DNA from: Bdellovibrionota bacterium
GTDB taxonomy: Bacteria > Bdellovibrionota > Bdellovibrionia > Bdellovibrionales > UBA840
Assembly (NCBI GenBank): GCA_036140815.1
Contig: JAYZXX010000071.1
Coordinates: 9,561 to 73,560 of the forward strand
Length of the DNA: 64,000 nucleotides
Direction: 5' to 3'
The notes beneath the pieces are model-generated. The model was not told the DNA's origin, did not search any database, and saw only the letters and a program-made list of their open reading frames with translations. The translations under genes and the position numbers were made by a program. This document shows positions 1-64,000 of this stretch, one piece after another. Each line of letters starts with the position of its first letter. The first letter of the stretch is position 1.

Positions 1-80
1 ACAACAGCAAACAAAAGCGGTTCTTAGTACTGCAAAAATGATATTAATAATGAATGAAGTATATAATAACAAAAATGATT

Positions 81-114
81 AAAAAAAAGATCTAAGCCAA
101 ACAGCTTAGATCTT
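81..114 (-). terminator. Rho-independent terminator ending the fliL-to-fliA operon
   Basis: Perfect 11-bp stem aagatctaagc/gcttagatctt (87-97, 104-114) with a 6-nt loop. The A-run at 81-88 on + gives a U-tract on the minus-strand transcript, about 25 nt after the fliA stop. Confidence 0.75.
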
Positions 115-137
115 CGCAAAGAAATTTCCTTTGAAGT

Positions 138-938
138 TTAGGCGGAGATTTCTTCGTTTTCAAAAACTTGCGAAAGTTTAGCACGCAGTTTTTGAACCGC
201 TTGAGCGTGCAATTGACTTACACGACTTTCAGTTACTTGTAAAACTTGACCAATTTCTTTCAAGTTTAAATCTTCATAATAATACAGAGAAAGAACCAAT
301 CTTTGTTTTTCTGGTAGGTCCTCGATGGAAGTCGTCAAAACATCCTTAACCACTTTTAAATTCAATTGGCTAAATGGATTGTTAAATTTCGTACCTTCCA
401 AAATGTTTAAAATTGATTTTTTATCTACATTTGAAAAAGTAGCCGCTTCATCAATCGACAATAAACTAACAGGTCTCACTTGGTTTACTAGATCATGAAA
501 TTCATCAATAGTAATACTGAGGTATTCACAAATCTCTTCTTCCGTAGCACTACGGCCAAGGTTTGCCTCTAGCTTCATCACTGTACGATCAAGCATTTTT
601 GCTTTATCACGAACGGATCTTGGTACCCAGTCTTGCGCCCTTAATTCATCTAAGATCGCTCCACGAATACGAAACTCCGCATAGGTTTTAAATTTATTGT
701 CACGACTAGGATCGTATTTCTCAATGGCATCCATCAAGCCGATCACACCGGAAGAGATCAAGTCGTCTAATTCAATGTTGGATGGCAGTCTTACTGCAAT
801 CTTCTGTGCGATAAATTTAATAAGAGGAGCATACTCCATGATTAAAGTACCTTTTTGCTCCTCGGTTAGGGCTTGTGGTGACTCTTTGTATTTTTTTAAC
901 AAGCTCGAACTTTTCGACATTTCTTTTCCCTCTTCCAT
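138..938 (-). CDS. fliA: Flagellar sigma factor sigma-28 (FliA)
   Basis: Sigma-70-family regions 2-4 are readable (DLISSGVIGLMDAIEKYDP, YAEFRIRGAILDELR, region 4 HTH LKEIGQVLQVTESRVSQLHAQAV). It is the last gene after flhF-flhG, as in many polar flagellates. Confidence 0.9.
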   Translation of the reverse strand: MEEGKEMSKSSSLLKKYKESPQALTEEQKGTLIMEYAPLIKFIAQKIAVRLPSNIELDDLISSGVIGLMDAIEKYDPSRDNKFKTYAEFRIRGAILDELRAQDWVPRSVRDKAKMLDRTVMKLEANLGRSATEEEICEYLSITIDEFHDLVNQVRPVSLLSIDEAATFSNVDKKSILNILEGTKFNNPFSQLNLKVVKDVLTTSIEDLPEKQRLVLSLYYYEDLNLKEIGQVLQVTESRVSQLHAQAVQKLRAKLSQVFENEEISA

Positions 939-980
939 AATATAATAACAAGTCTTAAATCCCCTTAAAAGTCCATATCC

Positions 981-1793
981 TTAGAGGTCGACTTGATTCA
1001 CCCCCATAAAAAATTGCATGCTGCCTTTTAGATTTCCTAAACGTCCGTAACCACTGATCTTATCCGCTAGAACCCGCACCTGCTCTGCACTTGGAGCTTC
1101 TGGAGCAGAATTTAAAACTAGCTCTTGGTTGCGTGTCGCCTGGGCGAAGGCCTGGTCTCTTTGTATCGAAGCGATATGCTCTAAATTAATATTTAAAAAC
1201 TGATCGCATACTTTTTGTAACATTTCATACAAACGAACTCCATCTCGCTCACTTCGAACCTGATTACAAATGATTTTAAAGTTTTTTTCTTTTTGCACAA
1301 GATGAAGAACTTTTATCAAAGCATAAGCATCGGTTAAACTTGCTGGCTCAGGCGTAAGAACCACAAAAATTTCTCCTGCTGAGGAGTTTAATAGCCTCAC
1401 ATTTTCATCGATACCAGGAGGAGTATCAATCAATAGATAATCAAATAAGCCCTCTAATTCAGACATCTGATCAATGATACATTTTTTCTGATAGGCGTTT
1501 AGGCCTTGAATTTCTGGAAGAGCACTTCCCCCTGAAATTAAATATAGATTCTGTGACAGACGAGTTAAAACGTCATCAATGCTATATTGATCGCTTAATA
1601 GATCCATTACGTTTCTTTGCACTTTTTGGCCAAACATAATATCGATGTTTGCCATACCAAGATCGCCATCAAATATTAGTACTTTTTTCCCTTTACGAGA
1701 TAGATACAAACCAAGATTTGCAGCTAAGCTACTCTTTCCGACTCCACCTTTACCAGAGGTAATACTAATGCTACGAGTTTTCTTATTTAACAT
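981..1793 (-). CDS. flhG: MinD/ParA-type flagellar number regulator FlhG (FleN/YlxH)
   Basis: Deviant Walker A SGKGGVGKS near the N-terminus and the motif LLIDTPPG. Lies immediately after flhF, with a GGAG RBS 10 nt upstream of the ATG. Confidence 0.85.
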   Translation of the reverse strand: MLNKKTRSISITSGKGGVGKSSLAANLGLYLSRKGKKVLIFDGDLGMANIDIMFGQKVQRNVMDLLSDQYSIDDVLTRLSQNLYLISGGSALPEIQGLNAYQKKCIIDQMSELEGLFDYLLIDTPPGIDENVRLLNSSAGEIFVVLTPEPASLTDAYALIKVLHLVQKEKNFKIICNQVRSERDGVRLYEMLQKVCDQFLNINLEHIASIQRDQAFAQATRNQELVLNSAPEAPSAEQVRVLADKISGYGRLGNLKGSMQFFMGVNQVDL

Positions 1794-1807
1794 TTTTTAT
1801 CTTTCTC

Positions 1808-3340
1808 CTACTTCGAAACCTGAAACAATAAATCAACAATTCTCTCGCTAGTCGCAAACTCAAAGTCCTCTGGTAAATTTGTACCAATTCCAAAACCTAA
1901 AATTGGAACATTTAGGTTGCGGAACTGATTATAAATTGCGCCATGTTGAGTTGTTTCATCTAGTTTTGTGAATATGATATCTTCGAAATTAAATACTTTA
2001 AATTTTTCAGCATAAGCTTTTGCATCGGCATTTTTCAACGTTACCGATTGAACTAAATGGACATTTGCCGGAACTGGTAAATCACTTGGAATTGATTTTT
2101 TAATCCACTCGATCTCTTCCAAACTTTTTAAACCAACCCCAGGGGTATCTACTAAGATACAATCCACGTCTTTCAATTGATTTAAAACAGATGGCCATTC
2201 CTCAGCACTTCTTAAAATTCCAAATGGAACGTTTAAAATCTTTGCATAAATTTTTAATTGCTCTGTAGCCCCTAGCTTCATGGTATCTGTAGTCAAGATT
2301 GCAACACTTTTGCGTTCATTAACCACCAATCTCGCAGCCATTTTAATCAAACTAGAAGTTTTTCCACTTGCGGAGTTTCCTACGAACACATGAATTCCAT
2401 TGTCCACGCTATTTTTTGTTTTAAAACTATCCATAATCTGTTTCGCTAGATAGCCGTTAACTATTGAGTTCTTCTGCCACTTTTCTTTTGCGATATTTTT
2501 CTTCGCCCCCAAAATCAATTCGCAGGCATATTTCTCATCGATACCTTTTCGCAATAGCTTTTCATAAGCCGGACTTAACTCATATGGAATTTCGTGATTA
2601 GCTCCAGGATGAGAAGGGATAAAGTTTTGTGGTACATCTCTAAAATTTTGAACCAATTTTTCAAGGCTAGCAATCTGACGTTTTAGCTCATTAATTTCAC
2701 GACTGGCAGACTCGGTCTTCCGTCTTACATTTGTTGATTTACTCTGCTTCGGCTCTTCATCGAAATCTTTAGAAAAAGCACTTAAAGCATTTTGAGTTGC
2801 CTCTTTAACCCTTCTAGCATTGTCAGAAATATTAGACTCTCTTTTTACTGGCTTAGGCCCAGATAGTGCTTTTTGCTCTTGAGAAGCGAGTTCTTTGATC
2901 TTTTGCATTTGCCCTTGCTGGCGATAAGCATTGCCTGATGTGACTGCTTTTTGCGTGTTTTGCGCAGGAGCCCTAACTGGCTCTTCTTGGGAATGATCTT
3001 CATCATCCAAAATATCGATATATTGTCGAGCACGTAGACCCATTTCTTCTTTTGGAAGAAATCGACTAACACTCTTTTCAATGAACTTCTTTTGCTGGCT
3101 GGCAGAACTACTCATTACCTTTTCACGGTCCTGATCTCTTAGTCGACTCAAAGCATATTGATGCTGTTGAAGCTTTGCCTCAGAAACCGCTGCGGTCACT
3201 TCCACACTAGATTCTCCCTTTAATCCAAAAGAACCTTTATTGTCTCTGGCAGCAAGAATCACAGCCTCAGGCCCCAGGTGCTTCTTCACCATTGCCAGTG
3301 CTTCTTGCATACTATTTGCTTCAAACTTTCTAACTTGCAT
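1808..3340 (-). CDS. flhF: SRP-type GTPase FlhF
   Basis: N-terminal B-domain (MQVRKFEANSMQEALAMVKKHLGPEAVIL). C-terminal NG domain has G1 GNSASGKTS and G3 DTPG. Sits between flhA and flhG. Confidence 0.85.
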   Translation of the reverse strand: MQVRKFEANSMQEALAMVKKHLGPEAVILAARDNKGSFGLKGESSVEVTAAVSEAKLQQHQYALSRLRDQDREKVMSSSASQQKKFIEKSVSRFLPKEEMGLRARQYIDILDDEDHSQEEPVRAPAQNTQKAVTSGNAYRQQGQMQKIKELASQEQKALSGPKPVKRESNISDNARRVKEATQNALSAFSKDFDEEPKQSKSTNVRRKTESASREINELKRQIASLEKLVQNFRDVPQNFIPSHPGANHEIPYELSPAYEKLLRKGIDEKYACELILGAKKNIAKEKWQKNSIVNGYLAKQIMDSFKTKNSVDNGIHVFVGNSASGKTSSLIKMAARLVVNERKSVAILTTDTMKLGATEQLKIYAKILNVPFGILRSAEEWPSVLNQLKDVDCILVDTPGVGLKSLEEIEWIKKSIPSDLPVPANVHLVQSVTLKNADAKAYAEKFKVFNFEDIIFTKLDETTQHGAIYNQFRNLNVPILGFGIGTNLPEDFEFATSERIVDLLFQVSK

Positions 3341-5429
3341 AGCTTACCTCTACCGTACCAACACTTGAAATATTGGCATCAATACTTAATTCATTATGTG
3401 AAACCACTTGTAACTGCGGAATAAAGCGTTCCGTCAACCTACGAATGTGTCGACGAATACTTGGGCTTGTAAGCAATACTGGTTGGCCCGCGATCTCTGG
3501 GTTTGTTTCGATCATTTTAGCAATTTCTGTAATCATACTTTGAGCAACATTAGGATCCATCACTAATTGAATTCCATCTTCTGTTTGCAACAGACTGTTA
3601 CTCACTGTTTCTTCAAGGTATGGCGAAAGACTTAATACTGGAATCAAGCCTTCCTCATTCAATAGTTTTTCGGTAATGGCTCTCGCCAAAGCCTTTCTAC
3701 AACTTTCCACCAGGCTTTCCACTTGCTTCGTCTTGTGACCTTCGTCAGCAAGTGTTTCAAAAATGGTACGCAAATCTCTGATAGAAACTTGTTCTTTTAA
3801 TAGACCTTGTAGCACTTGCACCACTGTTCCTAGTGGTAAAATATCTGGAACAAGATCTTCTACAATTTTCGGATAGATTTCTTTGAAATTTTCTACTAAA
3901 GCAGAGGCTTCTTGTCTGCCCATCAACTCGTGAGAATGAGTCCTTAGCATTTCGGTTAGGTGTGTTGCTATAACCGTTGGTAAGTCCACTACCGTGTAAC
4001 CAGAGATTTCTGCATCTTCTTTCAAATTTTTATGAATCCACATAGCATCTAAACCAAAAGCAGGTTCTTTGGTAGGAACACCACGAATTTCTTTAAGAAC
4101 ATTACCAGGGTCCATCGCCAATAGATTCTCTGGCATTAATGTTCCGCCACCAATCTTATTCCCCTTTATTAGGAAACGATACTCACCTGGATCTAGCTGT
4201 AAATTATCTCGAATATGAATGCTTGGCACAACAATTCCAAGATCTAGAGCAAACTGTTTACGAATACTAACAATACGCTCTAAGAGATCACCAGATTCTT
4301 CCGACTCAACAACATTAATTAAGCCATATCCAACTTCCAGTTCTAACAAATCTAGTGGTAGCAAAGACTCAATATTTTCCTTTTCAGGTTGAGCTGCCAA
4401 TTCCATTTCCTCTTTCTCTTTTCGAAGAGCATTGTCTTCGCGGAATTTATGAGTAATGTAAGCAATTGAAAGAGTTAAAGAACCCATTAGCATAAATGGA
4501 AACAATGGCATTCCAGGAACTAAACCTAAGAAGATTAAAATACTACCAACGATAGCCAAAGCCTTGGGTTTGGCCATTAACTGGGCGGTCATTTCTGAAC
4601 CTAAATTCTTTTTGGTTCCAGAACTTCTAGTAACAACAATACCGGCGGCCGTAGATATTAATAGTGCTGGGATTTGAGAAACCAATCCGTCACCAATGGT
4701 TAACATTGTATAGTTTTCAGCAGCGGTACTTAAATCTAAGCCTCTTTGCATCACACCAATCAATAGCCCACCTACTACGTTTACAAGAGTAATGATGATA
4801 CCAGCAATGGCATCCCCTCTTACGAACTTACTGGCACCATCCATTGCTCCATAGAAATCAGCTTGTTGCTCAATTTCAGAACGTCGTTTTCTTGCTTCTT
4901 CTTCGGAGATAAGGCCGGCGTTTAAATCCGCATCGATACTCATCTGTTTACCAGGCATGGCATCTAATGTGAATCGTGCTGCAACCTCGGCAACCCTACC
5001 AGAACCCTTTGTGATAACCACAAAGTTAATTACCACTAGGATGATGAATACGATCAATCCGATCACATAATTATCACCAACCACAAAGCTACCAAATGCC
5101 TGAATCACTGCACCGGCAGCATCTCCACCAGCATGCCCTTCACTTAATATCAAACGTGTCGATGCAACGTTTAGAGAAAGCCGACCTAACGTACTAATCA
5201 AAAGTAAACTTGGAAAAATAGAAAGGTCTAATGCCTGATCTGTATAAATTGCGATAACCAAAATGGCCAAACTAAACGTAATTACAACCGTCAAGGCCAA
5301 ATCTAGCAAGACGGATGGAAGCGGTAACATCATTACCGTCAAAATTGCCATCATAGCAGCTGCTAATAGCAAGTCTGTATTCTTGCTATACTTTTCAAAT
5401 CTTCTTAGAAAATCTAAAACTCCATCCAT
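3330..5429 (-). CDS. flhA: Flagellar type III export gate protein FlhA
   Basis: 699 aa with an N-terminal polytopic membrane domain and the conserved FHIPEP-type stretch (GAMDGASKFVRGDAIAGIII), followed by a large cytoplasmic domain. Overlaps flhF by 11 nt. Confidence 0.95.
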   Translation of the reverse strand: MDGVLDFLRRFEKYSKNTDLLLAAAMMAILTVMMLPLPSVLLDLALTVVITFSLAILVIAIYTDQALDLSIFPSLLLISTLGRLSLNVASTRLILSEGHAGGDAAGAVIQAFGSFVVGDNYVIGLIVFIILVVINFVVITKGSGRVAEVAARFTLDAMPGKQMSIDADLNAGLISEEEARKRRSEIEQQADFYGAMDGASKFVRGDAIAGIIITLVNVVGGLLIGVMQRGLDLSTAAENYTMLTIGDGLVSQIPALLISTAAGIVVTRSSGTKKNLGSEMTAQLMAKPKALAIVGSILIFLGLVPGMPLFPFMLMGSLTLSIAYITHKFREDNALRKEKEEMELAAQPEKENIESLLPLDLLELEVGYGLINVVESEESGDLLERIVSIRKQFALDLGIVVPSIHIRDNLQLDPGEYRFLIKGNKIGGGTLMPENLLAMDPGNVLKEIRGVPTKEPAFGLDAMWIHKNLKEDAEISGYTVVDLPTVIATHLTEMLRTHSHELMGRQEASALVENFKEIYPKIVEDLVPDILPLGTVVQVLQGLLKEQVSIRDLRTIFETLADEGHKTKQVESLVESCRKALARAITEKLLNEEGLIPVLSLSPYLEETVSNSLLQTEDGIQLVMDPNVAQSMITEIAKMIETNPEIAGQPVLLTSPSIRRHIRRLTERFIPQLQVVSHNELSIDANISSVGTVEVSYAS

Positions 5430-6493
5430 TAAACTCTAACCTTCTTCTTCAACTTGTAAACGTAAGCCAATACCTCGGCCACAGCCTGAAATAACTCACG
5501 CGGTATTACACTACCCACTTTTAAAGTTTTAAATATAGTTCTCGCCAGTGGCTTATTCTCAACCACTGGAATTTTACTCTCTTTGGCAATGGCTTTGATT
5601 TTTTCTGCCGTTTTATCAGCTCCCATTGCAATTACCATTGGTGCCATCCAACCTTGCTCATATTTAATTGCCACCGCAATATGAGTTGGGTTAGTTACAA
5701 TTACGTCCGCCTTAGGAACGTCTGACATCATACGTTTATTTGCCATTTCCCTTTGTGTTCTGCGAATTCTTGATTTAATTAAAGGATCACCCTCACGGTT
5801 TTTATGTTCTTCTTTTACTTCCTGCTTGGTCATGCGCATCTGTTTTTCAAGATCAAACCTTTGAAATCCATAATCTGCGGCAGCTAAAATACCCATGAAC
5901 ATACCAACCGCGCCAATCAACTTTACAGTTACATCACCGAAGTAAGAAAATAGTTGTTGAACCGTAAACTCTACCAAAACAGGTACTGTATTAATCTCAT
6001 CTTTCAAGATTAAATAAACGATAAAGGCTACAACAGAAACTTTCGCTACTGCTTTTACCCCTTCAACCACTGACTTCATTGAAAAAATTCTTTTTAAACC
6101 AGAGATGGGATCAATTTTTTTCAAATCTGGCTTTAAAGCTTCTTCATTGTATAGAATTCCAACTTGAACCAAACTACTTGCCATAGACAGAATCAATGCA
6201 ATTAAAAACACTGGCCCTAATAAAAAGGCCATTTTCTTCAGAGCAAATAAACTTGCAATTTTATGATCTTCAATTCTTGTGTGTGCATGAACATAATCAG
6301 AAAAGATAACTTGAATCAGTTCAGAAACTTGTTCCATCCAAAAGGCACCAAGCATCCAAATAGAAGCACACGCACCAATTAAGGTGAGAAATGATCCCAA
6401 CTCCTTGGTTTGTGCTACTTGCCCGCGTTTTCGAAAATCTTCTCTTCGCTGGGCTGTAGCTTCTTCAGTTTTTTCACCTGAATCGTCTGCCAT
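5429..6493 (-). CDS. flhB: Flagellar export switch protein FlhB
   Basis: 354 aa with four TM segments and the autocleavage motif NPTH (VIVTNPTHIAVAIKY). Confidence 0.95.
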   Translation of the reverse strand: MADDSGEKTEEATAQRREDFRKRGQVAQTKELGSFLTLIGACASIWMLGAFWMEQVSELIQVIFSDYVHAHTRIEDHKIASLFALKKMAFLLGPVFLIALILSMASSLVQVGILYNEEALKPDLKKIDPISGLKRIFSMKSVVEGVKAVAKVSVVAFIVYLILKDEINTVPVLVEFTVQQLFSYFGDVTVKLIGAVGMFMGILAAADYGFQRFDLEKQMRMTKQEVKEEHKNREGDPLIKSRIRRTQREMANKRMMSDVPKADVIVTNPTHIAVAIKYEQGWMAPMVIAMGADKTAEKIKAIAKESKIPVVENKPLARTIFKTLKVGSVIPRELFQAVAEVLAYVYKLKKKVRV

Positions 6494-6537
6494 TGGTTCC
6501 TTCCTAGAACTCGCTTCCCTAGTACATTATGCCGCAT

Positions 6538-7317
6538 TTACATGGACTTTAAAACAGTGAACAGGTCATCCATGACTATATCTATACTCGACTTAAATCC
6601 ATAAAGAAAAGCCGGCACAGTTACTATCAAAATTACAAATCCGAGCAAGATATTTACTGGAAAACTTGTAATTAAAATATTGATTTGAGGGACAGCTCGA
6701 CCAATGATGGCCATCGCTATGTTTGAGAAAAACATCGCTGCTAAAACAGGAGCCGAAAGCTTTAGACCTATTTCACATACCAATTGTAAAAGGTGTGCTA
6801 AATCCTTTCCGCTAATCAAAGAAATGGCATCCTCCCCTAAGGGTACCAATTCATAAGACTGCATTAGACCAGAGAAAAACACGTGGTGACCGTTGATAGT
6901 GAGAAAAAATACGGAAACCATTAAAAGTTGGAACTGACTTATAATCGACTCCCTACTACCACTCACTGGATTCAATGTCTGTGCACTGGATAAACCCATA
7001 GAAACACTTACTATCTCACCGCAGACCTGCACCGTCTGGAAAATTAAATGAGTCATGAATACCAAGACCATGCCCACACCAACTTCCTTAGCAACTAACC
7101 AAATAATCATATTTGAATCAATTTGTGTTTCAATTTGCTGCCAGCCTACCAAGGGAAAAATAACCATAGTAACTACTAAAGCAAGAATCACTTTTAAATT
7201 TTTAGGAACATTATTCGTACCAAGTACCGGCCAAAGCCCTAGAAAAATACCCATTCGCACCATTACAAGTACGAAGGCCAGGAGTTGTGTTTCATTGTAT
7301 TGAAACATATTTCCCAA
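6538..7317 (-). CDS. fliR: Flagellar export apparatus protein FliR
   Basis: 259-aa polytopic membrane protein, placed in the fliPQR order. Confidence 0.85.
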   Translation of the reverse strand: MGNMFQYNETQLLAFVLVMVRMGIFLGLWPVLGTNNVPKNLKVILALVVTMVIFPLVGWQQIETQIDSNMIIWLVAKEVGVGMVLVFMTHLIFQTVQVCGEIVSVSMGLSSAQTLNPVSGSRESIISQFQLLMVSVFFLTINGHHVFFSGLMQSYELVPLGEDAISLISGKDLAHLLQLVCEIGLKLSAPVLAAMFFSNIAMAIIGRAVPQINILITSFPVNILLGFVILIVTVPAFLYGFKSSIDIVMDDLFTVLKSM

Positions 7318-7318
7318 A

Positions 7319-7591
7319 CTAGTACCTCACGTATTCGGCGATATTAGACATGAGAGTAATTGTAAATTGTGACAACTCATCAACCATCCAAGGTCCCCCA
7401 AGCGTCAAAACAATACCAACTACGATAATCTTAGGAATGAAGGTTAGTGTCGCTTCGTTAATTTGTGTGATGGCCTGAAATACTGAAACCATCAAACCGA
7501 TGATAAGCGCTGATAATAGCAAAGGCGCTGCCACCATTGCAGTCGTGCGAAGAGCCATTCCGCCTAAATTGTAGATTAGATCTTCACCCAT
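7319..7591 (-). CDS. fliQ: Flagellar export apparatus protein FliQ
   Basis: 90-aa two-TM protein between fliP and fliR, with typical FliQ sequence (LLLSALIIGLMVSVFQAITQINEATLTFIPK). Confidence 0.9.
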   Translation of the reverse strand: MGEDLIYNLGGMALRTTAMVAAPLLLSALIIGLMVSVFQAITQINEATLTFIPKIIVVGIVLTLGGPWMVDELSQFTITLMSNIAEYVRY

Positions 7592-7600
7592 AAATTACCC

Positions 7601-8347
7601 CTATCCGAAACTTTTGATCATGGAACCAACAAGTAGTCCCCAGCCATCTACTAAAACAAATAGCATAATTTTAAATGGAAGTGATACAACCACAGGTGGC
7701 AACATCATCATCCCCATTGCCATCAACACACTTGCAACTACCATATCGATAACTAAAAATGGCAAATAGATAATAAAGCCAATTTGAAAGGCTGTTTTTA
7801 ACTCTGAAATAATAAAAGCTGGAATCAATACTGTAGTAGCCACATCCGCTCTTGTTTTAGGGGCTTCCGCTTTTGAAAGTTTTAAAAACAAAGACAAATC
7901 TGAGTCTCTTGTTTGATTAAACATGAATCTTCGCATCGGCAATAGAGCTGCATCAACAGCTTGTTCTTGATTAATTTTTCCCTCTAAAAAAGGTTGAACT
8001 GCCTTTGAATTTAACTCACTAAAGTGTGGTTGCATTACAAAGAAAGTCAAAAACAGAGCCAAACCAATTAGTAACTGGTTTGGTGGCATTTGTTGTGTTC
8101 CAATGGCTTGTCTTGTAAAAGAAAGTACGATTACGATTCTAGTAAAACCAGTCATCATGATTAAAATGGCTGGTGCCAAGGTTAAAACTGTAATCATAAG
8201 TAATATTTTAATACTACTTACAATGTCTTCGGGTTTATCTAAAGACTGCATACCAATATTGATATTAGGTAAACTTACTCCTTGAGCAAAACTCTCAAGG
8301 CAAAAGCCAAAAGTCAGAATGATGAATAGCAAGATGGACTTTTTCAA
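7601..8347 (-). CDS. fliP: Flagellar export apparatus protein FliP
   Basis: 248 aa with a signal peptide plus conserved FliP stretches (MMTGFTRIVIVLSFTRQAIGTQQMPPNQ, FLVIDMVVASVLMAMGMMMLPP). Confidence 0.95.
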   Translation of the reverse strand: MKKSILLFIILTFGFCLESFAQGVSLPNINIGMQSLDKPEDIVSSIKILLMITVLTLAPAILIMMTGFTRIVIVLSFTRQAIGTQQMPPNQLLIGLALFLTFFVMQPHFSELNSKAVQPFLEGKINQEQAVDAALLPMRRFMFNQTRDSDLSLFLKLSKAEAPKTRADVATTVLIPAFIISELKTAFQIGFIIYLPFLVIDMVVASVLMAMGMMMLPPVVVSLPFKIMLFVLVDGWGLLVGSMIKSFG

Positions 8348-9604
8348 CTACAGCTCCTTCATTCCAGAAAGACGACTTTTTACCAAATCTTTAATCCCGC
8401 GAATATTAAACTCTTCTTCTTCCTCTTCTTCAAAATCTAGTCCCATACCAATTTCTTCATTAACGTTGGCAGAAGTTAAACGTTTATCAAAAGAAGCCTC
8501 TTCTTCCAATTCTTCAATTTCTTCATCTAGCAAACTAAGTGGTTTAATTAGATTAATATTATGATCGGTTACACCAACCAGCATAGATTCTCCGGCTACT
8601 CTTAAAATCATTAAAGACTTTTTAGGCCCCAGATGGTGCTGAGTTAAAACCTTGATCGTATGATGTTTTTGTTCTTTTCTTTTCTTAGTTGCATACTGTC
8701 TGAGAAAAAGAAATCCACCAAGTAGGAGTCCTGCAACCACTAATAAACCGCTCATTAATCCACCCATTGGACTCTCATTTTTCTTTTCACTCTTCTTTAG
8801 TTTTGTTCCAAAAACAGGAATCTCAGACTCTTTCTTTCCTTTAAAGTTTTGTTCTTCTAAGCTTACGTCTTCTTCAAGCAAAATCTTATCTTCACTACTA
8901 ATACCTCGAATACTGCGAACCTTAATAGGCCCTTCCCTTTTTCTTTTAGGAACCTGATTCACTACAGGGATATCATTAGCAATACTATCACTGGCATCAA
9001 ACTTTAATTGAGTTTGCATTTTGTTTTCAAAGTTTTCTGCAGAGATTACTGCAGGAGCCTTTGCCGATGGGGCTTTTTCTTGTGCAACCGCTTCTTCTTC
9101 CGTAAGTTTCAATTGCAAATACTTATATTTGTCTTCTACTTTTTGATTGTTCAAATTAGAGGGTTCTTCCAGAATATTATCCAGAGTCCCCAATAAAACG
9201 GCACGGCCATCGGCAACAGAGACAATTAACTTATTACCTTCTATGCTTGTTTCTACTCGGCCTTTAAATTTACTGGCATCAAATTTTTTTTCATAGTTAA
9301 TTCGAAGTGCGAGGGTGTCACGATCTGGTTTAAAAGTGTAAAGGTTTTTCACCAAAGGATCAGAGATTTTATCAAAACGCTTATCTTGATCTAGCTCGGC
9401 ACCTTTAACATTTACTTGCACCGTACTATTGATAAATTCGATCTTAACATTCTTATCATCCACTGGATTACTAAATTCATAAACAACTTTAAAATGAGAT
9501 TGGCTCTCTTGATGCTGTACATGATTTAAAATTTCTCCCGCAGCAAATAAGTTTACTGCCGCAGTTAACCCAATGATAAATGAAATAAGTCCTTTTATAC
9601 TCAC
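8348..9604 (-). CDS. fliO: FliO-domain protein with a ~270-aa N-terminal extension
   Basis: The C-terminal third has one TM (GGLMSGLLVVAGLLLGGFLFL) followed by the FliO core (IKVLTQHHLGPKKSLMILRVAGESMLVGVTDHNINLI). It occupies the fliO position between fliN and fliP. The N-terminus has a signal/anchor and a beta-rich domain. Confidence 0.65.
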   Translation of the reverse strand: MSIKGLISFIIGLTAAVNLFAAGEILNHVQHQESQSHFKVVYEFSNPVDDKNVKIEFINSTVQVNVKGAELDQDKRFDKISDPLVKNLYTFKPDRDTLALRINYEKKFDASKFKGRVETSIEGNKLIVSVADGRAVLLGTLDNILEEPSNLNNQKVEDKYKYLQLKLTEEEAVAQEKAPSAKAPAVISAENFENKMQTQLKFDASDSIANDIPVVNQVPKRKREGPIKVRSIRGISSEDKILLEEDVSLEEQNFKGKKESEIPVFGTKLKKSEKKNESPMGGLMSGLLVVAGLLLGGFLFLRQYATKKRKEQKHHTIKVLTQHHLGPKKSLMILRVAGESMLVGVTDHNINLIKPLSLLDEEIEELEEEASFDKRLTSANVNEEIGMGLDFEEEEEEEFNIRGIKDLVKSRLSGMKEL

Positions 9605-9641
9605 TTGATCCTCGCCATCCTAGCAATTGATATCTTATTAC

Positions 9642-10046
9642 TTAGCCTAGTTGTTGAACCCGTTCTTGCGGGCTAATGATATCCGTTAGGCGTACCCCGA
9701 ATTTTTCATTCACCACAACAGCCTCACCGCGGGCCACTAGCTTATCATTCACTAAGATCTCTAGCGCTTCCCCTGCAAGCTTGTTTAATTCAATCACACT
9801 TCCTTGACCAAGATTTAACAACTCAGAAACCATCATTTTAGTACGGCCAAGTTCCACCGTAACTTTCAATGGTATATCTAAAATCAAATCTAGATTGCGA
9901 TCATGACGTTCATCAGCAGACATTCCATCTCCTGCCCCAGGAGCTCCGCCACCGAAATCATCACCGCCTTCCATTGGATTTTCATCATCATCCATCGATG
10001 CGGCCAAAGCTTCGGCAACTGCTGCTAAATTAGTATCGTCAGACAT
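9642..10046 (-). CDS. fliN: Flagellar motor switch protein FliN
   Basis: C-terminal SpoA/FliN domain (LDLILDIPLKVTVELGRTKMMVSELLNLGQGSVIELNKLAGE...LVARGEAVVVNEKFGVRLTDI). Confidence 0.9.
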   Translation of the reverse strand: MSDDTNLAAVAEALAASMDDDENPMEGGDDFGGGAPGAGDGMSADERHDRNLDLILDIPLKVTVELGRTKMMVSELLNLGQGSVIELNKLAGEALEILVNDKLVARGEAVVVNEKFGVRLTDIISPQERVQQLG

Positions 10047-10069
10047 AACGCCTCCTTAATATCCCAAAC

Positions 10070-11104
10070 TTAATCGTCTTTAATTACTTTAGTAACCTGC
10101 ACAGCACAGTTTCCGTGGCTTACACCATAGTAAGCTTTAAATTTTGGAACTTCTTCTACTTGAACAGTTAATTCACCCGTTGCATCTTGATCTAAAGGAA
10201 TTACGTCCCCTTCTTTTAACTCCATCAAATCAGCAAGAGTAATTTTTGTATTTCCAAGCTCTACTAAAACTTCTGTTTCGGTAGACTTTAATTGTTGCTT
10301 TATAATATTCGACCATAGCTTTCTATCCGTTTGATCTGATTCAACCTGAAAACCAGAACTTAACTTTTGCTTGATCGGTTCAATCGTCGCGTAGGGGATA
10401 ACAATAGTAATTGTTCCGTTGGCATTTTCTAATTCCACATCAAAGGTGGATGCTACAACCACATCCGTTGGTGGTACTATACCAACAAACTGTGGGTTAA
10501 TTTCTGTACGAACGAAACTGGCATCAATCTTATGTACAGAGGCCCATGCTGCTTCTAGCTCACCGATGGCTAAATCCACAACCCTGCGAACAATTGATAA
10601 CTCAATAGGAGTAAAATCTTTTCCCTCAATTTTAGTATACGGTCTTTCTGCTCCACCAAAAAAACTATCCACCAAAGCGTAAGCCAACTTACTTTCAATC
10701 ACCAAAAGAGAAGAACCACGTAAAGTATTAAAACGAATTACACTCATACACGTAGGCATAGGCAATGTATTAATAAATTCACCAAATTTTAAAAAGTCAG
10801 TACTTGCTAAATTAATTGAAGCAATTCTGCGTAAAGCATTAGATAGCGATACACGAAAGGTTCTCATAAATCTTTCATAAATTACTTCCAGTTGTGGTAA
10901 ACGACCGCGAATGATTCGATCCTGAGAGGTCAAATCATAAACAACTACGTTGGCATCGGTTGCTGCCGTGGAGCCTCCTCCACCGCCGCCGCTACCGCTG
11001 GCTTCAACACCTCCAGCGCCACCGCCTTCGTCCTCGTCAAAGCCACCATCAGAAACTGCGGCTAAGAGGGCGTCTACTTCACTTTGTGATAAAACCTGAC
11101 TCAT
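10070..11104 (-). CDS. fliM: Flagellar motor switch protein FliM
   Basis: N-terminal CheY-P binding motif LSQSEVDALL, a middle FliM domain, and a C-terminal FliN-like domain. A Gly-rich insertion follows the N-terminal motif. Confidence 0.9.
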   Translation of the reverse strand: MSQVLSQSEVDALLAAVSDGGFDEDEGGGAGGVEASGSGGGGGGSTAATDANVVVYDLTSQDRIIRGRLPQLEVIYERFMRTFRVSLSNALRRIASINLASTDFLKFGEFINTLPMPTCMSVIRFNTLRGSSLLVIESKLAYALVDSFFGGAERPYTKIEGKDFTPIELSIVRRVVDLAIGELEAAWASVHKIDASFVRTEINPQFVGIVPPTDVVVASTFDVELENANGTITIVIPYATIEPIKQKLSSGFQVESDQTDRKLWSNIIKQQLKSTETEVLVELGNTKITLADLMELKEGDVIPLDQDATGELTVQVEEVPKFKAYYGVSHGNCAVQVTKVIKDD

Positions 11105-11118
11105 AAACTTCCTACCTT

Positions 11119-11661
11119 CTAGTTATAGAAGAACTCCGTAAATAGGACTCTTTTCACCTGGCCTTTGGTTAAAAAGGAATTCACAGTATTTTTAATTTCG
11201 TCCCGTAAAATATCTTTCCCCTCACGATTCGACACCTGGTCATAGGTCTTACTTGATAATAAAATCAAAATAATGTCGCGAATCTGCGGCTTTCTTTTTT
11301 CAATTTCTGCCTGAACCTCGTCGTTTCCAACTTCGAGAGACATATTAATTTTCATCAATTTACCCCCTCTGGTTCCAGCTAAGTTCACCAAAAAAGTCTC
11401 TAATGGCACTAACTTACCGATAAACTCTTCTTCTTCGGCAGCCTCTTTGGCTTGGGTTTCTTGCTCTCCTTCGATCACATTATCGATGCCAGGCTTTGCT
11501 TCTTCTTTTTTCTTGCCCATATAAAGCATCGCACCCACGCCACCCACAATTAACATATTGATAATTGCTAAGATGATAAACAAAGTAGGCTTGGAATTTC
11601 CTCCGCCACCACTGGCTGCTGGAGCTCCACCACCGCCTTCTGCTGCTTCTTCTTCTGCCAC
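11119..11661 (-). CDS. fliL: Flagellar basal-body-associated protein FliL
   Basis: 180 aa with a single TM and a FliL-type C-terminus (FLVNLAG...INMSLEV...IRDIILILLSSKT). GTG start with an AAGGAG RBS 8 nt upstream. First gene of the block. Confidence 0.8.
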   Translation of the reverse strand: MAEEEAAEGGGGAPAASGGGGNSKPTLFIILAIINMLIVGGVGAMLYMGKKKEEAKPGIDNVIEGEQETQAKEAAEEEEFIGKLVPLETFLVNLAGTRGGKLMKINMSLEVGNDEVQAEIEKRKPQIRDIILILLSSKTYDQVSNREGKDILRDEIKNTVNSFLTKGQVKRVLFTEFFYN

Positions 11662-11707
11662 GCTGTAATCTCCTTGATGTCGTCACAATTCTGTCACTAG
11701 ATATATG

Positions 11708-11723
11708 AGCAAAATAAATGCCA
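11708..11723 (-). promoter_or_regulatory. Sigma-54 (-24/-12) promoter for the fliL operon
   Basis: The minus strand reads TGGCAT-TTATT-TTGCT, against the consensus TGGCAC-N5-TTGCW, with correct GG-N10-GC spacing. It lies about 47 nt upstream of the fliL GTG. Confidence 0.65.
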
Positions 11724-12187
11724 TACAGACTTCAGTAGAGTCGGAGGAAGCGAGAAGAAATCTAGAGCTAAACCACATCACATTGCGACACGATGATGAC
11801 AATTTTTCCTCGTCAGAAAGACCGAGGCTGACAAAACTTTGACGGCAGGCAAACTATTCTGGTTGCCCTATCTTATCATGCATTAAGCATATTTTTAATT
11901 TTCTATGTGAAATCAAATCCTTAGAGACTTTAATGTGTCGCATTGAAACTTTTAACCTTTTCCCTCAGAGAAAGGGTCTAATGACTGATGCGGGGGATTT
12001 TTCCGGCATATATATAATTAGATAGGATAAAGGAGTGACATCCTGGACCTAAGTTATGTATAAATACGGATTCTTATGGCTTCTCATCCCAGACTATTCC
12101 TTATTAATTTGCCATAAATTTTGACCCAAAAATTGATGAAAGCTAGAATGATTGGTGCAGATCAATGCATTCAGGGGGATTTGAAGA

Positions 12188-13042
12188 ATGTTAAACGAAC
12201 AGGGCCGTTCCAGGATGGATACCGTTATAAAATTGGCACTCGTATTTATTATCTCATTATTGAGTTTTTCTATCGGTACTTTTGTCGGTAAACAATTTAG
12301 TGATCAACAACATAAAACAGCAATGATTGAAGGCGATGGCGGACAAGCTCGTAGTACAGCGAGTATCCCTACTAACACTTTAGAGGTTGCTCCAGAAGAA
12401 GCTCTTACCGATGCTGATATTGCAAGTATCACAGAAGAGTTTGCTAACGCAGAAAAAGACGATATCGATGAGCTTTTAGCCGAAGTAAAATCAGAAACTA
12501 AAAAAGCAGACACAAAAGAAGATTCTAAACCTGCTAAAGAAGAAACGGCCAAAGCTTCCGCGGAAGACAGCATAGATGCAATGATGGCTGAAGTGGTTGC
12601 AGAAGAAGAGCCAAAAAAGGAAATGGCAAAAACAGAAACAACTACAAAAAAAGAAATGCCAAAAACACTTCCTGAAAAAGATGACATGGTTAGCGAAGTT
12701 GCCAAAAACATCACGCAAGACGTAAAGCCTGTAGTTAAAGATAAACCACAAAAAAGCAGAATCCCTACTAGCTTACCAGCTAAAGTAGCTGCTTCTACTG
12801 TTGGAAAATTTACGATTCAAGTAGCGGCTTATCAATCTGAAAAAGAAGCCAAAGAACACGCAGAAAATTTGACCAACCAAGGCTATTCTTCATTTTACTT
12901 AAAAGCTGATGTGAAAGGAAATACTTGGTTCCGAGTGAATGTTGGCTTATTTGCAAATAAAGAAAAAGCTGGTGTTTATAGAAAACAATTAATGAAAGAA
13001 GCCAGCTTAAAATCTGCTTTAGTGAAAAAGATTGTTCAGTAA
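12188..13042 (+). CDS. SPOR-domain (peptidoglycan-binding) membrane protein with an acidic low-complexity linker
   Basis: N-terminal TM, a long E/K/A-rich linker, and a C-terminal SPOR-like domain (FTIQVAAYQSEKEAKEHAENLTNQGYSSFYLKADVKGNTWFRVNVGLFANKEKA). Confidence 0.75.
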   Translation: MLNEQGRSRMDTVIKLALVFIISLLSFSIGTFVGKQFSDQQHKTAMIEGDGGQARSTASIPTNTLEVAPEEALTDADIASITEEFANAEKDDIDELLAEVKSETKKADTKEDSKPAKEETAKASAEDSIDAMMAEVVAEEEPKKEMAKTETTTKKEMPKTLPEKDDMVSEVAKNITQDVKPVVKDKPQKSRIPTSLPAKVAASTVGKFTIQVAAYQSEKEAKEHAENLTNQGYSSFYLKADVKGNTWFRVNVGLFANKEKAGVYRKQLMKEASLKSALVKKIVQ

Positions 13043-13068
13043 GTAGTTTTCAAATCTAGATATGACAA

Positions 13069-13096
13069 AGCCCGATCGAAAGGTCGGGCTTTTTTT
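13069..13096 (+). terminator. Rho-independent terminator after the SPOR gene
   Basis: 9-bp stem agcccgatc/ggtcgggct closed by a GAAA tetraloop and followed by TTTTTTT. Confidence 0.8.
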
Positions 13097-13148
13097 GTTT
13101 AATTTTTCCAATCCATTTTTGCTTAAATTGGCCTGGCTTAATAATTAC

Positions 13149-13733
13149 TTAGTTCGCCCTCTTCTGAACTTCCGCTGTGATATCTTCAATTTTCTTCGGG
13201 TCAAAATCTTTGGCAACTTCTGCACGGTAAACTTTACTTGCTCGGAAATAGTACCACATATCTGGTTCTTTATCATTGTTGCGGTCAAACTCTTGGCGAC
13301 GAATTTCACCTTTGAAGTAATGAGTCCATATATTGCCCTGTCCGTCGGTTTGAACCTTTAGGTAAACATCCCCTGTCTCTGCCTGATGGTACTTTACAAC
13401 TTCAGCAAATTCATCTTTATCTAAATTCCACTCCGTGCGGGTGACTTTGGCGTTTTTGAAATGCTTTGCTAGATCTATTTTTCCATCCTTATCAAAATCA
13501 AAAAGCTGCATTTTCAAAACCTTTGCTCCATCTCTAGCCGTTTCTTGAATAACATAGAAACTGCGTCGAGAATCACCCTCGGTTTCTAATTCTTTAATAG
13601 ATTGTTCACTAGCTTTACTGCTTAGATAATTATCGAGCTTTAGACTTTTCCAGTCAGGCAAAGGTAAATTTGTAGCGGCCGTTGCGCTAATTCCAAAAAA
13701 CAATGAGAATGTGGTGAAAATCGACTTTTTCAT
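13149..13733 (-). CDS. Secreted hypothetical protein with an EF-hand-like loop
   Basis: Signal peptide (MKKSIFTTFSLFFGISATA) and a DxDxDGxID loop (DFDKDGKID). No other family recognised. Confidence 0.5.
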   Translation of the reverse strand: MKKSIFTTFSLFFGISATAATNLPLPDWKSLKLDNYLSSKASEQSIKELETEGDSRRSFYVIQETARDGAKVLKMQLFDFDKDGKIDLAKHFKNAKVTRTEWNLDKDEFAEVVKYHQAETGDVYLKVQTDGQGNIWTHYFKGEIRRQEFDRNNDKEPDMWYYFRASKVYRAEVAKDFDPKKIEDITAEVQKRAN

Positions 13734-13818
13734 ACTGAACCCCTTAGCTATGCTAATTTTAAATAGAATTCAGCATGCTGCCAAATAGTCTGTGCAAAAA
13801 AGTCGTGAAAACCGGCAG

Positions 13819-14382
13819 TTAGAACTGATAACCTAGACTAAGCAAATTAAAGTCTACAATATTATTTTCTAAATCTTCCAATTCGTTCCTAAAACTGACG
13901 CCAAATTCATAGACCATATTTCTGGTCCAGTCCGCTTTAAAATTCATATCCTTATAGATATTCAAAGGTACATTAAAACCAAGCGCGAAAAAACTTTTGT
14001 TATCCGAAACGGATGAACTTTGTGCTGCCAGCGTGTTAGTGGTCTCTTCCGTGCTCATTCCAACTCCTAAAAATACGCGAAGTGGAGAATAAAATGGAAT
14101 TCTGCGCTCTACACTAACTTGATAATCAGTGTATTTCGTGGACATACCAACTACTCCAATTTCATTGGATCGACTTCCCTGTGAAATGCTCACATCAATA
14201 TAGGTGTTTTCCATAAATTTATAGTCATAACTGATTTTAAAATATGGATTTTCAATTCTTTGACTGGTATTTCCTGTTCGTGATGAATGAGTGTAACCAA
14301 AGTCCAATTGATTTTTCTTTGTAAAAGCAAAGGAATTGGATGCAAACAACAGAACCAGTCCCATTAAAATACTATTCTTCAT
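13819..14382 (-). CDS. Small outer-membrane beta-barrel protein (hypothetical)
   Basis: Signal peptide, alternating amphipathic beta pattern and a C-terminal aromatic residue (LSLGYQF). Its start overlaps the upstream gene's stop by 11 nt. Confidence 0.5.
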   Translation of the reverse strand: MKNSILMGLVLLFASNSFAFTKKNQLDFGYTHSSRTGNTSQRIENPYFKISYDYKFMENTYIDVSISQGSRSNEIGVVGMSTKYTDYQVSVERRIPFYSPLRVFLGVGMSTEETTNTLAAQSSSVSDNKSFFALGFNVPLNIYKDMNFKADWTRNMVYEFGVSFRNELEDLENNIVDFNLLSLGYQF

Positions 14383-15586
14383 TTTTCACCCCTAAGTCTT
14401 CAGACGGTTTTTTCGGGTCGGTAAATTCCTCAAGAATTTCATCTGGCTTTGCATTTTTCATCGCTTCAGGATCAACACTATAGAAATAAACTTCTTCTGT
14501 TTCTTTGCCTAAAACTTTCATTCTATATTTGTTCAAAACGGAAATACTTGCTTCAACAGTAGAGTTGTCAGCCATATAAATATCTGTAAACACTTCGTTT
14601 GTAATAAATCTTAAAGCTTCTTGTAAAATTGAATCCCGAACTTCCTTAGATAGTCTTCCATGCTCAGAATACTCTAAACCTAGTTTTTCCATTTGAATTG
14701 CTAGGAAGCTTTTGGCAAAATAACTACCCATCACATAAAAATGATCGTCTTTTACATAATTCGTATCTGAAAAAGGAGCATAAGACTTTGGCTTTTCAGA
14801 AAAGTTTCTGTAAGAGGAATGACCTCTAGCAAAGTGGTTCATAATTTCAGAACTACCTGTCATTAAAAAAGCAAATAGATCGGAGAAACCTTCATTGTAT
14901 GTTCTCACTGCTCCCATTCTTGCCATGGCTTTGTTACCTTCAGAGAAAAACATTTTCGTTAATGGATTATAGCCATTCTTTTCTTTAAACAATTTATTAG
15001 CATAGGCATGATAGTAAATCGAATGAAAAGCCTCATGATACCAAACATCAGCATTCATGGTTGCTGGAATGTATTGATCTTCATAAACCACCATACCAAA
15101 GAAGTCTCCAGCAGAAGAATAAAAGGCATTATTTTTAGACGGAACAGAGTGAAGCACAATCCTTCTTGGCCAGTAGTTTTCAAAGGTCCAATTTAAATCA
15201 TCCATTTTCTCTTTTAAGGTGTACATCAAATAGTACATGGTGGCAGCTTCTAAACTCTCAATTTGCCCTGCAGGAATATAGACGTCGCCTTTTTTTACAA
15301 ACTCAAAATTGGGAGATTCACCATCAATTAAAAACTTCCCATCGTAAGCACTATATTTAATATCATTTGAACTAACATAGTATTTAAAGTTCACAAAATC
15401 AGATTCCAAAGTTTCCATGCTTTTAGGCCGCGGTACTTCTACTACTGTTAATTTATATTCCCCATCATCTTGGAGAACTGGAACCTGCATTTTAATCATT
15501 TCGCTGTCCGGCTCAGGCTTGCTACATGAGACATTCACTGCAAGCATTACCAAACAAACTATAGACAGTTTAAGAATATTTTTCAT
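14372..15586 (-). CDS. Secreted/lipoprotein-like putative zinc metalloprotease (HExxH)
   Basis: Signal sequence ending in Cys (VNVSC) and a single HExxH motif (WYHEAFHSIYYH). No further family assignment was possible by eye. Confidence 0.45.
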   Translation of the reverse strand: MKNILKLSIVCLVMLAVNVSCSKPEPDSEMIKMQVPVLQDDGEYKLTVVEVPRPKSMETLESDFVNFKYYVSSNDIKYSAYDGKFLIDGESPNFEFVKKGDVYIPAGQIESLEAATMYYLMYTLKEKMDDLNWTFENYWPRRIVLHSVPSKNNAFYSSAGDFFGMVVYEDQYIPATMNADVWYHEAFHSIYYHAYANKLFKEKNGYNPLTKMFFSEGNKAMARMGAVRTYNEGFSDLFAFLMTGSSEIMNHFARGHSSYRNFSEKPKSYAPFSDTNYVKDDHFYVMGSYFAKSFLAIQMEKLGLEYSEHGRLSKEVRDSILQEALRFITNEVFTDIYMADNSTVEASISVLNKYRMKVLGKETEEVYFYSVDPEAMKNAKPDEILEEFTDPKKPSEDLGVKNEE

Positions 15587-15719
15587 AATTACACCCGTAG
15601 GATCGCACCTACACCCAATTTAAATTTCCACAAATATTAGTAGCAATCTTCGCGCCAAGAAAGTTGTTTTTTTACTAAGAGACCTTGTAAGAATTGCATT
15701 TATTCGTTAGTTTAGCGCC

Positions 15720-18074
15720 ATGACAAACCCTGGATACTTTGCTGATCGTTTAAACCCGCAACAACTAGCCGCTGTAGAAAAAGTGGATGGCCCTTTATTG
15801 ATTTTAGCCGGAGCTGGCTCTGGTAAAACACGAGTTCTAACTCATCGTTTAGCGAACATTGTTTTACAACAAAAAGCCGCACCTGATGAAATTCTTGCCG
15901 TTACATTTACGAATAAGGCCGCCAGTGAGATGGCCCATAGAGCAGAACAAATTCTGACTGGTCTTGGCATTAGTATTCACGATAAACTTTGGGTTAGTAC
16001 CTTCCACAGTACTTGCGTTAGAATCTTGCGACAACATGCCGAGCTACTTGGCTACAAGCGAAACTTCACCATTTATGATTCCGGAGATCAAATTTCTTTA
16101 ATCAAAAAAATCTCTGCGAACAAAGGTTTAAAAGAAAAGGAGTATCCTGCAAAGAATTTTGCTTATCGAATCCGTTGGGCAAAAATGGAAGGGAAGCGTC
16201 CGGAAGACATTACCAAAGATGATAAGTTCTATATGGATAAAAGAACTCATGAAATTTATCAAATCTATGAACAAGAAATGTTTCGCGCTAATGCTCTAGA
16301 CTTTGATGACTTACTTATGAAAACTCTTTTGCTTTTAGAGAACTTTCCTAAAGTTTTAGAAGGCTATCAAAGAAGATTTCGTTACATCATGGTAGACGAG
16401 TATCAAGATACCAATCACATTCAATACAAATTATTAAAGTTATTGGCCAATCACCATAAAAATCTTTGCGTTGTTGGGGACGAGGATCAGTCTATCTATA
16501 GTTGGCGTGGTGCTGATATTTCTAACATCCTTAATTTTGAATCGGATTATGATAATGCCTTTGTAGTAAAGCTAGAAGAAAACTACAGAAGTACACAAAC
16601 CATTGTGGATGCAGCCAGCCATGTGATCTCTAAAAACACTCAACGAAAAGGAAAAAAACTTTTCAGTAACAAAGACAAAGGTGAAAAAATCCTGATTCGT
16701 GAAGAAGAAGACGATCGTGATGAAGCTAAATTTGTCGTAAAACAAATTAATAAAATAGCTAAATCTCACCCTTACAAAGACATCGCTATTTTTTATCGTA
16801 ATAACACTCAATCAAGAGTCTTAGAGGAACAGTTACGTACCAGTGGGATTCCTTATAAAATTATCGGCGGCCTTCGATTCTATGATCGAATGGAAATCAA
16901 AGATGCCCTAGCCTATTTACGCTTAATGGTTAACCCGAACGATGACGTAGCAGTAAAGAGAATCATTAATGTCCCAGGTAGAGGAATTGGCAAGACTACT
17001 ATTCAAAAAATTGAAGACATTTCTATGGATCGCAATATGAGCATGCTTGAAAGCTGCCATGTTTTGATTGAAGAAAAAGGAGTCAATGCCGGTACGCAAA
17101 AAAAGATCGCAGGATTTTTAGCTCTAATTGCTAACCTTAGAATTGAAGCGGAAAACTATTGTGCATCTGATTTATTGGGAATCATTTTAGATGAAACTAG
17201 CTATATTAAAAACTTACAAAAAGACGATACTCCAGAAGCGGTTGCCCGCCTGGAAAACTTAGAAGAATTAAGTAACGCGATTTTACAGTTTGAAAAAGAT
17301 CGAAGAGATGCCGGTACTCTAGAATTGTTTCTAGAGGAAATGGCGTTGGTATCAGACCAAGACTCCGTAAATCATTCTGTCGACTGTGTACACCTTATGA
17401 CTCTCCATGTATCTAAAGGCTTAGAGTTTCCTTACGTATTTATCGTTGGCATGGAAGAAGGAATTTTTCCTAGTGGACAAGCCGTCGAATCAGGGGAACA
17501 AGAGGAAATTGAAGAAGAAAGACGCTTAGCCTATGTGGGTTATACTCGCGCTATGGATAAACTTACTTTAACTCATGCTAAACGTCGACGCATGTGGGGG
17601 CAAACGCAGTTCAACTCTCCTTCACGTTTTTTAGATGAACTTCCACCTGAGTATGTAACCATGGGCTTAGGTTCAAATCGTCAAGCACCTAAGCTGAATG
17701 CAATTGGTAGCAGTTTTTCTTCTCGCGCTAATTCAGGCTCCAGTTTTGGATCCATGGCAGGTTCTGCCTCCAGTTATTCTTCCAATAAATCGGATGACGA
17801 ATTTGACTTCGGAAATCCGAACCCATGGGTTGATGATGAATTCAACCAAGAAGCAAATCCTTTTGCTCAGGCAGCTCCATTAGAAGACTGGGAAAAGCCA
17901 AAAACTAGTGGTGGTGATTACCAAAAAGGAATGCGAGTGCATCATCCTCAATTTGGTGCTGGCACCATTTACGAAGTAAAAGGCTCTGGGGATAAGGCTA
18001 AATTGACCGTAATTTTTGATGGAAATTTTTTGAAGAACTTCGTAGCTAAATTTGCAAAGTTAACTCGTGTTTAA
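15720..18074 (+). CDS. uvrD: UvrD/PcrA-family ATP-dependent DNA helicase
   Basis: Walker A GAGSGKTRVL, motif II DEYQDTN, later SF1 motifs (VSTFHS, TLHVSKGLEF, AYVGYTRA), and a C-terminal Tudor-like tail after a Ser-rich linker. Confidence 0.9.
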   Translation: MTNPGYFADRLNPQQLAAVEKVDGPLLILAGAGSGKTRVLTHRLANIVLQQKAAPDEILAVTFTNKAASEMAHRAEQILTGLGISIHDKLWVSTFHSTCVRILRQHAELLGYKRNFTIYDSGDQISLIKKISANKGLKEKEYPAKNFAYRIRWAKMEGKRPEDITKDDKFYMDKRTHEIYQIYEQEMFRANALDFDDLLMKTLLLLENFPKVLEGYQRRFRYIMVDEYQDTNHIQYKLLKLLANHHKNLCVVGDEDQSIYSWRGADISNILNFESDYDNAFVVKLEENYRSTQTIVDAASHVISKNTQRKGKKLFSNKDKGEKILIREEEDDRDEAKFVVKQINKIAKSHPYKDIAIFYRNNTQSRVLEEQLRTSGIPYKIIGGLRFYDRMEIKDALAYLRLMVNPNDDVAVKRIINVPGRGIGKTTIQKIEDISMDRNMSMLESCHVLIEEKGVNAGTQKKIAGFLALIANLRIEAENYCASDLLGIILDETSYIKNLQKDDTPEAVARLENLEELSNAILQFEKDRRDAGTLELFLEEMALVSDQDSVNHSVDCVHLMTLHVSKGLEFPYVFIVGMEEGIFPSGQAVESGEQEEIEEERRLAYVGYTRAMDKLTLTHAKRRRMWGQTQFNSPSRFLDELPPEYVTMGLGSNRQAPKLNAIGSSFSSRANSGSSFGSMAGSASSYSSNKSDDEFDFGNPNPWVDDEFNQEANPFAQAAPLEDWEKPKTSGGDYQKGMRVHHPQFGAGTIYEVKGSGDKAKLTVIFDGNFLKNFVAKFAKLTRV

Positions 18075-18115
18075 CTAATAATACTAAATTTATTTTTTTG
18101 GATTGGAGCTTCCAT

Positions 18116-18138
18116 TTGCATTTGGGTGGCTGCCACCC
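18116..18138. repeat. Truncated copy of the dispersed palindrome (ttgcatttgggtggcTgccaccc)
   Basis: Shares the left arm and core with the perfect copies at 19566 and 19741, but the right arm is cut short. Sits between convergent uvrD and kamA. Confidence 0.7.
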
Positions 18139-18206
18139 TCTAGTATAGATAGTTTTGATATCAGCCTTTTTTATGTATTTTTAAGACTTTTCAGAAATAT
18201 TTCTAT

Positions 18207-19388
18207 CTATGAGTTTAGTAATTCCCACTCTTGTTGGTAGCTTTCAATGTCCATTGGTTTTTTTATGTATTGTTTTGAGGGGCTGATGTATTGTCTGATT
18301 TTTCCATCGAAACCCTTGAAGGTTCTTGTATTTCCTTCCTGACAAATTTGATGATTGGGCACCATAGAGGTTTTCCCACCACCACCAGGAATGTCGATAG
18401 AATAGTTTGGCATCATTAGACCGCTCACTTTTCCCCAAAGTTGCTCTTGAATTTCTAAGGAGTCTTCTATACTTGTGCGTAGATAATCACTGCCCTCACT
18501 TGGGTCGCACTGAAACATATAATATGGTTTTACTCTTAAATATAAAAGCCTTCTCGATAGTGCTTGAATGATTGCTGGGTGGTTGTTTACTCCATTCAGT
18601 AAAACCATTTGATTAAAAACCGGAGTGCCATGGTCAACGATTCGTTCAAGCGCTTCCGCCGACTCTTTCGTAATTTCTCTGGGGTGATTAAAGTGAGTCA
18701 TTAAATAGACTGGTTTGTATCGTTTTAAAAGCCTAGCTAAATCTTCCGTAATCCGAAAAGGATTCACCACTGGGATTCTAGAGCCAATTCGAATGATTTC
18801 TACATGTGGAATTTCTCTTAAATCTTTTAAAACCTGCTCTAGCCTATTGTCACTTAAACTTAAAGGATCTCCTCCCGATAGAATTACTTCTCTAATCTTG
18901 GGAGTATTTTTTATATAATCTAATCCCGCTTGGTACTCATCCTTCTTAGGAAAAACTTGCTCTTTCCCAGTAAAGTGTTTTCTCGTGCAATAGCGGCAAT
19001 AAACATTGCAGTAATCAGTCACCAAAAACAAACAACGATCGGGGTAACGATGAATGATTCTTTGACTGGGACGATTGTTATTTTCATCCAATGGGTCTAA
19101 CATTCTTTGAAACTGATCTTCTAACTCTAAAGCATTAGGCATAAAGATCTTTCGAATAGGATCTTCGGGATGATCCTTCGCTAAAGAAGCGTAGTAAGGA
19201 GTGGTTTGTACATTAAACTGCGAACCTTCAGCAAAAGCCCTCTCTTCCTGTTCAGATAACTTAAAATAATGAGCAAAGTCTTCTTTGTTCTTTAAAGAAA
19301 ATCGCAACTGCCACTTGGGATCATGCCAATCCTCAATAGCAACAGATTCATCATAAATAGGTTTTGTTACCTTAAACTCTAAGCCCAC
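18207..19388 (-). CDS. KamA-family radical SAM enzyme (lysine 2,3-aminomutase-like)
   Basis: CxxxCxxC cluster CNVYCRYCTRK, the motif SGGDPL, and a KamA-type N-terminus (DWHDPKWQL). GTG start with an AAGGTGG RBS. Confidence 0.8.
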   Translation of the reverse strand: MGLEFKVTKPIYDESVAIEDWHDPKWQLRFSLKNKEDFAHYFKLSEQEERAFAEGSQFNVQTTPYYASLAKDHPEDPIRKIFMPNALELEDQFQRMLDPLDENNNRPSQRIIHRYPDRCLFLVTDYCNVYCRYCTRKHFTGKEQVFPKKDEYQAGLDYIKNTPKIREVILSGGDPLSLSDNRLEQVLKDLREIPHVEIIRIGSRIPVVNPFRITEDLARLLKRYKPVYLMTHFNHPREITKESAEALERIVDHGTPVFNQMVLLNGVNNHPAIIQALSRRLLYLRVKPYYMFQCDPSEGSDYLRTSIEDSLEIQEQLWGKVSGLMMPNYSIDIPGGGGKTSMVPNHQICQEGNTRTFKGFDGKIRQYISPSKQYIKKPMDIESYQQEWELLNS

Positions 19389-19565
19389 GCCACCTTATAT
19401 ATATAAGGACAAACAAAGTAAAGCCCTCCTACGCCACGGCTCCGGCGGGCGGACCTATATTTACCTTTGATGCTCCACTGATCTTTTTAAGCCCCTAAAA
19501 TTCGTAGCTTAAAAATTCGAACTAACAGAAGACAGGTTTAAATTTGAGGAAATGCCCGATAATAC

Positions 19566-19596
19566 TTGCATTTGGGTGGCAGCCACCCAAATGCAA
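19566..19596. repeat. Perfect 31-nt palindrome ttgcatttgggtggc-a-gccacccaaatgcaa
   Basis: 15-nt arms are exact reverse complements around a single central base. Confidence 0.95.
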
Positions 19597-19740
19597 AGCC
19601 TTCCTACGCCAAGGCTTCCGTGGGCAGGCCCTTATTTGCCTTTGATGCTCTACTGATCTTTTTAAGCCCCTAAAATTCGTAGCTTAAAGATTCGAACTAG
19701 CAGAAGACAGGTTTAATCTTGAGGAAGCGTCCGAGAGTAT

Positions 19741-19771
19741 TTGCATTTGGGTGGCAGCCACCCAAATGCAA
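19741..19771. repeat. Perfect 31-nt palindrome, second copy
   Basis: Identical to the copy at 19566-19596 and located 175 bp downstream of it. Confidence 0.95.
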
Positions 19772-19902
19772 ATGACCCCTTGAGAACGCAGCGACTCAAA
19801 CAGCCAACGGTCGCCGAAGCCTAGGCGTAGGCGCTCCAATTCCCCCGCGCCAGCATCAAAAAAACAAGCTTACGAGATTTAGAATTGAAGAATTTAGAAA
19901 GA

Positions 19903-20036
19903 GGCCTTCTGAGAAATGCATTTTTTCAGAGTTTTGAATCCCATGGATGGGATTCAACAAGCTCCAAGGATGGCAGGAAGCAGCGAAGGCTGCGACCGGA
20001 GTAGCGCCTCTGAAAAAATACATTTCTCAGAAGGCC
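19903..20036. repeat. 29-bp inverted repeat (1 mismatch) enclosing a 76-bp GC-rich structured core; possible ncRNA or miniature element
   Basis: Left arm ggccttctgagaaatgcattttttcagag (19903-19931), right arm ctctgaaaaaatacatttctcagaaggcc (20008-20036). The core holds hairpin gaatccca-tgga-tgggattc (19936-19955) and gcagc-GAAG-gctgc (19980-19993). Confidence 0.8.
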
Positions 20037-20340
20037 GGTTCATTCAAAAATCAAAACCGAGGAAGCAAAAATAAACCCCAAAAAAACAACCCCCTCTCCT
20101 AACTCCCTAAAATCACTAGCCTGCCAAACAAGCGCAAAATGGTCACCCCCAACTGTCAAAGCATTTTACACAACTAAACCACCGTAATTACTAACAAAAA
20201 CTAAAGACCACCAATCCCCATCGAAAGCCTAAACACCAAACTGTAGACAGAGCAAACAGCCAGAATTAGATTTTTCTCAAAAAAACCAATCACTTAGGCC
20301 ATATTGTGCCAATTGGAGAGCTTCTTGTACTAATAAGGGG

Positions 20341-20382
20341 TGAGCACACATAGGATCGTGTCCCTGCTCAGGAGATTTTTTT
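20341..20382 (+). terminator. Terminator/attenuator-like hairpin plus T-tract immediately upstream of the RBS of the 20396 gene
   Basis: tgagca-cac...gtg-tccc-tgctca forms an imperfect stem (20341-20370), followed 5 nt later by 7 T (20376-20382), then AAGGAG and the ATG. Confidence 0.3.
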
Positions 20383-20395
20383 AAGGAGAAGTAAT

Positions 20396-22159
20396 ATGAA
20401 AACATTAAGACAAAAAACATTAAGCCTGGCTTTGTTTGGTCTGTTAGCGATGAACAGTGGCTACAGCCTTTTAAGTCAAAACGAAAACACTTATGAAGGG
20501 CAAGTTAGCTTTGCCTCAGTTTCTACGGAAACAATTGATAGCCAACTTTCCGACATCCTAGATAGTTCCAGCTACAAATACAAGGCACTGAATATTTCAA
20601 AAAGCAATAGCGGGGTAAGAACTAGATACACTATCGAAGGCTACAAAAATTTAGTTTCAAAGGACAAAAAACTTTTAAGCAAAATGCTACTAGACAGCAA
20701 TGTTGAATTAAAAATTGATGATGAAACTGGTGATGCAGTTTTAATCTACACCCATAGAGAAATAAAAACGAATGCTAAAGTAAAAGTAGATAACAAAAGC
20801 GCTGCCATTACATCAATGAGAATTGGTAACATCGAAAATGGCAATAAATTCAATAAAGGTAAAGCAATCGTAGAAGTAAGTGTTGATACGGAAGGAATTG
20901 CCATTGGCTCTTGTGAGTCTTGCGCAGATGAAATTAAAACGCTTCAATTTCCTGTGAGTTTAGAAGACTTAGATAGCATTGAAGCTTTGATGGCTGCATC
21001 TCAAATCGCTATGGACCAAAGACTAGAAGAAACTAAAAAAGGTAACGAAAAGCGACTTCTTGCAAAAAGAGAAAAAGCGAAGAAAGACCTAGAAAGAATG
21101 TGTCTTAAAAAAGACAACCCTAGTAGCCTTTCTAAAAGTGACCTAAGATGTATTTCTCGTAGATTAGAAGATCGTGACCCAGACCTAAACCCTAAATTGA
21201 GCGATGAAGAGAAAGACAAGTTAAAAGAAATTTTAGCAACTTACATAAAAGGTGAATACAAGGATCATCCTAAAACTAAAAAGTTCAAAAAGTACTTAAA
21301 AGGTAACCCTGAGTTCATCGCAGTACACAAGGAAGCTCGTAGAGATGCTTTACAAGAAGTGGCTGAAGAAGAAAAGTATGAGCGTCAAAGAGCCCGTACT
21401 GAACAAAACGAAGAAGCACTTAAAAATGATCTTGATTGGTTAGAAGACAGCATCTATGAGTGGGAAAACTTAAATGCACAGTTCGAAAACCTTTACAACT
21501 ATGCAAACCGCGACCTTGCAAATAGACAGTGGCAGTGTGACTCTTACTCTGGATACTACCCTAATCAACAAAACAACTACTTTGGTAACCAGTACTCTGC
21601 AGGAGTTAGCTTTAACAACCGTGACGGATTCAACACTTGGGCTGGTAACACAAACTCTAGAGCTATGACTACAATGCCAGGCGTGAACATGATGGGTGGT
21701 AACAACCAGTTCATGCAAACGCAACAGCAAACGGCACAAATTTTAAGACAAAACTGTATGCAAAACGTACAAACAGCACAAAACTACTGGAACTGGGAAC
21801 TTGGCAACTTAGAAAATGGTTCAATCAGTCCACTAGAGCAAAGCATCTCGACACAACTTAGAAACTTAAACTTAGACAGAATCTTCCCAACTACTTACAG
21901 CCTAGACGACCAAGACAACGGTGGATTACTAGATACTGACAAAGAATACTACTCATCAATCATCCAAGGATTTAACTCTGACTTGAAAGCGATGGGATTT
22001 AATACGAACGTAAACAGTGGCTACTCACTTAACAACAACGGATCAAGCCTTGGCGTAAGAAACAACCTTAGAACAAACAACAACAACCGCTTGGGTAACA
22101 CATCTAGAGGAATTGGTAACACTGGAATACAGAACAGAAATAGAGGTGGTAGAATCTAA
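20396..22159 (+). CDS. Secreted hypothetical protein with a charged coiled-coil middle and an N/Q/G-rich C-terminal third
   Basis: AAGGAG RBS 8 nt upstream and a signal peptide (LSLALFGLLAMNSGYS). The C-terminal ~200 aa are dominated by N, Q, G and aromatic residues. Confidence 0.6.
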   Translation: MKTLRQKTLSLALFGLLAMNSGYSLLSQNENTYEGQVSFASVSTETIDSQLSDILDSSSYKYKALNISKSNSGVRTRYTIEGYKNLVSKDKKLLSKMLLDSNVELKIDDETGDAVLIYTHREIKTNAKVKVDNKSAAITSMRIGNIENGNKFNKGKAIVEVSVDTEGIAIGSCESCADEIKTLQFPVSLEDLDSIEALMAASQIAMDQRLEETKKGNEKRLLAKREKAKKDLERMCLKKDNPSSLSKSDLRCISRRLEDRDPDLNPKLSDEEKDKLKEILATYIKGEYKDHPKTKKFKKYLKGNPEFIAVHKEARRDALQEVAEEEKYERQRARTEQNEEALKNDLDWLEDSIYEWENLNAQFENLYNYANRDLANRQWQCDSYSGYYPNQQNNYFGNQYSAGVSFNNRDGFNTWAGNTNSRAMTTMPGVNMMGGNNQFMQTQQQTAQILRQNCMQNVQTAQNYWNWELGNLENGSISPLEQSISTQLRNLNLDRIFPTTYSLDDQDNGGLLDTDKEYYSSIIQGFNSDLKAMGFNTNVNSGYSLNNNGSSLGVRNNLRTNNNNRLGNTSRGIGNTGIQNRNRGGRI

Positions 22160-22495
22160 CTTGAATTGCAACATTGATTACACAAACTTCTCCAACATTA
22201 TGAGCGAAGCCAAGGTAGGCTTCGCTACTCCTCATTTAAAAGCTAAAAGGCTTTGAGTAGTTTTAAAGCCCAAGCAAGCGAATAAGTAAGTATACCTATT
22301 TGTACCTATGGTTTCTCAAGTGTCCGACTCCGAACCTAATTATATATAGTACTTAAATATTATAGATAACTTTAAAAGTATTCATCCGCAATTTAGTGGA
22401 CCAGTTGATAAATTTCAAAAACCTTGAAGCATATCTTCTATTTAAAAATGATAAATTTAGGGCTGAGCTTTTAAAAATTAAAAAGCATGTCTACT

Positions 22496-23512
22496 CTAAT
22501 CCTTCGGCCTAATAGGACCTTCTGTTTCTTCACTTGCTTGGATTGCTGACTTTAGGCCATCGCGACCTCTTTTAATTACATCTCGAGTTCCATCTACCCC
22601 AGACTTAATAACTCCACCAGTAGTACCAATGCCTTTTTTAAAAACTTTGCCCGCACCAACCCCAACGCCTTCGAGCTTTCCAGCAAAGAAGTCCAACCAG
22701 CGACTTACTTTTAGCTCCATTGATACAAACAACTGGGTAAAACTCCCAATTTCTCTCCCCCAGCCGACACGACCTTCAACTCTCAAATCAGCTCTAGGGT
22801 GTAGGTAGGTGGTAATACCATACCCCATACCATATACAAAAAACTGCTTTGAGCTATCATTCGCAATTCGATTCATCACTCCTGCAAAGATTCTGGCAAT
22901 GGGAGAATTGGTGTCAGGGAAATTTACAAACTGCCACCTTAAACTTAAAACACCATACCAATTGGTTTCCCCATCTCGCCCAGAGCTACCAAGCAAAAAA
23001 TCCATATACTGCTGACAAGATTGAGAGGTGGTCAAAACACAGGTACCAATGTTATAGCCTAAATTTCCGCCAAGCCAATAAAGGTCTTTATCTATATTCA
23101 TTTGGCCCAACTCAAGACCATAGTCCCATTTATGTGGAAGATAGGGATGAGCATTTACGTATGGTTCATAACGCAATTTCTGTCTTAAATAACGAGATTC
23201 GATACGGTTCAATCGTTCAAGACTTAAGGTTCCATCTCTTAAACCTCTCTGAATATAAGCCTCTAGTTTTTTACGATTAATCTTTCTTCGACGCCGTTTT
23301 TTCCTTTTCTTAGGCGGCTCTCCAGTGAATTCCTTTTGAGATATTTCGTTATCAGCTAAAGGCTTTTTTTCTTCATTTCCTTCATCAAAGCTCTCAACAA
23401 CTAGTTCTGACTTATCACTATCGGCATACTCCACTTCATTTGCGTAGCCATTACTTAGGAAAGTGCAAAAAATAATCCCTGAAAATAGACGTATTAAAAA
23501 AGTGTTTCTCAT
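22496..23512 (-). CDS. Secreted hypothetical protein (acidic N-region, polybasic KKRKKRRRRK tract, beta-rich C-domain)
   Basis: Signal peptide (FCTFLSNGYA), with alternating beta-strand-like pattern after residue ~120. Confidence 0.5.
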   Translation of the reverse strand: MRNTFLIRLFSGIIFCTFLSNGYANEVEYADSDKSELVVESFDEGNEEKKPLADNEISQKEFTGEPPKKRKKRRRRKINRKKLEAYIQRGLRDGTLSLERLNRIESRYLRQKLRYEPYVNAHPYLPHKWDYGLELGQMNIDKDLYWLGGNLGYNIGTCVLTTSQSCQQYMDFLLGSSGRDGETNWYGVLSLRWQFVNFPDTNSPIARIFAGVMNRIANDSSKQFFVYGMGYGITTYLHPRADLRVEGRVGWGREIGSFTQLFVSMELKVSRWLDFFAGKLEGVGVGAGKVFKKGIGTTGGVIKSGVDGTRDVIKRGRDGLKSAIQASEETEGPIRPKD

Positions 23513-23886
23513 TTATTTATATTTTTTCAAATCAAGTCCCTTTTGGCAAAATTCACTATAAAGATCCAACATCTTAGTCCATAACGGCTGGGCTTTTTTT
23601 ACCTACTCAGAGAAAACTAATCTAAAAAACTTCCAGATTTACTAGGCTTAGTATTTGAGTCACAAAAGAAACTTATTGCCAGCTCCTTAGAGCAAAACTG
23701 TTTAAGTAGTAACTATAGCTTTAAAGTTTAATTCTAGTCTCACTATCCTTTATATTTTTTGAGTTCAACAATCCATTTTGCTGCGATTTCTAATGAATAA
23801 ATTCGGTGACTTCGAGGATTATTCTCCCTGGTATAAAAATTGAACTCTATTTTCGATTGAAGATATGAATACCTCGTAAAGGACCT

Positions 23887-24672
23887 ATGTTAGCTTTGAA
23901 GATATTACTTTTGACTTTTTTTGTCACCTTGTGCGTTTTTAGCCCATTGGGACCTAAAGCAATGGCAAATCAGCTTCCTTCAAAATGTAGCTCCAGCCCT
24001 AAGATTAACTTTGGATTAGACCCCGAGCTATATAACAAAGAAAGCTTCCAGGAAATAAAAAGAATTTCAGAGGAGCTTTTGAAAAAGTGCGAAGGGCCTA
24101 ATTGTAGCATTGTTGGAATCGGAAGATCTCCGGCAATTTTATTGCGTTACATCGAAAGTGTATCCAAGCAAAGTAGCATTGAACTTCCCTTCTCTACAAA
24201 AAAGCTATTCGATGAAGAAGTCAGCGAGCTTAGTCTAGATTCTCCATTGCCATTAAATTTAGTGAGACACTTTGATAAATACATCCCGCAAAATCAAGAC
24301 AAAGTCTTAATCGTGGATTTCAGTTTCATGGGAACAAGTTTGATCACAGCAGCAGAGTTTTTAAATTCATATTTCAAGAGTAAAGGCATTCCTACGATAG
24401 TGGAAGTGGTAGCTATTCTGCAGATGAAGTATGACTTTGAATCTTTTCAATCCTATGCAAATAGTAGGGGGATAAAGGTCACTAAAAAAAACTCTCTCTA
24501 TGCACTTGATCCGAACTCTGATTTTTCGAAATTAGCTTGGGAGATGGCTGCATTTAAGCAGTCTGCCAGCCAGTTTAAAAGTTTTGATATTCTAGGTGAT
24601 CAAAATGTGGAAAGTTCGGAAAGGAATCAAATCGAAAGTATCAATGAATGGATTCTTTCTCTACAAAACTAA
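23887..24672 (+). CDS. Secreted hypothetical protein
   Basis: 261-aa ORF with an N-terminal signal peptide (LLLTFFVTLCVFSPLGPKAMA). No family recognised. Confidence 0.5.
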   Translation: MLALKILLLTFFVTLCVFSPLGPKAMANQLPSKCSSSPKINFGLDPELYNKESFQEIKRISEELLKKCEGPNCSIVGIGRSPAILLRYIESVSKQSSIELPFSTKKLFDEEVSELSLDSPLPLNLVRHFDKYIPQNQDKVLIVDFSFMGTSLITAAEFLNSYFKSKGIPTIVEVVAILQMKYDFESFQSYANSRGIKVTKKNSLYALDPNSDFSKLAWEMAAFKQSASQFKSFDILGDQNVESSERNQIESINEWILSLQN

Positions 24673-24696
24673 CAAGAACAAAACTTTAGTCTTCTC

Positions 24697-24730
24697 AAAA
24701 AAAAATGCCCCGAGAATTTCTCCCCGGGGC
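24697..24730 (-). terminator. Rho-independent terminator after the porin-like gene
   Basis: GC stem gccccg/cggggc (24707-24712, 24725-24730). It is preceded on + by 9 A (24697-24705), which gives a U-tract on the minus transcript. Confidence 0.6.
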
Positions 24731-24806
24731 CCCGCTCTACCACCAATCTGAGTCGCGATTTTAGTGCATCATAGATGTCGTACTAGGCTGTAAATCATAG
24801 TTGCTA

Positions 24807-26186
24807 TCAAAAGTTGATGGCGGCCTTACCTGATATTATAAATGCATTATTGGTAGAATTGGAAGCATTTCCTTCATATGCGCCACCTGGCAATAAAAAT
24901 CCAGTTTCTAAACGCACATGAGTAGAATCATTTGGAAAGTAACTCATTCCCAAATCGATTTCTGTTCCTAAATAATCGTCTGTCGTTGCAGTTCCTACTT
25001 CATTTAGCTTAGCATAGATTAAAGAAGCATCATAATGAAAGCGATCAGAACTTTTGTAAGTAAGCTTTGGGGCGATGAATAGAGTATTACCGATATAATC
25101 TGTATCTACACTACTACTCGAAGCACCTCCAATGGCACTGTTATTTAGGTCTAGAGATGAATTCCCCATCTTGTGGTTAAACAATAGGTAGGCTACATCA
25201 AGGTTACGATCGAATAAAAAACCTTCATAATTATTAGAATTGGGATCATCGCCCGTTGCATAACCTATACGTCCATCAAAATGAAAGTCCGTAGCAAAAT
25301 CAAAAGTAAAATTAGCTAGAAAACCAGAGGCCTCAAAACTTACTGGAGCTCCCGACTTTACAACCCCTGTGTCTCCAGAAAGAAAACCTGCTTCCAGTTC
25401 TAAATCAAAACCTGTGTATGCTTGTTTCAGATAAACGTTAATTTGTTCAGGACTGTAGCCACTTGTAGGAGTTCCACCAAAAACGGTTCCAGTGTCATCA
25501 ATTTTATCTCCACTAGTGGTTTTCTCATAGTATAAGCCTAAATTTAAACCTGAATCTGGATTTAAATACTCGTAATGGAAAGTTAGAATATTCACATCCG
25601 CTTTATCTACAATTGAGCCTTCAGACTTCTTACCATAGTAGGGAGTAATCATGTGGTTACCCATTAAGATCTTCCAACCAATCACATCTTGAGTATCCAT
25701 CCAGTGATCAAAATCGTTGATACCAGCGTTATGAGTTAAGCCCATCCCAAAATGCTTTGGCGTTCTACCAAAAATGAAAGCTCCATTTTCTTGTAACCAA
25801 GTTAGATAAAGTTGAGTTGCCGCAACAGTTTCCACTCCCATACTTTCTGCAATCACAGAACTGTCATCAAAGCTAACACTAGAAGTGGCTTCCGAATTTG
25901 AAGGGTTTCCTAAAAAGGCACCCACTTGGTTAGTTTGTACCCCATTGTTTGCATTGTTGAAAACGTCAAATCTTGCGCGAACAATGATGTCGTCTTTAAC
26001 GATGATTTTGGGAGTAAGAGCTAGATGATGTAAAAGAAAGTTTTTTTCTTCGCCATCAAGGTCGTAATTTCGAATATCAGTTGCTTCTAGGCGATAGTAA
26101 CCATTCCAAGAAACACTAGTAGCAGACGCGTTTGCAGCCATTAACAAACAACTCAAAACATATAGGCTAAGTAATTTTAATCGCAT
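24807..26186 (-). CDS. Outer-membrane beta-barrel (porin-like) protein
   Basis: Signal peptide ending ANASA, many alternating Y/G/D-rich strands, and C-terminal ...AAINF. Confidence 0.55.
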   Translation of the reverse strand: MRLKLLSLYVLSCLLMAANASATSVSWNGYYRLEATDIRNYDLDGEEKNFLLHHLALTPKIIVKDDIIVRARFDVFNNANNGVQTNQVGAFLGNPSNSEATSSVSFDDSSVIAESMGVETVAATQLYLTWLQENGAFIFGRTPKHFGMGLTHNAGINDFDHWMDTQDVIGWKILMGNHMITPYYGKKSEGSIVDKADVNILTFHYEYLNPDSGLNLGLYYEKTTSGDKIDDTGTVFGGTPTSGYSPEQINVYLKQAYTGFDLELEAGFLSGDTGVVKSGAPVSFEASGFLANFTFDFATDFHFDGRIGYATGDDPNSNNYEGFLFDRNLDVAYLLFNHKMGNSSLDLNNSAIGGASSSSVDTDYIGNTLFIAPKLTYKSSDRFHYDASLIYAKLNEVGTATTDDYLGTEIDLGMSYFPNDSTHVRLETGFLLPGGAYEGNASNSTNNAFIISGKAAINF

Positions 26187-26277
26187 AGGAATTCCTTATC
26201 TGTATAAAGACATAGAACCCCTTATCACGACCTTGGTCAAGGTCTAAGAGGCTCATAATTTAGCGCGGTAATGCTAA

Positions 26278-27189
26278 CTAACTAATCACTCCAATGATGT
26301 CAGTCTCACTAACTACAACCAAGTCGCGACCTTCGGCTTGAATTACATTTCCTGCATATTCGTTAAACAAAACTTTATCGCCAACCTTTACATCTAAAGG
26401 CAAAACTTTGCCTTTTTTCTTCAAAGCGCCTTTTCCTATAGCAAGAACTTCTGCTTTGTCTCTTTTTTGAGGAGCACTATCGATTAAAATCAAACCAGAA
26501 TCTGTCGTTTCTTTTAATGGCTCTAGTTCTAACAATACCTTATCATACAATGGAGCTAAATATTTGCTCCAATCAACACTTGGCTTGGATGCATTTACTG
26601 GAGCCTTAGCTGCTTTTTTCACAGCAGCTGTCGTTTTTGCGGTAGGCTTCTTGGCCTTCTGAGTTTTCGGTGCTGGTTTCGAAACTTTTGCTTTTTTAGT
26701 CGGAACTTTCTTTGAAACTGCTTTTTTGGTAGCTTTTTTCGCAACTTTTTTCTTTGTTGCTTTCTTTGTCGCCGTTTTCTTAGTCACCTTTTTCTTCGCA
26801 ACCTTCTTTTTTGCAGCTTTCTTGGTCACTTTTTTCTTTGAGACTTTAGGAGCCACCTTTTTTTTAGTAGCTTTTTTCTTAATCGGCTTTTTTGCGGCCT
26901 TCTTTTTAGTTACTTTTTTTGCAGCATTCTTTTTTACTGCTTTCTTCGCCACTTTCTTTTTAGTAGCTTTTTTTGCAACTTTTTTCTTTGTAGCCTTCTT
27001 AACCACTTTCTTTTTAGTCACCTTTTTTGCAGTTTTCTTTTTAACCGCCTTCTTCGCTACCTTCTTTTTGGCAGCTTTTTTTGCAACTTTTTTCTTTGTA
27101 ACTTTCTTAGCCACTTTCTTTGCAGCTTTTTTCTTAGTCGCCTTCTTTGCTGTAGGCTTTTTAGCTAATTTCTTCTTTTTCTTTGCCAT
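26278..27189 (-). CDS. Fusion protein: ~210-aa Lys/Ala-rich histone-H1-like repeat region plus a C-terminal GroES (Cpn10)-fold domain
   Basis: Start moved to the internal ATG at 27189 (AGGAG 5 nt upstream; the ORF-track start at 27246 lacks an RBS). The last 93 aa align by eye with E. coli GroES (PLYDKVLL.., ETTDSGLILIDS.., EVLAIGKG, PLDVKVGDKVLFNEY, ETDIIGVI). Confidence 0.75.
   Translation of the reverse strand: MAKKKKKLAKKPTAKKATKKKAAKKVAKKVTKKKVAKKAAKKKVAKKAVKKKTAKKVTKKKVVKKATKKKVAKKATKKKVAKKAVKKNAAKKVTKKKAAKKPIKKKATKKKVAPKVSKKKVTKKAAKKKVAKKKVTKKTATKKATKKKVAKKATKKAVSKKVPTKKAKVSKPAPKTQKAKKPTAKTTAAVKKAAKAPVNASKPSVDWSKYLAPLYDKVLLELEPLKETTDSGLILIDSAPQKRDKAEVLAIGKGALKKKGKVLPLDVKVGDKVLFNEYAGNVIQAEGRDLVVVSETDIIGVIS
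26620..27186. repeat. Degenerate short tandem repeats encoding the KKxxAKK tail
   Basis: Reiterated gcaacttttttctttgt / agccttcttt-type units on the + strand. They also create a spurious 189-aa antisense ORF. Confidence 0.8.
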
Positions 27190-27468
27190 GACAAACTCCT
27201 GTTTACAAAACCGACTATATGAAACTAAAACACAGCTCAGTGTCAAGCTGCTTCGGGCCTATCCCTTTCGGTTTACACACTATAGCAGAGGATAGATACT
27301 TTAAAAAATAAGTGAATAACATTGAAAGCCTATTCGAAAATCAAAAATTCTCAAGCCCGTTTGTATTCTCCCCTAAAGTAAAGCGGGTAAAGAACCAAAA
27401 CAGAAAATTTGAATTCATTCTCATGCAAATGCATGACTCCATCATTTCTTAGCATTAGGATAGCAAGC

Positions 27469-29784
27469 ATGAGTTCAGGAAAAACAAAAATCAAAAAACT
27501 AAAAGCCGTTTTATTAACCTTCGTAGCTTTAGGACTTGCAGGCATGTTCATTCTAGCTAGCTGGACGATTCACCTCAATCAAGTCATTAATCAAGCCCTT
27601 CAAGAAAGAACTCTAACACCAACTCAAGAATTCTTTGCATTGGGTAATCAAGTTTTTTTAGGACAAAAAATTCGCATCGAAAGCCTATTGAGCGACTTAG
27701 AAGTTTATCGCTTAAAGCTTAGCAAAACCGGTGTATTGCTTGATGGAGAGTTACGTCTTCTAAAAAAAGACCAATGCCAGGCACGCTTACCTAATGTAGA
27801 GAAAGAATTTGTCCACTGCTTAGAGCTTAATTTCCGTAATAATTTCGTGGAAAACCCACAATCCCATATTCTGATAGGATGGGAAAATGCAGATGTCATT
27901 AATCATATTGAAAACCTAAACAATCAGGAAGAAGAAATTGTTGCAGACTTTCCACCAATACGTTTTGCTCAGTACATCGGTGACAAATCAATCTTAAGAA
28001 GAAATATGGAACTAGGAGAGTTTCCAGCCATTTGTTTAAACTCTGTCTTGGCCATCGAAGACCCTGGTTTTTTGGAACATCAAGGTTTTAGCTTTCGCAG
28101 TATTGCCAGAGCCATTATAAAGAACATTCAAGCCGGCCGTAAAGCGCAAGGCGGAAGTACGATCACCCAACAATTGGTGAAAAACTATTTTTTAACTCAT
28201 CAAAAAACCTACACTCGAAAGCTCAAAGAGCTCATTATGGCGGTGCTCTTAGAAATTCGCTCGAGCAAAGACAATATTCTCCAAGCCTATCTAAATGAAA
28301 TTTACATGGCTCAAAATGGAGTTTTTGAAGTTCGAGGTTTTGCCGCTGCCAGTGAACACTATTTCGCAAAGGAAGTGGAAAAAATAAATACCGCAGAATG
28401 CGCCTTATTGGCTGCTATTTTAAATAGTCCCGGTAGATACAATCCTTTTAAACATCCCGACAATGCCAAAGCTCGTCGAAGTTTGGTGCTAAGCAAATTA
28501 AAAGAAGAAGGCATTTTAAATGATAAGGAGTTTGAAAAATGGGATAGTTATCCCCTGCCAAGCAAGCAAAGTGTTGTTCGACTGGATCCAGCCCCCTATT
28601 TTTTGGATGCCGTTCGTGATGAAATGCAAAATTTAAAAATTGATACGGGCAAAAACCTAAAAATTGTCACTAGCTTAAATTTAAATGCTCAATCCGCGGC
28701 AAGAAAAGCTCTAAAAAGTGGATTAAATAATTTAGAAAAATGGCGCAAAAACTTAAAAAAGAATGTGGAAGAAGGAAAAAAACTTCAAGGAGCCATTTTA
28801 AGCGTAGATCCTTTAAATTCCTATGTTAGTGCAATGGTGGGAGGACGTGATTATCGAACTGCGCCATTTAATAGGGCTTTGCGAGCGAAAAGACAAGTCG
28901 GTTCAATCATGAAGCCTTTTGTTTATCTTAGTGCTCTAGAGAGTTTTCGCCCAGATACCAATGAGTTTTATACCCCTATTACTGAATTACCCGATGAAAA
29001 AATAACCTATGACTATGATAATCAGTCGTGGACTCCAAAAAACTACGACAAAAAATTTCGCGGTAAAGTCCCATTATACTATGCTTTAAAAAACTCATTA
29101 AACGCACCTACGGCGAATCTTGGAATCGAAAGTGGACTAGATAATATCGTAGATGTTGCCTATCGCCTTGGGGTAAGATCAAAACTTTCACCTTATCCTT
29201 CACTGACTCTCGGTGCCTACGAACTTCATCCTGTAGAGGTATTGCAAGCTTATGCTGCCTTGGCTCGCTTTGGTGAGATTCGAGATTTAAAGTTTGTAGT
29301 TCAAGTATATGATTCTGAAAATCAAATGATCTACAAAGCAGAAAATAATCCTAAACAGGTGATAGCCAAAGAAAATGCTGCTGTTTTAGTTGGGATGCTA
29401 AAGCAAACCATCGAGACTGGTTCAGGCCAAGTAGTTCGAAGGCTTGGCTTTGAAAGACCTGCTGCTGGAAAAACCGGTACTACTAGCGACTACCATGACT
29501 CTTGGTTTGCTGGCTTCACTCCGTATCACGCAGCCATCGTTTGGGTGGGATATGACGACAACACTCCTCATGGCTTAACCGGGGCTAGTGGTGCTGCCCC
29601 TATTTGGGCGAATTATATGAAGGGCATTCAGCATTTATTACCGGATAGAGATTTTTCCTGGCCAGAGGGGGTGAGTGTGGTAGACTTATATCCCTCCGAT
29701 TATAGTACGAACGAAGAACTACGACAATCTGAGGAGTTTAATCAAAAAGTACAATTGATTTTCCGTAAAGGAAACGAACCTTAG
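27469..29784 (+). CDS. Class A penicillin-binding protein (bifunctional transglycosylase/transpeptidase)
   Basis: GT51 motifs EDPGFLEHQGF and GGSTITQQLVKN. Transpeptidase motifs SIMKP (SxxK), SLN and KTGTT. Start set at MSSGKTKIKK before the TM; the ORF-track start at 27409 is also possible. Confidence 0.85.
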   Translation: MSSGKTKIKKLKAVLLTFVALGLAGMFILASWTIHLNQVINQALQERTLTPTQEFFALGNQVFLGQKIRIESLLSDLEVYRLKLSKTGVLLDGELRLLKKDQCQARLPNVEKEFVHCLELNFRNNFVENPQSHILIGWENADVINHIENLNNQEEEIVADFPPIRFAQYIGDKSILRRNMELGEFPAICLNSVLAIEDPGFLEHQGFSFRSIARAIIKNIQAGRKAQGGSTITQQLVKNYFLTHQKTYTRKLKELIMAVLLEIRSSKDNILQAYLNEIYMAQNGVFEVRGFAAASEHYFAKEVEKINTAECALLAAILNSPGRYNPFKHPDNAKARRSLVLSKLKEEGILNDKEFEKWDSYPLPSKQSVVRLDPAPYFLDAVRDEMQNLKIDTGKNLKIVTSLNLNAQSAARKALKSGLNNLEKWRKNLKKNVEEGKKLQGAILSVDPLNSYVSAMVGGRDYRTAPFNRALRAKRQVGSIMKPFVYLSALESFRPDTNEFYTPITELPDEKITYDYDNQSWTPKNYDKKFRGKVPLYYALKNSLNAPTANLGIESGLDNIVDVAYRLGVRSKLSPYPSLTLGAYELHPVEVLQAYAALARFGEIRDLKFVVQVYDSENQMIYKAENNPKQVIAKENAAVLVGMLKQTIETGSGQVVRRLGFERPAAGKTGTTSDYHDSWFAGFTPYHAAIVWVGYDDNTPHGLTGASGAAPIWANYMKGIQHLLPDRDFSWPEGVSVVDLYPSDYSTNEELRQSEEFNQKVQLIFRKGNEP

Positions 29785-29792
29785 AGGTAAGA

Positions 29793-30203
29793 ATGAATGA
29801 ATCTGTAAATAAAGCCTATCAACTTGCCATTGAAGCACGAAAAAATTCCTATAGTATTTACTCAAAATTTGCTGTAGGTGCCGCTTTAAAAGTAAAAGAT
29901 AGTGAACAAATATTTACGGGCTGTAATGTAGAAAACTCTAGTTTTGGGGCAACCATTTGCGCCGAGAGAACTGGCCTAGTAAAGATGGTTAGTGAAATTG
30001 GCGGACAACACAAATTAGAATTCGTTGTTGTTGTGGCTGATACAGAAGAAGCCACTCCCCCATGTGGTCTTTGCCTTCAACAACTTTCAGACTTTGTAGA
30101 TCAAAATACCATGGTTTACCTTGCTGATTTAAACTCGATCAAAAAAGAAATGAAATTTACGGATGTGATGCCAAACATTTTTGTTTTCAAACCAGAAGAA
30201 TAA
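29793..30203 (+). CDS. cdd: Cytidine deaminase
   Basis: 136 aa with zinc motifs CAERTG and PCGLCLQ. Confidence 0.85.
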   Translation: MNESVNKAYQLAIEARKNSYSIYSKFAVGAALKVKDSEQIFTGCNVENSSFGATICAERTGLVKMVSEIGGQHKLEFVVVVADTEEATPPCGLCLQQLSDFVDQNTMVYLADLNSIKKEMKFTDVMPNIFVFKPEE

Positions 30204-30496
30204 GAAGCCAATAATAAAGCTTTCTAGCGATCCTCATAAAAAAGTATTGATCTAAAATTAAAAAAATTGGCTACGCACTATTTGTTCAAAATATTGATAA
30301 AGTAAATAACATTTCGCAAAAGCTACAAAGCTATCTTCTAAACTAATCTACCTGGCACTGAGCTTAGATCTAGTTTAGTAGTCTATAAGGTTTAAGTTTT
30401 ATAAAAAACAAAAATTAGTTAGCAGCATGGAGAATTTGAAAACTTAGGTTTCGCGCTTTCAAACTCTCCTCAAAATCTATTTATACTTGCTTTCCC

Positions 30497-31423
30497 TTAG
30501 CTATGAAAAATCCAAATTGGACAATCTACCTCTTTGGTGATTGCACGAGCTACACTACCTAAAAAGTAGGTTGTTTTTGTTTTAGCATTTGTATTCAAAG
30601 CAATTAAATTGACCTTGTTAGCATCTTTATAGCTATGAACACTTTCAGCGATTGAACCAGGATCTGATAACAACTCTGCTTTTGCCTTTACCCCATAAGA
30701 AGCCATTTTTTCTTTTAATTTGTTTAGTCTTTGCTTGCGTTGACCAATGTCTAATTTAAAAAACTCTCCTACACTAATCCAGCCACCGCCCATCAGATAA
30801 GAGCTATTTTGTAGCAAAGGATCTATCGGCGTTGGAATTTTATGAAGCAAAGTTAGCTTTGATCCAAACGTATTTACGAAGTTACCTAACTTTTTAAAAG
30901 TAGCCGCTTGGTTGTTCATTAAATCCACAGGGAATGCAACATTACCTAAGCTTGTAATTTTATCTTTACGATTTGGAACAATCAACAATGGTATTTTAGA
31001 AACCATTAGTAGACTTTCCGTAAAACTTCCCAAAAACATTCGACTCAAATCCGAACGAGTGTGATTGGCACACAATATAAGGTCCACAGAATTTTTTGTG
31101 GCGTAGTGATTAATGGCCTTCACATCTCTTGTGGTAGATGCTTTTGTGTTAAAAATGATGTGTGGCAAGCTATGATGAATGTTTTTTAGCTTTTTAGTCC
31201 ACAGTTCCATTTTAGTTAAAGCCTGAGGAGCGAAATGTTGTAAATCCTTTTTCGGTAGATCCCCTGCCCATTTCAAAGTCTCAGGACTTAATACAAATGT
31301 AGGAACCACTAATATTTCTTTCTTTTTATTTAAAAGTTTAAGCACTTCAATGCTTCTCAAAAAGACATTTTCATCTTCATCAAAAGGGTTGATTGCCCAA
31401 GCAATTTTAAATTTTTTAGCCAT
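30497..31423 (-). CDS. Tandem universal-stress-protein (UspA) domain protein
   Basis: Two Usp-like halves, each ending in a G-S-x(8-9)-P-hydrophobic motif (FLGSFTESLLMVSKIPLLIV, FLGSVARAITKEVDCPIWIF). Confidence 0.6.
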   Translation of the reverse strand: MAKKFKIAWAINPFDEDENVFLRSIEVLKLLNKKKEILVVPTFVLSPETLKWAGDLPKKDLQHFAPQALTKMELWTKKLKNIHHSLPHIIFNTKASTTRDVKAINHYATKNSVDLILCANHTRSDLSRMFLGSFTESLLMVSKIPLLIVPNRKDKITSLGNVAFPVDLMNNQAATFKKLGNFVNTFGSKLTLLHKIPTPIDPLLQNSSYLMGGGWISVGEFFKLDIGQRKQRLNKLKEKMASYGVKAKAELLSDPGSIAESVHSYKDANKVNLIALNTNAKTKTTYFLGSVARAITKEVDCPIWIFHS

Positions 31424-31514
31424 ATTTCATCTCCTGTGGAAATTTTAATTATCTTTCAATTTTGCTGTCCTGCTAATCTCTGTGCCTGACTTTAATATTG
31501 TAATTCTCGATCTT

Positions 31515-31543
31515 TATTTCTATTTCTATTTCTATTTCTATTT
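31515..31543. repeat. Hexanucleotide microsatellite (tatttc) x ~4.8
   Basis: Read directly. It lies about 90 nt upstream of the usp-like gene start. Confidence 0.9.
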
Positions 31544-31666
31544 AAGGCTGCTGCAGCTTCACTTTTCCTGTCCAACAGTTTTCAATTAATTTTAAGCAAG
31601 CCCTGGCAAAAACTATTCGCATCACCAGAACTATATTATTTTATCTCTGCCTATCAACGAATACAA

Positions 31667-32656
31667 CTATACTAAAAAATTATGGTTTTTTTCATTTCCT
31701 AAAAAGTATCTAAAATTATCAATGCTAGTATCAGCAATGGCCTTCAACGCCTCTTCTGACAAATAAGCTTGATGCGAGGAAACAATAACATTTGGAAAAC
31801 TAATTAAACGAGCTAATTTGTCATCTTGGAGGTTTTCAAAACTGTGATCCTCAAAGAAGAAGTTTTCCTCTTCTTCATAAACATCAAGAGCAACACCTGA
31901 TAAGTGGCCCTTTTTCAAAGCTTCAATTAAAGCCTTCGTTTCTATTAAGCCCCCTCTTCCGGTATTGATAATTTTTGCCCCAGGCTTTAATAAAAAGACA
32001 TTTTTTCGATCAATAAAATAGTGAGTCTCCTCATTCAATGGCAAATGAAAACTCAAAATATCAGCGGAAGCGATTATCTCTTCTTTCTCAACGTAAGGAA
32101 TTCCCATTTCTTCTAGTTCAGGATTTGGTGTTTTATCATAGGCAATGACTTTCGAACCAAAGGCAGAAAAGTATTTCGCCACTAGGGAACCTATTTTTCC
32201 GGTACCCAAAACAGCTACAACTTTGTTATTTAAATTACTTCCCACTAAATGATCCAATCGAAAATCAAATTCTCTAGTGCGCTGATAAGACTTGTGGATC
32301 TTCCGATTTAAATTCAAACAAAGGGCCAATGTGTATTCAGCAATGGCTTCAGGAGAATAGGAAGGAACTCGGGCTACTTGTACTCCAAACTCTTTTGCCG
32401 CTTCAAGATCTATATTATTAAAGCCAGCACAACGCAAAAAAATTGCCTCTAAACCTTCATGAGCTAGCTTTTCTAGATTCGCTCTATCGAAGCAGTCATT
32501 TACAAAGGCAAAAATCACCGAATACCCAAAAGCCGTAGCCAAGGTGTTTGTGTTAATGCTTTCCATTTGAAATCGTACATTTAGAGATTTTTCCTGAAAA
32601 AAACTTTTGAAATTTTCTAATTCATATTCTCGGGAAGAACTAAAGAGTATTTCCAT
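31667..32656 (-). CDS. ldhA: D-isomer-specific 2-hydroxyacid dehydrogenase (D-lactate dehydrogenase-like)
   Basis: NAD fold VLGTGKIGSLVAKYF and a catalytic region (TGRGGLIETKALIEALKKGHLSGVALDVYEEE, SSHQA). Length is close to LdhA. Confidence 0.75.
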   Translation of the reverse strand: MEILFSSSREYELENFKSFFQEKSLNVRFQMESINTNTLATAFGYSVIFAFVNDCFDRANLEKLAHEGLEAIFLRCAGFNNIDLEAAKEFGVQVARVPSYSPEAIAEYTLALCLNLNRKIHKSYQRTREFDFRLDHLVGSNLNNKVVAVLGTGKIGSLVAKYFSAFGSKVIAYDKTPNPELEEMGIPYVEKEEIIASADILSFHLPLNEETHYFIDRKNVFLLKPGAKIINTGRGGLIETKALIEALKKGHLSGVALDVYEEEENFFFEDHSFENLQDDKLARLISFPNVIVSSHQAYLSEEALKAIADTSIDNFRYFLGNEKNHNFLV

Positions 32657-33154
32657 TTATGCTAACAACCTTTTAAAACCATTCTTTACCGAATTAAATT
32701 CCTTATTCAGAAAATTCCAAAAGCGTGCTTTTATTAAATCCCCTTCTAAGAAATCAATCATAGAGTTCAAGACTAGCATAGCATCAGTAGAAGTAAAGAT
32801 ACCGACGATGGAACCGTCCACTTCGTGCACAACCACTGAGCTTATTTTATTTTCTAACATTTTTTGTAGAGCGACCTTTACGGATGTGCTGGGTAACATC
32901 ATGATTACGTTTTCATTCATGATATCTTTGATTTGTAAATTCAAAGGAGAAACCAAAGCAGCCTTCACATCTTCATGAGAAATTATTCCACAAATTTTAC
33001 CCCGACACAAAACAGGTAAATGAGAAATGTTCTTATCCGCCATTAAATTAGCAGCTTCCTCAGTTGTACACTCCACTTGAATATGGATCGGTGTAAAGCT
33101 CATATAGTTTCTTACTGGATTGATTGTCCCCATGATTCCCTCCTTAAGTGACAT
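32657..33154 (-). CDS. CBS-domain pair protein
   Basis: Two CBS-like repeats (ISHLPVLCRGKICGIISHEDV, ISSVVVHEVDGSIVGIFTSTD). Abuts the ldhA-like gene. Confidence 0.7.
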   Translation of the reverse strand: MSLKEGIMGTINPVRNYMSFTPIHIQVECTTEEAANLMADKNISHLPVLCRGKICGIISHEDVKAALVSPLNLQIKDIMNENVIMMLPSTSVKVALQKMLENKISSVVVHEVDGSIVGIFTSTDAMLVLNSMIDFLEGDLIKARFWNFLNKEFNSVKNGFKRLLA

Positions 33155-33642
33155 ATAGATTTAAATAGCATATGTTGTGCCTACTTTTTTAATAAGTATT
33201 TTCAGGTATTTACAAACCTTCTCTTTTTTTAAAGCGATTTTTGAGACAAGTTAGCCTAGAAACGAGAGACAATCTTACCCATCAACAATCTATCTTCCCC
33301 AAGAGTAGATACTAAAAATTAGTTTCACAGCTCTAGAGCGATAGCATAAGAAGTTCTCTGCTTTTTTAAACTCGCTTCAAAAATTGGACTAAAAATTAAT
33401 CATAAAACTCAGATCCAAGGTCCCCCCATCTCTCTATATATGGGTTCCCCCAGAGAACAATCCTCTATTTCCTGTCAGCAAAGGCTGATGGTCGCACTTA
33501 TTGTAAGACTGATAGTGACAATTATTGGCGCAGGTATAACCATTTTTCCAAAACCAGGAAAACCAGCTTAGTTTTGTGGTGTCTTTTTGGAACCACCCTA
33601 TAAATATGTTAGAATCGGTCCCAGCTGTAAGGGAAAAACTAT

Positions 33643-35487
33643 ATGAAGCGAATGAGCTTAAAAATAAATCGAAAGCTTTTTAGCAATGGGATCAAAATCG
33701 CATTCGCTTTTGCTTTGAGTTTTGTATTGAACCAATTTCCCATGGATCAAATTGAGTTTTTTGCCTATGACTTACTTTTTAGAACAAAAGCCAATAGCGC
33801 TACCTCTGGAGAAATTGCCATCATCAATATTGATCGCAACAGTATTGAACAGCTCCGACATGAGCCCGATTTAACTGACTATACTTTATTGATGCAACAA
33901 TTAAAGGAGCTTTCACCAAAGGCCGTTTTGTTTTTACCAGATTTAGCTCGCATTAATGCAAACCAAAATCAAAAAGCTGCCTTTGCAAGAAGTACAGAAG
34001 ACTTAAATAATTTCATTGTAAGCATCGAGGATGTACCATTAGCTGGTGCAGAAAATAAATTTAAATTAAGTACTCCCCTTCACCACATCAATGTGCAACC
34101 AGGCATCCTATCTAAAGACAGTAGAAACTTCGCACAGGATAATGTTTCTCGTCGTGCTTTGGTTCATTACGAAGGTCACTATTTCGCACAGGCACAAATT
34201 GCTCAATTGGTTAATCCTGTGAAAGATCCAATGGACTACCAAGGTGCTTTTCCTTTCAAGGGCAGTATTCAGGTGTTGGTCAATCTTCATAAAAAAGGAA
34301 GCTTTAATACTTTTAGTTTCATCGACGTTGTTGATGGAAACATCAATAAAGAAGAGCTTCAAAACAAGATTATTGTGATTGGTCAAGACGCACAATCTGA
34401 AGCAGATAACTATGTAATGACGCCATTTTTAAGAGATGTAACGGCAATGTCAAAAGCAGAATACAATGCCAATATCATTGATGGCTTAATTAAAAACAAT
34501 TCCATTGTTCAAACCTCAGAAGTCTTAAGAGCTTGGCTTTGCTTTATCATTTCTTTAATTACCGTTTTTATCACAGCACAATTTCGACCTACCAGAGGAA
34601 TTTTCAGCCTACTTGCTTTAGCCACAGGCTATTTTCTAATAAGCCTATTCTTGTTTCATCTAGAAATCTGGATTCCTGTCGCCCATCCATTGTTAGCAAT
34701 TTTTGTGGGATACTATCTGTTAATTCCTTTTCGTTTGGTACAAGAAAACAAAAAGTCGTGGGAATACCAACAAAAGAACCGCCTTTTAACTCAAGTAGAA
34801 GAACTGAAAAACAATTTTATCTCTATGATGTCTCATGACTTAAAGACTCCCCTTGCACGAATTCAGGGTATGGCTGAACTTGCATTGAATGATCAAGGAG
34901 ATCTGAGTCATGAGCAAAAAGATGCCTTGAGTACCATAAGCCGAAGCTCAGAAGAATTGAGCTTGTTTGTTTCCTCCATTCTTAATTTCGGTAGAATTGA
35001 AAGCCAGGGCGTTAAATTAAGATTAGAAGCCAATGACCTAAATCGCTTAGTGGAAGATGTTGTTAAAAAATATCAATATCTAGCAAAAGAAAAAAACATC
35101 GAAATAATCACTGAGCTTGAGCCACTTTTTTCAACCCCTATGGATACAGCCCTGATCCGCCAGGTGGTGCAAAACTTAATCGAAAATGCAATCAAGTATA
35201 GCCCAGAGAATTCTAAGGTTTTGATTTTTACCGAAGAAGTAGATGGGAAAATACAATTACAGGTTACCGACCAAGGAGCCGGAATTCCTGTCGAAGAGCA
35301 TGATAAAGTTTTTATGAAGTTTTACAGATCAAAAAATGCCAAATCCTCACCCATTAAAGGAACTGGCTTAGGTTTATATTTAACAAAGTATTTTGTAGAT
35401 TTACATCAGGGAGAAATCCAGATAGATAGTGTTTCCGAGCAAGGAAGCACTTTCACTGTCAATCTACCAACCAATTTAGAGATATAG
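33643..35487 (+). CDS. Sensor histidine kinase with a CHASE2-like extracytoplasmic domain
   Basis: N-terminal TM, a ~280-aa sensor region, then three TMs. Kinase boxes: H SHDLKTPL, N LIENAIKYSP, G1 DQGAGIP, G2 GTGLGL. Confidence 0.8.
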   Translation: MKRMSLKINRKLFSNGIKIAFAFALSFVLNQFPMDQIEFFAYDLLFRTKANSATSGEIAIINIDRNSIEQLRHEPDLTDYTLLMQQLKELSPKAVLFLPDLARINANQNQKAAFARSTEDLNNFIVSIEDVPLAGAENKFKLSTPLHHINVQPGILSKDSRNFAQDNVSRRALVHYEGHYFAQAQIAQLVNPVKDPMDYQGAFPFKGSIQVLVNLHKKGSFNTFSFIDVVDGNINKEELQNKIIVIGQDAQSEADNYVMTPFLRDVTAMSKAEYNANIIDGLIKNNSIVQTSEVLRAWLCFIISLITVFITAQFRPTRGIFSLLALATGYFLISLFLFHLEIWIPVAHPLLAIFVGYYLLIPFRLVQENKKSWEYQQKNRLLTQVEELKNNFISMMSHDLKTPLARIQGMAELALNDQGDLSHEQKDALSTISRSSEELSLFVSSILNFGRIESQGVKLRLEANDLNRLVEDVVKKYQYLAKEKNIEIITELEPLFSTPMDTALIRQVVQNLIENAIKYSPENSKVLIFTEEVDGKIQLQVTDQGAGIPVEEHDKVFMKFYRSKNAKSSPIKGTGLGLYLTKYFVDLHQGEIQIDSVSEQGSTFTVNLPTNLEI

Positions 35488-35497
35488 GAGAAGTCAT

Positions 35498-36946
35498 ATG
35501 ATTCGTGTACTAGTAGTCGATGATGATCAAGGACTAAGAAAAACAGTAAGCGCCGCCTTAAGAAACACAGGTCGCTTCGACGTTGCAGAAGCTTTCGATG
35601 GTCAAAACGCCATTGAGCAGTTCGAAGATAAAGAATTTGATCTTGTCATTCTAGATGTGGACATGCCTCGTAAAAATGGCTTGGAAACTTTAAAATGGAT
35701 TAAAGCCAAAGACCCTCGTGTGATTTCTATCATTTTAACTGCTCACGCTACGGTAGATGATGCGGTTACTGCAGTAAAAGAGGGAGCTTACCACTACCTT
35801 TCAAAACCAATTCGCAGTGAAGACTTATTAGAAATGGTTGAAAAGGCTCTAGAAGCACAAAGCTTGATTTCTTATGCAGCCAACTCTGCTCCAATTGAAG
35901 CTGGTAGAAAATTTATTGGTGGGAATGCACAAATGCAGAAGGTCTTTCACCTAATTCATAGACTTTCTAAAGTAGATACTCCGGTACTGATTCGTGGTGC
36001 CTCAGGGACAGGTAAAGAGTTAGTCGCAAAAGCGATTCACTTAAACTCTACCCGAAAAGATGAAAAATTTGTTGCGATTAACTGTTCGGCAATTCCCGAA
36101 AACTTATTTGAGTCTGAATTGTTCGGTCACGAAAAAGGCTCTTTCACTGGTGCTGATCAAAGAAAAATCGGAAAATTTCAATTCGCTGAAGGCGGAACCC
36201 TATTTTTAGACGAACTTGGAGATATGCCGGTTCTTATGCAAGTGAAATTACTTCGTGTACTTCAAGAAAAGAAATTTACTCCTGTAGGGGCCAATCGCGA
36301 AGTACCTACCAATGTTAGAATTATCGCAGCGACAAACCGTCCTTTAGAAAAAATGATTGAAGAGGGAACATTTAGAGAAGATCTATTCTATCGTTTAAAT
36401 GTGATTCCAATATTTTTGCCAGAACTGAAAGACAGAAAAGACGACATCGAGAGATTAGCTGATACTTTTATTCAAAAGTTTAACAAAGAACATGGTCGTA
36501 AAATCATTGGCTGTACTGCCGCTACGATCAAAGCTTTCCAGCAATATGACTGGCCAGGAAATATTCGTGAACTTGAAAACGTCATTGAACATGCTTTTGT
36601 TATGGAATCTGAAAACCGTATCGATGTTAACTCTCTACCGGAGAAGTTTTTAGAAACCATCGGATTAACACCAAAACAAATGATCATTCAACAAGAGGGT
36701 GCAGCTTCCACAACAGACTCTAGCGATGATTTGATATCAGAAGAAGGTGGAATTATTATCCCTGATGACAATTTGGACTTTAGCAAACACAAAGAAATGT
36801 TTGAAAGAGAGTTCATCCTAAAAGCATTAAAAATGTTTAAAGGAAGAATCAACCAAACGGCTCTTCATGCAAACATTCCGAAGAAAACATTACTCAGAAA
36901 AATTGAAAAGTATGGAATTAATCCGAAAGATTTTTATATTCAGTAA
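35498..36946 (+). CDS. NtrC-family sigma-54-dependent response regulator
   Basis: Receiver domain (DLVILDVDMP), AAA+ Walker A GASGTGKE, sigma-54 contact loop GSFTGA, and a C-terminal Fis-type HTH. It starts 10 nt after the kinase gene. Confidence 0.9.
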   Translation: MIRVLVVDDDQGLRKTVSAALRNTGRFDVAEAFDGQNAIEQFEDKEFDLVILDVDMPRKNGLETLKWIKAKDPRVISIILTAHATVDDAVTAVKEGAYHYLSKPIRSEDLLEMVEKALEAQSLISYAANSAPIEAGRKFIGGNAQMQKVFHLIHRLSKVDTPVLIRGASGTGKELVAKAIHLNSTRKDEKFVAINCSAIPENLFESELFGHEKGSFTGADQRKIGKFQFAEGGTLFLDELGDMPVLMQVKLLRVLQEKKFTPVGANREVPTNVRIIAATNRPLEKMIEEGTFREDLFYRLNVIPIFLPELKDRKDDIERLADTFIQKFNKEHGRKIIGCTAATIKAFQQYDWPGNIRELENVIEHAFVMESENRIDVNSLPEKFLETIGLTPKQMIIQQEGAASTTDSSDDLISEEGGIIIPDDNLDFSKHKEMFEREFILKALKMFKGRINQTALHANIPKKTLLRKIEKYGINPKDFYIQ

Positions 36947-37106
36947 TAAAGTCCTAGCTTACAGCTAATATTTCAGTCTGAATTCGAAGATGGCTTGAGT
37001 TATTACTCTTCGAATTCAGCTAAATTTAACAGAGAACCGTCTTCCGCTGCCTGATCTTTTTAAAAAAGACTTAACTTTGGACTACCGGTCTTTCAAAATG
37101 GGTTAT

Positions 37107-37260
37107 AAACTGGGCCACTTAATTGCGGATCAATGACTTTACAACTTAGAAGTCTTTTGGGATTTCAGATCCGTCTAGTTTTGTTTTCGCGTGAATAATA
37201 TATCTATTTCATAAACTCAAAGACTTAGCTTGTATTTATCCGCATTTAAAGAGGCAAATC
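37107..37260 (+). mobile_element. MITE-like element copy A (~154 bp, degenerate right inverted repeat)
   Basis: Left end is aaactgggccacttaattgcggat. The right end atccgcatttaaagaggcaaatc matches copy C's right end at about 18 of 23 positions. No coding capacity. Confidence 0.6.
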
Positions 37261-37272
37261 AAAAAGTCTGAC

Positions 37273-38700
37273 TCACGGTCTGTAGACACAACGAAACCCC
37301 ACAGTAGTAGCATTATCATTAACTTTAGCGTTTAAGGCTATAGAATAGATTCCTGTTCCAGGATAATTGCTAATATCATCATAGTCTCCTCCCCGAAACG
37401 CATAGCCACGGTTCCAGCTTTCATCAGCCATTGAACCAAACCACTTACCTACACCATGAGAAGAATCATATAGACCCTGAGGACCAATTAAGTCATTTGT
37501 GAGCGAACCCGATAAAACACTTAATTCGCGCCAATTGGGACTACCGTCAGTGGGACCTTTTGTGAAAACTGAGTCACTTGATGACCAGTCCACAAACTCC
37601 CAAACATTTCCAGCAAAGTCCCAGATCTCTGAACCGTTACTAAGTTTATGTCTAGCTTTTGAATTTCGATCTGCTCCAAAATCAGGAGCAAAAGAATTGC
37701 TATAAGAGCAAGTGGCATTGTAGCCATTGTTTCCCATAAACATACAGCCAGAGCCCACTGCCCCCCCGGACCAGTTCTCATCTTGATTTTCAATATTGCG
37801 GGCAATTGTCATCCACTCAGAATTAGAAATCATCGCGAAACTTCCACTATAGCCCGACTCCGATATAATATTGCAAGTTCCAAATGCGTCCTCTGCAGAT
37901 ATGCTTACCCAAGGGCTAAAAGCTGCCAGGGAAGTAGCCTTCCCTGAAACATCTTTCGCTTCGTACTTCATAACACAAAACTCATCGACCGAATAAGCTG
38001 CATTTCCCTCAACTGGTACATAGCCAGTCGGACAAGTTGAATAGTTTAAAGTTACTTTTGACTTATTAGAAGAGATCCCATCAACCTTCACCGAATAATT
38101 AAAAGAAGCTTCAGAAGCTTGATTGTGCAGTACCCTATAACTTAAACTACAAGCTCCAGCGCCATCGCAAGTACAAGGCTCCACAATCTCTGCTCCAACC
38201 AAGTTCTCAACACTACAATCTGATGCTTTTTTTCCATCATTATTTGTATAAGGAAGACTTAATACTCTAGTTGTACCATAAAGATAAGTATTACTTGAAA
38301 ATGCTGAAGTTTGAGTTGAACTAGCTACCACTTTAATAACAAGCTTTTGAAGTGAACCGTCTTCTGACTCAATTTGAATTCCACCCGAGCCAAGAGACTG
38401 AGCTGTAAATGTAGCTTTCACACCAGATGAGTCGACTAAAAGAGTTCCCACTCCTCCATAAACACTCCAGTTTACCTGAGCGGCTTCCACAGCCTTATTG
38501 TTTTTACTTAAACTAAATAATTGGATCGATTGAGTTTTTTCAAGCTCTAAATACTCGACCATCTGTGATAAGTCTGTTTCACTTTTTGATATTATTAATG
38601 AATCTTGAAGTAAGGCTTCGTCTTGCAATTGACTAAAACATCCGGTGATAAAAAGACAAAACCACATAAATATTAGTGATTTCAGTCGAATTGATATCAT
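37273..38700 (-). CDS. Lipoprotein with an Ig-like N-region and a C-terminal formylglycine-generating-enzyme (SUMF1/FGE-sulfatase) fold domain
   Basis: Lipobox ITGC. C-terminal motifs typical of the FGE-sulfatase family (GNVWEFVDW, RGGDY, GFRCVYRP). Confidence 0.6.
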   Translation of the reverse strand: MISIRLKSLIFMWFCLFITGCFSQLQDEALLQDSLIISKSETDLSQMVEYLELEKTQSIQLFSLSKNNKAVEAAQVNWSVYGGVGTLLVDSSGVKATFTAQSLGSGGIQIESEDGSLQKLVIKVVASSTQTSAFSSNTYLYGTTRVLSLPYTNNDGKKASDCSVENLVGAEIVEPCTCDGAGACSLSYRVLHNQASEASFNYSVKVDGISSNKSKVTLNYSTCPTGYVPVEGNAAYSVDEFCVMKYEAKDVSGKATSLAAFSPWVSISAEDAFGTCNIISESGYSGSFAMISNSEWMTIARNIENQDENWSGGAVGSGCMFMGNNGYNATCSYSNSFAPDFGADRNSKARHKLSNGSEIWDFAGNVWEFVDWSSSDSVFTKGPTDGSPNWRELSVLSGSLTNDLIGPQGLYDSSHGVGKWFGSMADESWNRGYAFRGGDYDDISNYPGTGIYSIALNAKVNDNATTVGFRCVYRP

Positions 38701-38976
38701 TAAACCTCCCTCTACACCAAAGTCTCAGTTCTATAGTCGGCAAACATTCTGTGTTTCTTTACAAACTTGAGCTATTTGGAGAACTTTTCTTCAATTCGGC
38801 AGCAAACTGTTTCACACTGATTCAGTATCTAGGAGGCCTCTCTTTATTCTGACAACTGTAGAAAGGTAGATCGTTTCCCATAGTTTCCTAACAAAAATAG
38901 ATTTATTTCAAACAGCTTGAATACTATGAAGGCTTTTGAATGAACTCAGAGACGAAATCGAAGTCAAAAGACACTT

Positions 38977-39129
38977 AAACTGGCCCACTTAATTGCGGAT
39001 AAGTAACAGCTATAAGCTTAAAATCATTAATATCACAACAAATAACCAAAATATTAATCGGGACAAAAATGAAAAAACAAAAAAAATTATCACTTAGCAC
39101 TCTATATCCGTCATTAAGTGGGCCAGTTT
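38977..39129 (+). mobile_element. MITE-like element copy B (153 bp, intact terminal inverted repeats)
   Basis: aaactggcccacttaattgcggat (38977-39000) against atccgtcattaagtgggccagttt (39106-39129), giving 22 of 24 complementary positions. AT-rich interior. Confidence 0.75.
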
Positions 39130-39470
39130 AAAGGGCTCCCTCGAGAATAAATGCCATTGATTCAATAAATATACTTCGGGGCTTCTATTGTTAGCTACAC
39201 ATACTTGTAGTTGAAATTTTCAGCATCAATTCAAAACACTAGATACTGGTAAATTCTTCTTCAATCTGACAATTCCATGTAAGTATTTGAAATTACTAAA
39301 TTAATTTCTTAAATAGCTCCATATCAGTAGCCATAAAAAATAGTAAAAAAAATCAGCAGTTTCTTGCCAAAGCTTTCTGTTTTTGATAGTTTCCAGCTTC
39401 TGTATTGGCCCAAGTCCCGTTATAAATTTGGTAAACAATACTCATTTTGGTGATTATAGAGGTAAAAACA

Positions 39471-39899
39471 ATGAAAACCTATTTTGCAAAAAAAGGTGAA
39501 ATCCAACCGAACTGGTATGTAGTTGATGCTACAGACAAGACAATCGGTCGTATCGCTACTGAAGTATCAAAAGTACTTCGTGGTAAACATCGTCCAACGT
39601 TCACTCCTAACCAAGACACTGGTGACTACGTAGTAGTTATCAACTCTGAAAAAGTTAGAATGAGCGGTAACAAATGGACTCAAAAAAGCTACTACCATCA
39701 CACTGGTTACTTTGGTGGAATTAAAGAGATCCGTGCTGACAAGCTTCTTGAAAAAGATGCAAAGCAAATTATCGAAAGTGCCGTTAGTGGTATGATGCCA
39801 AAAACGAAACTTGGTCGTAAGCAACTTAAGAAATTAAAAGCTTACAACGGAGCTGAACACCCTCACACAGCGCAAAAAGTTGAAGCGCTAAACCTTTAA
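39471..39899 (+). CDS. rplM: 50S ribosomal protein L13
   Basis: MKTYFAKKGEIQPNWYVVDA...GRIATEVSKVLRGKH is classic L13. Start set at ATG 39471 (142 aa) rather than the upstream TTG at 39447. Confidence 0.95.
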   Translation: MKTYFAKKGEIQPNWYVVDATDKTIGRIATEVSKVLRGKHRPTFTPNQDTGDYVVVINSEKVRMSGNKWTQKSYYHHTGYFGGIKEIRADKLLEKDAKQIIESAVSGMMPKTKLGRKQLKKLKAYNGAEHPHTAQKVEALNL

Positions 39900-39911
39900 G
39901 GAGACACAGTA

Positions 39912-40301
39912 ATGGCTAGTACTTTTTATGCTACAGGAAGAAGAAAAACCAGTTCCGCTCGTGTATTCTTAACTGAGGGATCTGGAAAAGTAACAATTAA
40001 CGGTAAATCTGTGGATGAGTACCTTACTCTTCCAACTAGTAAAACCATCATCAACCAACCTTTAGAGCTTACTAAGACTACTGGAAAAGTTGATCTTAGG
40101 ATTACAGTGAAAGGTGGCGGACCAAGCTCACAAGCTGGTGCTATTCGTCACGGAATTTCACGTGCATTAACTTTGTTAGATGACAAATTGCACACTGATC
40201 TTAAGCGTGCTGGATTCTTAACTCGTGACCCTCGTGCGGTTGAGCGTAAGAAATACGGTAAGGCAAAAGCCCGTCGTAGCTTCCAGTTCTCTAAACGTTA
40301 A
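39912..40301 (+). CDS. rpsI: 30S ribosomal protein S9
   Basis: [15 protein letters not shown] near the start and ...[19 protein letters not shown] at the C-terminus. Confidence 0.95.
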
Positions 40302-40326
40302 TTCGTTTATACAATTTGGATATCAA

Positions 40327-40354
40327 AGCCAGCTTTCGAGCTGGCTTTTTTTTT
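40327..40354 (+). terminator. Rho-independent terminator of rplM-rpsI
   Basis: 8-bp stem agccagct/agctggct with a TTCG tetraloop, followed by 9 T. Confidence 0.85.
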
Positions 40355-40361
40355 GCCATAA

Positions 40362-40516
40362 AAACTGGTCCCCTTAATTGCGGATACAGTGCTCCAACCT
40401 ACAAGCTTCTTTGGGTTTTTCAGTGATGTTTGAATAAAATTCCTTGTAAATTACAATTTCGACCAATGATTTCATGTCCATAACTAAGATTCATCCGCAA
40501 TTAAGGGGGCCAATTT
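40362..40516 (+). mobile_element. MITE-like element copy C (155 bp)
   Basis: aaactggtccccttaattgcggat (40362-40385) against atccgcaattaagggggccaattt (40493-40516). It begins 8 nt after the rpsI terminator. Confidence 0.7.
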
Positions 40517-40836
40517 ATTTGTCCTAAGACTTTGAAAGCATCATGGAACTAAAAAACCAAAAATAGCCCTATTTGAGCGTTTTACTAGGCGCTCCTGAGA
40601 GAAGAAACTACCAAAACTAACCCTTTCAAATATCCTCTGAACAAATTTCCAAATCGACTTAGATTAGGGATTAATCAAAAACTTCTCAAAAGCCCTTACA
40701 AAAGAGATCATCTCTAAATAAGTGTACTTGGCAAGGCCTTCTCTAACAAACTGAACAAAGTTTATCAGTTTCGGTATAAATTTCGTTTCTATACTTTAAA
40801 GAAATAATATTTCTTCATCCATGTTATATTTTGTAT

Positions 40837-42159
40837 ATGAAGTTCCTTACTTACCTATTCATTGCAATCTCCATATACAGTTTTGGCCAAGCTGCCGAAG
40901 AGCCAAAACCAGAAGACATTTTATCGAAGGTTAGAGTTGTTAATGGCTATGAAAAAGTAAAAGCTCCGCAAAACAAAAACTTCTTCGTATACCATGAAGA
41001 GTATACGCCTAAAGAGAACTTCAATCGACAGACGGTTCTTCTAATCCCAGGCTATTCAAAAACCACCGACTATTTTGACGATTTTATTTTAAAAACAGAC
41101 CTTCTGAAACAAGGTTACAGAGTCGTTGTAATTGACCCTATGTTACGTGGAAAAACTTTGAAGAAAAACTTTCCAATTGAAAATATAGACGGTGAATTTA
41201 AATTTGATCCAAGCAAAAAAAGGTTTAAAGTTCTTGGTTTTAATGATCCCACTGCTGAACGAGAAGCTGAGTATTTATTGCAGTTTTTGGTGAACAAGAA
41301 GTACAAAAACATAACTATCCTTGGCCATTCTCGTGGTGCCTATATTGGAGCTGTTTTAAGTCACTATGTAGAAAGAAGGACTCTTATTAATTTAAATGCG
41401 TTTATCGACATGAACGGCTTTGTTAGTTACACCAATGGAGGAAAGCCCTTTTCTCATGATTTAAAGTCGCAGGCAGCAGAAACCACTGACCAATACATTC
41501 GTATCAACGAGTGGCTATATAGTGGAGTTGATAGTGTTTACGAGGAAGACCTAAGAGAGCTAAGGACTAAGATTTTAAAAAATCTTCCAATTACTAGAAA
41601 AGAAGCTACAAGCTTATCTAGAATCGCCGAACATATTATACCTCACTTTCCCTGGCATTTTGACTATGACGCTCTTCTTCCTATTGAAACTAGTTTTATA
41701 ACTCATCTCTATCAGGACGCTAAGGCACACGCTCCTCGTTTAGAAAATACCTCAAGACTTGTGTCGCTTCCTTTTCAGCGAGTTTGGACAGAGCGTGAAC
41801 GCTTGGCGTTTGAGTCTATGATGAAGGCCCAAAGAACAATTGTTCATGTTGAAAGTAGTCTGTTTGGCGGAAGCAGCACCTATGTAATTCCACGCAGCTC
41901 ACTACCGTACATAGATAAGATCAAAGCACCTATTCTTAGTATCGTTGGTGAGAAAGATAACATTGTAGACAGTAGATTAAGCGAATTAAAATTACAAACC
42001 TCTGCCAACGTAAATTTAAAAATGATTCCAGGCGGGGGACATTATGGACCCGAGAATCTAAAAAGTATTGTAAGGGTGAAAAACTACCTTCAAGCTAGTG
42101 CCAATCAGTTTCGAATGGGCCCTCTATCTTGTAGGTATGCTAGTTCTAAACATCGTTAG
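40837..42159 (+). CDS. Secreted alpha/beta-hydrolase-fold protein
   Basis: Signal peptide and nucleophile elbow GHSRG. A late GGGH is consistent with a catalytic His region. ATG at 40837 is preferred to the TTG at 40831. Confidence 0.5.
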   Translation: MKFLTYLFIAISIYSFGQAAEEPKPEDILSKVRVVNGYEKVKAPQNKNFFVYHEEYTPKENFNRQTVLLIPGYSKTTDYFDDFILKTDLLKQGYRVVVIDPMLRGKTLKKNFPIENIDGEFKFDPSKKRFKVLGFNDPTAEREAEYLLQFLVNKKYKNITILGHSRGAYIGAVLSHYVERRTLINLNAFIDMNGFVSYTNGGKPFSHDLKSQAAETTDQYIRINEWLYSGVDSVYEEDLRELRTKILKNLPITRKEATSLSRIAEHIIPHFPWHFDYDALLPIETSFITHLYQDAKAHAPRLENTSRLVSLPFQRVWTERERLAFESMMKAQRTIVHVESSLFGGSSTYVIPRSSLPYIDKIKAPILSIVGEKDNIVDSRLSELKLQTSANVNLKMIPGGGHYGPENLKSIVRVKNYLQASANQFRMGPLSCRYASSKHR

Positions 42160-42161
42160 GT

Positions 42162-43088
42162 TTAATGCTGATCGTATTCTTCCGCCGAAAAAATACTTAG
42201 CTGTGAAAACTTCGTTTTAGAAAAAACATAGTCAGTGACTCGTTTTGTGTTTTCGGCAAATTCAAACTCGATATGAATGTGGTTATCATGCCCACTAACA
42301 CTTTTAAAAACAACTGGATAACCGACCTCTGCTCGATCAGAAATGATTTGTTTTACCTCTTTGTTATTTAAGATCTGTGGATCATTAAAGAAAATCACAC
42401 TTACCTCTAAGTCATTTAACATTCGTTTTATAAACTCAAGGTTTGTAGCACGATCATAAACTTTGTCCTTCCAAGTCATGGGTTGTGTCGCAGGAAATGG
42501 ACGCATATCAAAGGTGTTCCCTCCGCGATGCCTACAGTGTAAATCATGATCGTGCTCGCTAGCCTTTGTTATCCCTGTAATTGTTAATGGGTTTTCAGAA
42601 AAATCTGATAGCATAGATTGTACGGAGTCTAATTTATAAAAGGTTTCTTCTTGGCCGAATATTTCATAGTCCGCAGGATTCATAGGTGGAATATGATCAG
42701 GAAAGCGATAGTACAAATAGTCCACCTGACCGAATGGAAACATAGGAAGATCAAAGTCTTTTATATATTGCCCTACTAATCTTGCAATTCCTAAATACGC
42801 ATAGCTGCTAACATTACTACAAGACTTACTTGAGGGAATTGGTGTAATTTCCTCAACCCTTTGCCAAAAAATTTCTGATTTTAAAAATGTGAACTCATCG
42901 GTAATGGGTAAAATCACAGGATCATCTGGGTTACTTGGTTGATCCGAATTACCATCATCCACAGGAGGAGAATTACCCTGACCTGAACGATCATCACTGG
43001 ATGGAATGGCGCTAAGACCACCATTTATAGGTGACTCACAAGCCGTGAATAATAAAACTAAAATCGAAGACAAAACAAAAAACTTCAC
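42162..43088 (-). CDS. Lipoprotein, putative LAS-type zinc peptidoglycan peptidase (MepA-like)
   Basis: Signal peptide ending in Cys (LLFTAC). An H-x6-D motif (HRGGNTFD) and an HxH motif (GHDNHIHIEF) match the LAS metallopeptidase signature. Confidence 0.45.
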   Translation of the reverse strand: MKFFVLSSILVLLFTACESPINGGLSAIPSSDDRSGQGNSPPVDDGNSDQPSNPDDPVILPITDEFTFLKSEIFWQRVEEITPIPSSKSCSNVSSYAYLGIARLVGQYIKDFDLPMFPFGQVDYLYYRFPDHIPPMNPADYEIFGQEETFYKLDSVQSMLSDFSENPLTITGITKASEHDHDLHCRHRGGNTFDMRPFPATQPMTWKDKVYDRATNLEFIKRMLNDLEVSVIFFNDPQILNNKEVKQIISDRAEVGYPVVFKSVSGHDNHIHIEFEFAENTKRVTDYVFSKTKFSQLSIFSAEEYDQH

Positions 43089-43347
43089 CTTTTCATTTTA
43101 AGCTTCTTTTAACGATAATGAACGTCCAGAGGCCCTTTCTTAGACTTTTGCAATAGGCAATTCTGGACGTATTTAAGTATATTTAAGATTGCGAACAAAG
43201 TTCTAAATAAAATGAATGGGAAGTATCATCGAAGTGATAGGCAATATTTTCCTCTTTTGCTTTGGACTTTGAAGCCATTCCGTTAGAAATAGATCGCTCT
43301 ACTTTTTAATATTTTTAGAAATTATGTAACGGATGAGTATTAAGAAA

Positions 43348-44349
43348 TTAGTTCGTTAAAATGTAGTTAGATGGATCTACAGGAACATTATTAATACGTA
43401 CTTCATAATGCAAATGAGGCCCCGTTGAACGCCCCGTATTACCTACGGCACCGATTACATCACCACGCTTGATCTTTTGACCAACGGTTGTGTAGATCTT
43501 AGATACGTGACCATAACGAGTTACCATTCCATAACCATGATCGATGGAAATCAACTTTCCGTAACCAGAATCATAACCTGCATAGCTAACCACTCCATCT
43601 GCTGGTGCAAAAATAGGAGTTCCAGGAGGAGCCGCTATATCTAAACCTTTATGCATAACAGGACGACCTGTAAATGGAGACTTTCTGTAACCAAACTTAG
43701 AAGTAAACCAACCATTTGTAGGTTTGGTTTGTGGAGTTGCTCTTAGCAAACTTTGACGACTAGATAAGTTCTCCCAAAGTCTTAAGATATTTTGCTCTTT
43801 TAAACCAGCTTCTTTACCCAAACGATCCATACGAATGGAAAGGGATGCGTGGTTATCAGCTTTTTCATTAAATATTTCGCCATTGCGAGTATCCAATAGT
43901 GCTTCTTCAAAAAATAATTTGTCTTTGGCAGCAACAACTGATGCTGGATTACGAGACTCAGTGTCTTGGTTCATTTCTTCAACCGCTTGGCCAGGGCGAG
44001 GCATCGGACCCATTGCCAAACGAATTTCTTGATCTGACTGATTCTCGTTTGTGATCATACCTAATTTTGTTGCGAAGTTTTGAATTCTCTCTAGTTGCTT
44101 TTCCAAACCTGACATTTTGTTTTGAACAACTACAAATTCTTTTTTAAGACGACCATTCTCAGCCAAGAGCCTTTTGTTTTCCATGGATTGAAATAAAAGA
44201 CCGGCATAGTCTACGATTCCTGCGGCTCCAACTACCATTAATAGGAAAGCAAGAAAACCGAAGGTCTTCACCCATGCAGATGAGATCACCAAACGTTTGG
44301 TGGTACCCTTCTGATCGCTTACCATTAAAAATGTATAGTTCTTTCGCAT
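43348..44349 (-). CDS. M23 (LytM-domain) peptidoglycan endopeptidase with an N-terminal TM and coiled coil
   Basis: HxxxD (HKGLDIAAPPGTPI) and HxH (GPHLHYEV) motifs, with an EnvC/NlpD-like architecture. Confidence 0.85.
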   Translation of the reverse strand: MRKNYTFLMVSDQKGTTKRLVISSAWVKTFGFLAFLLMVVGAAGIVDYAGLLFQSMENKRLLAENGRLKKEFVVVQNKMSGLEKQLERIQNFATKLGMITNENQSDQEIRLAMGPMPRPGQAVEEMNQDTESRNPASVVAAKDKLFFEEALLDTRNGEIFNEKADNHASLSIRMDRLGKEAGLKEQNILRLWENLSSRQSLLRATPQTKPTNGWFTSKFGYRKSPFTGRPVMHKGLDIAAPPGTPIFAPADGVVSYAGYDSGYGKLISIDHGYGMVTRYGHVSKIYTTVGQKIKRGDVIGAVGNTGRSTGPHLHYEVRINNVPVDPSNYILTN

Positions 44350-44644
44350 AAGTTTACCGTAAGTATCCTTTAACTCTATGGAAACTATCGGTTTGCGTCA
44401 ATTTTTTTTAAAGACCAGATTTACAAAGGCTCCGCCTAATGTCGCCCATTATTTAAGCTAATCTACTAGGCCTTTTTCTAGCTTTTCAATTTGAGCTGTG
44501 AGTTAGGGATATTTTAGAGATAAGTAGCTTTCTGTTATCTATTTAAGCAATGTTTTTTGCCTATAAAATTCATTGCTAATTTCGTTTTTTATCGCGATTT
44601 ATACATCGCATAAGGATTTAAGCCTAGCGAATAGCTTTTTGTCT

Positions 44645-44665
44645 TTTGGGTGGCTGCCACCCAAA
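44645..44665. repeat. Copy of the dispersed palindrome core (tttgggtggcTgccacccaaa)
   Basis: Same core as 19566 and 19741 but with the central base inverted, and the right arm continues ...atgca. Lies 19 nt downstream of the PP2C gene stop. Confidence 0.8.
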
Positions 44666-44683
44666 TGCATGCTGCCCTTTTGA

Positions 44684-45427
44684 TTAGTAGACTTGGGCTT
44701 GGCCGTCGATGGAGATGGATAGAACGGTTACGTTGTCGTCGCCACCGGCTATATTGGCTTCGATGACCATTCTCTCAGGCCATTCTTCGGGAGAACTGCA
44801 AATGCAAATCTCGTTAATTCTTGAATCTGATACCATTCCCGTTAAACCGTCGGAACATAAAATGTAGCGATCTCCCGGTTTGATTTCTCTTTCAAAAATA
44901 TCACATTGAACATCTCTCTCGTAGCCAACAGAACGAGTGATAATGTTTTTACCTTCTACTTGATCTAACTGGCTTTCTTTTATGATGCCTTCTCGAAGCT
45001 GCTCGTATACCAAAGAATGATCTTCGGTTACCTGCCAAAGACCTAAATCCTTTTGCAGATAAACTCTCGAGTCGCCAACATTTCCTATATAGAAATGTTC
45101 ATTCACCCTCAACACCACTACCATAGTGGTTCCCATGCCTTTTAGTTTTTGAATTTTCTCACCACGATCATAAATGTCGTGACTTGCTCGGGTGTACATT
45201 TCTTGGATTAATTCACGAGGACTTTTATCAGAATTATTTTGAACGTAATCTATATAAACGTCCCTAGCAGCACTGACCGCCATTTGCGAAGCAACTTCAC
45301 CACCTTTATGGCCACCCATTCCGTCGGCCACAATGTACAGACTTAACTCGTCATCCACGAGAAAGCTATCTTGGTTACCAGATCGTTTTTTTCCTTTATC
45401 GGTGAGGCCCCAGCCGCAAATCTTCAT
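44684..45427 (-). CDS. PP2C-family Ser/Thr protein phosphatase
   Basis: Motifs GKKRSGNQDS, ADGMGGH and GGDDNVTV. Start moved to MKICGWGLTD (45427), which matches family N-termini. Confidence 0.8.
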   Translation of the reverse strand: MKICGWGLTDKGKKRSGNQDSFLVDDELSLYIVADGMGGHKGGEVASQMAVSAARDVYIDYVQNNSDKSPRELIQEMYTRASHDIYDRGEKIQKLKGMGTTMVVVLRVNEHFYIGNVGDSRVYLQKDLGLWQVTEDHSLVYEQLREGIIKESQLDQVEGKNIITRSVGYERDVQCDIFEREIKPGDRYILCSDGLTGMVSDSRINEICICSSPEEWPERMVIEANIAGGDDNVTVLSISIDGQAQVY

Positions 45428-45607
45428 ATATATTATGTTATTGCCAATCGACGCGACTGTCCACAGAAAGCCAAAGCGAACTTGTTGGCCTATTCTAAGG
45501 TTTAGAAATTTAGACCAAAGCATAAATAAAACGCTTAGTTTTAATACTGAAAAAACGAATTGAGTACTGGACTTAACCGGGAGGAAAATTTTGCCGAATA
45601 GTCTTGT

Positions 45608-46471
45608 ATGAAAGTTTTCTTAGGGATTTTTCCAGCTAGCTTATTTTTATCAGTGGTAGTTCACTTATTCGTAGGTGGTTATCTTCACTTTCAAATGCCA
45701 GTGGAAGCTCCTAAAAAAGAAAAAGTGGTAGAGATTGAGTACATCAAAGCCCCTGAAGAAAAAACCGAGCAAATCGTTCAACAAGATAAACGCATTAACG
45801 ACAAAGCCCCTACTGATGAGGCTTTCCTCGGGAAATTTAACCAAAGTGTGGAAAAACAAATGCGAGCTGCCAAGTCAGGAAAAACCAAAGACACTGCTGG
45901 TGGTGGCTCTTTTCTACCTGCTCAATCAAAAAAGCCTGTAAAAAAACAAGCCAAAGCCAAATCAAAAAGCTATTCGAAGGATGCTTGGAAGAAAGTATCC
46001 CTTGCCGATTTGAAACCAAAGTTTGACTTTGCCCCTGAGGATGCCAATAAAAACCAACAAGCATTTGTTGGTGAAGAATCACAAAGCAATGACTACTTAG
46101 AAAAAGTAAATCGAGGGAATCAAAACCTTCTAAATACAAGAGAGTTTCGATACTACACTTATTTCAATCGAATTCGCGACCAACTACAACAGTTCTGGGA
46201 GCCATCTGTAAGAGATCGTTTGTACAAACTTGTTCGATCTGGAAGAAGCATCGCCTCTGCCGGACCAAGAACGACAAAAGTTTTAATTACATTAAATAAA
46301 ACAGGAAGCTTGATGAAAGTTCAAGTACTAGAAGACTCTGGACTGAGAGACCTTGATGATGCAGCGATTGATGCTTTCAGAGAAGCTGCGCCTTTTCCAA
46401 ATCCTCCACAAGGGATCGTTGAAAAAGACGGCACTGTGAAGATTCGTTGGGACTTTGTATTAGAAGCATAG
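45608..46471 (+). CDS. TonB C-terminal-domain protein
   Basis: N-terminal TM, a K/P/A-rich linker, and a C-terminal TonB_C-like region (ITLNKTGSLMKVQVLEDSGLRDLDDAAIDAFREAAPFPNPP). No exbBD adjacent. Confidence 0.6.
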   Translation: MKVFLGIFPASLFLSVVVHLFVGGYLHFQMPVEAPKKEKVVEIEYIKAPEEKTEQIVQQDKRINDKAPTDEAFLGKFNQSVEKQMRAAKSGKTKDTAGGGSFLPAQSKKPVKKQAKAKSKSYSKDAWKKVSLADLKPKFDFAPEDANKNQQAFVGEESQSNDYLEKVNRGNQNLLNTREFRYYTYFNRIRDQLQQFWEPSVRDRLYKLVRSGRSIASAGPRTTKVLITLNKTGSLMKVQVLEDSGLRDLDDAAIDAFREAAPFPNPPQGIVEKDGTVKIRWDFVLEA

Positions 46472-46492
46472 TCTCCATTTTCTTTTAAAACA

Positions 46493-46978
46493 TTATTTAC
46501 AAAAGCCTTGTTTTTCTTCGCCACTGATTTGGCCAATATTTTTAACGTATAGAGATTTGCCCTGTCTTTCTACGTCGAAAAAATAGACCGGAGCATAGGT
46601 CATTAGTTCATACAGTCTTTTAATGGTTGGCTCATCGATATAGTTTGTCTTCAGTGACTCTTCTCCAAGCTTTGATAAAATCAAATCTTCCCTAGCCACT
46701 GTACTAAAACTCACACCAGATTCTTTAGCATCTAAAATTTCACGAACGCGATATACGGAAATATCTCTAGTTACTTTCTCACTAAACTTAATCTGGATTC
46801 GAACCCCGTATTTATTTTTCCCAGGACGCTGATAATAGTTTAGCACTTTCCACTCTGGACATTTTGCAGAAACCTTTTGATCTTTAAATGCACCGGTTAA
46901 AAGAGTCACATAATCTACTTCTTGCGCATTCACTTGGTATGAAAATAAAAAACTGAATATTAAAAGAAATTTCGTCAT
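46493..46978 (-). CDS. Secreted hypothetical protein
   Basis: 161-aa ORF with a signal peptide (FLLIFSFLFSYQVNA). Confidence 0.45.
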   Translation of the reverse strand: MTKFLLIFSFLFSYQVNAQEVDYVTLLTGAFKDQKVSAKCPEWKVLNYYQRPGKNKYGVRIQIKFSEKVTRDISVYRVREILDAKESGVSFSTVAREDLILSKLGEESLKTNYIDEPTIKRLYELMTYAPVYFFDVERQGKSLYVKNIGQISGEEKQGFCK

Positions 46979-47180
46979 TGTTCCCCCTGCTGACTTGTTT
47001 CAGAGTTTCTTACTAAATAAACCGAGGAAAATCCAGAAAATATAGAAATTGAATTTAGTTCAAGCAATAGGAAATTAACGATTCCTCAACAAAGAAACAC
47101 CCCTAAGTATTTAATATTATTATTTTATTTTCACTTACAGGTTTTGAGATTAAAATTTTTAAAAGACAGTTATAGAAGAA

Positions 47181-47411
47181 TTAAATATTGATATTTAACC
47201 CAGATCTCACTGATTTGGATTGTGCTAAGCGAAAACGAAGTGGCTTACTTGCCGTAACCACCAATGCAACCATTTCACCTAATTTAAACTTTTGATGGCT
47301 TTCATTTTTAAGACGAAGAAGTTGCCCCTGAAAACTTACAATCATCGAGCCGTCACTTTGCAGCTCGATGAGTTTCGCCATTACGATTTGATTTACTCTA
47401 AGGTTTAGCAT
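47181..47411 (-). CDS. Small hypothetical protein translationally coupled to the upstream gene
   Basis: 76 aa. Its ATG overlaps the upstream gene's stop codon by a single nucleotide (TAATG; the A at 47411 is shared). Confidence 0.4.
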   Translation of the reverse strand: MLNLRVNQIVMAKLIELQSDGSMIVSFQGQLLRLKNESHQKFKLGEMVALVVTASKPLRFRLAQSKSVRSGLNINI

Positions 47412-48979
47412 TAGCCTAAATGGTCATTCGGGTTTGGTTTAATGTCTGGAAAATCAAGGCTAGACATAGAAGAAATCTCATCACTCGAGCGTATCTTTGA
47501 CCTTACTTGCCCTAGTTTCTTTCTTTCATTTTGTCTTTCACGAATTTTACTTACCAAGTCCATTTGGAACTTTGGCTTTTGTTGTGAAGTGGCACCGGTA
47601 ATTGTTGCCTCAGTGCTTTTCTTTGGAGCTTTATTCACAAGATCCCAGGCTTGTTGATCTTCTTTTGTTTCCACTTTTCCATACGTAGATGGGTGTGAAA
47701 TCTTATAAGTATCTTCCTTTTTACCGAAGCTAAGTGGATCAATTTCATCTAAAGCTTGATTCATTTCAGGGTCAGCAAACATACTCGAAGAGACCACTGG
47801 TTGTTGCATCAACTTTTTCAGTTCTTGTTCTTTTTGTTCTTCGCTTAAAGGAGTTTCGGTAGTTCGCAACTCCCCTTGGTTTTCTTCTACAAATTCTATG
47901 TTATTTGGAAGCTTTGTAGACTCTTCTTCTTGAGCATTAATTCTATCCATTGCTTTATCTATACTTTGAGTAGAATTTGTATTTTGAGAAAACTCTGTAG
48001 TATCGTCCGCATCAAAGTCTTCAAAAGATAAGTCTTCCTCAGAAATCTGCTGGTTTTGCTCGGCCAACTGTTCACGAAAAATCTCGCCCACTTCATCATT
48101 ACTGCTGATGAAATCATCCCAATCAGCATCACCATCATATTCCTTATCGTTTTTTGTACTTAGCTCATTCAACTCACTGCGAATGACAGACTTTACTTCT
48201 TCTAGTGGTTGAAAAACCGACTGAACGGCACTGCTCATACCACTTTTAATTTTATTGGCAAATTCAGCCTTTTTCGCATCTTCTTTCTCAACCTCTTCAC
48301 AGGCACTGCGAAACTGTTGTCCAAGCTCAGCCAAGCGATCCATAGAAACTTCTGGGTTTTTAAAAGTTTCTTCGAAACGATCGCCAAAATCACTGTCTTG
48401 ATGAGTACGCTTATTGATCAACTCTTGCTTAGCTTGAGAGAAACTCACATCAGACTGAGCTTTATTTTGAGCCCAATTAGGTAAATCCTTTTCACTAAAC
48501 ATTAAGCGATCTTTATTTACCTTTGCTATAAACTCAATCTCGGCAATGTCTAAATCAACCCTTTTGGCAATCTCTTCAGCGCTGTAACCCTCATGGGCAA
48601 GCTTAGCTGCTTCGATGTACTTTTTAGAACTTTGCCTTTCAATGATTTCCTCATGCGGAATCTTGTCTTCAAAAACTTCAGCAAGTTCAATACTTTTCGC
48701 CATGGACTGCTCCAGAAGAAAAATCGTTTCTTTGGCAGTAAAAATGGTTTCTTGTACCTGAGCACCTTTGTTTTCAATCAAACGAAGCATTTGTTTTACT
48801 TGGTTGTCTGTACGATCTGATAGATCTTCTAATACAGATATTTTAGACTGAAGAAGTTGTAGACCTTTACTTAGACGTGGGTCTTCTTTTGCTGGACGAT
48901 TCATACGAAACCAAATAACACCAACCCCAATCAACGCGAACACATTCGTACTAATAAATAGATAATCCATCACCGACAT
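47411..48979 (-). CDS. Membrane-anchored acidic coiled-coil protein (hypothetical)
   Basis: N-terminal TM, a helical region with a small HTH-like stretch (AAKLAHEGYSAEEIAKRVDLDIAEIEFI), then a long D/E/Q-rich tail. GGGAGG RBS. Confidence 0.55.
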   Translation of the reverse strand: MSVMDYLFISTNVFALIGVGVIWFRMNRPAKEDPRLSKGLQLLQSKISVLEDLSDRTDNQVKQMLRLIENKGAQVQETIFTAKETIFLLEQSMAKSIELAEVFEDKIPHEEIIERQSSKKYIEAAKLAHEGYSAEEIAKRVDLDIAEIEFIAKVNKDRLMFSEKDLPNWAQNKAQSDVSFSQAKQELINKRTHQDSDFGDRFEETFKNPEVSMDRLAELGQQFRSACEEVEKEDAKKAEFANKIKSGMSSAVQSVFQPLEEVKSVIRSELNELSTKNDKEYDGDADWDDFISSNDEVGEIFREQLAEQNQQISEEDLSFEDFDADDTTEFSQNTNSTQSIDKAMDRINAQEEESTKLPNNIEFVEENQGELRTTETPLSEEQKEQELKKLMQQPVVSSSMFADPEMNQALDEIDPLSFGKKEDTYKISHPSTYGKVETKEDQQAWDLVNKAPKKSTEATITGATSQQKPKFQMDLVSKIRERQNERKKLGQVRSKIRSSDEISSMSSLDFPDIKPNPNDHLG

Positions 48980-49084
48980 AGCTCCCTCCCGTGGAACTGA
49001 AATACTCTACTATTATATAGAGGAAAGGCCTGTTCCGGTAAGAAATGCCCCAAATCCCGACCCTTCCTCGACTAAAGACCTAAT

Positions 49085-49115
49085 AAAACAAAAGCCAGGC
49101 ATTCGAGGCCTGGCT
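49085..49115 (-). terminator. Rho-independent terminator after the aminotransferase gene
   Basis: 8-bp stem agccaggc/gcctggct with a 7-nt loop. The + strand aaaacaaaa upstream gives a U-rich tract on the minus transcript. Confidence 0.65.
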
Positions 49116-49141
49116 CTATTAGATTTTAATGTTTTTAAATT

Positions 49142-50338
49142 CTAGCTTAACTGCGAGCAAAAATTTGCTATACGATCGCAAGCCTCTAGGCCTCTTTCTT
49201 CTGATAAAGCATAGCTTAAACGAAGATAACCATCTAAACCAAATGCGTCTCCTGGGACCGTTGCTACCATCTCATCATCTAAGAGTTGTTTTGCAACATC
49301 GCTCGAAGTCTCAAGCTTCGTTCCTTTGTAGGTTTTTCCTTGAATTCCTAAAACATTCAACCAAATGTAAAAAGCGCCTTCTGGCTCTTCCACTTCGATG
49401 CCGTCAATTGCGTTTAACTTATCACTCAGTTTTTGCTTTCTTTGCTTTAATACTTCTACGGAAGCTCGAACTTTATCCTCTGTATTTTTCAAAGCATATA
49501 AGCTGGCCTCTTGAGAGAAACCACTTGCACAACTAACCGACTGACTTTGGTAACTGGCCATGGCTTTAATTACCTCTTGAGGTCCTAATGCCCAGCCTAC
49601 TCTCCAGCCAGTCATTGAATAGGCCTTAGAAGCTCCATTTACACATATAGTGCGAGACTCTAGCTCTGGACAAGCCTCTAAAAGATGAGGCGCTAAACCT
49701 CTCTCGTTAAATACTAATAAATTATAAATATCATCAGACAAGACTAAAACATTTGGATGTTTCTTTAAAACTTCACCCAATGCCTTAAGTTCACTTTGTG
49801 AATACACCATACCTGTTGGATTGCTTGGTGAATTTAAAAGAACCATTTTAGTTTTTTCAGTGATAGAGCTTTCAAGCAATTGTGGAGTCATTTTAAAACG
49901 ACTCTCTTTATCACATTTAACAATTACGGGTACTCCTTCTGCTAAAGTAACCATTTCAGGATAACTCACCCAGAAAGGACTAGGGATGATCACTTCGTCA
50001 CCTGGATCAATCACCGCTTGAAAAGCAGCAAACAAAATAAACTTCGCCCCTGTAGAGACGCTCACATTTACATCTGCGTAATTGGTTGAGAATTTTGTAT
50101 TATAATCTTCAGCAATGGCTTTACGTAGCGCTGGAACCCCAGCCGGAGGAACGTACTTAGTATTTCCCGCCTTCATACTCTCGATCGCTACATCCACAAC
50201 CTCAGGAATAGTATTCCAATCTGGCTCTCCTACCGTTAAAGAAATTACGTCATTTCCTTCTGCCTTAAGCTCTTTGGCTTTGGCTGCAAGGCTTAAAGTA
50301 GGTGATGGTTGAATGTTCTTCGCGCGACGACTTAACAT
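49142..50338 (-). CDS. Class I PLP-dependent (aspartate-type) aminotransferase
   Basis: PLP-lysine motif SKAYSMTGWRVGW, plus NPSNPTG and an AspC-like length. Confidence 0.85.
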   Translation of the reverse strand: MLSRRAKNIQPSPTLSLAAKAKELKAEGNDVISLTVGEPDWNTIPEVVDVAIESMKAGNTKYVPPAGVPALRKAIAEDYNTKFSTNYADVNVSVSTGAKFILFAAFQAVIDPGDEVIIPSPFWVSYPEMVTLAEGVPVIVKCDKESRFKMTPQLLESSITEKTKMVLLNSPSNPTGMVYSQSELKALGEVLKKHPNVLVLSDDIYNLLVFNERGLAPHLLEACPELESRTICVNGASKAYSMTGWRVGWALGPQEVIKAMASYQSQSVSCASGFSQEASLYALKNTEDKVRASVEVLKQRKQKLSDKLNAIDGIEVEEPEGAFYIWLNVLGIQGKTYKGTKLETSSDVAKQLLDDEMVATVPGDAFGLDGYLRLSYALSEERGLEACDRIANFCSQLS

Positions 50339-50374
50339 TTTGCTGTCTCCTTATGTTTTGGGCTATAAAAGGAA

Positions 50375-50395
50375 ATCTACCATATGTTGGTAGAT
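50375..50395 (-). terminator. Possible weak terminator after coaD
   Basis: 8-bp stem atctacca/tggtagat with a 5-nt loop. Only a moderately U-rich tail follows on the minus strand. Confidence 0.3.
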
Positions 50396-50421
50396 AGTTG
50401 ATGTTTTAATTTAATGAGTCA

Positions 50422-50913
50422 TTATTTTTTTATTTCGGCTAACTTACGAGTTAACTCTTCTGCAACCACTTCTGGGACAAATTGGTTAATATCGCCACCC
50501 ATGATCGCCACTTCTTTAATCAAGCTTGATGAAATGATATTAAACTCTGGTTTAGAATAGACCAAAATTGTATCAATGCTAGGATCTAAGCGATAGTTCA
50601 TAGACGCCATACGCTGTTCGTACTCGAAATCCCCTGCTGTTCTAACACCACGAAGAATAAACTTTGCATTTACCTGCTTGGCACAGTCTACCGTTAGACC
50701 GTCAAATGAAATCACCTCAATGTTTTCTAGCTTTGCTGTCACTTCTTTTACCAAATTGGCTCTTTCCTCAAAATCAAAAAGATATTTCTTTTTTGTGGAA
50801 TTCCCAACGGCAACATAAACTTTATCAAAAACTTTTTGAAATCGTTGGAGAATGTCTAAGTGCCCACGTGTAATTGGATCAAAGCTACCCGGGTAAATTG
50901 CTGAAACGGCCAT
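50422..50913 (-). CDS. coaD: Phosphopantetheine adenylyltransferase
   Basis: AIYPGSFDPITRGHLDI (T/HxGH nucleotidyltransferase motif), 163 aa. Confidence 0.9.
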   Translation of the reverse strand: MAVSAIYPGSFDPITRGHLDILQRFQKVFDKVYVAVGNSTKKKYLFDFEERANLVKEVTAKLENIEVISFDGLTVDCAKQVNAKFILRGVRTAGDFEYEQRMASMNYRLDPSIDTILVYSKPEFNIISSSLIKEVAIMGGDINQFVPEVVAEELTRKLAEIKK

Positions 50914-51464
50914 TAGTCCTCTCCTATTTCATAAAAAGAAAGCTTTTTATCGCCATAGTCTTTACGACGATACAATACGATATCACCATATTCGTCATTA
51001 ATTGTTTCATGTTTTGTAGATTCGATCACGATCAAAGTTTCTTGGTGAAAGACCTTTGACTGGGATATTGTTTTCATCACTTCGTCTGCCATCTTCTTGG
51101 TAAACGGAGGATCGATAAAAATTAAATCAAAGCGATCTCCGTCGTAGCTTTTTAAAAACTTAAGAACGTCTTTGTTAATGACTTTTTGTTCTTTACCAAC
51201 CCCAAGAAGTTCGCGGTTCTTATCAATGATGGCGATGGATTTTTTATTCATCTCCACACTAACCACAGAGGCCGCTCCCCATGAAATGGCTTCAAAGCTA
51301 AGATTTCCAGTACCTGAAAATAAGTCTAAAACTTTTGCTTCCGGCAAGCGTTCTGACCAGGAATTAAAAATGCTCTCTTTGATGCGATCGGTAGTTGGCC
51401 GCAAATGATCCGCTTGAAAATGAACCAGCTTTCTTCCACCAAATTTTCCAGATATAATTCGCAT
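50913..51464 (-). CDS. rsmD: 16S rRNA m2G966 methyltransferase RsmD
   Basis: SAM motif DLFSGTGNLSFEA and the DPPF motif. The rsmD-coaD pairing is conserved. Confidence 0.85.
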   Translation of the reverse strand: MRIISGKFGGRKLVHFQADHLRPTTDRIKESIFNSWSERLPEAKVLDLFSGTGNLSFEAISWGAASVVSVEMNKKSIAIIDKNRELLGVGKEQKVINKDVLKFLKSYDGDRFDLIFIDPPFTKKMADEVMKTISQSKVFHQETLIVIESTKHETINDEYGDIVLYRRKDYGDKKLSFYEIGED

Positions 51465-51476
51465 TGTTTATTCACC

Positions 51477-51508
51477 AAATAAAAACGGCAGAATGCATTT
51501 TCTGCCGT
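51477..51508 (-). terminator. Rho-independent terminator closing the TPR/GT9 operon
   Basis: 8-bp stem acggcaga/tctgccgt (51485-51492, 51501-51508). The + strand aaataaaaa before it gives a U-tract on the minus transcript, 36 nt after the stop of the 140-aa gene. Confidence 0.7.
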
Positions 51509-51543
51509 AGAAACTTACAATAAAATGTTCAGAGAAAAAATGA

Positions 51544-51966
51544 TTAAGCCAATTTTTCTACAAATTTTTGCCAACTTTGAAGACTTTCCACCAATTCTTC
51601 TTCCATGACATCCGCTAAAGCCAAATAGTCTTCATGTCCATAGGCTTTTAACATGGCGTTTAACGAAGTTTTAAACAAAGGCTCTGTATTCTGCCAAATT
51701 GCATAGTTTTGAACCCAACGCTCTTTTAAGGCCTCATTTTCCTTAGTAATAAACTGTAAAGTGATCATTGTAGACATCAAGGTTTGAATTCCACTAAGAC
51801 ACTCATCAAATTCAAGGCTCAACTGTGACGTAAAACCGAGTCGAAACTCTGTCGCTAAATGATCGATCTCAGTAATAATCTCGGTCACCAATTTTTGAGA
51901 CTGATTTACCACGGTCTTAATTTGCTCTTCTGCGCTTAGATTACCTAATTGTTCGTTCATTGACAT
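51544..51966 (-). CDS. Helical hypothetical protein (last gene of the TPR/GT9 operon)
   Basis: 140-aa ORF overlapping the upstream GT9 gene by 26 nt. No motif recognised. Confidence 0.5.
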   Translation of the reverse strand: MSMNEQLGNLSAEEQIKTVVNQSQKLVTEIITEIDHLATEFRLGFTSQLSLEFDECLSGIQTLMSTMITLQFITKENEALKERWVQNYAIWQNTEPLFKTSLNAMLKAYGHEDYLALADVMEEELVESLQSWQKFVEKLA

Positions 51967-53440
51967 TTGTATTCTCCTCGATATTTATATTATCGCCGGT
52001 ATAGACAGATAAAATTTTCGCTAAAGTTTCATGAATGGCAAAGTAGCTTGCCACAATTTTCTTCTTCTCCATGGGCCCGATTCGTAATTTTTCGGTTTGA
52101 TACCAATCCACAACTGGTGCAAGTTCTGGCACCATCATTAAAAGCTTTTCCACCAACTGATCTACATTTTGCAAAACTCTTTCATTTTCTTCGTTTTGTT
52201 CTTTTCGTAAAATAGCAGTTAACTGCTGAAGGCTAATGGCATTGAGTTCTTGCAGTTGTTTAAATCCTTCAATGCTCTCTAAACGATATGGAACTGGAAA
52301 GTCTTCGCCCAAATAAATCGCACGAATCATTTTCCAGCAAAATAATTGGTGAGGATTGTTTTCAACATATTCATAAGCTGAAAAAGAATCCTTAACGACA
52401 ATCATTTCATCAGATGGAATTTCATTCTCCAGCATACTCTGAATATCTTTACAAATAACATCAGAACCTAAAGCCTCAAAATTACCAACCCCACGGATTC
52501 TACTTCCTGCCGCTTTAGGACCTGTTTCCCAAAACCGAACAAAAGCATTACTTAAATTATAAGTAGCTGTACCGGTTAAGGAAGCGATATGAATGGGAGC
52601 ACTGTCTAAACCCACTAATAAGCTGGCCTCTTTGATGACTGGAAACAAGTCGATCAATTTTGTTTTACCCACTAAAGAAATAATTTTATTTCCTCTAACG
52701 GTTAGCTGGATATTTTTAGCAATATCCTGATCAATTTCAGCGCCAATTAAAACAATCTTATGATCGATTTGCTGACTAAGACGTCGCATCACATTCATCC
52801 ACTTTTCTTGGCTAAGTGATTTCCGCGTAGTGGAGGCCGCCAAGTGTACAACTATATAGTCTTCGTCACCAATATACTCACGAACCAAAGGTGGAATCTG
52901 ATGTGCTACCTCTTTGGTATAATCTTCTTGGGTTAATTCAACCCCGGCAACTTCAGCAAATAAGTCATTCACATGGAATCGATTGTATTTACTCACTCCA
53001 GTTTGCGCATAAAAGTAAGCCGAAGGATCATCATCTATTCTTAAGAAAGCATCTTCGTGCCTTGAGTAGCCTTTTACTTTTGCTCCAGAGTTTTCAATGC
53101 ACTTTACTAAAAAGGAGCTACTCGGAGAAAAACTGAGATTAATAATTTCATCATAGTTCTCTTCTTGTAAATCCATTAGAAAGTCATTCAATTCTTCCAT
53201 TCCCGCTTTTAGACAGTCTTTGTCAGACAGATCATTTTTCAACAAAGCACGAAACACATTCATCATAGGCATTTCAATGACTTGATCTAATTCTGATAGC
53301 CCCTCACATGCACTTGCAAATCGAGGACGAACTAGCATATGAATTTTTGCACCAGGATACTGCCGACGTAAAGCCCTAACTGTTGGCCACGTACTAAAAA
53401 TATCACCGAGTCTTGTTAGTTGTAGAATCAGTATTTTCAT
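51941..53440 (-). CDS. Long glycosyltransferase family 9 (heptosyltransferase-fold) protein with a ~150-aa C-terminal extension
   Basis: GT9 N-terminus MKILILQLTRLGDIFSTWPTVRAL (compare RfaF MKILVIGPSWVGDMMM). Donor-site region LVGKTKLIDLFPVIKEASLLVGLDSAPIHIASLTG resembles the GT9 region of the form GKT..L..........NDSG.MH.A.A. Confidence 0.7.
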   Translation of the reverse strand: MKILILQLTRLGDIFSTWPTVRALRRQYPGAKIHMLVRPRFASACEGLSELDQVIEMPMMNVFRALLKNDLSDKDCLKAGMEELNDFLMDLQEENYDEIINLSFSPSSSFLVKCIENSGAKVKGYSRHEDAFLRIDDDPSAYFYAQTGVSKYNRFHVNDLFAEVAGVELTQEDYTKEVAHQIPPLVREYIGDEDYIVVHLAASTTRKSLSQEKWMNVMRRLSQQIDHKIVLIGAEIDQDIAKNIQLTVRGNKIISLVGKTKLIDLFPVIKEASLLVGLDSAPIHIASLTGTATYNLSNAFVRFWETGPKAAGSRIRGVGNFEALGSDVICKDIQSMLENEIPSDEMIVVKDSFSAYEYVENNPHQLFCWKMIRAIYLGEDFPVPYRLESIEGFKQLQELNAISLQQLTAILRKEQNEENERVLQNVDQLVEKLLMMVPELAPVVDWYQTEKLRIGPMEKKKIVASYFAIHETLAKILSVYTGDNINIEENTNVNERTIR

Positions 53441-53585
53441 TGGGTAACTGCTCCTTCAAAAGCTCTTTCATTAAAAGTAATTTTTGGACCTCAGGACTTA
53501 CTCCTCCCGTCAAAATCTGTTCACGGGCCGTTTTCAAAGTAAGATCAATTAGTCTTTCCATTTTGTTAATAGCATCTTGATTCAT
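53403..53585 (-). CDS. 60-aa hypothetical protein wedged between the two GT9 genes
   Basis: Start overlaps the upstream stop by 4 nt and its end overlaps the downstream start by 38 nt. Coding status is unproven. Confidence 0.35.
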   Translation of the reverse strand: MNQDAINKMERLIDLTLKTAREQILTGGVSPEVQKLLLMKELLKEQLPNENTDSTTNKTR

Positions 53586-55228
53586 AAAATCTCCATATAG
53601 TCGATGCGAATCATTTCACTTAGTTTTCTTTCAATTTTAATTATGTGATTCATATTATCTAAAACTCTACAAGTAGCTGAGTCTTCGTGCTGCCCAGTAT
53701 CCATCTCTCCTTGAATCGCTTCAATGCAGAGCTGTTCAAAGGCAGGCAAATCTTGGTTCAAGCTTCTATTGCGATCAAACCACATATTCACTGCTTGGAA
53801 TATTTTTTCACGATCGCCAATGCTTTTCCGAGTTTTAGCGCTTGGGCTTAAACTACGAATCAACTCTTCTGATTCTAGTTCCATTCCCAGTAAAATAGCT
53901 TCAAACTTTTCTAGAACTGGTCGAAGGTTCTCAGGACTTGTGTATGCTTTCTCGATCAAATACCTGCGAATCACCTGGGCTTCTAAATCAAATCTTTGCC
54001 AATCCTCGACATTGCGCTCTTGTAACACAACTTGCCAAGATGCTTGGTGAAACATACTTTTCAAGTTTTCGGCAAGCGCTCCCTCGCCCAATCGACTGGC
54101 GAACCAGAAATTATTTTGTAAAAACTCGGTTCGATAAAAATTAACATCCTCAAAAAACTCTGACGCCAAAATATCAATGGCCATCCAATTTTTTTCCATA
54201 TGATGAAACATGGTATATCCCACCAAATCCGCCCCTATCATGTCTTGGCAAATAAAACTTGCGTTAGGACACTTCAAGCGATGACTGCATGGGGAACATT
54301 TTAAATTTGCCTGTAATACTAATGAATCTTCAGTATAGCTGCCCGTTTGATTGTATTGGCTAGAGCCTAGGCTTAACTCTAAAACTGGGGTTCTTGATCC
54401 AATGGCTAAATATTTTATAGCTGTATCGGGGGTTACCAAAAGCCTCGAATTGTGTATTAAGGCTTGAGCAGTTACTAAGTCGCAAGCCTTCACTTCTAGC
54501 TTCAAATTGCTTATATCGGATAATTCTGACAGTAGATTAGCTTCTTCGTCAGGGGCACATAGACACAGAATTTTTCGCTTTGAATCAAGTTGTCGATAGT
54601 AGCGAATCACCTCTTTCCATTTTCCAAAGGAAAAAGTCTTCTTCTCCTCATTGCTTGTCATTTGAATACATATGTACTCTTCCTGAGGAATACTAGCTTT
54701 AGTACTTTCCTCCAAATTCAAATCTTCAACAGTTTCAATGGAGTTCAAACCTAGTGCGGATCGATAGATATCAATTAAATGAAAAGCGGATACACCTTCA
54801 AAACTACCAATATCATTTAAGTACTGAATCCAAGGACTTCCATAATCAATGGCTGAATCAAATACTCTTGAGCCTATCACTCGATTTGGCTCCATATCTA
54901 AGGCACTCAAAAAATAGTGGCTTAAATGATTGTGTGTCAGAGATATCACTTTATCAAAATTTTCACTTTCAATTTTTTGTACAAGTTGTTCCAGTTCAAA
55001 AAAATTATTTAAAATATATTGATCTTTTCTCACTGCTACTTGCTGCATTTCCTTACGATCAATGGAAATCCAGTGGTCGACAAAGGGAAATAAACTTTTA
55101 GCAAATTCAAACTCTTTGTAGATTAAAACCTGAACTTCAGCGCCATTTTTTTGTTTATAACTACGAATCAACTCGCGCATCATCAAAAAGTCACCCAAAC
55201 GCATCAAAGAGATAAACAATGTTTTCAT
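53582..55228 (-). CDS. Long GT9-fold protein with a divergent donor site, a four-Cys cluster and a ~190-aa C-terminal extension
   Basis: GT9 N-terminus MKTLFISLMRLGDFLMMRELIRS. The equivalent donor region reads LLVTPDTAIKYLAIGSRTPVLEL (DSG/MH not conserved). Cys cluster CSPCSHRLKCPNASFIC. Confidence 0.65.
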   Translation of the reverse strand: MKTLFISLMRLGDFLMMRELIRSYKQKNGAEVQVLIYKEFEFAKSLFPFVDHWISIDRKEMQQVAVRKDQYILNNFFELEQLVQKIESENFDKVISLTHNHLSHYFLSALDMEPNRVIGSRVFDSAIDYGSPWIQYLNDIGSFEGVSAFHLIDIYRSALGLNSIETVEDLNLEESTKASIPQEEYICIQMTSNEEKKTFSFGKWKEVIRYYRQLDSKRKILCLCAPDEEANLLSELSDISNLKLEVKACDLVTAQALIHNSRLLVTPDTAIKYLAIGSRTPVLELSLGSSQYNQTGSYTEDSLVLQANLKCSPCSHRLKCPNASFICQDMIGADLVGYTMFHHMEKNWMAIDILASEFFEDVNFYRTEFLQNNFWFASRLGEGALAENLKSMFHQASWQVVLQERNVEDWQRFDLEAQVIRRYLIEKAYTSPENLRPVLEKFEAILLGMELESEELIRSLSPSAKTRKSIGDREKIFQAVNMWFDRNRSLNQDLPAFEQLCIEAIQGEMDTGQHEDSATCRVLDNMNHIIKIERKLSEMIRIDYMEIL

Positions 55229-55815
55229 TTTAAAATTTCCGCCAGTACATTTAGAAGGTTATAGTTTCTATCCATCGGTAGTGCCTTGCTATAATTAACA
55301 AGCTCTCTATCCAAAAATATTTTATTTTCCATTTCTCTTTTACTATCTAAACTCAATGAAATTCGATTTAAAGCTCTCTCTAAGCCTTCTTTATTTCGAC
55401 CAGATAGATAGAAAAGAGCCTCTTCGTATTCTTCAGTATGCTGTTGAATACTTGCTTGATGAAACAGGACTTGAAATCCACCCTTGAAACTCTGTTCAAC
55501 TATATTTAGCAGTTCTTCTTTATTAGTTATGACTTCATAGCCTTTTGTTTTCGCAAACTCAGCAATTTCTAAGTTTATCTCAAAGATGAGAAAGCTTTTG
55601 GCATCTTTAGTTTTCTTCAACTCATCGATGTGAAAACCTGCTCCAAATCCAAAAACAATAAATTCATCACACTTTCGATCCTGTCTCTCTACCCAAGACC
55701 TAGCTTCTGCAAGAGGCTTTCTCTTTGATGCAAGCCTTCGACCATTTAGAACTGGAATGGGACCGAACTCAGACTCTACAAATTCCAAGGCATCAGCCAT
55801 TTTGTGCCTCCACAA
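55225..55815 (-). CDS. Hypothetical protein resembling the N-terminal region of motility-accessory-factor (Maf/DUF115) proteins
   Basis: The pattern ...PVLNGRRLASKRKPLAEARSWVE...DEFIVFGFGAGFHIDEL recalls, from memory, the Maf/MptE-like N-terminus (G..lhS.ydP..EA..w.....vv.GfGlGyh...L). Unverified. Confidence 0.4.
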   Translation of the reverse strand: MWRHKMADALEFVESEFGPIPVLNGRRLASKRKPLAEARSWVERQDRKCDEFIVFGFGAGFHIDELKKTKDAKSFLIFEINLEIAEFAKTKGYEVITNKEELLNIVEQSFKGGFQVLFHQASIQQHTEEYEEALFYLSGRNKEGLERALNRISLSLDSKREMENKIFLDRELVNYSKALPMDRNYNLLNVLAEILK

Positions 55816-56722
55816 GATCCACTAACTTTCTTGCATCTTCACAGTCGGGATCAAAATTAAGAATTTTTTGAGCTTCCCAAAAAGCATATTCACGATATCC
55901 AGCTTGAAACAAAACACATGCAAACAGTAGATTTAACTCTTGATTGTATTCTCTCTGATTTAAGTATTTTTCTAGTTTTTCTAATGCATCATCATATCGG
56001 AAATCACTCATACTCCAGTGGGCCAACATTTTCAGATAAGAAGCATTGGCCTCGTCATAGTCGATGGCAGCTTTTAAGTTTGCCCAGGCCATCTCGGTTT
56101 CATCCTGCGCTTTGTATAACAAGGCCAGGCCCATTCTTGCTTTAGAGGATTTTGGATTAATCTGTAGAGCTTCGTAAAAGGATTTTATAGCTTCAGTGTA
56201 CCGCCCCATTTGAAAATAGAGACTTCCATAGTTAACACACAGTAAATCAGATTCGCTATGGATTCGCTGAGCGCGGTGATAGTATTCTTCAGCCTGTTCA
56301 AAATCCCCTTCGGTTAAACTAATATTTCCAAGATTTTTAAACATTTGGAAACTAGAGACAAAATCCTCAGCTTGTTCACATAATGCCTTGGTATAATAGG
56401 CTTTGGCTTTGCTCATATCCTTTTGTTCATAAAAGAAATTAGCAGTACGAACATAATTTTCAAAGCTAGGATGAAATTCGGCGAGTTTTTCGAAGCTAGT
56501 TCGAGCATTTACTAACTCATTTGATTTTTCAAAGCATTCAGCCAATCTCTGTAGATACTCTGGCCTATCAAAATTCATATTATGCAAACGAGCATAAATG
56601 GCTCTCGCCAATGTAAAATCAGAATTTGCATATAAAAGCTCGGCATTTCGAAAGAAATTCTCTTCTAGACTTTCTTCCGGTGCATTTACGACTTCCTGTC
56701 TTTGATAATGATCTATCTGCAT
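55793..56722 (-). CDS. Tetratricopeptide-repeat protein (first gene of the operon)
   Basis: At least six 34-aa TPR-like units (A..Y...L..........Y..LA.......A pattern). AGGAAGG RBS. Confidence 0.75.
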   Translation of the reverse strand: MQIDHYQRQEVVNAPEESLEENFFRNAELLYANSDFTLARAIYARLHNMNFDRPEYLQRLAECFEKSNELVNARTSFEKLAEFHPSFENYVRTANFFYEQKDMSKAKAYYTKALCEQAEDFVSSFQMFKNLGNISLTEGDFEQAEEYYHRAQRIHSESDLLCVNYGSLYFQMGRYTEAIKSFYEALQINPKSSKARMGLALLYKAQDETEMAWANLKAAIDYDEANASYLKMLAHWSMSDFRYDDALEKLEKYLNQREYNQELNLLFACVLFQAGYREYAFWEAQKILNFDPDCEDARKLVDLVEAQNG

Positions 56723-56758
56723 TCTTTTTCCTTCCTGGAAATATCCAATGCTTTAGAA

Positions 56759-56774
56759 AGCAAAGCCGGTGCCA
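56759..56774 (-). promoter_or_regulatory. Near-consensus sigma-54 promoter for the TPR/GT9 operon
   Basis: The minus strand reads TGGCAC-CGGCT-TTGCT (consensus TGGCAC-N5-TTGCW). The -12 element lies about 37 nt upstream of the ATG at 56722. Confidence 0.7.
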
Positions 56775-56803
56775 ATTTCAGGTCAAAAGCATGCTAGTTT
56801 AAT

Positions 56804-56848
56804 AAAAAAAACGACGAAAGATTGACCATGGTCATTTCGATCGCCGTC
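56804..56848 (-). terminator. Rho-independent terminator of the fliD-fliS-X operon
   Basis: Long imperfect hairpin (acgacga..cgaaag-ttgacc-at-ggtca-tttcg..tcgccgt). It is preceded on + by 8 A, which gives a U8 tail on the minus transcript. Confidence 0.75.
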
Positions 56849-56884
56849 ATTAGATTGATAGGACAAAAGTCCTGTGAGGGAAGA

Positions 56885-57304
56885 TTAAGCCTCTTGTTCG
56901 AAAGTACGCTTCACCGCACCACTATGGTATTTTCCAACCGCCTTTTTACTTAAACTTGTATCCATATATTCTTTCATAACTCGGTTCTTTTCTTTTTCAA
57001 TTAGTGAAAGTAACTGTAGATCTTGATCTAGAATTTTCTCAATAATACTGTCTTTCGAGCTTAAGAGTTCTGCGATATCGTCTTCTTGCGCTTCCACTTC
57101 TTTCACCGTCAATGTCATCAAAGATTCATCAATCTTTTTATCTAGTTCAGCAACTACTTCTAGAATTGCTTGGCGTGTTTCGTAGAAGGCATCTAGGGAT
57201 TCATAATTATTTTGCGCAAATAGGACCATCTCTCTTTCATTGAGATTGTAGTATTTTACCAAGTACTTGTTTCTTTCATTCATTAAATTTGTCATGCGAT
57301 TCAT
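56885..57304 (-). CDS. Hypothetical helical protein downstream of fliS (FliT/FlgN-like position)
   Basis: 139 aa, predicted all-helical and acidic. The functional call rests on synteny only. Confidence 0.4.
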   Translation of the reverse strand: MNRMTNLMNERNKYLVKYYNLNEREMVLFAQNNYESLDAFYETRQAILEVVAELDKKIDESLMTLTVKEVEAQEDDIAELLSSKDSIIEKILDQDLQLLSLIEKEKNRVMKEYMDTSLSKKAVGKYHSGAVKRTFEQEA

Positions 57305-57320
57305 TTTATTTCCCCCTTAA

Positions 57321-57749
57321 TTAGCCCGCTGATTTCGAGCCGTCCCCTGATTTATTTTGTTGCTTTTCTTTCTTAAGACCTTCTACTGCTTCTACCCAAC
57401 CTTCATAAAGGGTGTTTAGAATTTTCAAGGCGTTATCTAGATACTGTTTGTCTCCAGAGATATTTGCCTGAGTGTATTGATCCGTTATAAACATATAGAG
57501 TTGTTCGAGTTGTGAGGCGATTTCCCCACCCACTTTATGATCCAAAGTATTCATAAGCTCTAAGACAATGTCATATGCTCTACCAATGTTGGTACCACGC
57601 TCGGCTACATCCCCAGCCTCGATGGCCATAATTCCTCGCTTGGTAAACTTGATTGCCCCCTCGTAAAGCATAAGTAGGATTTTCTCTCTGCTTGCACTTT
57701 GTACTGAAGTCGCTTTGTACTTTTGTGATCCCATTTTGTTATAACTCAT
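57321..57749 (-). CDS. fliS: Flagellin-specific export chaperone FliS
   Basis: YKATSVQSASREKILLMLYEGAIKFTKRG...IGRAYDIVLELMNTLD...IASQLEQLYMFI is typical FliS. Confidence 0.9.
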   Translation of the reverse strand: MSYNKMGSQKYKATSVQSASREKILLMLYEGAIKFTKRGIMAIEAGDVAERGTNIGRAYDIVLELMNTLDHKVGGEIASQLEQLYMFITDQYTQANISGDKQYLDNALKILNTLYEGWVEAVEGLKKEKQQNKSGDGSKSAG

Positions 57750-57772
57750 AACTACTCCTTAACCCCTTACTC

Positions 57773-59131
57773 TTATCCAGCGCCGCCCGCTACTGATCCA
57801 GCGAGAAACTGTCCTTGCGCTTGTATGCCAGCCATCTTTTCCTCTAAAGCGGCAAATTTTCTTCTTAAATTTTGTTCTTTTTGAGTGATTCGTCTTTCCA
57901 AGCTTTCCAAACGATTGTCCATTTGTTCAATCTGTTGCTGAAGTCCTCTTCTACGGTTATTCAAAGGGCCAAAGCTATTGTCATTTAATGTACGAATCAT
58001 ATTTCTTAATTTGGGGATAAATCCTGTGTTAAAGCCATCCCCCGCCAAAAACATTTGAACCTGTTCTGGATTTTGTTTTAACTTGGTATTAAACTTTTCT
58101 TCGTTGTAATCCAAAGTACCGCCACGGGTGAAGGTAATGCCGATTTCGTTCAAAGTTCGAATATTACTTCCTGTTCCGATTACTTGAGATTGAAGCAATT
58201 GACGAACTCTTGACTCGATGGTTCTTAAAACCACATCTCCACCAAGTGTTGCGCTAGTATCTGACTCTTGTGTTAAGGAGTTTTGCTGTTGGATAAAACC
58301 TAAAACAGAATTAATGGAATCTACAAAGGATTTCACCTTTCCACTCACTACTTCCATGTCTTCTTTCACATTTAAACTAATGGTTTTTCCTGGCGAAGCT
58401 TGTTTTAGCTCGAGAGTCACACCTGGAATCAAATCATCCAAAACATTGTCTTGAACATCAATTTCAAAACCATCTAGTTTGATCTTTCCGTTTTTGGCTT
58501 CACGAGATTGCTCAAAAAATACATCTTGGTCACCATCTAAAAAATACAAAGTTGGGTAATCTACTTGGTTTTCTTTACCAACATCTTTCGCCGTTAGCAT
58601 TAAACGATAAGGAGCATCTGGGTCCGTTTGGTCATTAATGATAGTAGCTTGTAAGCCAACTCCAGCACGATTGATGGCATTTGCTGCCCCTTCTAAAGTG
58701 CTATTCTCCCCACTAATATATACTTCCTTTTCTCCATCAGCCGTTTGAAAAGAAAAATACCCAACACCAATTTGAGTTTCATTTTTGTCGGGAAAGCCGT
58801 TTGTAATGGCCGCCGCCTTTTGTGCAAGTTGCATTACTTCAATGGCCCAGTTTCCTGTTCGCACCGAGTTTGGATCAACAGTACCACCAATGATACTTGG
58901 GTCAGCTGATTCTAGCTTTATATCTGTGAAACCTCTCGCACTGGCTAAACCGCCAATAGAGTTTTGAATGTCAGAAACTTTAGTGGCAAGGTCATCCACA
59001 AGCTTGAGTTTATTCTCAACCTTGCTCTTTTTACCTTTTATTGTTTGTAATGGGATTTTTTCAGCATCTATGAGCTGTTCCACGATATTCGGTGGTAATC
59101 CCGAGGCCATGCCTCCAAACGATATTGCCAA
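57773..59131 (-). CDS. fliD: Flagellar filament cap protein FliD
   Basis: N-terminus ISFGGMASGLPPNIVEQLIDAEKIPLQ and a C-terminal coiled coil. TTG start with an AGGAGG RBS 5 nt upstream. Confidence 0.9.
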   Translation of the reverse strand: MAISFGGMASGLPPNIVEQLIDAEKIPLQTIKGKKSKVENKLKLVDDLATKVSDIQNSIGGLASARGFTDIKLESADPSIIGGTVDPNSVRTGNWAIEVMQLAQKAAAITNGFPDKNETQIGVGYFSFQTADGEKEVYISGENSTLEGAANAINRAGVGLQATIINDQTDPDAPYRLMLTAKDVGKENQVDYPTLYFLDGDQDVFFEQSREAKNGKIKLDGFEIDVQDNVLDDLIPGVTLELKQASPGKTISLNVKEDMEVVSGKVKSFVDSINSVLGFIQQQNSLTQESDTSATLGGDVVLRTIESRVRQLLQSQVIGTGSNIRTLNEIGITFTRGGTLDYNEEKFNTKLKQNPEQVQMFLAGDGFNTGFIPKLRNMIRTLNDNSFGPLNNRRRGLQQQIEQMDNRLESLERRITQKEQNLRRKFAALEEKMAGIQAQGQFLAGSVAGGAG

Positions 59132-59487
59132 TTCGTCCTCCTGACGACTTCAATCCCTTCCTGGGAGCTTCTTTCATTATCTCAAAGAATCGCAGAAACA
59201 GTGAGTCAATAATCTGATGCTTTCCCGGAAATGTGCTTTGGTTTATAACTGGAAAATTTTTCCGGCAGTCTTTTGCTTTGAAAGCCAAGCTTTTACTGGC
59301 TGAAAGCCGAGTCATTTAGTCGATTCTTCCTAGACACGTATTTTTTCCCCGATATGCCTCATAATCAGGAATTAGACCTAAGTTTTAGCCGCATCGCGAA
59401 GTCTTTTTGGTACAAGATTCTCTGATGAAAGTTTATAAAGAAGCTTCTATTTTAAAGCATATCTGAATTGGATGAAAAGGTTGTGGA

Positions 59488-61206
59488 ATGAGAGAAATCA
59501 TCAAATACTTAGGACCTCTACTTAGGCATTACCGTTATCAAATGATTGGACTATTGATTTTAGGATCAATGATCTCAGGACTAAGAGGTCTTACTCCTGA
59601 GCTTTCAAGACGATTGATCGACTTATGGCGTGAAGGAGACGGCTCCGGCAATATAAGTTTTCCAATTGGTATTGCAGCTATCTGGTTTATTTCTAGTATC
59701 TTTCGATATATTCACTCCTACAAAATTAGAGTAATTTCAGAAAAAATCATGGGCTTTCTTCGCATGAACCTAATGCGAAAGTATTTGGATTTCGATTTAA
59801 AATTTATGCATTCTTTAGACACAGGTTCTGGTGGTTTGATCTCTAGAATCTCTAATGAAATCCTGCACGTCCAATTTGGAATTCAAAAAATGACCGATAT
59901 GATGAAGGAGCCTTTTGCCGCTTTATTTATGTTTGGTTATTTATTAATGATCGATTGGAAGTTAACGATTTTTATTGTAGCTACCCTACCCATCGTTGGA
60001 GTCCTGTTAAAGAATATTGCCAAGTCCATTCGAAAGTACATTACCAAGAACTTTACTGACATGGAGAACATTTCAAAAACTTTGAAAGAGTCTTTAGATG
60101 GCTCCCGTATTGTTAAATCCTACAATCTTCAAGGAGTTCTCGAAAAGCGTTTCAATAGTGAAGTTCAACAATACATTGATAATCGCAAGGTAGTGGTGAG
60201 TCGCGAAGAAGCTACAGGTCCAATTATTGAAAGCATTGGTGCTTTAGGATTTTCGGCTCTTCTGGTTTATATTGGTAACCAAATTATCGCCGGTCAATTG
60301 ACGGTGGCTGACTTTATGGGATTTTCTTTTGCCGTTGCAATTCTACAAGATGCAGTAAAGAGAATTCAGCAAGCTTATGTTGCGATCCAACAAGCCGTTG
60401 TTAGTTTACAAAGATACCACGAAATGTTGGGTGAAGAAAATCATGTAAAAGACACAGATAGCCCCATTCCATTTCCTAACAACTGGAAAAGCATTGAATT
60501 TAAAAATGTAACCTTCAGCTACATTGAAGGTAAACCAGTTTTAAAGAATTTTAATCTTTCGGTAAAACGCGGTGAAAGTATTGCGCTAGTTGGAAGCAGT
60601 GGAAGCGGTAAATCCACCACCGTTAATTTACTTCAGAGGTTTTATGATCCTGATAGTGGCCAAATTTTAGTGGATGGTATTGATATTAAGAGATTTTCGT
60701 TAGAAGACTTAAGAAAAAATATCGCAATGGTTAGCCAAGATGTATTCTTATTTAATGATAGTGTTGAATTTAACATTCGAGCTGGAAACCTAGAAGATGA
60801 GAGCTCGAGCGTTGAAGAGGCTGCAACTTTAGCAAATGCCCATAATTTTATTTCGGCAAAAGAAAATGCCTACAACACTCGAGTGGGAGAAGCTGGTTCA
60901 CAATTTTCTGGTGGAGAAAAACAGCGAATCAGTATTGCTAGAGCTATTTTTAAAAATGCACCTATCTTAGTTTTAGATGAAGCTACAAGTGCATTGGATT
61001 CTGAAAGTGAGCGTGAAGTTCAAAAGGGAATTAGCCAACTGATGAAAGGTAAAACTTCTTTCGTCATCGCTCACCGTTTATCAACTGTGCAAGATGCCGA
61101 CCGTATCATTGTAATGAAGTTTGGAGAAATCATCGAGGCTGGGAACCACGATGAGTTAATGCAAAAACAGGGGGAATACCATCAACTCAGAGAGCTACAA
61201 CACTAA
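59488..61206 (+). CDS. MsbA-like fused ABC exporter (six-TM domain plus ATPase)
   Basis: Walker A GSSGSGKST, signature FSGGEKQRISIARA and Walker B LVLDEATSALD. N-terminal type-I exporter TMD. Confidence 0.85.
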   Translation: MREIIKYLGPLLRHYRYQMIGLLILGSMISGLRGLTPELSRRLIDLWREGDGSGNISFPIGIAAIWFISSIFRYIHSYKIRVISEKIMGFLRMNLMRKYLDFDLKFMHSLDTGSGGLISRISNEILHVQFGIQKMTDMMKEPFAALFMFGYLLMIDWKLTIFIVATLPIVGVLLKNIAKSIRKYITKNFTDMENISKTLKESLDGSRIVKSYNLQGVLEKRFNSEVQQYIDNRKVVVSREEATGPIIESIGALGFSALLVYIGNQIIAGQLTVADFMGFSFAVAILQDAVKRIQQAYVAIQQAVVSLQRYHEMLGEENHVKDTDSPIPFPNNWKSIEFKNVTFSYIEGKPVLKNFNLSVKRGESIALVGSSGSGKSTTVNLLQRFYDPDSGQILVDGIDIKRFSLEDLRKNIAMVSQDVFLFNDSVEFNIRAGNLEDESSSVEEAATLANAHNFISAKENAYNTRVGEAGSQFSGGEKQRISIARAIFKNAPILVLDEATSALDSESEREVQKGISQLMKGKTSFVIAHRLSTVQDADRIIVMKFGEIIEAGNHDELMQKQGEYHQLRELQH

Positions 61207-61210
61207 ACTA

Positions 61211-61783
61211 TTGTATCTTCACGGTTTTAACTCCTCTCCCTTTTCTCCAAAAGGAGAGGCGGTTAGAAAATGTGTCGCGGATAAATATCCAAAGATAGAG
61301 TTAGTTGCTCCAGAACTCCCCCCTTATCCAATGGCCGCACTTGAATTGATAAAAGAAAAAATTCAGGACATTGCCAAAACTCAAAGACCTCTGATCATTG
61401 CCTCTAGTATGGGAGGTTTTTTCACGAACTTTATTGCCCATGACATACCTGTATCTGCCTGTTTTGTAAATCCTGGTGTAGATCCTTTTAATCGAGTGAA
61501 AGAATATATAGGCACTGACATCACCAATCCTTATTCTAAAAAAATATATCGTCTCAATGAAAAACACATCGAAGAGTTAAAGTCCTTATATAAAAATAGT
61601 GTAGCGCCAAACTCTGACTTCTATCTTTTCTTAAAAACCGGAGACGAAGTCTTAGACTATCAACACGCAGCTAATTTATACAAAGATCATAAACTTCATA
61701 TAGATCAAGGTGGTGATCATAGCTTTCACGATTTTGATGATTATGTAGAAGAAATGATTGAATGGTTAATCGCTAGAAAGTAG
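61211..61783 (+). CDS. YqiA/YcfP-family esterase (UPF0227 alpha/beta hydrolase)
   Basis: N-terminus YLHGFNSSP, nucleophile SSMGG and a C-terminal GGDHSF. TTG start 4 nt after the ABC gene stop. Confidence 0.65.
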   Translation: MYLHGFNSSPFSPKGEAVRKCVADKYPKIELVAPELPPYPMAALELIKEKIQDIAKTQRPLIIASSMGGFFTNFIAHDIPVSACFVNPGVDPFNRVKEYIGTDITNPYSKKIYRLNEKHIEELKSLYKNSVAPNSDFYLFLKTGDEVLDYQHAANLYKDHKLHIDQGGDHSFHDFDDYVEEMIEWLIARK

Positions 61784-61802
61784 CTCTGTATTCGATATTA
61801 AA

Positions 61803-62186
61803 TTAAATGGCCTTATTCAATATACCACCACGTTTATCGTCGGTATCGGCATTGGCTGCCCTAGATGACTCTATTGCCTGAATTGCAGTGAGTCTTCTTA
61901 CAACTTTTCCTTTGTAGTCTTTCACTAGGAAAATTAAAGCCTCGTTTTGTTTTTCCATAATCACACTCAGATTATTCTTTTTTATTCCTGGGTGATTCTT
62001 TAAGTACTCAAGTGCCTTTTGCAAATCTTCTTCGGTAAAATTTTGCTGTTCTTCATGACCACCGTGATTTCCTTGTTGAGGATCACGATCCGCAGAAGTA
62101 TCCATCGCTTTGGTTTCTTTTTTCACCGAAGACACTTTATCAAGCAAAGGATTTGAAATGTTACTTATACTTTTTAAGTTCATCAT
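61803..62186 (-). CDS. flaG: FlaG-family flagellar protein
   Basis: 127 aa directly downstream of flagellin. C-terminal half resembles FlaG (LSVIMEKQNEALIFLVKDYKGKVVRRL). Confidence 0.6.
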   Translation of the reverse strand: MMNLKSISNISNPLLDKVSSVKKETKAMDTSADRDPQQGNHGGHEEQQNFTEEDLQKALEYLKNHPGIKKNNLSVIMEKQNEALIFLVKDYKGKVVRRLTAIQAIESSRAANADTDDKRGGILNKAI

Positions 62187-62273
62187 AGTTTTAATCGGTA
62201 ATCTTAGTCAGTTTATTTACTCGACCTAAAACTAGAAAAATTCGACTTACTGTCGATGGTTTCCCCTAATATA

Positions 62274-62299
62274 CCCAGGGAGTTTTATGGCTCCCTGGG
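62274..62299 (-). terminator. Hairpin between flagellin and flaG (partial terminator or processing site)
   Basis: 9-bp GC-rich stem cccagggag/ctccctggg with an 8-nt loop. No clear U-tract. Confidence 0.4.
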
Positions 62300-62357
62300 T
62301 TGGGACGGGACAAGCGAATCATGTCACTTAAAACCGTTAATTCCGAATCTAATTTTA

Positions 62358-63194
62358 TTAACCGATCAAACGTAATGCTGATTGTGGTTGTGCATTTGCT
62401 TGAGCCAAGATACCAGTTGAAGCATTCAATAGTACCTGGTTTTGTGTTAACTCAGCAGTTGCCTGTGCGATATCTGTATCACGGATACGAGAGTTTGCAG
62501 CCGATACGTTCTCAATGGCAGTACCTAAGTTATTTTGCGTTGAGATCAATCGGTTTTGAACCGCACCTAGTGTTGCTCGGTGACCATTCACAGTAAACTG
62601 TGCATCGTCAATTATCGTTAGGGCTTCTCGAGCTCCTTCTTTTGTCGAATAATCTAATCCTTCCATACTTAGTTCACTTAATCTTACCGATTGTGCTCCA
62701 GAGTCAAAAGTAATTCTATCTTGGAAGTCATCATTGTTAATATCAATCTGGAAACTAAACTCACCACCAGAACCATCTAGAAGGTTGGTTGTTCCATATT
62801 TCGTTGTTTGTGCAATACGATCCATCTCAAGCTTTAATTGTTGAACCTCTTTATCAAGAAATTGTCTCTCCCTGTCACCTACTGTGTCAGAAGCCGCCTG
62901 TACACCTAGCTCTCTCAATCGTACTAATATATTGGAAACCTCATTTAAACCACCCTCAGCAACTTGAACCATGGACTGACCATCCATTGCGTTTCTTTGT
63001 GCTACTGAATAACCTTTTACTTGGGCTTTTAAACTTTCACTCAATGCTAAACCAGCTGCATCGTCGGCTGCCTTAGTGATACGATCACCAGAAGATAGTT
63101 GCGCAAAGGTTTTATCAATTTTTCTTTGCGAAGCCGCTAATGAATTCTGTGCATTTAAACTTGCTACGTTGGTTGATACTCTTAATCCACTCAT
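62358..63194 (-). CDS. fliC: Flagellin (short, 278 aa)
   Basis: N-terminus MSGLRVSTNVASLNAQNSL...RITKAADDAAGLA and C-terminus ...ELTQNQVLLNASTGILAQANAQPQSALRLIG. Confidence 0.95.
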   Translation of the reverse strand: MSGLRVSTNVASLNAQNSLAASQRKIDKTFAQLSSGDRITKAADDAAGLALSESLKAQVKGYSVAQRNAMDGQSMVQVAEGGLNEVSNILVRLRELGVQAASDTVGDRERQFLDKEVQQLKLEMDRIAQTTKYGTTNLLDGSGGEFSFQIDINNDDFQDRITFDSGAQSVRLSELSMEGLDYSTKEGAREALTIIDDAQFTVNGHRATLGAVQNRLISTQNNLGTAIENVSAANSRIRDTDIAQATAELTQNQVLLNASTGILAQANAQPQSALRLIG

Positions 63195-63394
63195 AATAGT
63201 CCCCTATTGTTCTTTACGGCGCGGCCCTATGCCTTACAGTTAAAGATGTCCCATTATCTAGAAACTGCTTTACGCCTAAATTAATAAAAAAAATAAACAC
63301 GTCGTGAGCTCTCAGTTGTTTGGTCTTTCCTAAAGTAAGGGAGTCACTCCAAACTTAAGTTTGCGAAAGATTCCGCAACCAAAACTCACTAAAC

Positions 63395-63421
63395 CTTTCG
63401 GCCAGGTCCGGGGATACCTTA
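63395..63421 (-). promoter_or_regulatory. Candidate sigma-28 promoter for flagellin
   Basis: The minus strand reads TAAG-N15-GCCGAAAG, against the consensus TAAA-N15-GCCGATAA (9 of 12 positions). It would give a ~200-nt leader. Confidence 0.35.
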
Positions 63422-63426
63422 GTCGA

Positions 63427-63511
63427 GTCGAGTGAAACTAGACTATCGCCTAGCCAAAGCTAGACCTTTGTATTGAAAACCATAACAAAGTCGAGTGAAA
63501 AGCAGGACTAT
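63427..63511. repeat. Two direct repeats gtcgagtgaaa-N4/6-gactat upstream of the candidate flagellin promoter
   Basis: Copies at 63427-63446 and 63490-63511, spaced 63 bp apart. They lie in the divergent flagellin/PilZ intergenic region. Confidence 0.6.
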
Positions 63512-63641
63512 GGTCTGCACTAGTAGAAGGTCTGCCCAGACCTAGGTTGCCAGCCTTTTGTCTTTTTTAAATTGCATCTGTTTTATTAGAGAAACAAATA
63601 AAGATAGATCTTCCTTTTATTTCTTTTTAATATATTGAAGC

Positions 63642-64000
63642 ATGAAAGAAGATGATAAAGGCCAAAATATTTTCACTAGAATTAATACCAAAAAGCTGAG
63701 AGAAAGAGCTTTTGAATTACTCACGTCAAAATTTTGTGTGGCCACGATTCGAGTAAAGAACGGTGATAGTTTTAAGGTAAAAGTTGTATCTAGAACTGGA
63801 AAGCAGATTTCAGCAGAAACTACTGAAGGCCTGTTTGACCAACAAGGCTTTGTAAACGTTATTTTTAGCTTCGACATTGGTCCTGAAAAATACTTCATGC
63901 AAACCTCTGCTAATATCACAAGTGATAGATACATCGATGTTTCTATATTATCGGACCTTTTTAAACTGCAGAGACGGCAAAATTTCAGAGTTGATTTAAC
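63642..64000 (+). CDS. PilZ-domain (YcgR-like) protein, 5' part only, running off the window
   Basis: My own translation from ATG 63642 is open to the window end (119 codons). It reaches the PilZ c-di-GMP motif LQRRQNFRV (RxxxR). It is absent from the ORF track because no stop lies within the window. Confidence 0.65.
   Translation, partial: MKEDDKGQNIFTRINTKKLRERAFELLTSKFCVATIRVKNGDSFKVKVVSRTGKQISAETTEGLFDQQGFVNVIFSFDIGPEKYFMQTSANITSDRYIDVSILSDLFKLQRRQNFRVDL

Follow-up and report, generated by a model that had tools for sequence, protein, structure and literature searches.

We identified in the window, the whole stretch of 64,000 nucleotides of Bdellovibrionota DNA that was analyzed, a minus-strand gene that appears to be a true fusion, within one gene, of a full-length Cpn10 domain and a polycationic Lys/Ala-rich tail. 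Its product falls into a family of GroES2-type proteins that, as far as sampled, seems to be specific to the Bdellovibrionales. The comparison of these proteins shows, at the level of sequence, that Bdellovibrionales keep a putative second GroES characterized by 45 to 217 highly positive residues, a charge-reversed dome tip and a conserved predicted operon partner. The gene and its parts are as follows.

26278..27189, minus strand: tail-GroES (GroES2-type) coding sequence, 303 codons plus stop (open reading frame and translation)
27196..27200, minus strand: Shine-Dalgarno sequence AGGAG, 6-nt spacer to the ATG at 27189 (read from the sequence)
26566..27189, minus strand: polycationic tail, residues 1-208 (composition and periodicity)
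26860..27121, no strand assigned: tandem DNA repeat in the tail, 108 nt or 36 aa, 2.4 copies, 82% matches (Tandem Repeats Finder)
26284..26559, minus strand: Cpn10/GroES domain, residues 211-302 (Pfam PF00166 and PDB matches)
26461..26517, minus strand: equivalent of the mobile loop, residues 225-243 (column comparison with E. coli GroES and 72 canonical GroES)
26401..26433, minus strand: equivalent of the roof beta-hairpin, residues 253-263, KGALKKKGKVL, with the charge-reversed tip K258 K259

The predicted protein has 303 aa, a mass of 32.8 kDa and a pI of 10.7. As stated in the initial annotation, its ATG start at 27189 is supported by a ribosome-binding site, and this AGGAG is kept at unchanged spacing in the sister species L018 and L001. 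A hydrophobic signal-peptide core was not found in the protein, in agreement with the claim that it carries no signal peptide. We also checked whether the fusion might result from a frameshift in the assembly and found that it does not. Indeed, the coding sequence was 100% identical in an independent Logan assembly (L077), and a strain with 99.5% identity (L076) encodes a 308-aa variant with 15 additional nucleotides in frame. A tail was also present in all 59 species genomes of Bdellovibrionales in which the 5' side of the gene is complete. Scanning for consensus sigma-70 promoters gave none at a plausible upstream distance, and the window contained neither a CIRCE operator at up to 3 mismatches nor an Rfam family. 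An upstream hairpin (27232-27251) is not conserved in L018 and was hence left uninterpreted. On the opposite strand, an open reading frame of 189 aa overlaps the low-complexity AAR repeats, which stay open in several frames.

The last 93 or so residues, initially aligned to GroES by eye, were confirmed as a GroES fold by an HMM search, in which Pfam Cpn10 (PF00166) scored 85.1 bits (gathering cut-off, 21.1) over model positions 2-93 of 93. GroES chains in the PDB matched the domain with E values of 4e-19 to 5e-15, including E. coli GroES (1AON chain O), whose residues 3-95 align with it without a gap (E = 5e-15), and Cpn20 chains were also among the matches. The AF2 model gave the domain a pLDDT of 84-95 outside the mobile loop. 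Canonical GroES proteins are about 95 aa long, very uniform and encoded with groEL. With E. coli GroES (1AON chain O), the window protein has in common the full Cpn10 fold, the mobile-loop tripeptide, the PLDVKVGD core and the Tyr of YxG. However, it differs from canonical GroES by the 208-aa polycationic N terminus, by a K-K roof tip and by the loss of both the conserved R14 and E33-K34-P35. Similarly, its gene, unlike canonical groES, lacks a neighboring groEL and a CIRCE operator, and its product scores below the cut-offs of all 13 NCBIfam GroES models (the best being NF001533, with 87.8 bits against 99). The window protein is predicted to be a divergent paralogue and not the housekeeping GroES. 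Its Cpn10 domain is under strong purifying selection; the last 101 codons of the gene differ from those of L018 by 46 synonymous and 1 non-synonymous codon changes.

Within the mobile-loop equivalent, the hydrophobic tripeptide LIL (residues 233-235; 26485-26493) aligns with E. coli I25-V26-L27. The initial annotation had thus correctly placed LIL at the position of IVL, and the PLDVKVGD-V-FN core that it reported was likewise found (PLDVKVGDKVLF). Across the family, this loop retains T21, G23-G24, L or I at position 25 (100%), a mostly hydrophobic residue at position 26 and I or L at position 27 (100%). Because the mobile loop is disordered in free GroES, the conservation of the tripeptide and of the preceding T-x-G-G has no evident explanation other than binding to GroEL. 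The E33-K34-P35 flank of the loop, present in 96-99% of canonical GroES, is relaxed in the tail-bearing family and, taken together with the scores below the NCBIfam cut-offs, this suggests that the affinity for GroEL is possibly altered or lost. The roof is also different: at E. coli positions 50 and 51, canonical GroES have E/D (99%) and D/N, whereas Lys predominates at both positions in the tail-bearing family (88% and 96%, respectively). The roof tip of the window protein reads K258-K259-G260, and Y215 occupies the position of E. coli H7, where the tail-GroES family has D or Y.

The tail is composed of 99 K, 42 A, 24 V, 20 T and 9 P, with no R and a single acidic residue, so that the net charge is +98. 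The description of the protein as very basic and two-thirds KKxxAKK-type repeats is in good agreement with these values (residues 1-208 of 303, 48% K). Lysines recur with a period of 9 residues (autocorrelation of 0.66 at lag 9) in a KKxx/KKKxx pattern where x is A, V or T, and the tandem DNA repeat has sub-periods of 27 and 54 nt. Among the open frames of at least 80 aa in the window, no other is comparably basic, the best 40-residue net charge being 0.57 in the tail and at most 0.38 elsewhere. The tail had been called histone-H1-like, which is true of its composition and does not extend to an HMM relation: the tail alone matched no Pfam family, HC2 included, even at E values up to 10. In the AF2 model, residues 15-89 form one long helix (pLDDT means of 60-92 over 10-residue blocks, with the peak at residues 31-50), and the remainder of the tail has a pLDDT of about 50. 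The tail is predicted to be largely disordered, and it evolves fast. Compared to L018, it shows 72% identity over aligned columns, and all indels are in frame (8, 1 and 21 aa relative to L018 and 5 aa relative to L076).

Long disordered Lys/Ala-rich repeats that are prone to repeat-number variation are also found in AlgP and PhaF and in Chlamydia Hc1 and Hc2. However, unlike the C-terminal repeats of AlgP and PhaF, the window tail is N-terminal, contains only 4% Pro (9/208) and follows a KKxxKKKxx rather than a KPAA pattern. Additionally, it differs from H1-like tails in being joined to a ring-forming chaperonin cofactor and in having no HMM match of its own. Chloroplast Cpn20 and phage T4 gp31, like the window protein, extend the Cpn10 fold beyond the 10-kDa format, and both still cap a chaperonin. 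Nevertheless, Cpn20 is a duplicated fold and gp31 has enlarged loops, and neither of them harbors a low-complexity polycation.

The initial annotation considered the domain an orphan and, by implication, the architecture undescribed. The former is true of the gene context, in which no groEL is found, but not of the architecture, which is that of a large conserved family. The latter does not hold: the B. bacteriovorus orthologue Bd3349, or GroES2, was studied in 2012, and RefSeq names proteins of 186-205 aa with a tail and a Cpn10 domain "co-chaperone GroES." Taking the class as a basic low-complexity tail of at least 45 aa followed by a single C-terminal Cpn10 domain, we found that the window protein fits it (208 aa, 48% K). 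A basic tail with a C-terminal Cpn10 domain was present in 121 of the best 150 cluster representatives, and tails in the family measure 45-217 aa, with 34% K+R and 1.6% D+E. About 21 of 120 relatives among the matches listed carry a precomputed match to Pfam HC2 (PF07382), which probably reflects composition. To sample species genomes, we used a degenerate DNA motif for [VI]G[RK]GxxxKKGxxxP[LMV]DVxxG[DE], a scan that covers only part of the family. It recovered 67 Bdellovibrionales loci, complete genomes of cultured strains included. In the 59 genomes with a complete 5' side, the tails are 56-180 aa long, with 27-52% K+R and at most 4.7% D+E. The window tail is longer than any of these and, with 48% K+R, is among the richest in Lys, although two of the 59 reach 52%. 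Gene callers shorten the tail-GroES gene in several assemblies. The closest database protein (P0001, 153 aa) was rejected as a short-tailed sister: in L001, the open reading frame continues to MAKKKKK and encodes 273 aa, the caller having chosen an internal GTG.

Like the window protein, Bd3349 consists of a repetitive basic N terminus followed by Cpn10 and is not linked to groEL. The neighbors in B. bacteriovorus are also those of the window, with an AlgE-like outer membrane protein (OMP) downstream and a penicillin-binding protein (PBP) divergent upstream. However, the window gene starts with ATG and not with GTG, and the domains share only about 35-40% identity. Lambert et al. (2012, BMC Microbiol 12:99; PMC3464611) shortened Bd3349 from 224 to 117 aa, treating the repeat as a mis-annotation, and both figures are reproduced by an HD100-like locus (L067). 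The same study detected Bd3349 mRNA only 2-4 h into predation and no heat induction, reported conservation of the GroEL-contact residues and saw no special similarity of GroES2 to gp31 (PMC3464611). In our full-text search of the literature, a Lys-rich GroES extension was described nowhere else. The only paper on GroES2 thus removed the tail by re-annotation, and the comparative data put it back, which shifts the sensible experiments on GroES2 to localization, polyanion binding and nucleoid phenotypes. At the protein level, Bd3349 was represented by 17 peptides and its log10 signal rose from 6.68 to 7.24 by 4 h, at which time it was about 15-fold under GroES1 and 600-fold under GroEL (PMC12546842).

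We propose that the window protein, as a GroES2-type co-chaperonin, would act as a heptameric lid of GroEL from which polycationic arms extend outward and bind polyanions. The Cpn10 domain would form the usual heptamer and still cap GroEL; we consider it rather probable that capping has been retained. The seven tails (7 x 22.5 kDa, about 157 kDa together, with a charge of about +690) would be too big for the folding chamber and so would radiate outside, an orientation of the N termini argued from the capacity of the cavity and from GroES structures. There, they would act on a polyanion by bulk electrostatics. The likeliest target would be nucleic acid (nucleoid or RNA), an assignment we make tentatively, and the tails might either anchor the chaperonin there or, late in the predatory cycle, contribute to condensing the nucleic acid. 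To the proposal as a whole, namely, a GroEL-capping heptamer with outside tails acting on a polyanion, likeliest nucleic acid, we give about an even chance. Several observations speak against it, among them the relaxed E33-K34-P35 flank and the NCBIfam scores given above. A bulk nucleoid compactor would be expected to give more signal than Bd3349 does, although this signal may be understated because trypsin digests Lys-rich tails away; the conserved neighbors are envelope genes (OMP and PBP) and not DNA-related; and the window tail has no match to HC2 or to any other DNA-binding model. The earlier ideas of a tether to nucleoid, RNA or polyphosphate, or of a heptameric polycationic brush, are compatible with all findings.

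A more specific form of this proposal concerns the chromosome. Bdellovibrio chromosomes are re-compacted just before septation by unidentified factors (PMC11318664), and GroES2 is a candidate for these proteins. The heptamer might be a seven-armed chromosome-binding polycation that re-compacts nucleoids before septation and keeps attack-phase nucleoids compact, and it could also dock GroEL on the nucleoid; we regard this as a long shot. Such a protein would resemble a ring-scaffolded version of Chlamydia Hc1/Hc2. If this were true, GroEL docked on the nucleoid would mean that each progeny cell inherits chaperonin, and the charge-reversed roof and the AlgE-like partner would mark a function beyond protein folding.

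The genes surrounding groES2 point to another possible location, the envelope.

24807..26186, minus strand: downstream OMP, 459 aa, with signal peptide and predicted AlgE-like 18-strand beta-barrel (synteny, Pfam and AF2/Foldseek)
24707..24730, minus strand: intrinsic-terminator-like hairpin after the OMP gene, 10 bp, 7 of them GC, with a T-run
27409..29784, plus strand: class-A PBP (transglycosylase and transpeptidase), divergent (Pfam Transgly and Transpeptidase)

As announced in the initial annotation, the gene that follows encodes a porin-like OMP, and an outer membrane beta-barrel was indeed recognized there. The AF2 model of the window OMP (pLDDT 82.5) had AlgE (3RBH) as top Foldseek match, with an E value of 2e-18 and a TM score of about 0.6. 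Pfam Alginate_exp (PF13372) matched 20 of 30 OMP orthologues (best E value, 3.6e-9), the window OMP itself scoring 22.4 bits against a cut-off of 25.2. No alginate-synthesis genes were found beside the OMP gene within about 22.5-30.2 kb of the window. No terminator was found between the tail-GroES and OMP genes. The presence of a terminator only after the OMP gene suggests a bicistronic groES2-OMP transcript, and the two genes are thus presumably co-transcribed. Hence, the tail might instead bind anionic phospholipids and place the GroES ring and GroEL at the inner membrane, where they might take part in secretion or in envelope biogenesis, such as that of the presumably co-transcribed AlgE-like barrel. 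This is supported by the position of the gene directly upstream of a same-strand OMP gene in 65 of the 65 Bdellovibrionales loci with room for it, with gaps of often 6-30 nt, by a divergent class-A PBP gene upstream in all 49 loci with sufficient room on that side, by the location of the sole terminator of the window, and by the modest rise that Bd3349 and the OMP Bd3348 both show at 3-4 h (PMC12546842). However, synteny of the PBP-groES2-OMP block extends over the whole order, and adjacency may hence simply be inherited gene order, and the tail contains no membrane-inserting hydrophobic element. Moreover, we know of no pathway that links GroES to OMP export. Overall, we consider an envelope tether unlikely.

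Equally unlikely in our view is a GroEL-independent role, in which the Cpn10 fold would have lost co-chaperonin activity and would serve as a heptamerization hub for seven Lys-rich arms that condense DNA or, as in AlgP, organize polyphosphate granules. In line with such a role, the domain falls below the NCBIfam GroES cut-offs, the E-K-P flank of its mobile loop is relaxed, its roof is basic, and Bd3349 is not heat-induced (PMC3464611). Additionally, the H1-like Lys/Ala/Pro tails of AlgP and PhaF tether polyphosphate or PHA granules to DNA, AlgP demonstrating that such tails can localize to polyphosphate (PMC9239181). Linkage to groEL was also never seen. A crude six-frame motif scan found no GroEL-like motif in the 64-kb window, which bears out the statement that no groEL follows, and none of 70 Bdellovibrionales tail-GroES loci had a groEL, whereas in a control set groEL was adjacent in 7 of 7 Elusimicrobiaceae loci encoding a plain GroES of 97 aa. 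A GroEL-sized open reading frame of 548 aa in the window (53582-55228) proved to be a family-9 glycosyltransferase. On the other hand, family members retain the mobile-loop tripeptide together with the T-x-G-G before it, and the GroEL-contact residues are conserved in Bd3349 (PMC3464611), which speaks against this reading.

The tail might also have no ligand and act as an entropic bristle, a solubility tag, a degradation or regulatory region, or a modifier of lid dynamics, the protein then being an alternative GroEL lid for late-stage substrates, as Lambert et al. propose. This would be consistent with the expression late in the predatory cycle, with the poor conservation of tail length (45-217 aa across the family) and sequence, and with the indels and the 72% tail identity seen in sister species that nevertheless share 100% identity in the domain. 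However, tail composition is tight, with a mean D+E of 1.6% in every lineage and at least 27% K+R, and this argues for selection on charge and not on mere disorder. Furthermore, a chain with a charge of +98 will bind cellular polyanions, whether or not this is a selected function. We therefore find a ligand-free tail quite improbable.

In all likelihood, the gene yields a translated tail-Cpn10 fusion of the GroES2 family. It is hardly credible that the tail is untranslated and that translation instead begins at an internal codon to give a free-standing GroES of about 100-117 aa, as in the 2012 re-annotation of Bd3349: although some gene callers pick internal starts (P0001, 153 aa; P0355, 112 aa), one HD100-like strain contains a Met located 117 aa before the C terminus, and AAR repeats are open in several frames, as the antisense frame of 189 aa illustrates, residue 1 is the only Met of the window protein, no codon around residue 211 would be usable as a start, only 14 of the 59 genomes offer an ATG at most 25 codons from the beginning of the domain and the other 45 lack one, and the first ATG in B. 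bacteriovorus Bd16 would truncate the Cpn10 fold. The 17 unique Bd3349 peptides were not retained as proof of the tail, given that the 100-aa GroES1 yields 19 and that trypsin shreds Lys-rich sequence. In further disagreement with an untranslated tail, no indel breaks the reading frame, acidic residues are kept out of that frame in every lineage, and the Shine-Dalgarno sequence, the start and the first 20 or so residues are conserved. The conserved start reads MAKKK or VAKKK, the B. bacteriovorus clade starting at a conserved GTG (VAKKK).

The gene for tail-GroES, in which a polycationic tail precedes a Cpn10 domain, lies upstream of an outer-membrane protein (OMP) gene.

26278-27189, minus strand: tail-GroES CDS, open frame of 303 codons with its ATG at 27189
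24807-26186, minus strand: OMP partner, 459 aa, with a signal peptide and a modeled AlgE-like 18-strand barrel
24730-24707, minus strand: terminator-like hairpin after the OMP gene, the only one in this stretch

An AGGAG motif precedes the tail-GroES ATG with a spacer of 6 nt, and the predicted product (32.8 kDa, pI 10.7) harbors no hydrophobic signal sequence. The tail (residues 1-208) contains 99 Lys, 42 Ala, 24 Val, 20 Thr and 9 Pro; it lacks Arg and has only one acidic residue (net charge +98). None of the other open frames of at least 80 aa in the 64-kb window has a charge density near that of tail-GroES. Sequence and composition thus reproduced what the initial annotation had described, namely, an ORF with a ribosome binding site-backed ATG and strongly basic repeats, without a signal peptide. 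The lysines recur with a period of nine residues in a 4+5 pattern. At the DNA level, tandem repeats occur with periods of 27, 54 and 108 nt; that of 108 nt comprises 2.4 copies with 82% matches. In this region (26566-27189, minus strand), 43% of the lysine codons are AAG versus 27% in five other window genes, and the longest A-run is 8, as would fit a slippage-prone repeat in which long poly(A) tracts are avoided. Opposite the repeats, a 189-aa ORF of Phe/Ala/Val repeats (26726-27295, plus strand) mirrors the lysine repeats and is almost certainly a low-complexity artifact rather than a gene.

The concern that the fusion might stem from a sequencing or assembly frameshift was not borne out, since independent assemblies carry the same fused ORF. 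A protein with 100% identity to the OMP partner occurs in an NCBI Bdellovibrionota MAG, and two Logan assemblies, each independent and built from a separate sequencing run, also contain the locus. The first is 100% identical across 4,113 nt, including the entire tail-GroES CDS. The second represents a strain 99.5% identical, with an identical Cpn10 domain and a tail carrying one substitution and an in-frame 15-nt insertion (KKKVV).

To survey the family, the full-length protein was used in an exhaustive HMMER search of 1.84 billion cluster representatives. Among the best 150 matches, 121 combine a basic N-terminal tail with one C-terminal Cpn10 domain, 18 are tandem Cpn10 proteins and 11 are plain or otherwise extended GroES. 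The tails in this set span 45 to 217 aa (median, 98), with on average 34% K+R and 1.6% D+E. Additionally, scanning one genome per GTDB species with a degenerate DNA motif of the family roof region recovered 74 loci, 67 of them Bdellovibrionales-type and including complete genomes of cultured Bdellovibrio strains. Two of these 67 come from bins labeled Bacillota (L014) and Proteobacteria (L054); their GroES2 and OMP genes are Bdellovibrio-type and their synteny is typical, which suggests mis-binning or outdated taxonomy. The remaining 7 loci are from Elusimicrobiaceae and encode ordinary GroES (97 aa where the gene is complete) with groEL adjoining. Each of the 59 Bdellovibrionales loci whose 5' side is complete has a tail, of 56 to 180 aa. 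At 208 aa, the tail of the window protein thus ranks with the longest in the family; it is the longest among the 59 species genomes, and only one longer tail (217 aa) occurs in the wider protein library. RefSeq labels Bdellovibrio proteins of 186 to 205 aa with this architecture "co-chaperone GroES," and a precomputed Pfam HC2 (PF07382) match lies on the tail in about 21 of 120 listed relatives. The "orphan" fusion is real and matches its description, yet it is no isolated case: judged by sequence, the window protein belongs to a conserved Bdellovibrionales family, represented in the model organism B. bacteriovorus HD100 by GroES2 (Bd3349).

The initial annotation had assigned the C terminus to GroES by eye, with LIL in the mobile loop, and both assignments held. 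Residues 211-302 match the whole Pfam Cpn10 model (85.1 bits; cut-off, 21.1), score under all NCBIfam GroES cut-offs, and align gap-free on GroES chains of known structure, among them residues 3-95 of E. coli GroES in 1AON (E = 5e-15). LIL (233-235) falls at the GroEL-binding tripeptide I25-V26-L27 of E. coli. The domain is constrained: compared with the sister species L018, 47 of the last 101 codons differ, 46 of the changes being synonymous. In a column-by-column comparison of 50 family members with 72 canonical GroES sequences, the family kept P5, L6, D8, R9, T21, G23, G24, the hydrophobic tripeptide, V40, G44, G46, G52, P56, D58, G62, D63 and E87, leaving the GroEL-binding motif intact, and was relaxed at R14 and at the mobile-loop flank E33-K34-P35. 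As the mobile loop of free GroES is disordered, continued GroEL binding would best explain why its hydrophobic core is kept. In the AlphaFold2 model the domain reaches a pLDDT of 84-95, lower in the mobile loop. At the tip of the roof beta-hairpin (E. coli positions 50/51), canonical GroES has E/D (99%) and D/N, whereas in the family Lys predominates at both positions (88% and 96%; K258 and K259 in the window), so that in these alignments the tip is charge-reversed relative to canonical GroES; the net charge of the domain is otherwise ordinary (-1). The tail-less Elusimicrobiaceae GroES (L005, L006, L007, L013, L016, L020 and L070) also have a K-K-G tip (GKGALNKKGERLPMDV), and the charge-reversed roof is thus not exclusive to the tail-bearing family.

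An open frame carries no information in AAR repeats, as the antisense poly-Phe ORF illustrates, but other features speak for translation of the tail. In the window protein Met occurs only at residue 1, and the domain boundary offers no usable start codon. In 45 of 59 genomes the Cpn10 start has no in-frame ATG closer than 25 codons, and initiation at the first ATG would truncate the Cpn10 fold in B. bacteriovorus Bd16. The start context is kept, as MAKKK in most lineages and as GTG-initiated VAKKK in the B. bacteriovorus clade, and the first ~20 tail residues are more conserved than the remainder. In every lineage, acidic residues are excluded by the read frame only. In the sister species L018 and L001 (~82-88% DNA identity to the window), 129 of 178 aligned tail columns are identical and each of three indels, of 8, 1 and 21 aa, preserves the frame; the tail evolves fast at constant composition. 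Together, these comparisons indicate that the tail is conserved and is translated along with the domain. Gene callers and curators have often chosen internal starts, as for the database proteins P0001 (153 aa; L001 4189-5074) and P0355 (112 aa) and for Bd3349 (117 aa), and public annotations of the family are consequently inconsistent in length. In P0001, P0355 and Bd3349 the ORF extends upstream to the conserved MAKKK/VAKKK start; P0001 (153 aa, called from an internal GTG) runs on to MAKKKKK and is no counter-example.

As the initial annotation had noted, no groEL follows; none was found in the window or in any of 70 Bdellovibrionales loci examined. The window harbors no CIRCE operator, and the region no Rfam match. 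Instead, a homologue of the OMP lies 3' of the tail-GroES gene on the same strand in 65/65 loci with room, often 6 to 30 nt away (91 nt in the window), and a divergent class-A PBP gene lies upstream in 49/49. The mature OMP partner opens with a conserved DW(S/T)GxYR and ends in Phe; 20 of 30 orthologues match Pfam Alginate_exp, and the beta-barrel model (pLDDT, 82.5) is structurally closest to AlgE (E = 2e-18). The B. bacteriovorus orthologue, Bd3348, is labeled "uncharacterized." Because the PBP-groES2-OMP block is syntenic across the whole order, co-transcription of groES2 and the OMP gene is likely; a functional link is possible.

Lambert et al. 2012, who named Bd3349 GroES2, described its annotation as 224 aa long and containing "lots of repetitive sequence," and took an internal Met giving a 117-aa product (PMC3464611); the HD100-like strain L067 gives both lengths. 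The groES2 mRNA was not seen early but at 2 to 4 h of predation, at septation, without heat induction, and it was de-repressed in a Bd0743 sigma-factor mutant (PMC3464611). The orthologue is thus expressed late in the cycle, and the gene is independent of groEL and of heat-shock control. A 2025 quantitative proteome contains 17 unique peptides for Bd3349 (PMC12546842).

Log10 protein intensities in B. bacteriovorus (PMC12546842)
Bd3349 (GroES2): 6.68 in attack phase, 7.24 at 4 h
Bd0097 (GroES1): 7.05 in attack phase, 8.42 at 4 h
Bd0099 (GroEL): 9.65 in attack phase, 9.87 at 4 h, peak of 10.03 at 3 h

We found no paper treating the tail as a real feature in the literature searched, where the tail as a conserved translated part, the charge-reversed roof and the fixed AlgE-like partner appear undescribed. 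The finding is clearly accessible to experiment, as a tractable organism carries the gene.

We propose that the Cpn10 domain would form a heptamer and cap GroEL. Seven window tails would together amount to ~157 kDa and a charge of ~+690 (~70 kDa at the family median); since the GroEL-GroES cis cavity holds roughly 60-70 kDa, they would have to lie outside, as arms that would bind polyanions. AlphaFold2 (77-sequence alignment) predicted tail residues 15-89 as one long helix (mean pLDDT of 60-92 in 10-residue blocks, peaking at residues 31-50) and residues 90-210 at a pLDDT of ~50. The 4+5 lysine spacing would place A/V/T on a single face of this helix. The C-terminal domain of H1 becomes helical on polyanion binding, and by analogy the model, built on a low-complexity alignment, hints weakly at a tail that may fold upon such binding.

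As the polyanion we favor nucleic acid, because the orthologue is expressed at the time when daughter chromosomes are re-compacted ahead of septation, by factors still to be identified (PMC11318664), because the Lys/Ala-rich tails of AlgP and PhaF tie other bodies to DNA (PMC9239181), and because the basic roof would add a second positive surface. The low apparent abundance of GroES2 in the proteome and the envelope genes in its neighborhood count against this target. The latter would suit a membrane or envelope tether, a less likely reading. Alternatively, the protein could be a GroEL-independent polycation, possibly acting at polyphosphate, but the conserved mobile-loop core points to GroEL. 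A ligand-free bristle on an alternative GroEL lid is a further, less likely reading. An untranslated tail, as implied by the 117-aa reading of Bd3349, is difficult to reconcile with the conserved upstream start.

Elsewhere in the window, positions 51941-55228 (minus strand) encode two neighboring paralogues, 499 and 548 aa long, of the family-9 glycosyltransferases (heptosyltransferase-like); the 548-aa protein is GroEL-sized yet unrelated to GroEL. A 338-aa ORF (22496-23512, minus strand) has no Pfam match and carries a KKRKKRRRRK patch near residue 67, and an ORF of the same length is present in the sister genome L001 (6922-7938).

Follow-up and report, generated by a model that had tools for sequence, protein, structure and literature searches.

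A candidate flagellum-linked glycosylation operon of two GT9-family proteins with TPR and small helical partners in Bdellovibrionales

Background

Why would two members of the glycosyltransferase family of the LPS heptosyltransferases (CAZy GT9, PF01075) be encoded beside the flagellar genes fliD and fliS, in one operon with a TPR protein and several small proteins? Three known systems bear on this question. FlmG of Caulobacter crescentus, a flagellin pseudaminic acid transferase, binds flagellins through its TPR domain, and its glycosyltransferase domain alone is insufficient (PMC7591256). Maf-1, and Maf-2 with GlfM, pair a catalytic subunit either with a TPR domain or with a specificity factor that is a small four-helix bundle encoded in cis (bioRxiv 10.1101/2023.12.03.569772). 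The TibC/AAH (BAHT) enzymes, WaaC-like GT-B proteins whose catalytic residue is an Asp, perform ADP-heptose-dependent protein O-heptosylation, and their Cys4 metal site serves both oligomerisation and substrate recognition (PMC4358343).

In this paper, we have analysed the operon within a 64,000-nt stretch of a Bdellovibrionota genome (hereafter the window), starting from a sequence-only reading that had proposed a flagellar glycosylation or sheath module at this locus. A search of the literature found no publication on these six genes. The interpretation that we prefer, tentatively and at a little less than an even chance, is that flagellin, or some other exported flagellar protein, is glycosylated in the cytoplasm.

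Results

Layout of the operon

An ORF check recovered all six minus-strand ORFs at the positions described, with the described overlaps of 4 to 38 nt. Together with the flanking features, they are as follows.

62358-63194, minus strand: flagellin gene, 278 aa (Flagellin_N E 8e-38, Flagellin_C E 1e-21)
61803-62186, minus strand: gene at the FlaG position
57773-59131, minus strand: fliD (FliD_C E 4e-47)
57321-57749, minus strand: fliS (FliS E 1e-37)
56885-57304, minus strand: FliT/FlgN-like gene, 139 aa (FliT E 9e-4, weak)
56802-56848, minus strand: terminator of the fliD-fliS-fliT-like unit (hairpin and U8), separating it from the module
56759-56774, minus strand: predicted sigma-54 (RpoN) -24/-12 element TGGCACCGGCTTTGCT, a perfect motif match
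55793-56722, minus strand: TPR protein gene, 309 aa
55225-55815, minus strand: p196 gene, 196 aa
53582-55228, minus strand: GT9L gene, 548 aa
53403-53585, minus strand: p60 gene, 60 aa
51941-53440, minus strand: GT9S gene, 499 aa
51544-51966, minus strand: p140 gene, 140 aa
51477-51508, minus strand: intrinsic terminator of the operon (9-bp stem, then a T-run)

The six-gene block (56722-51544, minus strand) lies between the sigma-54 element and its terminator, directly 3' of the fliD-fliS-fliT-like block (56885-59131, minus strand). Because the ORFs overlap and a promoter and a terminator flank the block, we treat the six genes as one operon. The operon terminator was recovered by a terminator scan, which places it at 51485-51508, with an RNA fold z of -3.2; the one upstream folds at -21.3 kcal/mol (z = -3.05). 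In most relatives the operon runs on, with overlapping ORFs, into genes for a histidine kinase and a single-domain response regulator, which are absent from the window's lineage, where the module is still kept. By eye, none of the six N-termini carries an obvious signal peptide, an observation on location that was counted for the preferred interpretation.

The sigma-54 element

The promoter proposed for the module, TGGCACCGGCTTTGCT, sits 37 nt 5' of the TPR start codon and is the sole perfect match to TGGCAC-N5-TTGCW in the window. Within the window alone the enrichment of such elements is not significant, since five matches at one mismatch or fewer were found against 1.9 expected, a number equalled in 6 of 100 shuffles. 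Across relatives, 55 of 59 loci have TGGCA(C/T)-N5-TTGCT 5' of their orthologous TPR gene, compared with 6% of random windows; the predicted element is conserved. The fliL operon had been said to carry the same promoter class, and a one-mismatch element is indeed located 47 nt 5' of fliL. A conserved predicted element of a class common to that of fliL was counted in favour of flagellar glycosylation.

Flagellar neighbourhood and conservation

FliD and FliS, named as neighbours in the sequence-only reading, were confirmed by Pfam, and the third gene of their block is weakly FliT/FlgN-like. In the window a plus-strand ABC-transporter/UPF0227 pair parts the flagellin and FlaG-position genes from fliD; in relatives, flagellin, a FlaG-like gene and fliD are contiguous. 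Homologues of GT9S occur in 169 species genomes, and for the best 80 of these the title reads Bdellovibrionales, or a close variant of it, in essentially every case; in B. bacteriovorus the module lies at about Bd0614-Bd0618. Judged by homology, then, the module is conserved throughout the order. The fliD, fliS and fliT-like genes directly precede it in 66-67 of 84 loci, i.e. those with enough upstream flank, and among the loci listed (the best 80 of the 169 relatives) no waa, kdt or lpx neighbour was seen. A survey of the neighbourhoods of the 499-aa homologues, which the earlier reading had suggested, thus places them after fliD-fliS-fliT-like wherever the flank suffices and, among the loci listed, never in a waa cluster; the lack of waa/rfa neighbours claimed for the window holds likewise for the neighbours listed in related loci.

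Both the fliDS synteny and the lack of waa genes among the listed neighbours were counted for the preferred interpretation. Adjacency to fliDS is nevertheless weaker evidence than it appears, because synteny within the clade extends to rsmD, coaD and an aspC-like aminotransferase, which are unrelated housekeeping genes; this sharing counts against the interpretation, as does a window in which no sugar-nucleotide biosynthesis genes were found. Expression adds a further line of evidence. In the B. bacteriovorus proteome, Bd0615, the p196 orthologue, was detected and shares an abundance cluster with FliS, the FliT-like Bd0613 and a DUF2802 protein, and Bd0613 rises in abundance at 4-6 h. The authors of that proteome describe flagellar proteins whose abundance increases late in the cycle, while the flagella of the progeny are being built. 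This co-clustering with FliS and the late rise of flagellar proteins were counted for flagellar glycosylation.

The two GT9 proteins

Both long proteins had been read as having the GT9 fold, and both exceed the Pfam cut-off of 22 for Glyco_transf_9 (GT9L 38.8 bits, GT9S 59.4 bits). They fall far below the equivalog cut-offs of the NCBIfam models for LPS heptosyltransferases I/II/III, reaching less than half (e.g. 75.7 vs 185.3 bits), and profile alignment indicates that they are paralogues of each other (hhalign E 6e-44). Both families keep, invariantly or almost so, the equivalents of WaaC D13, K192, E222, D261 and H266, including the catalytic Asp13, the Lys and D-(S/T)-x3-H; Asp13, Lys and D-(S/T) are invariant across a divergence as deep as 35-40% identity.

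In GT9L, a GT9 GT-B core (about residues 1-345) is followed by a helical tail, variable and about 200 aa long, which is missing from the 405-417-aa versions of some lineages, and the protein itself is absent from a few lineages (loci L080, L081 and L061). Its family profile finds WaaC and 3tov at E of about 1e-17, with G12, D13, K197, E228, D268 and T269 invariant. The window's copy carries Tyr273 at the family's near-invariant His. Arg58, also invariant, lies in a loop aligned with the R60-K64 segment of WaaC, and a Cys-rich motif (C311-x2-C314-x-H316-x3-C320-x6-C327) finds a match only in the tail of the WaaF model. In GT9S, residues 1 to about 350 form a GT9 GT-B core whose N-domain is acidic, and a helical bundle follows at about 363-498. 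Its AF2 model (pLDDT 88, pTM 0.85) has 3tov, WaaF and WaaC as best PDB matches, with target-normalised TM of 0.70-0.75, and in this predicted structure the protein adopts the GT9 fold. Invariant residues are D13, K207 and D279-S-x-P-x-H284 in the core and W369, Y376, P438, W446 and E450 in the tail; the window's copy has Asp237 at the Glu position. The tail search returned only proteins of about 480-500 aa, matched at about residues 350-480, plus shorter chains, and no fusion of the tail to another large protein, so that by this search it is a conserved domain confined to the GT9S family. The C-terminal extensions ascribed to both proteins are real long helical tails; they are lineage traits, not additions of this genome, conserved in GT9S and variable or nearly absent from some lineages in GT9L.

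The N-domain of GT9S has a net charge of -2 to -12 and is acidic in 24 of 24 members, compared with +9 in WaaC, the single comparator; that of GT9L reaches +6 and is neutral to mildly basic in some lineages. The retained catalytic residues, the GT9 fold of GT9S, its acidic acceptor-side N-domain and the scores below the LPS equivalog cut-offs were counted for flagellar glycosylation; dependence of the charge argument on one comparator and GT9L charges up to +6 were counted against it.

Partner proteins

The TPR call held firm, with matches to multiple TPR Pfam families at E down to 4e-19 and a positional orthologue in 70 of 84 loci (tblastn). For p196, the true start is probably the ATG at 55800, which gives 191 aa; the protein P0121, 191 aa long, is 100% identical to it. 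A beta-hairpin precedes a truncated Rossmann core, in which GxGxG and an acidic strand end are present. This protein had been called Maf-like, a label that did not stand. Its match to Maf_flag10_N covers 39 residues (45-83; 24.4 bits vs a cut-off of 23.5), and among 28 orthologues 12 match Maf_flag10_N and 8 match Methyltransf_25. Profile search of the PDB gave methyltransferases (E 0.016) and Maf 5mu5 (E 0.1), and the AF2 model (pLDDT 85) is closest to spermidine or spermine synthases at TM of 0.48 or less; class I methyltransferases and spermidine synthases match about as well as Maf does. None of the proteins matched PF01973 in the Pfam search. A Maf glycosyltransferase was rejected for p196, whose resemblance to the Maf N-domain is limited to the GxGxG strand-loop and which lacks the MptE/DUF115 catalytic domain; by profile it is a truncated Rossmann protein, either Maf-N-domain-like or class I methyltransferase-like.

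The small, helical p60 has no Pfam match. There is a 38-nt overlap between its stop and the GT9S start. Copies that share conserved protein motifs were found at the equivalent position of 52 related loci, and the Bdellovibrio sensu stricto group lacks it; conservation marks this 60-aa ORF as a real gene. Relatives of p140 belong to PF26154 (DUF8042) and are 200-250 aa long in most cases. BLASTP against the KM01 orthologue gave E 6e-7, and in an alignment of the family p140 keeps the ADxLEYDL...LQxW motif and lacks the N-terminal beta domain, which identifies p140 as the helical C-terminal half of a DUF8042-like family.

Discussion

By sequence and GT-B fold, the enzymes of the module resemble WaaC, WaaF and WaaQ, from which they keep Asp13, the phosphate-binding Lys, the Glu (apart from Asp237 of the window's GT9S) and D-(S/T)-x3-H, and GT9L shares its Cys-rich C-terminal segment with the WaaF model. 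They differ from these enzymes in being 150-200 aa longer, with helical tails, in their low equivalog scores, in the acidic N-domain of GT9S as opposed to the strongly basic one of WaaC, and in their setting, a sigma-54 operon in a flagellar locus where they are coupled to TPR and small helical proteins and have no waa neighbours. As in FlmG, a TPR module accompanies a GT-B glycosyltransferase in a flagellar context, and the presumed flagellin substrates are similarly small; unlike in FlmG, the TPR is a separate polypeptide, there are two transferases, no nonulosonic acid genes lie nearby, and the transferases are of GT9, with nucleotide-heptose chemistry, rather than sialyltransferase-like. 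The module may also follow the logic of Maf-1 and Maf-2/GlfM, in which a catalytic subunit has a TPR or small helical partner, and the GxGxG/acidic-strand segment of p196 recalls the Maf N-terminal domain, but no module protein has an MptE-like/DUF115 catalytic domain, and p196, at just 191-196 aa, is equally methyltransferase-like. TibC/AAH offers a precedent for protein O-heptosylation by a WaaC-like enzyme. Profile comparison detected no sequence relationship of TibC/AAH to the GT9L and GT9S families, a negative counted against the preferred interpretation. TibC is absent from the 50 best fold matches of the GT9S model, the GT9 proteins show no evident N-terminal beta-barrel or beta-hairpin thumb, and the Cys motif of GT9L sits at the end of the C-lobe and matches the WaaF model, not the TibC insertion.

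If the GT9 pair acted on LPS instead, it would make a flagellum-timed core glycoform for the membrane sheath of the flagellum, and its localisation or regulation at the flagellated pole would fall to the TPR and helical proteins. We consider a modification of sheath or cell LPS unlikely. Both proteins are true GT9 members; to our knowledge, every characterised GT9 enzyme has an LPS or lipid-linked acceptor, and we know of no member of GT9 proper that glycosylates a protein, which counts against the preferred interpretation. The Cys-rich tail of GT9L, its Arg58 and the N-domains of some GT9L lineages point the same way, as do the sheathed flagella of Bdellovibrio, whose sheath LPS differs in composition from that of the outer membrane (PMC7175336, in the passage citing Thomashow and Rittenberg 1985); the difference given in that passage is one of fatty acids, not of core sugars. 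An LPS acceptor is hard to square with the low heptosyltransferase scores, with the absence of waa, kdt and lpx genes among the loci listed, and with a uniformly acidic GT9S N-domain, which is not what docking on anionic Kdo2-lipid A would lead one to expect. Nor do we know of any report that LPS core enzymes need TPR or helical adaptor partners. That the two proteins are ordinary housekeeping LPS core heptosyltransferases, brought beside flagellar genes by chance in a clade of stable gene order, is very improbable: the order of rsmD, coaD and the aminotransferase is conserved too, and public annotations of homologues read ADP-heptose:LPS heptosyltransferase, RfaQ or heptosyltransferase III, but this would leave aside the module's own conserved sigma-54 element of the fliL class, translational coupling to TPR, Maf-N-like and small helical genes, the conserved extra domains, the low scores, the acidic GT9S N-domain and the co-variation of the p196 orthologue with FliS.

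Some glycosyltransferases have second, regulatory flagellar roles, such as Bacillus EpsE and Listeria GmaR. The GT9-fold proteins could likewise not be primarily enzymes and could join the TPR and helical proteins in a complex that serves flagellar assembly in a structural or regulatory way, for example as a checkpoint linked to the kinase and regulator or as an EpsE/GmaR-like clutch or anti-repressor. The extension of the operon into kinase and regulator genes in most relatives, the Tyr at position 273 of the window's GT9L, and the variable tail and occasional absence of GT9L would fit such a complex, which we hold to be improbable: the invariance of Asp13, Lys and D-(S/T) over such divergence is hard to explain without catalysis, and the module persists in the window's lineage without the kinase and regulator genes.

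We return to the interpretation that we prefer, the glycosylation of flagellin or another exported flagellar protein. A literature search found no report of glycosylated Bdellovibrio flagellin, which weighs against it; the TPR and small helical partners, which appear to follow the modular design seen in known flagellin glycosyltransferases (PMC7591256; bioRxiv 10.1101/2023.12.03.569772), were counted in its favour. The analysis shows the structure of the operon, the conservation of its promoter element, the membership of GT9, the retention of catalytic residues, a synteny with fliD-fliS that extends through the order, and the expression of one subunit alongside FliS; we infer the enzymatic activity, the donor sugar, the acceptor and the role of every accessory protein, the last by analogy throughout. 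The operon would encode a cytoplasmic, sigma-54-timed glycosylation machine dedicated to the flagellum, in which GT9L and GT9S, with the heptosyltransferase catalytic set retained, would most likely transfer ADP-activated heptose or a related sugar. The acceptor would be Ser/Thr of flagellin or of another flagellar type III export substrate, modified before FliS binding and export. By comparison with FlmG and Maf-1, whose TPR domains have this task, the separate cytoplasmic TPR protein may act as the adaptor that recruits the protein substrate. The helical tails, p140, and p60 with its translational coupling to GT9S may be specificity or assembly factors, as GlfM is with Maf-2, and p196 may be a scaffold or nucleotide-binding subunit. 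For the Bdellovibrionales, the operon would most likely represent a new kind of flagellum-linked glycosylation machine.

Organization of the operon and its promoter

Six open reading frames (ORFs) lie on the minus strand, as the sequence-only reading had proposed, and all of them were recovered in the ORF listing, directly after fliD, fliS and a fliT-like gene. Together with their flanking signals they are arranged as follows:

56802-56848, minus: terminator closing fliD-fliS-X, a hairpin followed by U8 (fold z = -3.05)
56759-56774, minus: candidate sigma-54 element TGGCACCGGCTTTGCT, the sole perfect consensus match in the window, ending 37 nt before the start codon of the first gene
55793-56722, minus: TPR protein
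55225-55815, minus: p196, a 196-aa protein
53582-55228, minus: GT9L, a 548-aa protein
53403-53585, minus: p60, a 60-aa protein
51941-53440, minus: GT9S, a 499-aa protein
51544-51966, minus: p140, a 140-aa DUF8042-like protein
51485-51508, minus: operon terminator, a 9-bp stem followed by a T-run

Successive ORFs overlap by 23, 4, 4, 38 and 26 nt, which is the pattern expected of a translationally coupled operon. The candidate sigma-54 promoter and the intrinsic terminator that had been suggested to bracket the operon were both recovered, by a consensus scan in the case of the former (GG-N10-GC core, TGGCAC-N5-TTGCW) and by a terminator scan and folding in the case of the latter. Within the window, matches to the sigma-54 consensus with at most one mismatch number five versus 1.9 expected, a count equalled by 6 of 100 shuffles, and the promoter match in the window alone is statistically not compelling. 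The case for the promoter is decided by comparison across loci: 55 of 59 related loci have TGGCA[C/T]-N5-TTGCT a short way upstream of the TPR orthologue, versus 6% of equal-size random windows. Both the sequence and the conserved position of the element thus point to a sigma-54-dependent promoter, which would require RpoN and its activator.

One of these five sigma-54-like matches, at 7518-7533, was discounted because it is located within fliQ. A 404-aa ORF without a Pfam match (14372-15586), followed by two more small minus-strand ORFs, has an element with one mismatch, TGGCGCGAAGATTGCT, 56 nt upstream, at 15642-15657 on the minus strand, and may form a further flagellar unit of the sigma-54 class.

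The two GT9 proteins

The Glyco_transf_9 profile (PF01075) is matched by GT9L with 38.8 bits and by GT9S with 59.4 bits, the Pfam gathering cut-off being 22, which bears out the GT9 assignment made earlier for both proteins. The profiles of both families match WaaC, WaaF and 3tov (E 1e-17 and E 4e-12). Furthermore, GT9L and GT9S are paralogues over the entire GT-B core (hhalign probability 100%, E 6e-44), and their profiles match each other far better than they match WaaC (E 1e-17 and 4e-6 in PDB profile searches). In the AlphaFold model of GT9S (pLDDT 88, pTM 0.85) the GT-B core spans residues 1 to ~350; its top 9 PDB matches are 3tov, 1psw and WaaC entries, with target-normalised TM of 0.70-0.75, the best being the Veillonella GT9, WaaF and WaaC. 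As modelled, the fold of GT9S is a GT-B fold closest to the GT9 structures.

The catalytic and donor-binding residues of GT9 enzymes were taken, in WaaC numbering, as D13, K192, E222 and D261-T-G-x-x-H266, where Asp13 is the general base of WaaC. In a 24-member alignment of GT9S, Asp13, Lys207 and D279-S-x-P-x-H284 are invariant, and in a 27-member alignment of GT9L, Asp13, Lys197, Glu228 and D268-T269 are invariant and His273 is nearly so. By these alignments both families keep the GT9 residue set, and its retention argues for GT9L and GT9S being active, ADP-sugar-dependent transferases. By sequence, fold and catalytic residues the module is GT9. Residue 273 of GT9L (54410-54412, minus strand), the nearly invariant His of the family motif D-T-x-x-K-H-L-A, is Tyr in the window and in the related locus L006, possibly a sign that donor binding has been relaxed or altered in this lineage.

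After the GT-B core, GT9S carries a helical bundle (about residues 363-498) that has invariant residues of its own. When this tail was searched against 1.84 billion representative proteins, it matched only the C-terminal third (~350-480) of ~480-500-aa proteins as well as shorter chains, and none of 230 cluster representatives had it fused to another large protein. The tail of GT9L is variable and almost missing in lineages with a GT9L of 405-417 aa. With hhalign no homology was detected between the two tails, nor of either one to the DUF8042-like protein.

The accessory proteins

The first gene of the operon encodes a TPR protein by its Pfam match, so that the TPR call of the sequence-only reading was upheld by profile search. 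p196, the Maf-like gene of that reading, scores 24.4 bits with Maf_flag10_N (PF20157), whose cut-off is 23.5, but the match is limited to residues 45-83 (profile positions 108-146 of 228). These 39 residues lie around a strand-loop with GxGxG and the acidic end of a strand. Among its positional orthologues, 12 of 28 match Maf_flag10_N and 8 of 28 match Methyltransf_25; with the family profile, one and the same segment matches both methyltransferases, at E 0.016, and 5mu5, a Maf structure, at E 0.1. The model of p196 (pLDDT 85) consists of a beta-hairpin and a truncated Rossmann core, which in fold searches weakly resembles spermidine/spermine synthases (TM at most 0.48), methyltransferase folds being also weakly favored. 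p196 has 196 aa, compared with 666 residues in 5mu5, and PF01973 (MptE-like/DUF115) was not matched at E <=0.1 by any of the six proteins. We have therefore rejected p196 as a Maf glycosyltransferase, since it has no MptE/DUF115 catalytic domain and its likeness to methyltransferase folds is equally weak.

p60 is a real gene: a 53-78-aa protein with conserved motifs is found at its position in 52 loci, overlapping the start of GT9S, and is missing only in Bdellovibrio sensu stricto, which has a 57-nt gap instead. The conserved pattern (53403-53585, minus; L003:9856-10038 and 50 further loci) reads L..AL.RLEK...TQGY...KLK.L.EL.KEQ..NE.N, and weak tblastn traces of it remain in Bdellovibrio sensu stricto (L015, L027, L071). 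p140 is the helical half of a family of 200-250 aa that is labelled DUF8042 by precomputed Pfam hits. All six products look cytoplasmic, as no obvious signal peptide was seen by eye at their N-termini.

Comparison with known glycosylation systems

Although both proteins belong to GT9, neither reached the cut-off of any LPS heptosyltransferase equivalog (NCBIfam TIGR02193, TIGR02195, TIGR02201, RfaC, RfaF, RfaQ). The best scores of GT9S were 75.7 bits versus a cut-off of 185.3 and 74.9 versus 170.2, and that of GT9L was 28.9 versus 170.2, all under half of any equivalog cut-off. The N-domain of WaaC docks on the anionic Kdo2-lipid A. Its net charge is +9, versus -2 to -12 in 24 of 24 GT9S members and a median of 0 in GT9L, which is suggestive, from WaaC as the single comparator, of a departure from the basic N-domain of LPS heptosyltransferases.

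TibC, a representative of the BAHT (TibC/AAH) protein heptosyltransferases, was matched by neither family profile at E <=10 and was absent from the top 50 fold matches of GT9S. TibC carries an iron finger (PMC4358343), and GT9L (not GT9S) contains a Cys-rich motif, C-x2-C-x-H-x3-C-x6-C; searched alone, this segment matched nothing but the WaaF model, in its tail (E 0.012). A TibC-like iron finger in GT9L was thus ruled out, and because only the WaaF tail is matched and TibC is undetectable, we take the motif for an inherited feature of GT9.

A TPR domain recruits flagellin in FlmG (PMC7591256) as well as in Maf-1, and Maf-2 works with the small helical protein GlfM (bioRxiv 10.1101/2023.12.03.569772). 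The module resembles the FlmG and Maf systems in modular logic only: in FlmG-type proteins TPR and GT-B are coupled, whereas here the TPR protein and the GT-B enzymes are separate polypeptides. Taken together, the module is not an LPS heptosyltransferase equivalog, not Maf and not BAHT.

Distribution and gene neighborhood

Scanning one genome per species turned up 169 stretches that encode a relative. The record titles of the best 80 of these 169 are, with hardly an exception, Bdellovibrionales, Bdellovibrionaceae or Pseudobdellovibrionaceae, B. bacteriovorus strains being included, and the closest among the relatives listed is from a Bdellovibrionaceae MAG (92% identity). As far as these searches see, the module is confined to one bacterial order. 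One locus, L047 (CALQIT020000016.1), is a contig of a 'Streptomyces griseus' MAG with a complete Bdellovibrio-type flagellar and GT9 locus, and is presumably mis-binned.

In loci with enough upstream flank, the gene order by tblastn is flagellin, FlaG-like, fliD, fliS, fliT-like, TPR, p196, GT9L, (p60), GT9S and DUF8042-like; with all window proteins as queries, 66-67 of 84 loci showed the flagellar genes upstream. No waa, kdt or LPS-core neighbors were found in the window or in the annotated loci of relatives. Where the upstream flank suffices, the homologues adjoin fliD-fliS-fliT-like rather than LPS clusters, and since they do not lie mainly in such clusters or in non-flagellated genomes, the flagellar hypothesis of the sequence-only reading survives the survey. 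However, conserved adjacency alone is no proof of a functional link, because rsmD, coaD and an aminotransferase gene downstream are likewise kept in synteny. Only TPR, p60 and GT9S are present in three loci (L080, L081, L061), a reduced set that suggests these three as a putative minimal core.

In most relatives the operon runs on, with overlapping ORFs, into a ~680-aa histidine kinase and a ~118-aa single-domain response regulator before rsmD (e.g. L001:12052-14417 and L003:12059-14472); the two genes are absent from the window, L005 and L006. The window's lineage, its closest relatives included, has lost this pair, and there the DUF8042-like gene is followed by a terminator. Some lineages have a further gene between fliT-like and TPR, one of 395-427 aa that matches no Pfam family, at L003:5250-6437 and also in L030, L032, L047, L065, L066, L068, L072, L078 and L082. 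In the window, an MsbA-like ABC transporter ORF (called from sequence only) and a UPF0227 protein occupy 59488-61783 on the plus strand, between the gene at the FlaG position and fliD; the pair looks like an insertion, as in relatives nothing separates flagellin, the FlaG-like gene and fliD. Elsewhere in the window, the Cpn10 (GroES) domain of a 322-aa ORF (26278-27246, minus) is confined to residues 230-321; the long N-terminal part, which runs from a TTG start, is probably an over-extended ORF call, not a real fusion.

The module in B. bacteriovorus HD100

B. bacteriovorus HD100 carries the module at about Bd0614-Bd0618. In the HD100 proteome tables, the consecutive UniProt accessions Q6MQ70 to Q6MQ63 are FliS (Bd0611 in the table), FliT-like (Bd0613), TPR, p196 (Bd0615), GT9L, GT9S, DUF8042 and histidine kinase (Bd0620), the same order as in the loci of B. 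bacteriovorus. According to the HD100 proteome paper, flagellar proteins rise late in the predatory cycle, as new flagella form. In these data Bd0613 is up at 4-6 h, and Bd0615, the p196 orthologue, was detected with four peptides and shares its raw abundance cluster with FliS, Bd0613 and the DUF2802 protein Bd0627. The orthologue of Bd0627 in the window is a 522-aa protein encoded downstream (47411-48979, minus), which combines a DUF2802 domain with a C-terminal region that is long, acidic and of low complexity. Searches of the accessible literature found nothing relevant on other HD100 locus tags or on the function of the module genes, including DUF8042/TP0873, and for Bdellovibrio they were uninformative on flagellin glycosylation, heptose or ADP-heptose genes; in that literature the module genes are unstudied.

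Possible functions of the module

The donor sugar, the acceptor, the RpoN dependence and the roles of all accessory proteins considered here are ones that we infer. The leading reading, to which we give a little less than an even chance, is that the module glycosylates a flagellar protein. GT9L and GT9S would transfer an ADP-activated sugar to this acceptor in the cytoplasm, the TPR protein would be a partner that recruits the substrate, by analogy with FlmG and Maf-1, and the small helical proteins could be further partners, recalling GlfM with Maf-2. Such an acceptor is favored by the operon position and promoter class, by the TPR partner and the GlfM-like small helical partners, and by the failed LPS equivalog tests along with the uniformly acidic N-domain of GT9S. 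It is disfavored by the fact that we know of no GT9 enzyme proper with a protein acceptor, and it also counts against it that no sugar-nucleotide genes were found nearby in the window and that we found no evidence in the literature of a glycosylated Bdellovibrio flagellin. A narrower proposal, rather less likely than not, is that flagellin is O-heptosylated by GT9 chemistry, in a complex of the two enzymes with GlfM-like specificity factors, which would be the first such case.

The known chemistry of the GT9 family supports an action of these enzymes on sheath or flagellum-timed LPS, as do the neutral to basic N-domains of GT9L in some lineages and the Bdellovibrio flagellum itself, which is described as sheathed, with distinct LPS (PMC7175336); on balance we consider this unlikely. 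Its more specific form is less likely again, namely that sigma-54 turns on two specialised GT9 core transferases during filament growth to give a sheath-specific LPS glycoform, the TPR and helical partners holding the GT9 pair at the flagellated pole; O-heptosylation of flagellin is the more probable of the two. We regard a mainly regulatory or structural role of the module as improbable, and it is very improbable that GT9L and GT9S are housekeeping LPS enzymes; these readings leave a part of the probability that we give to no particular one.

The module is best filed as a putative flagellum-associated glycosylation module in which the transferases come from a different family and the organization is split over several subunits, and the names that its proteins have in public databases, "LPS heptosyltransferase" and "RfaQ" among them, probably mislead. 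To our knowledge, flagellar glycosylation with an identified transferase involves only Maf, FlmG-type or GT2-type enzymes. The hypothesis is directly testable, since the module is present in HD100, where gene deletions and proteomics are established. If the target is the sheath LPS, the finding would bear on the long-open question of how the sheath is built and differentiated, and would give the first genetic handle on a sheath composition differing from that of the outer membrane. If glycosylation of a flagellar protein is the true reading, a GT9-derived two-enzyme system whose TPR and small helical partners are separate proteins would bring a new family of enzymes into flagellar modification, probably along with a new sugar chemistry, and would extend GT9 to protein acceptors.
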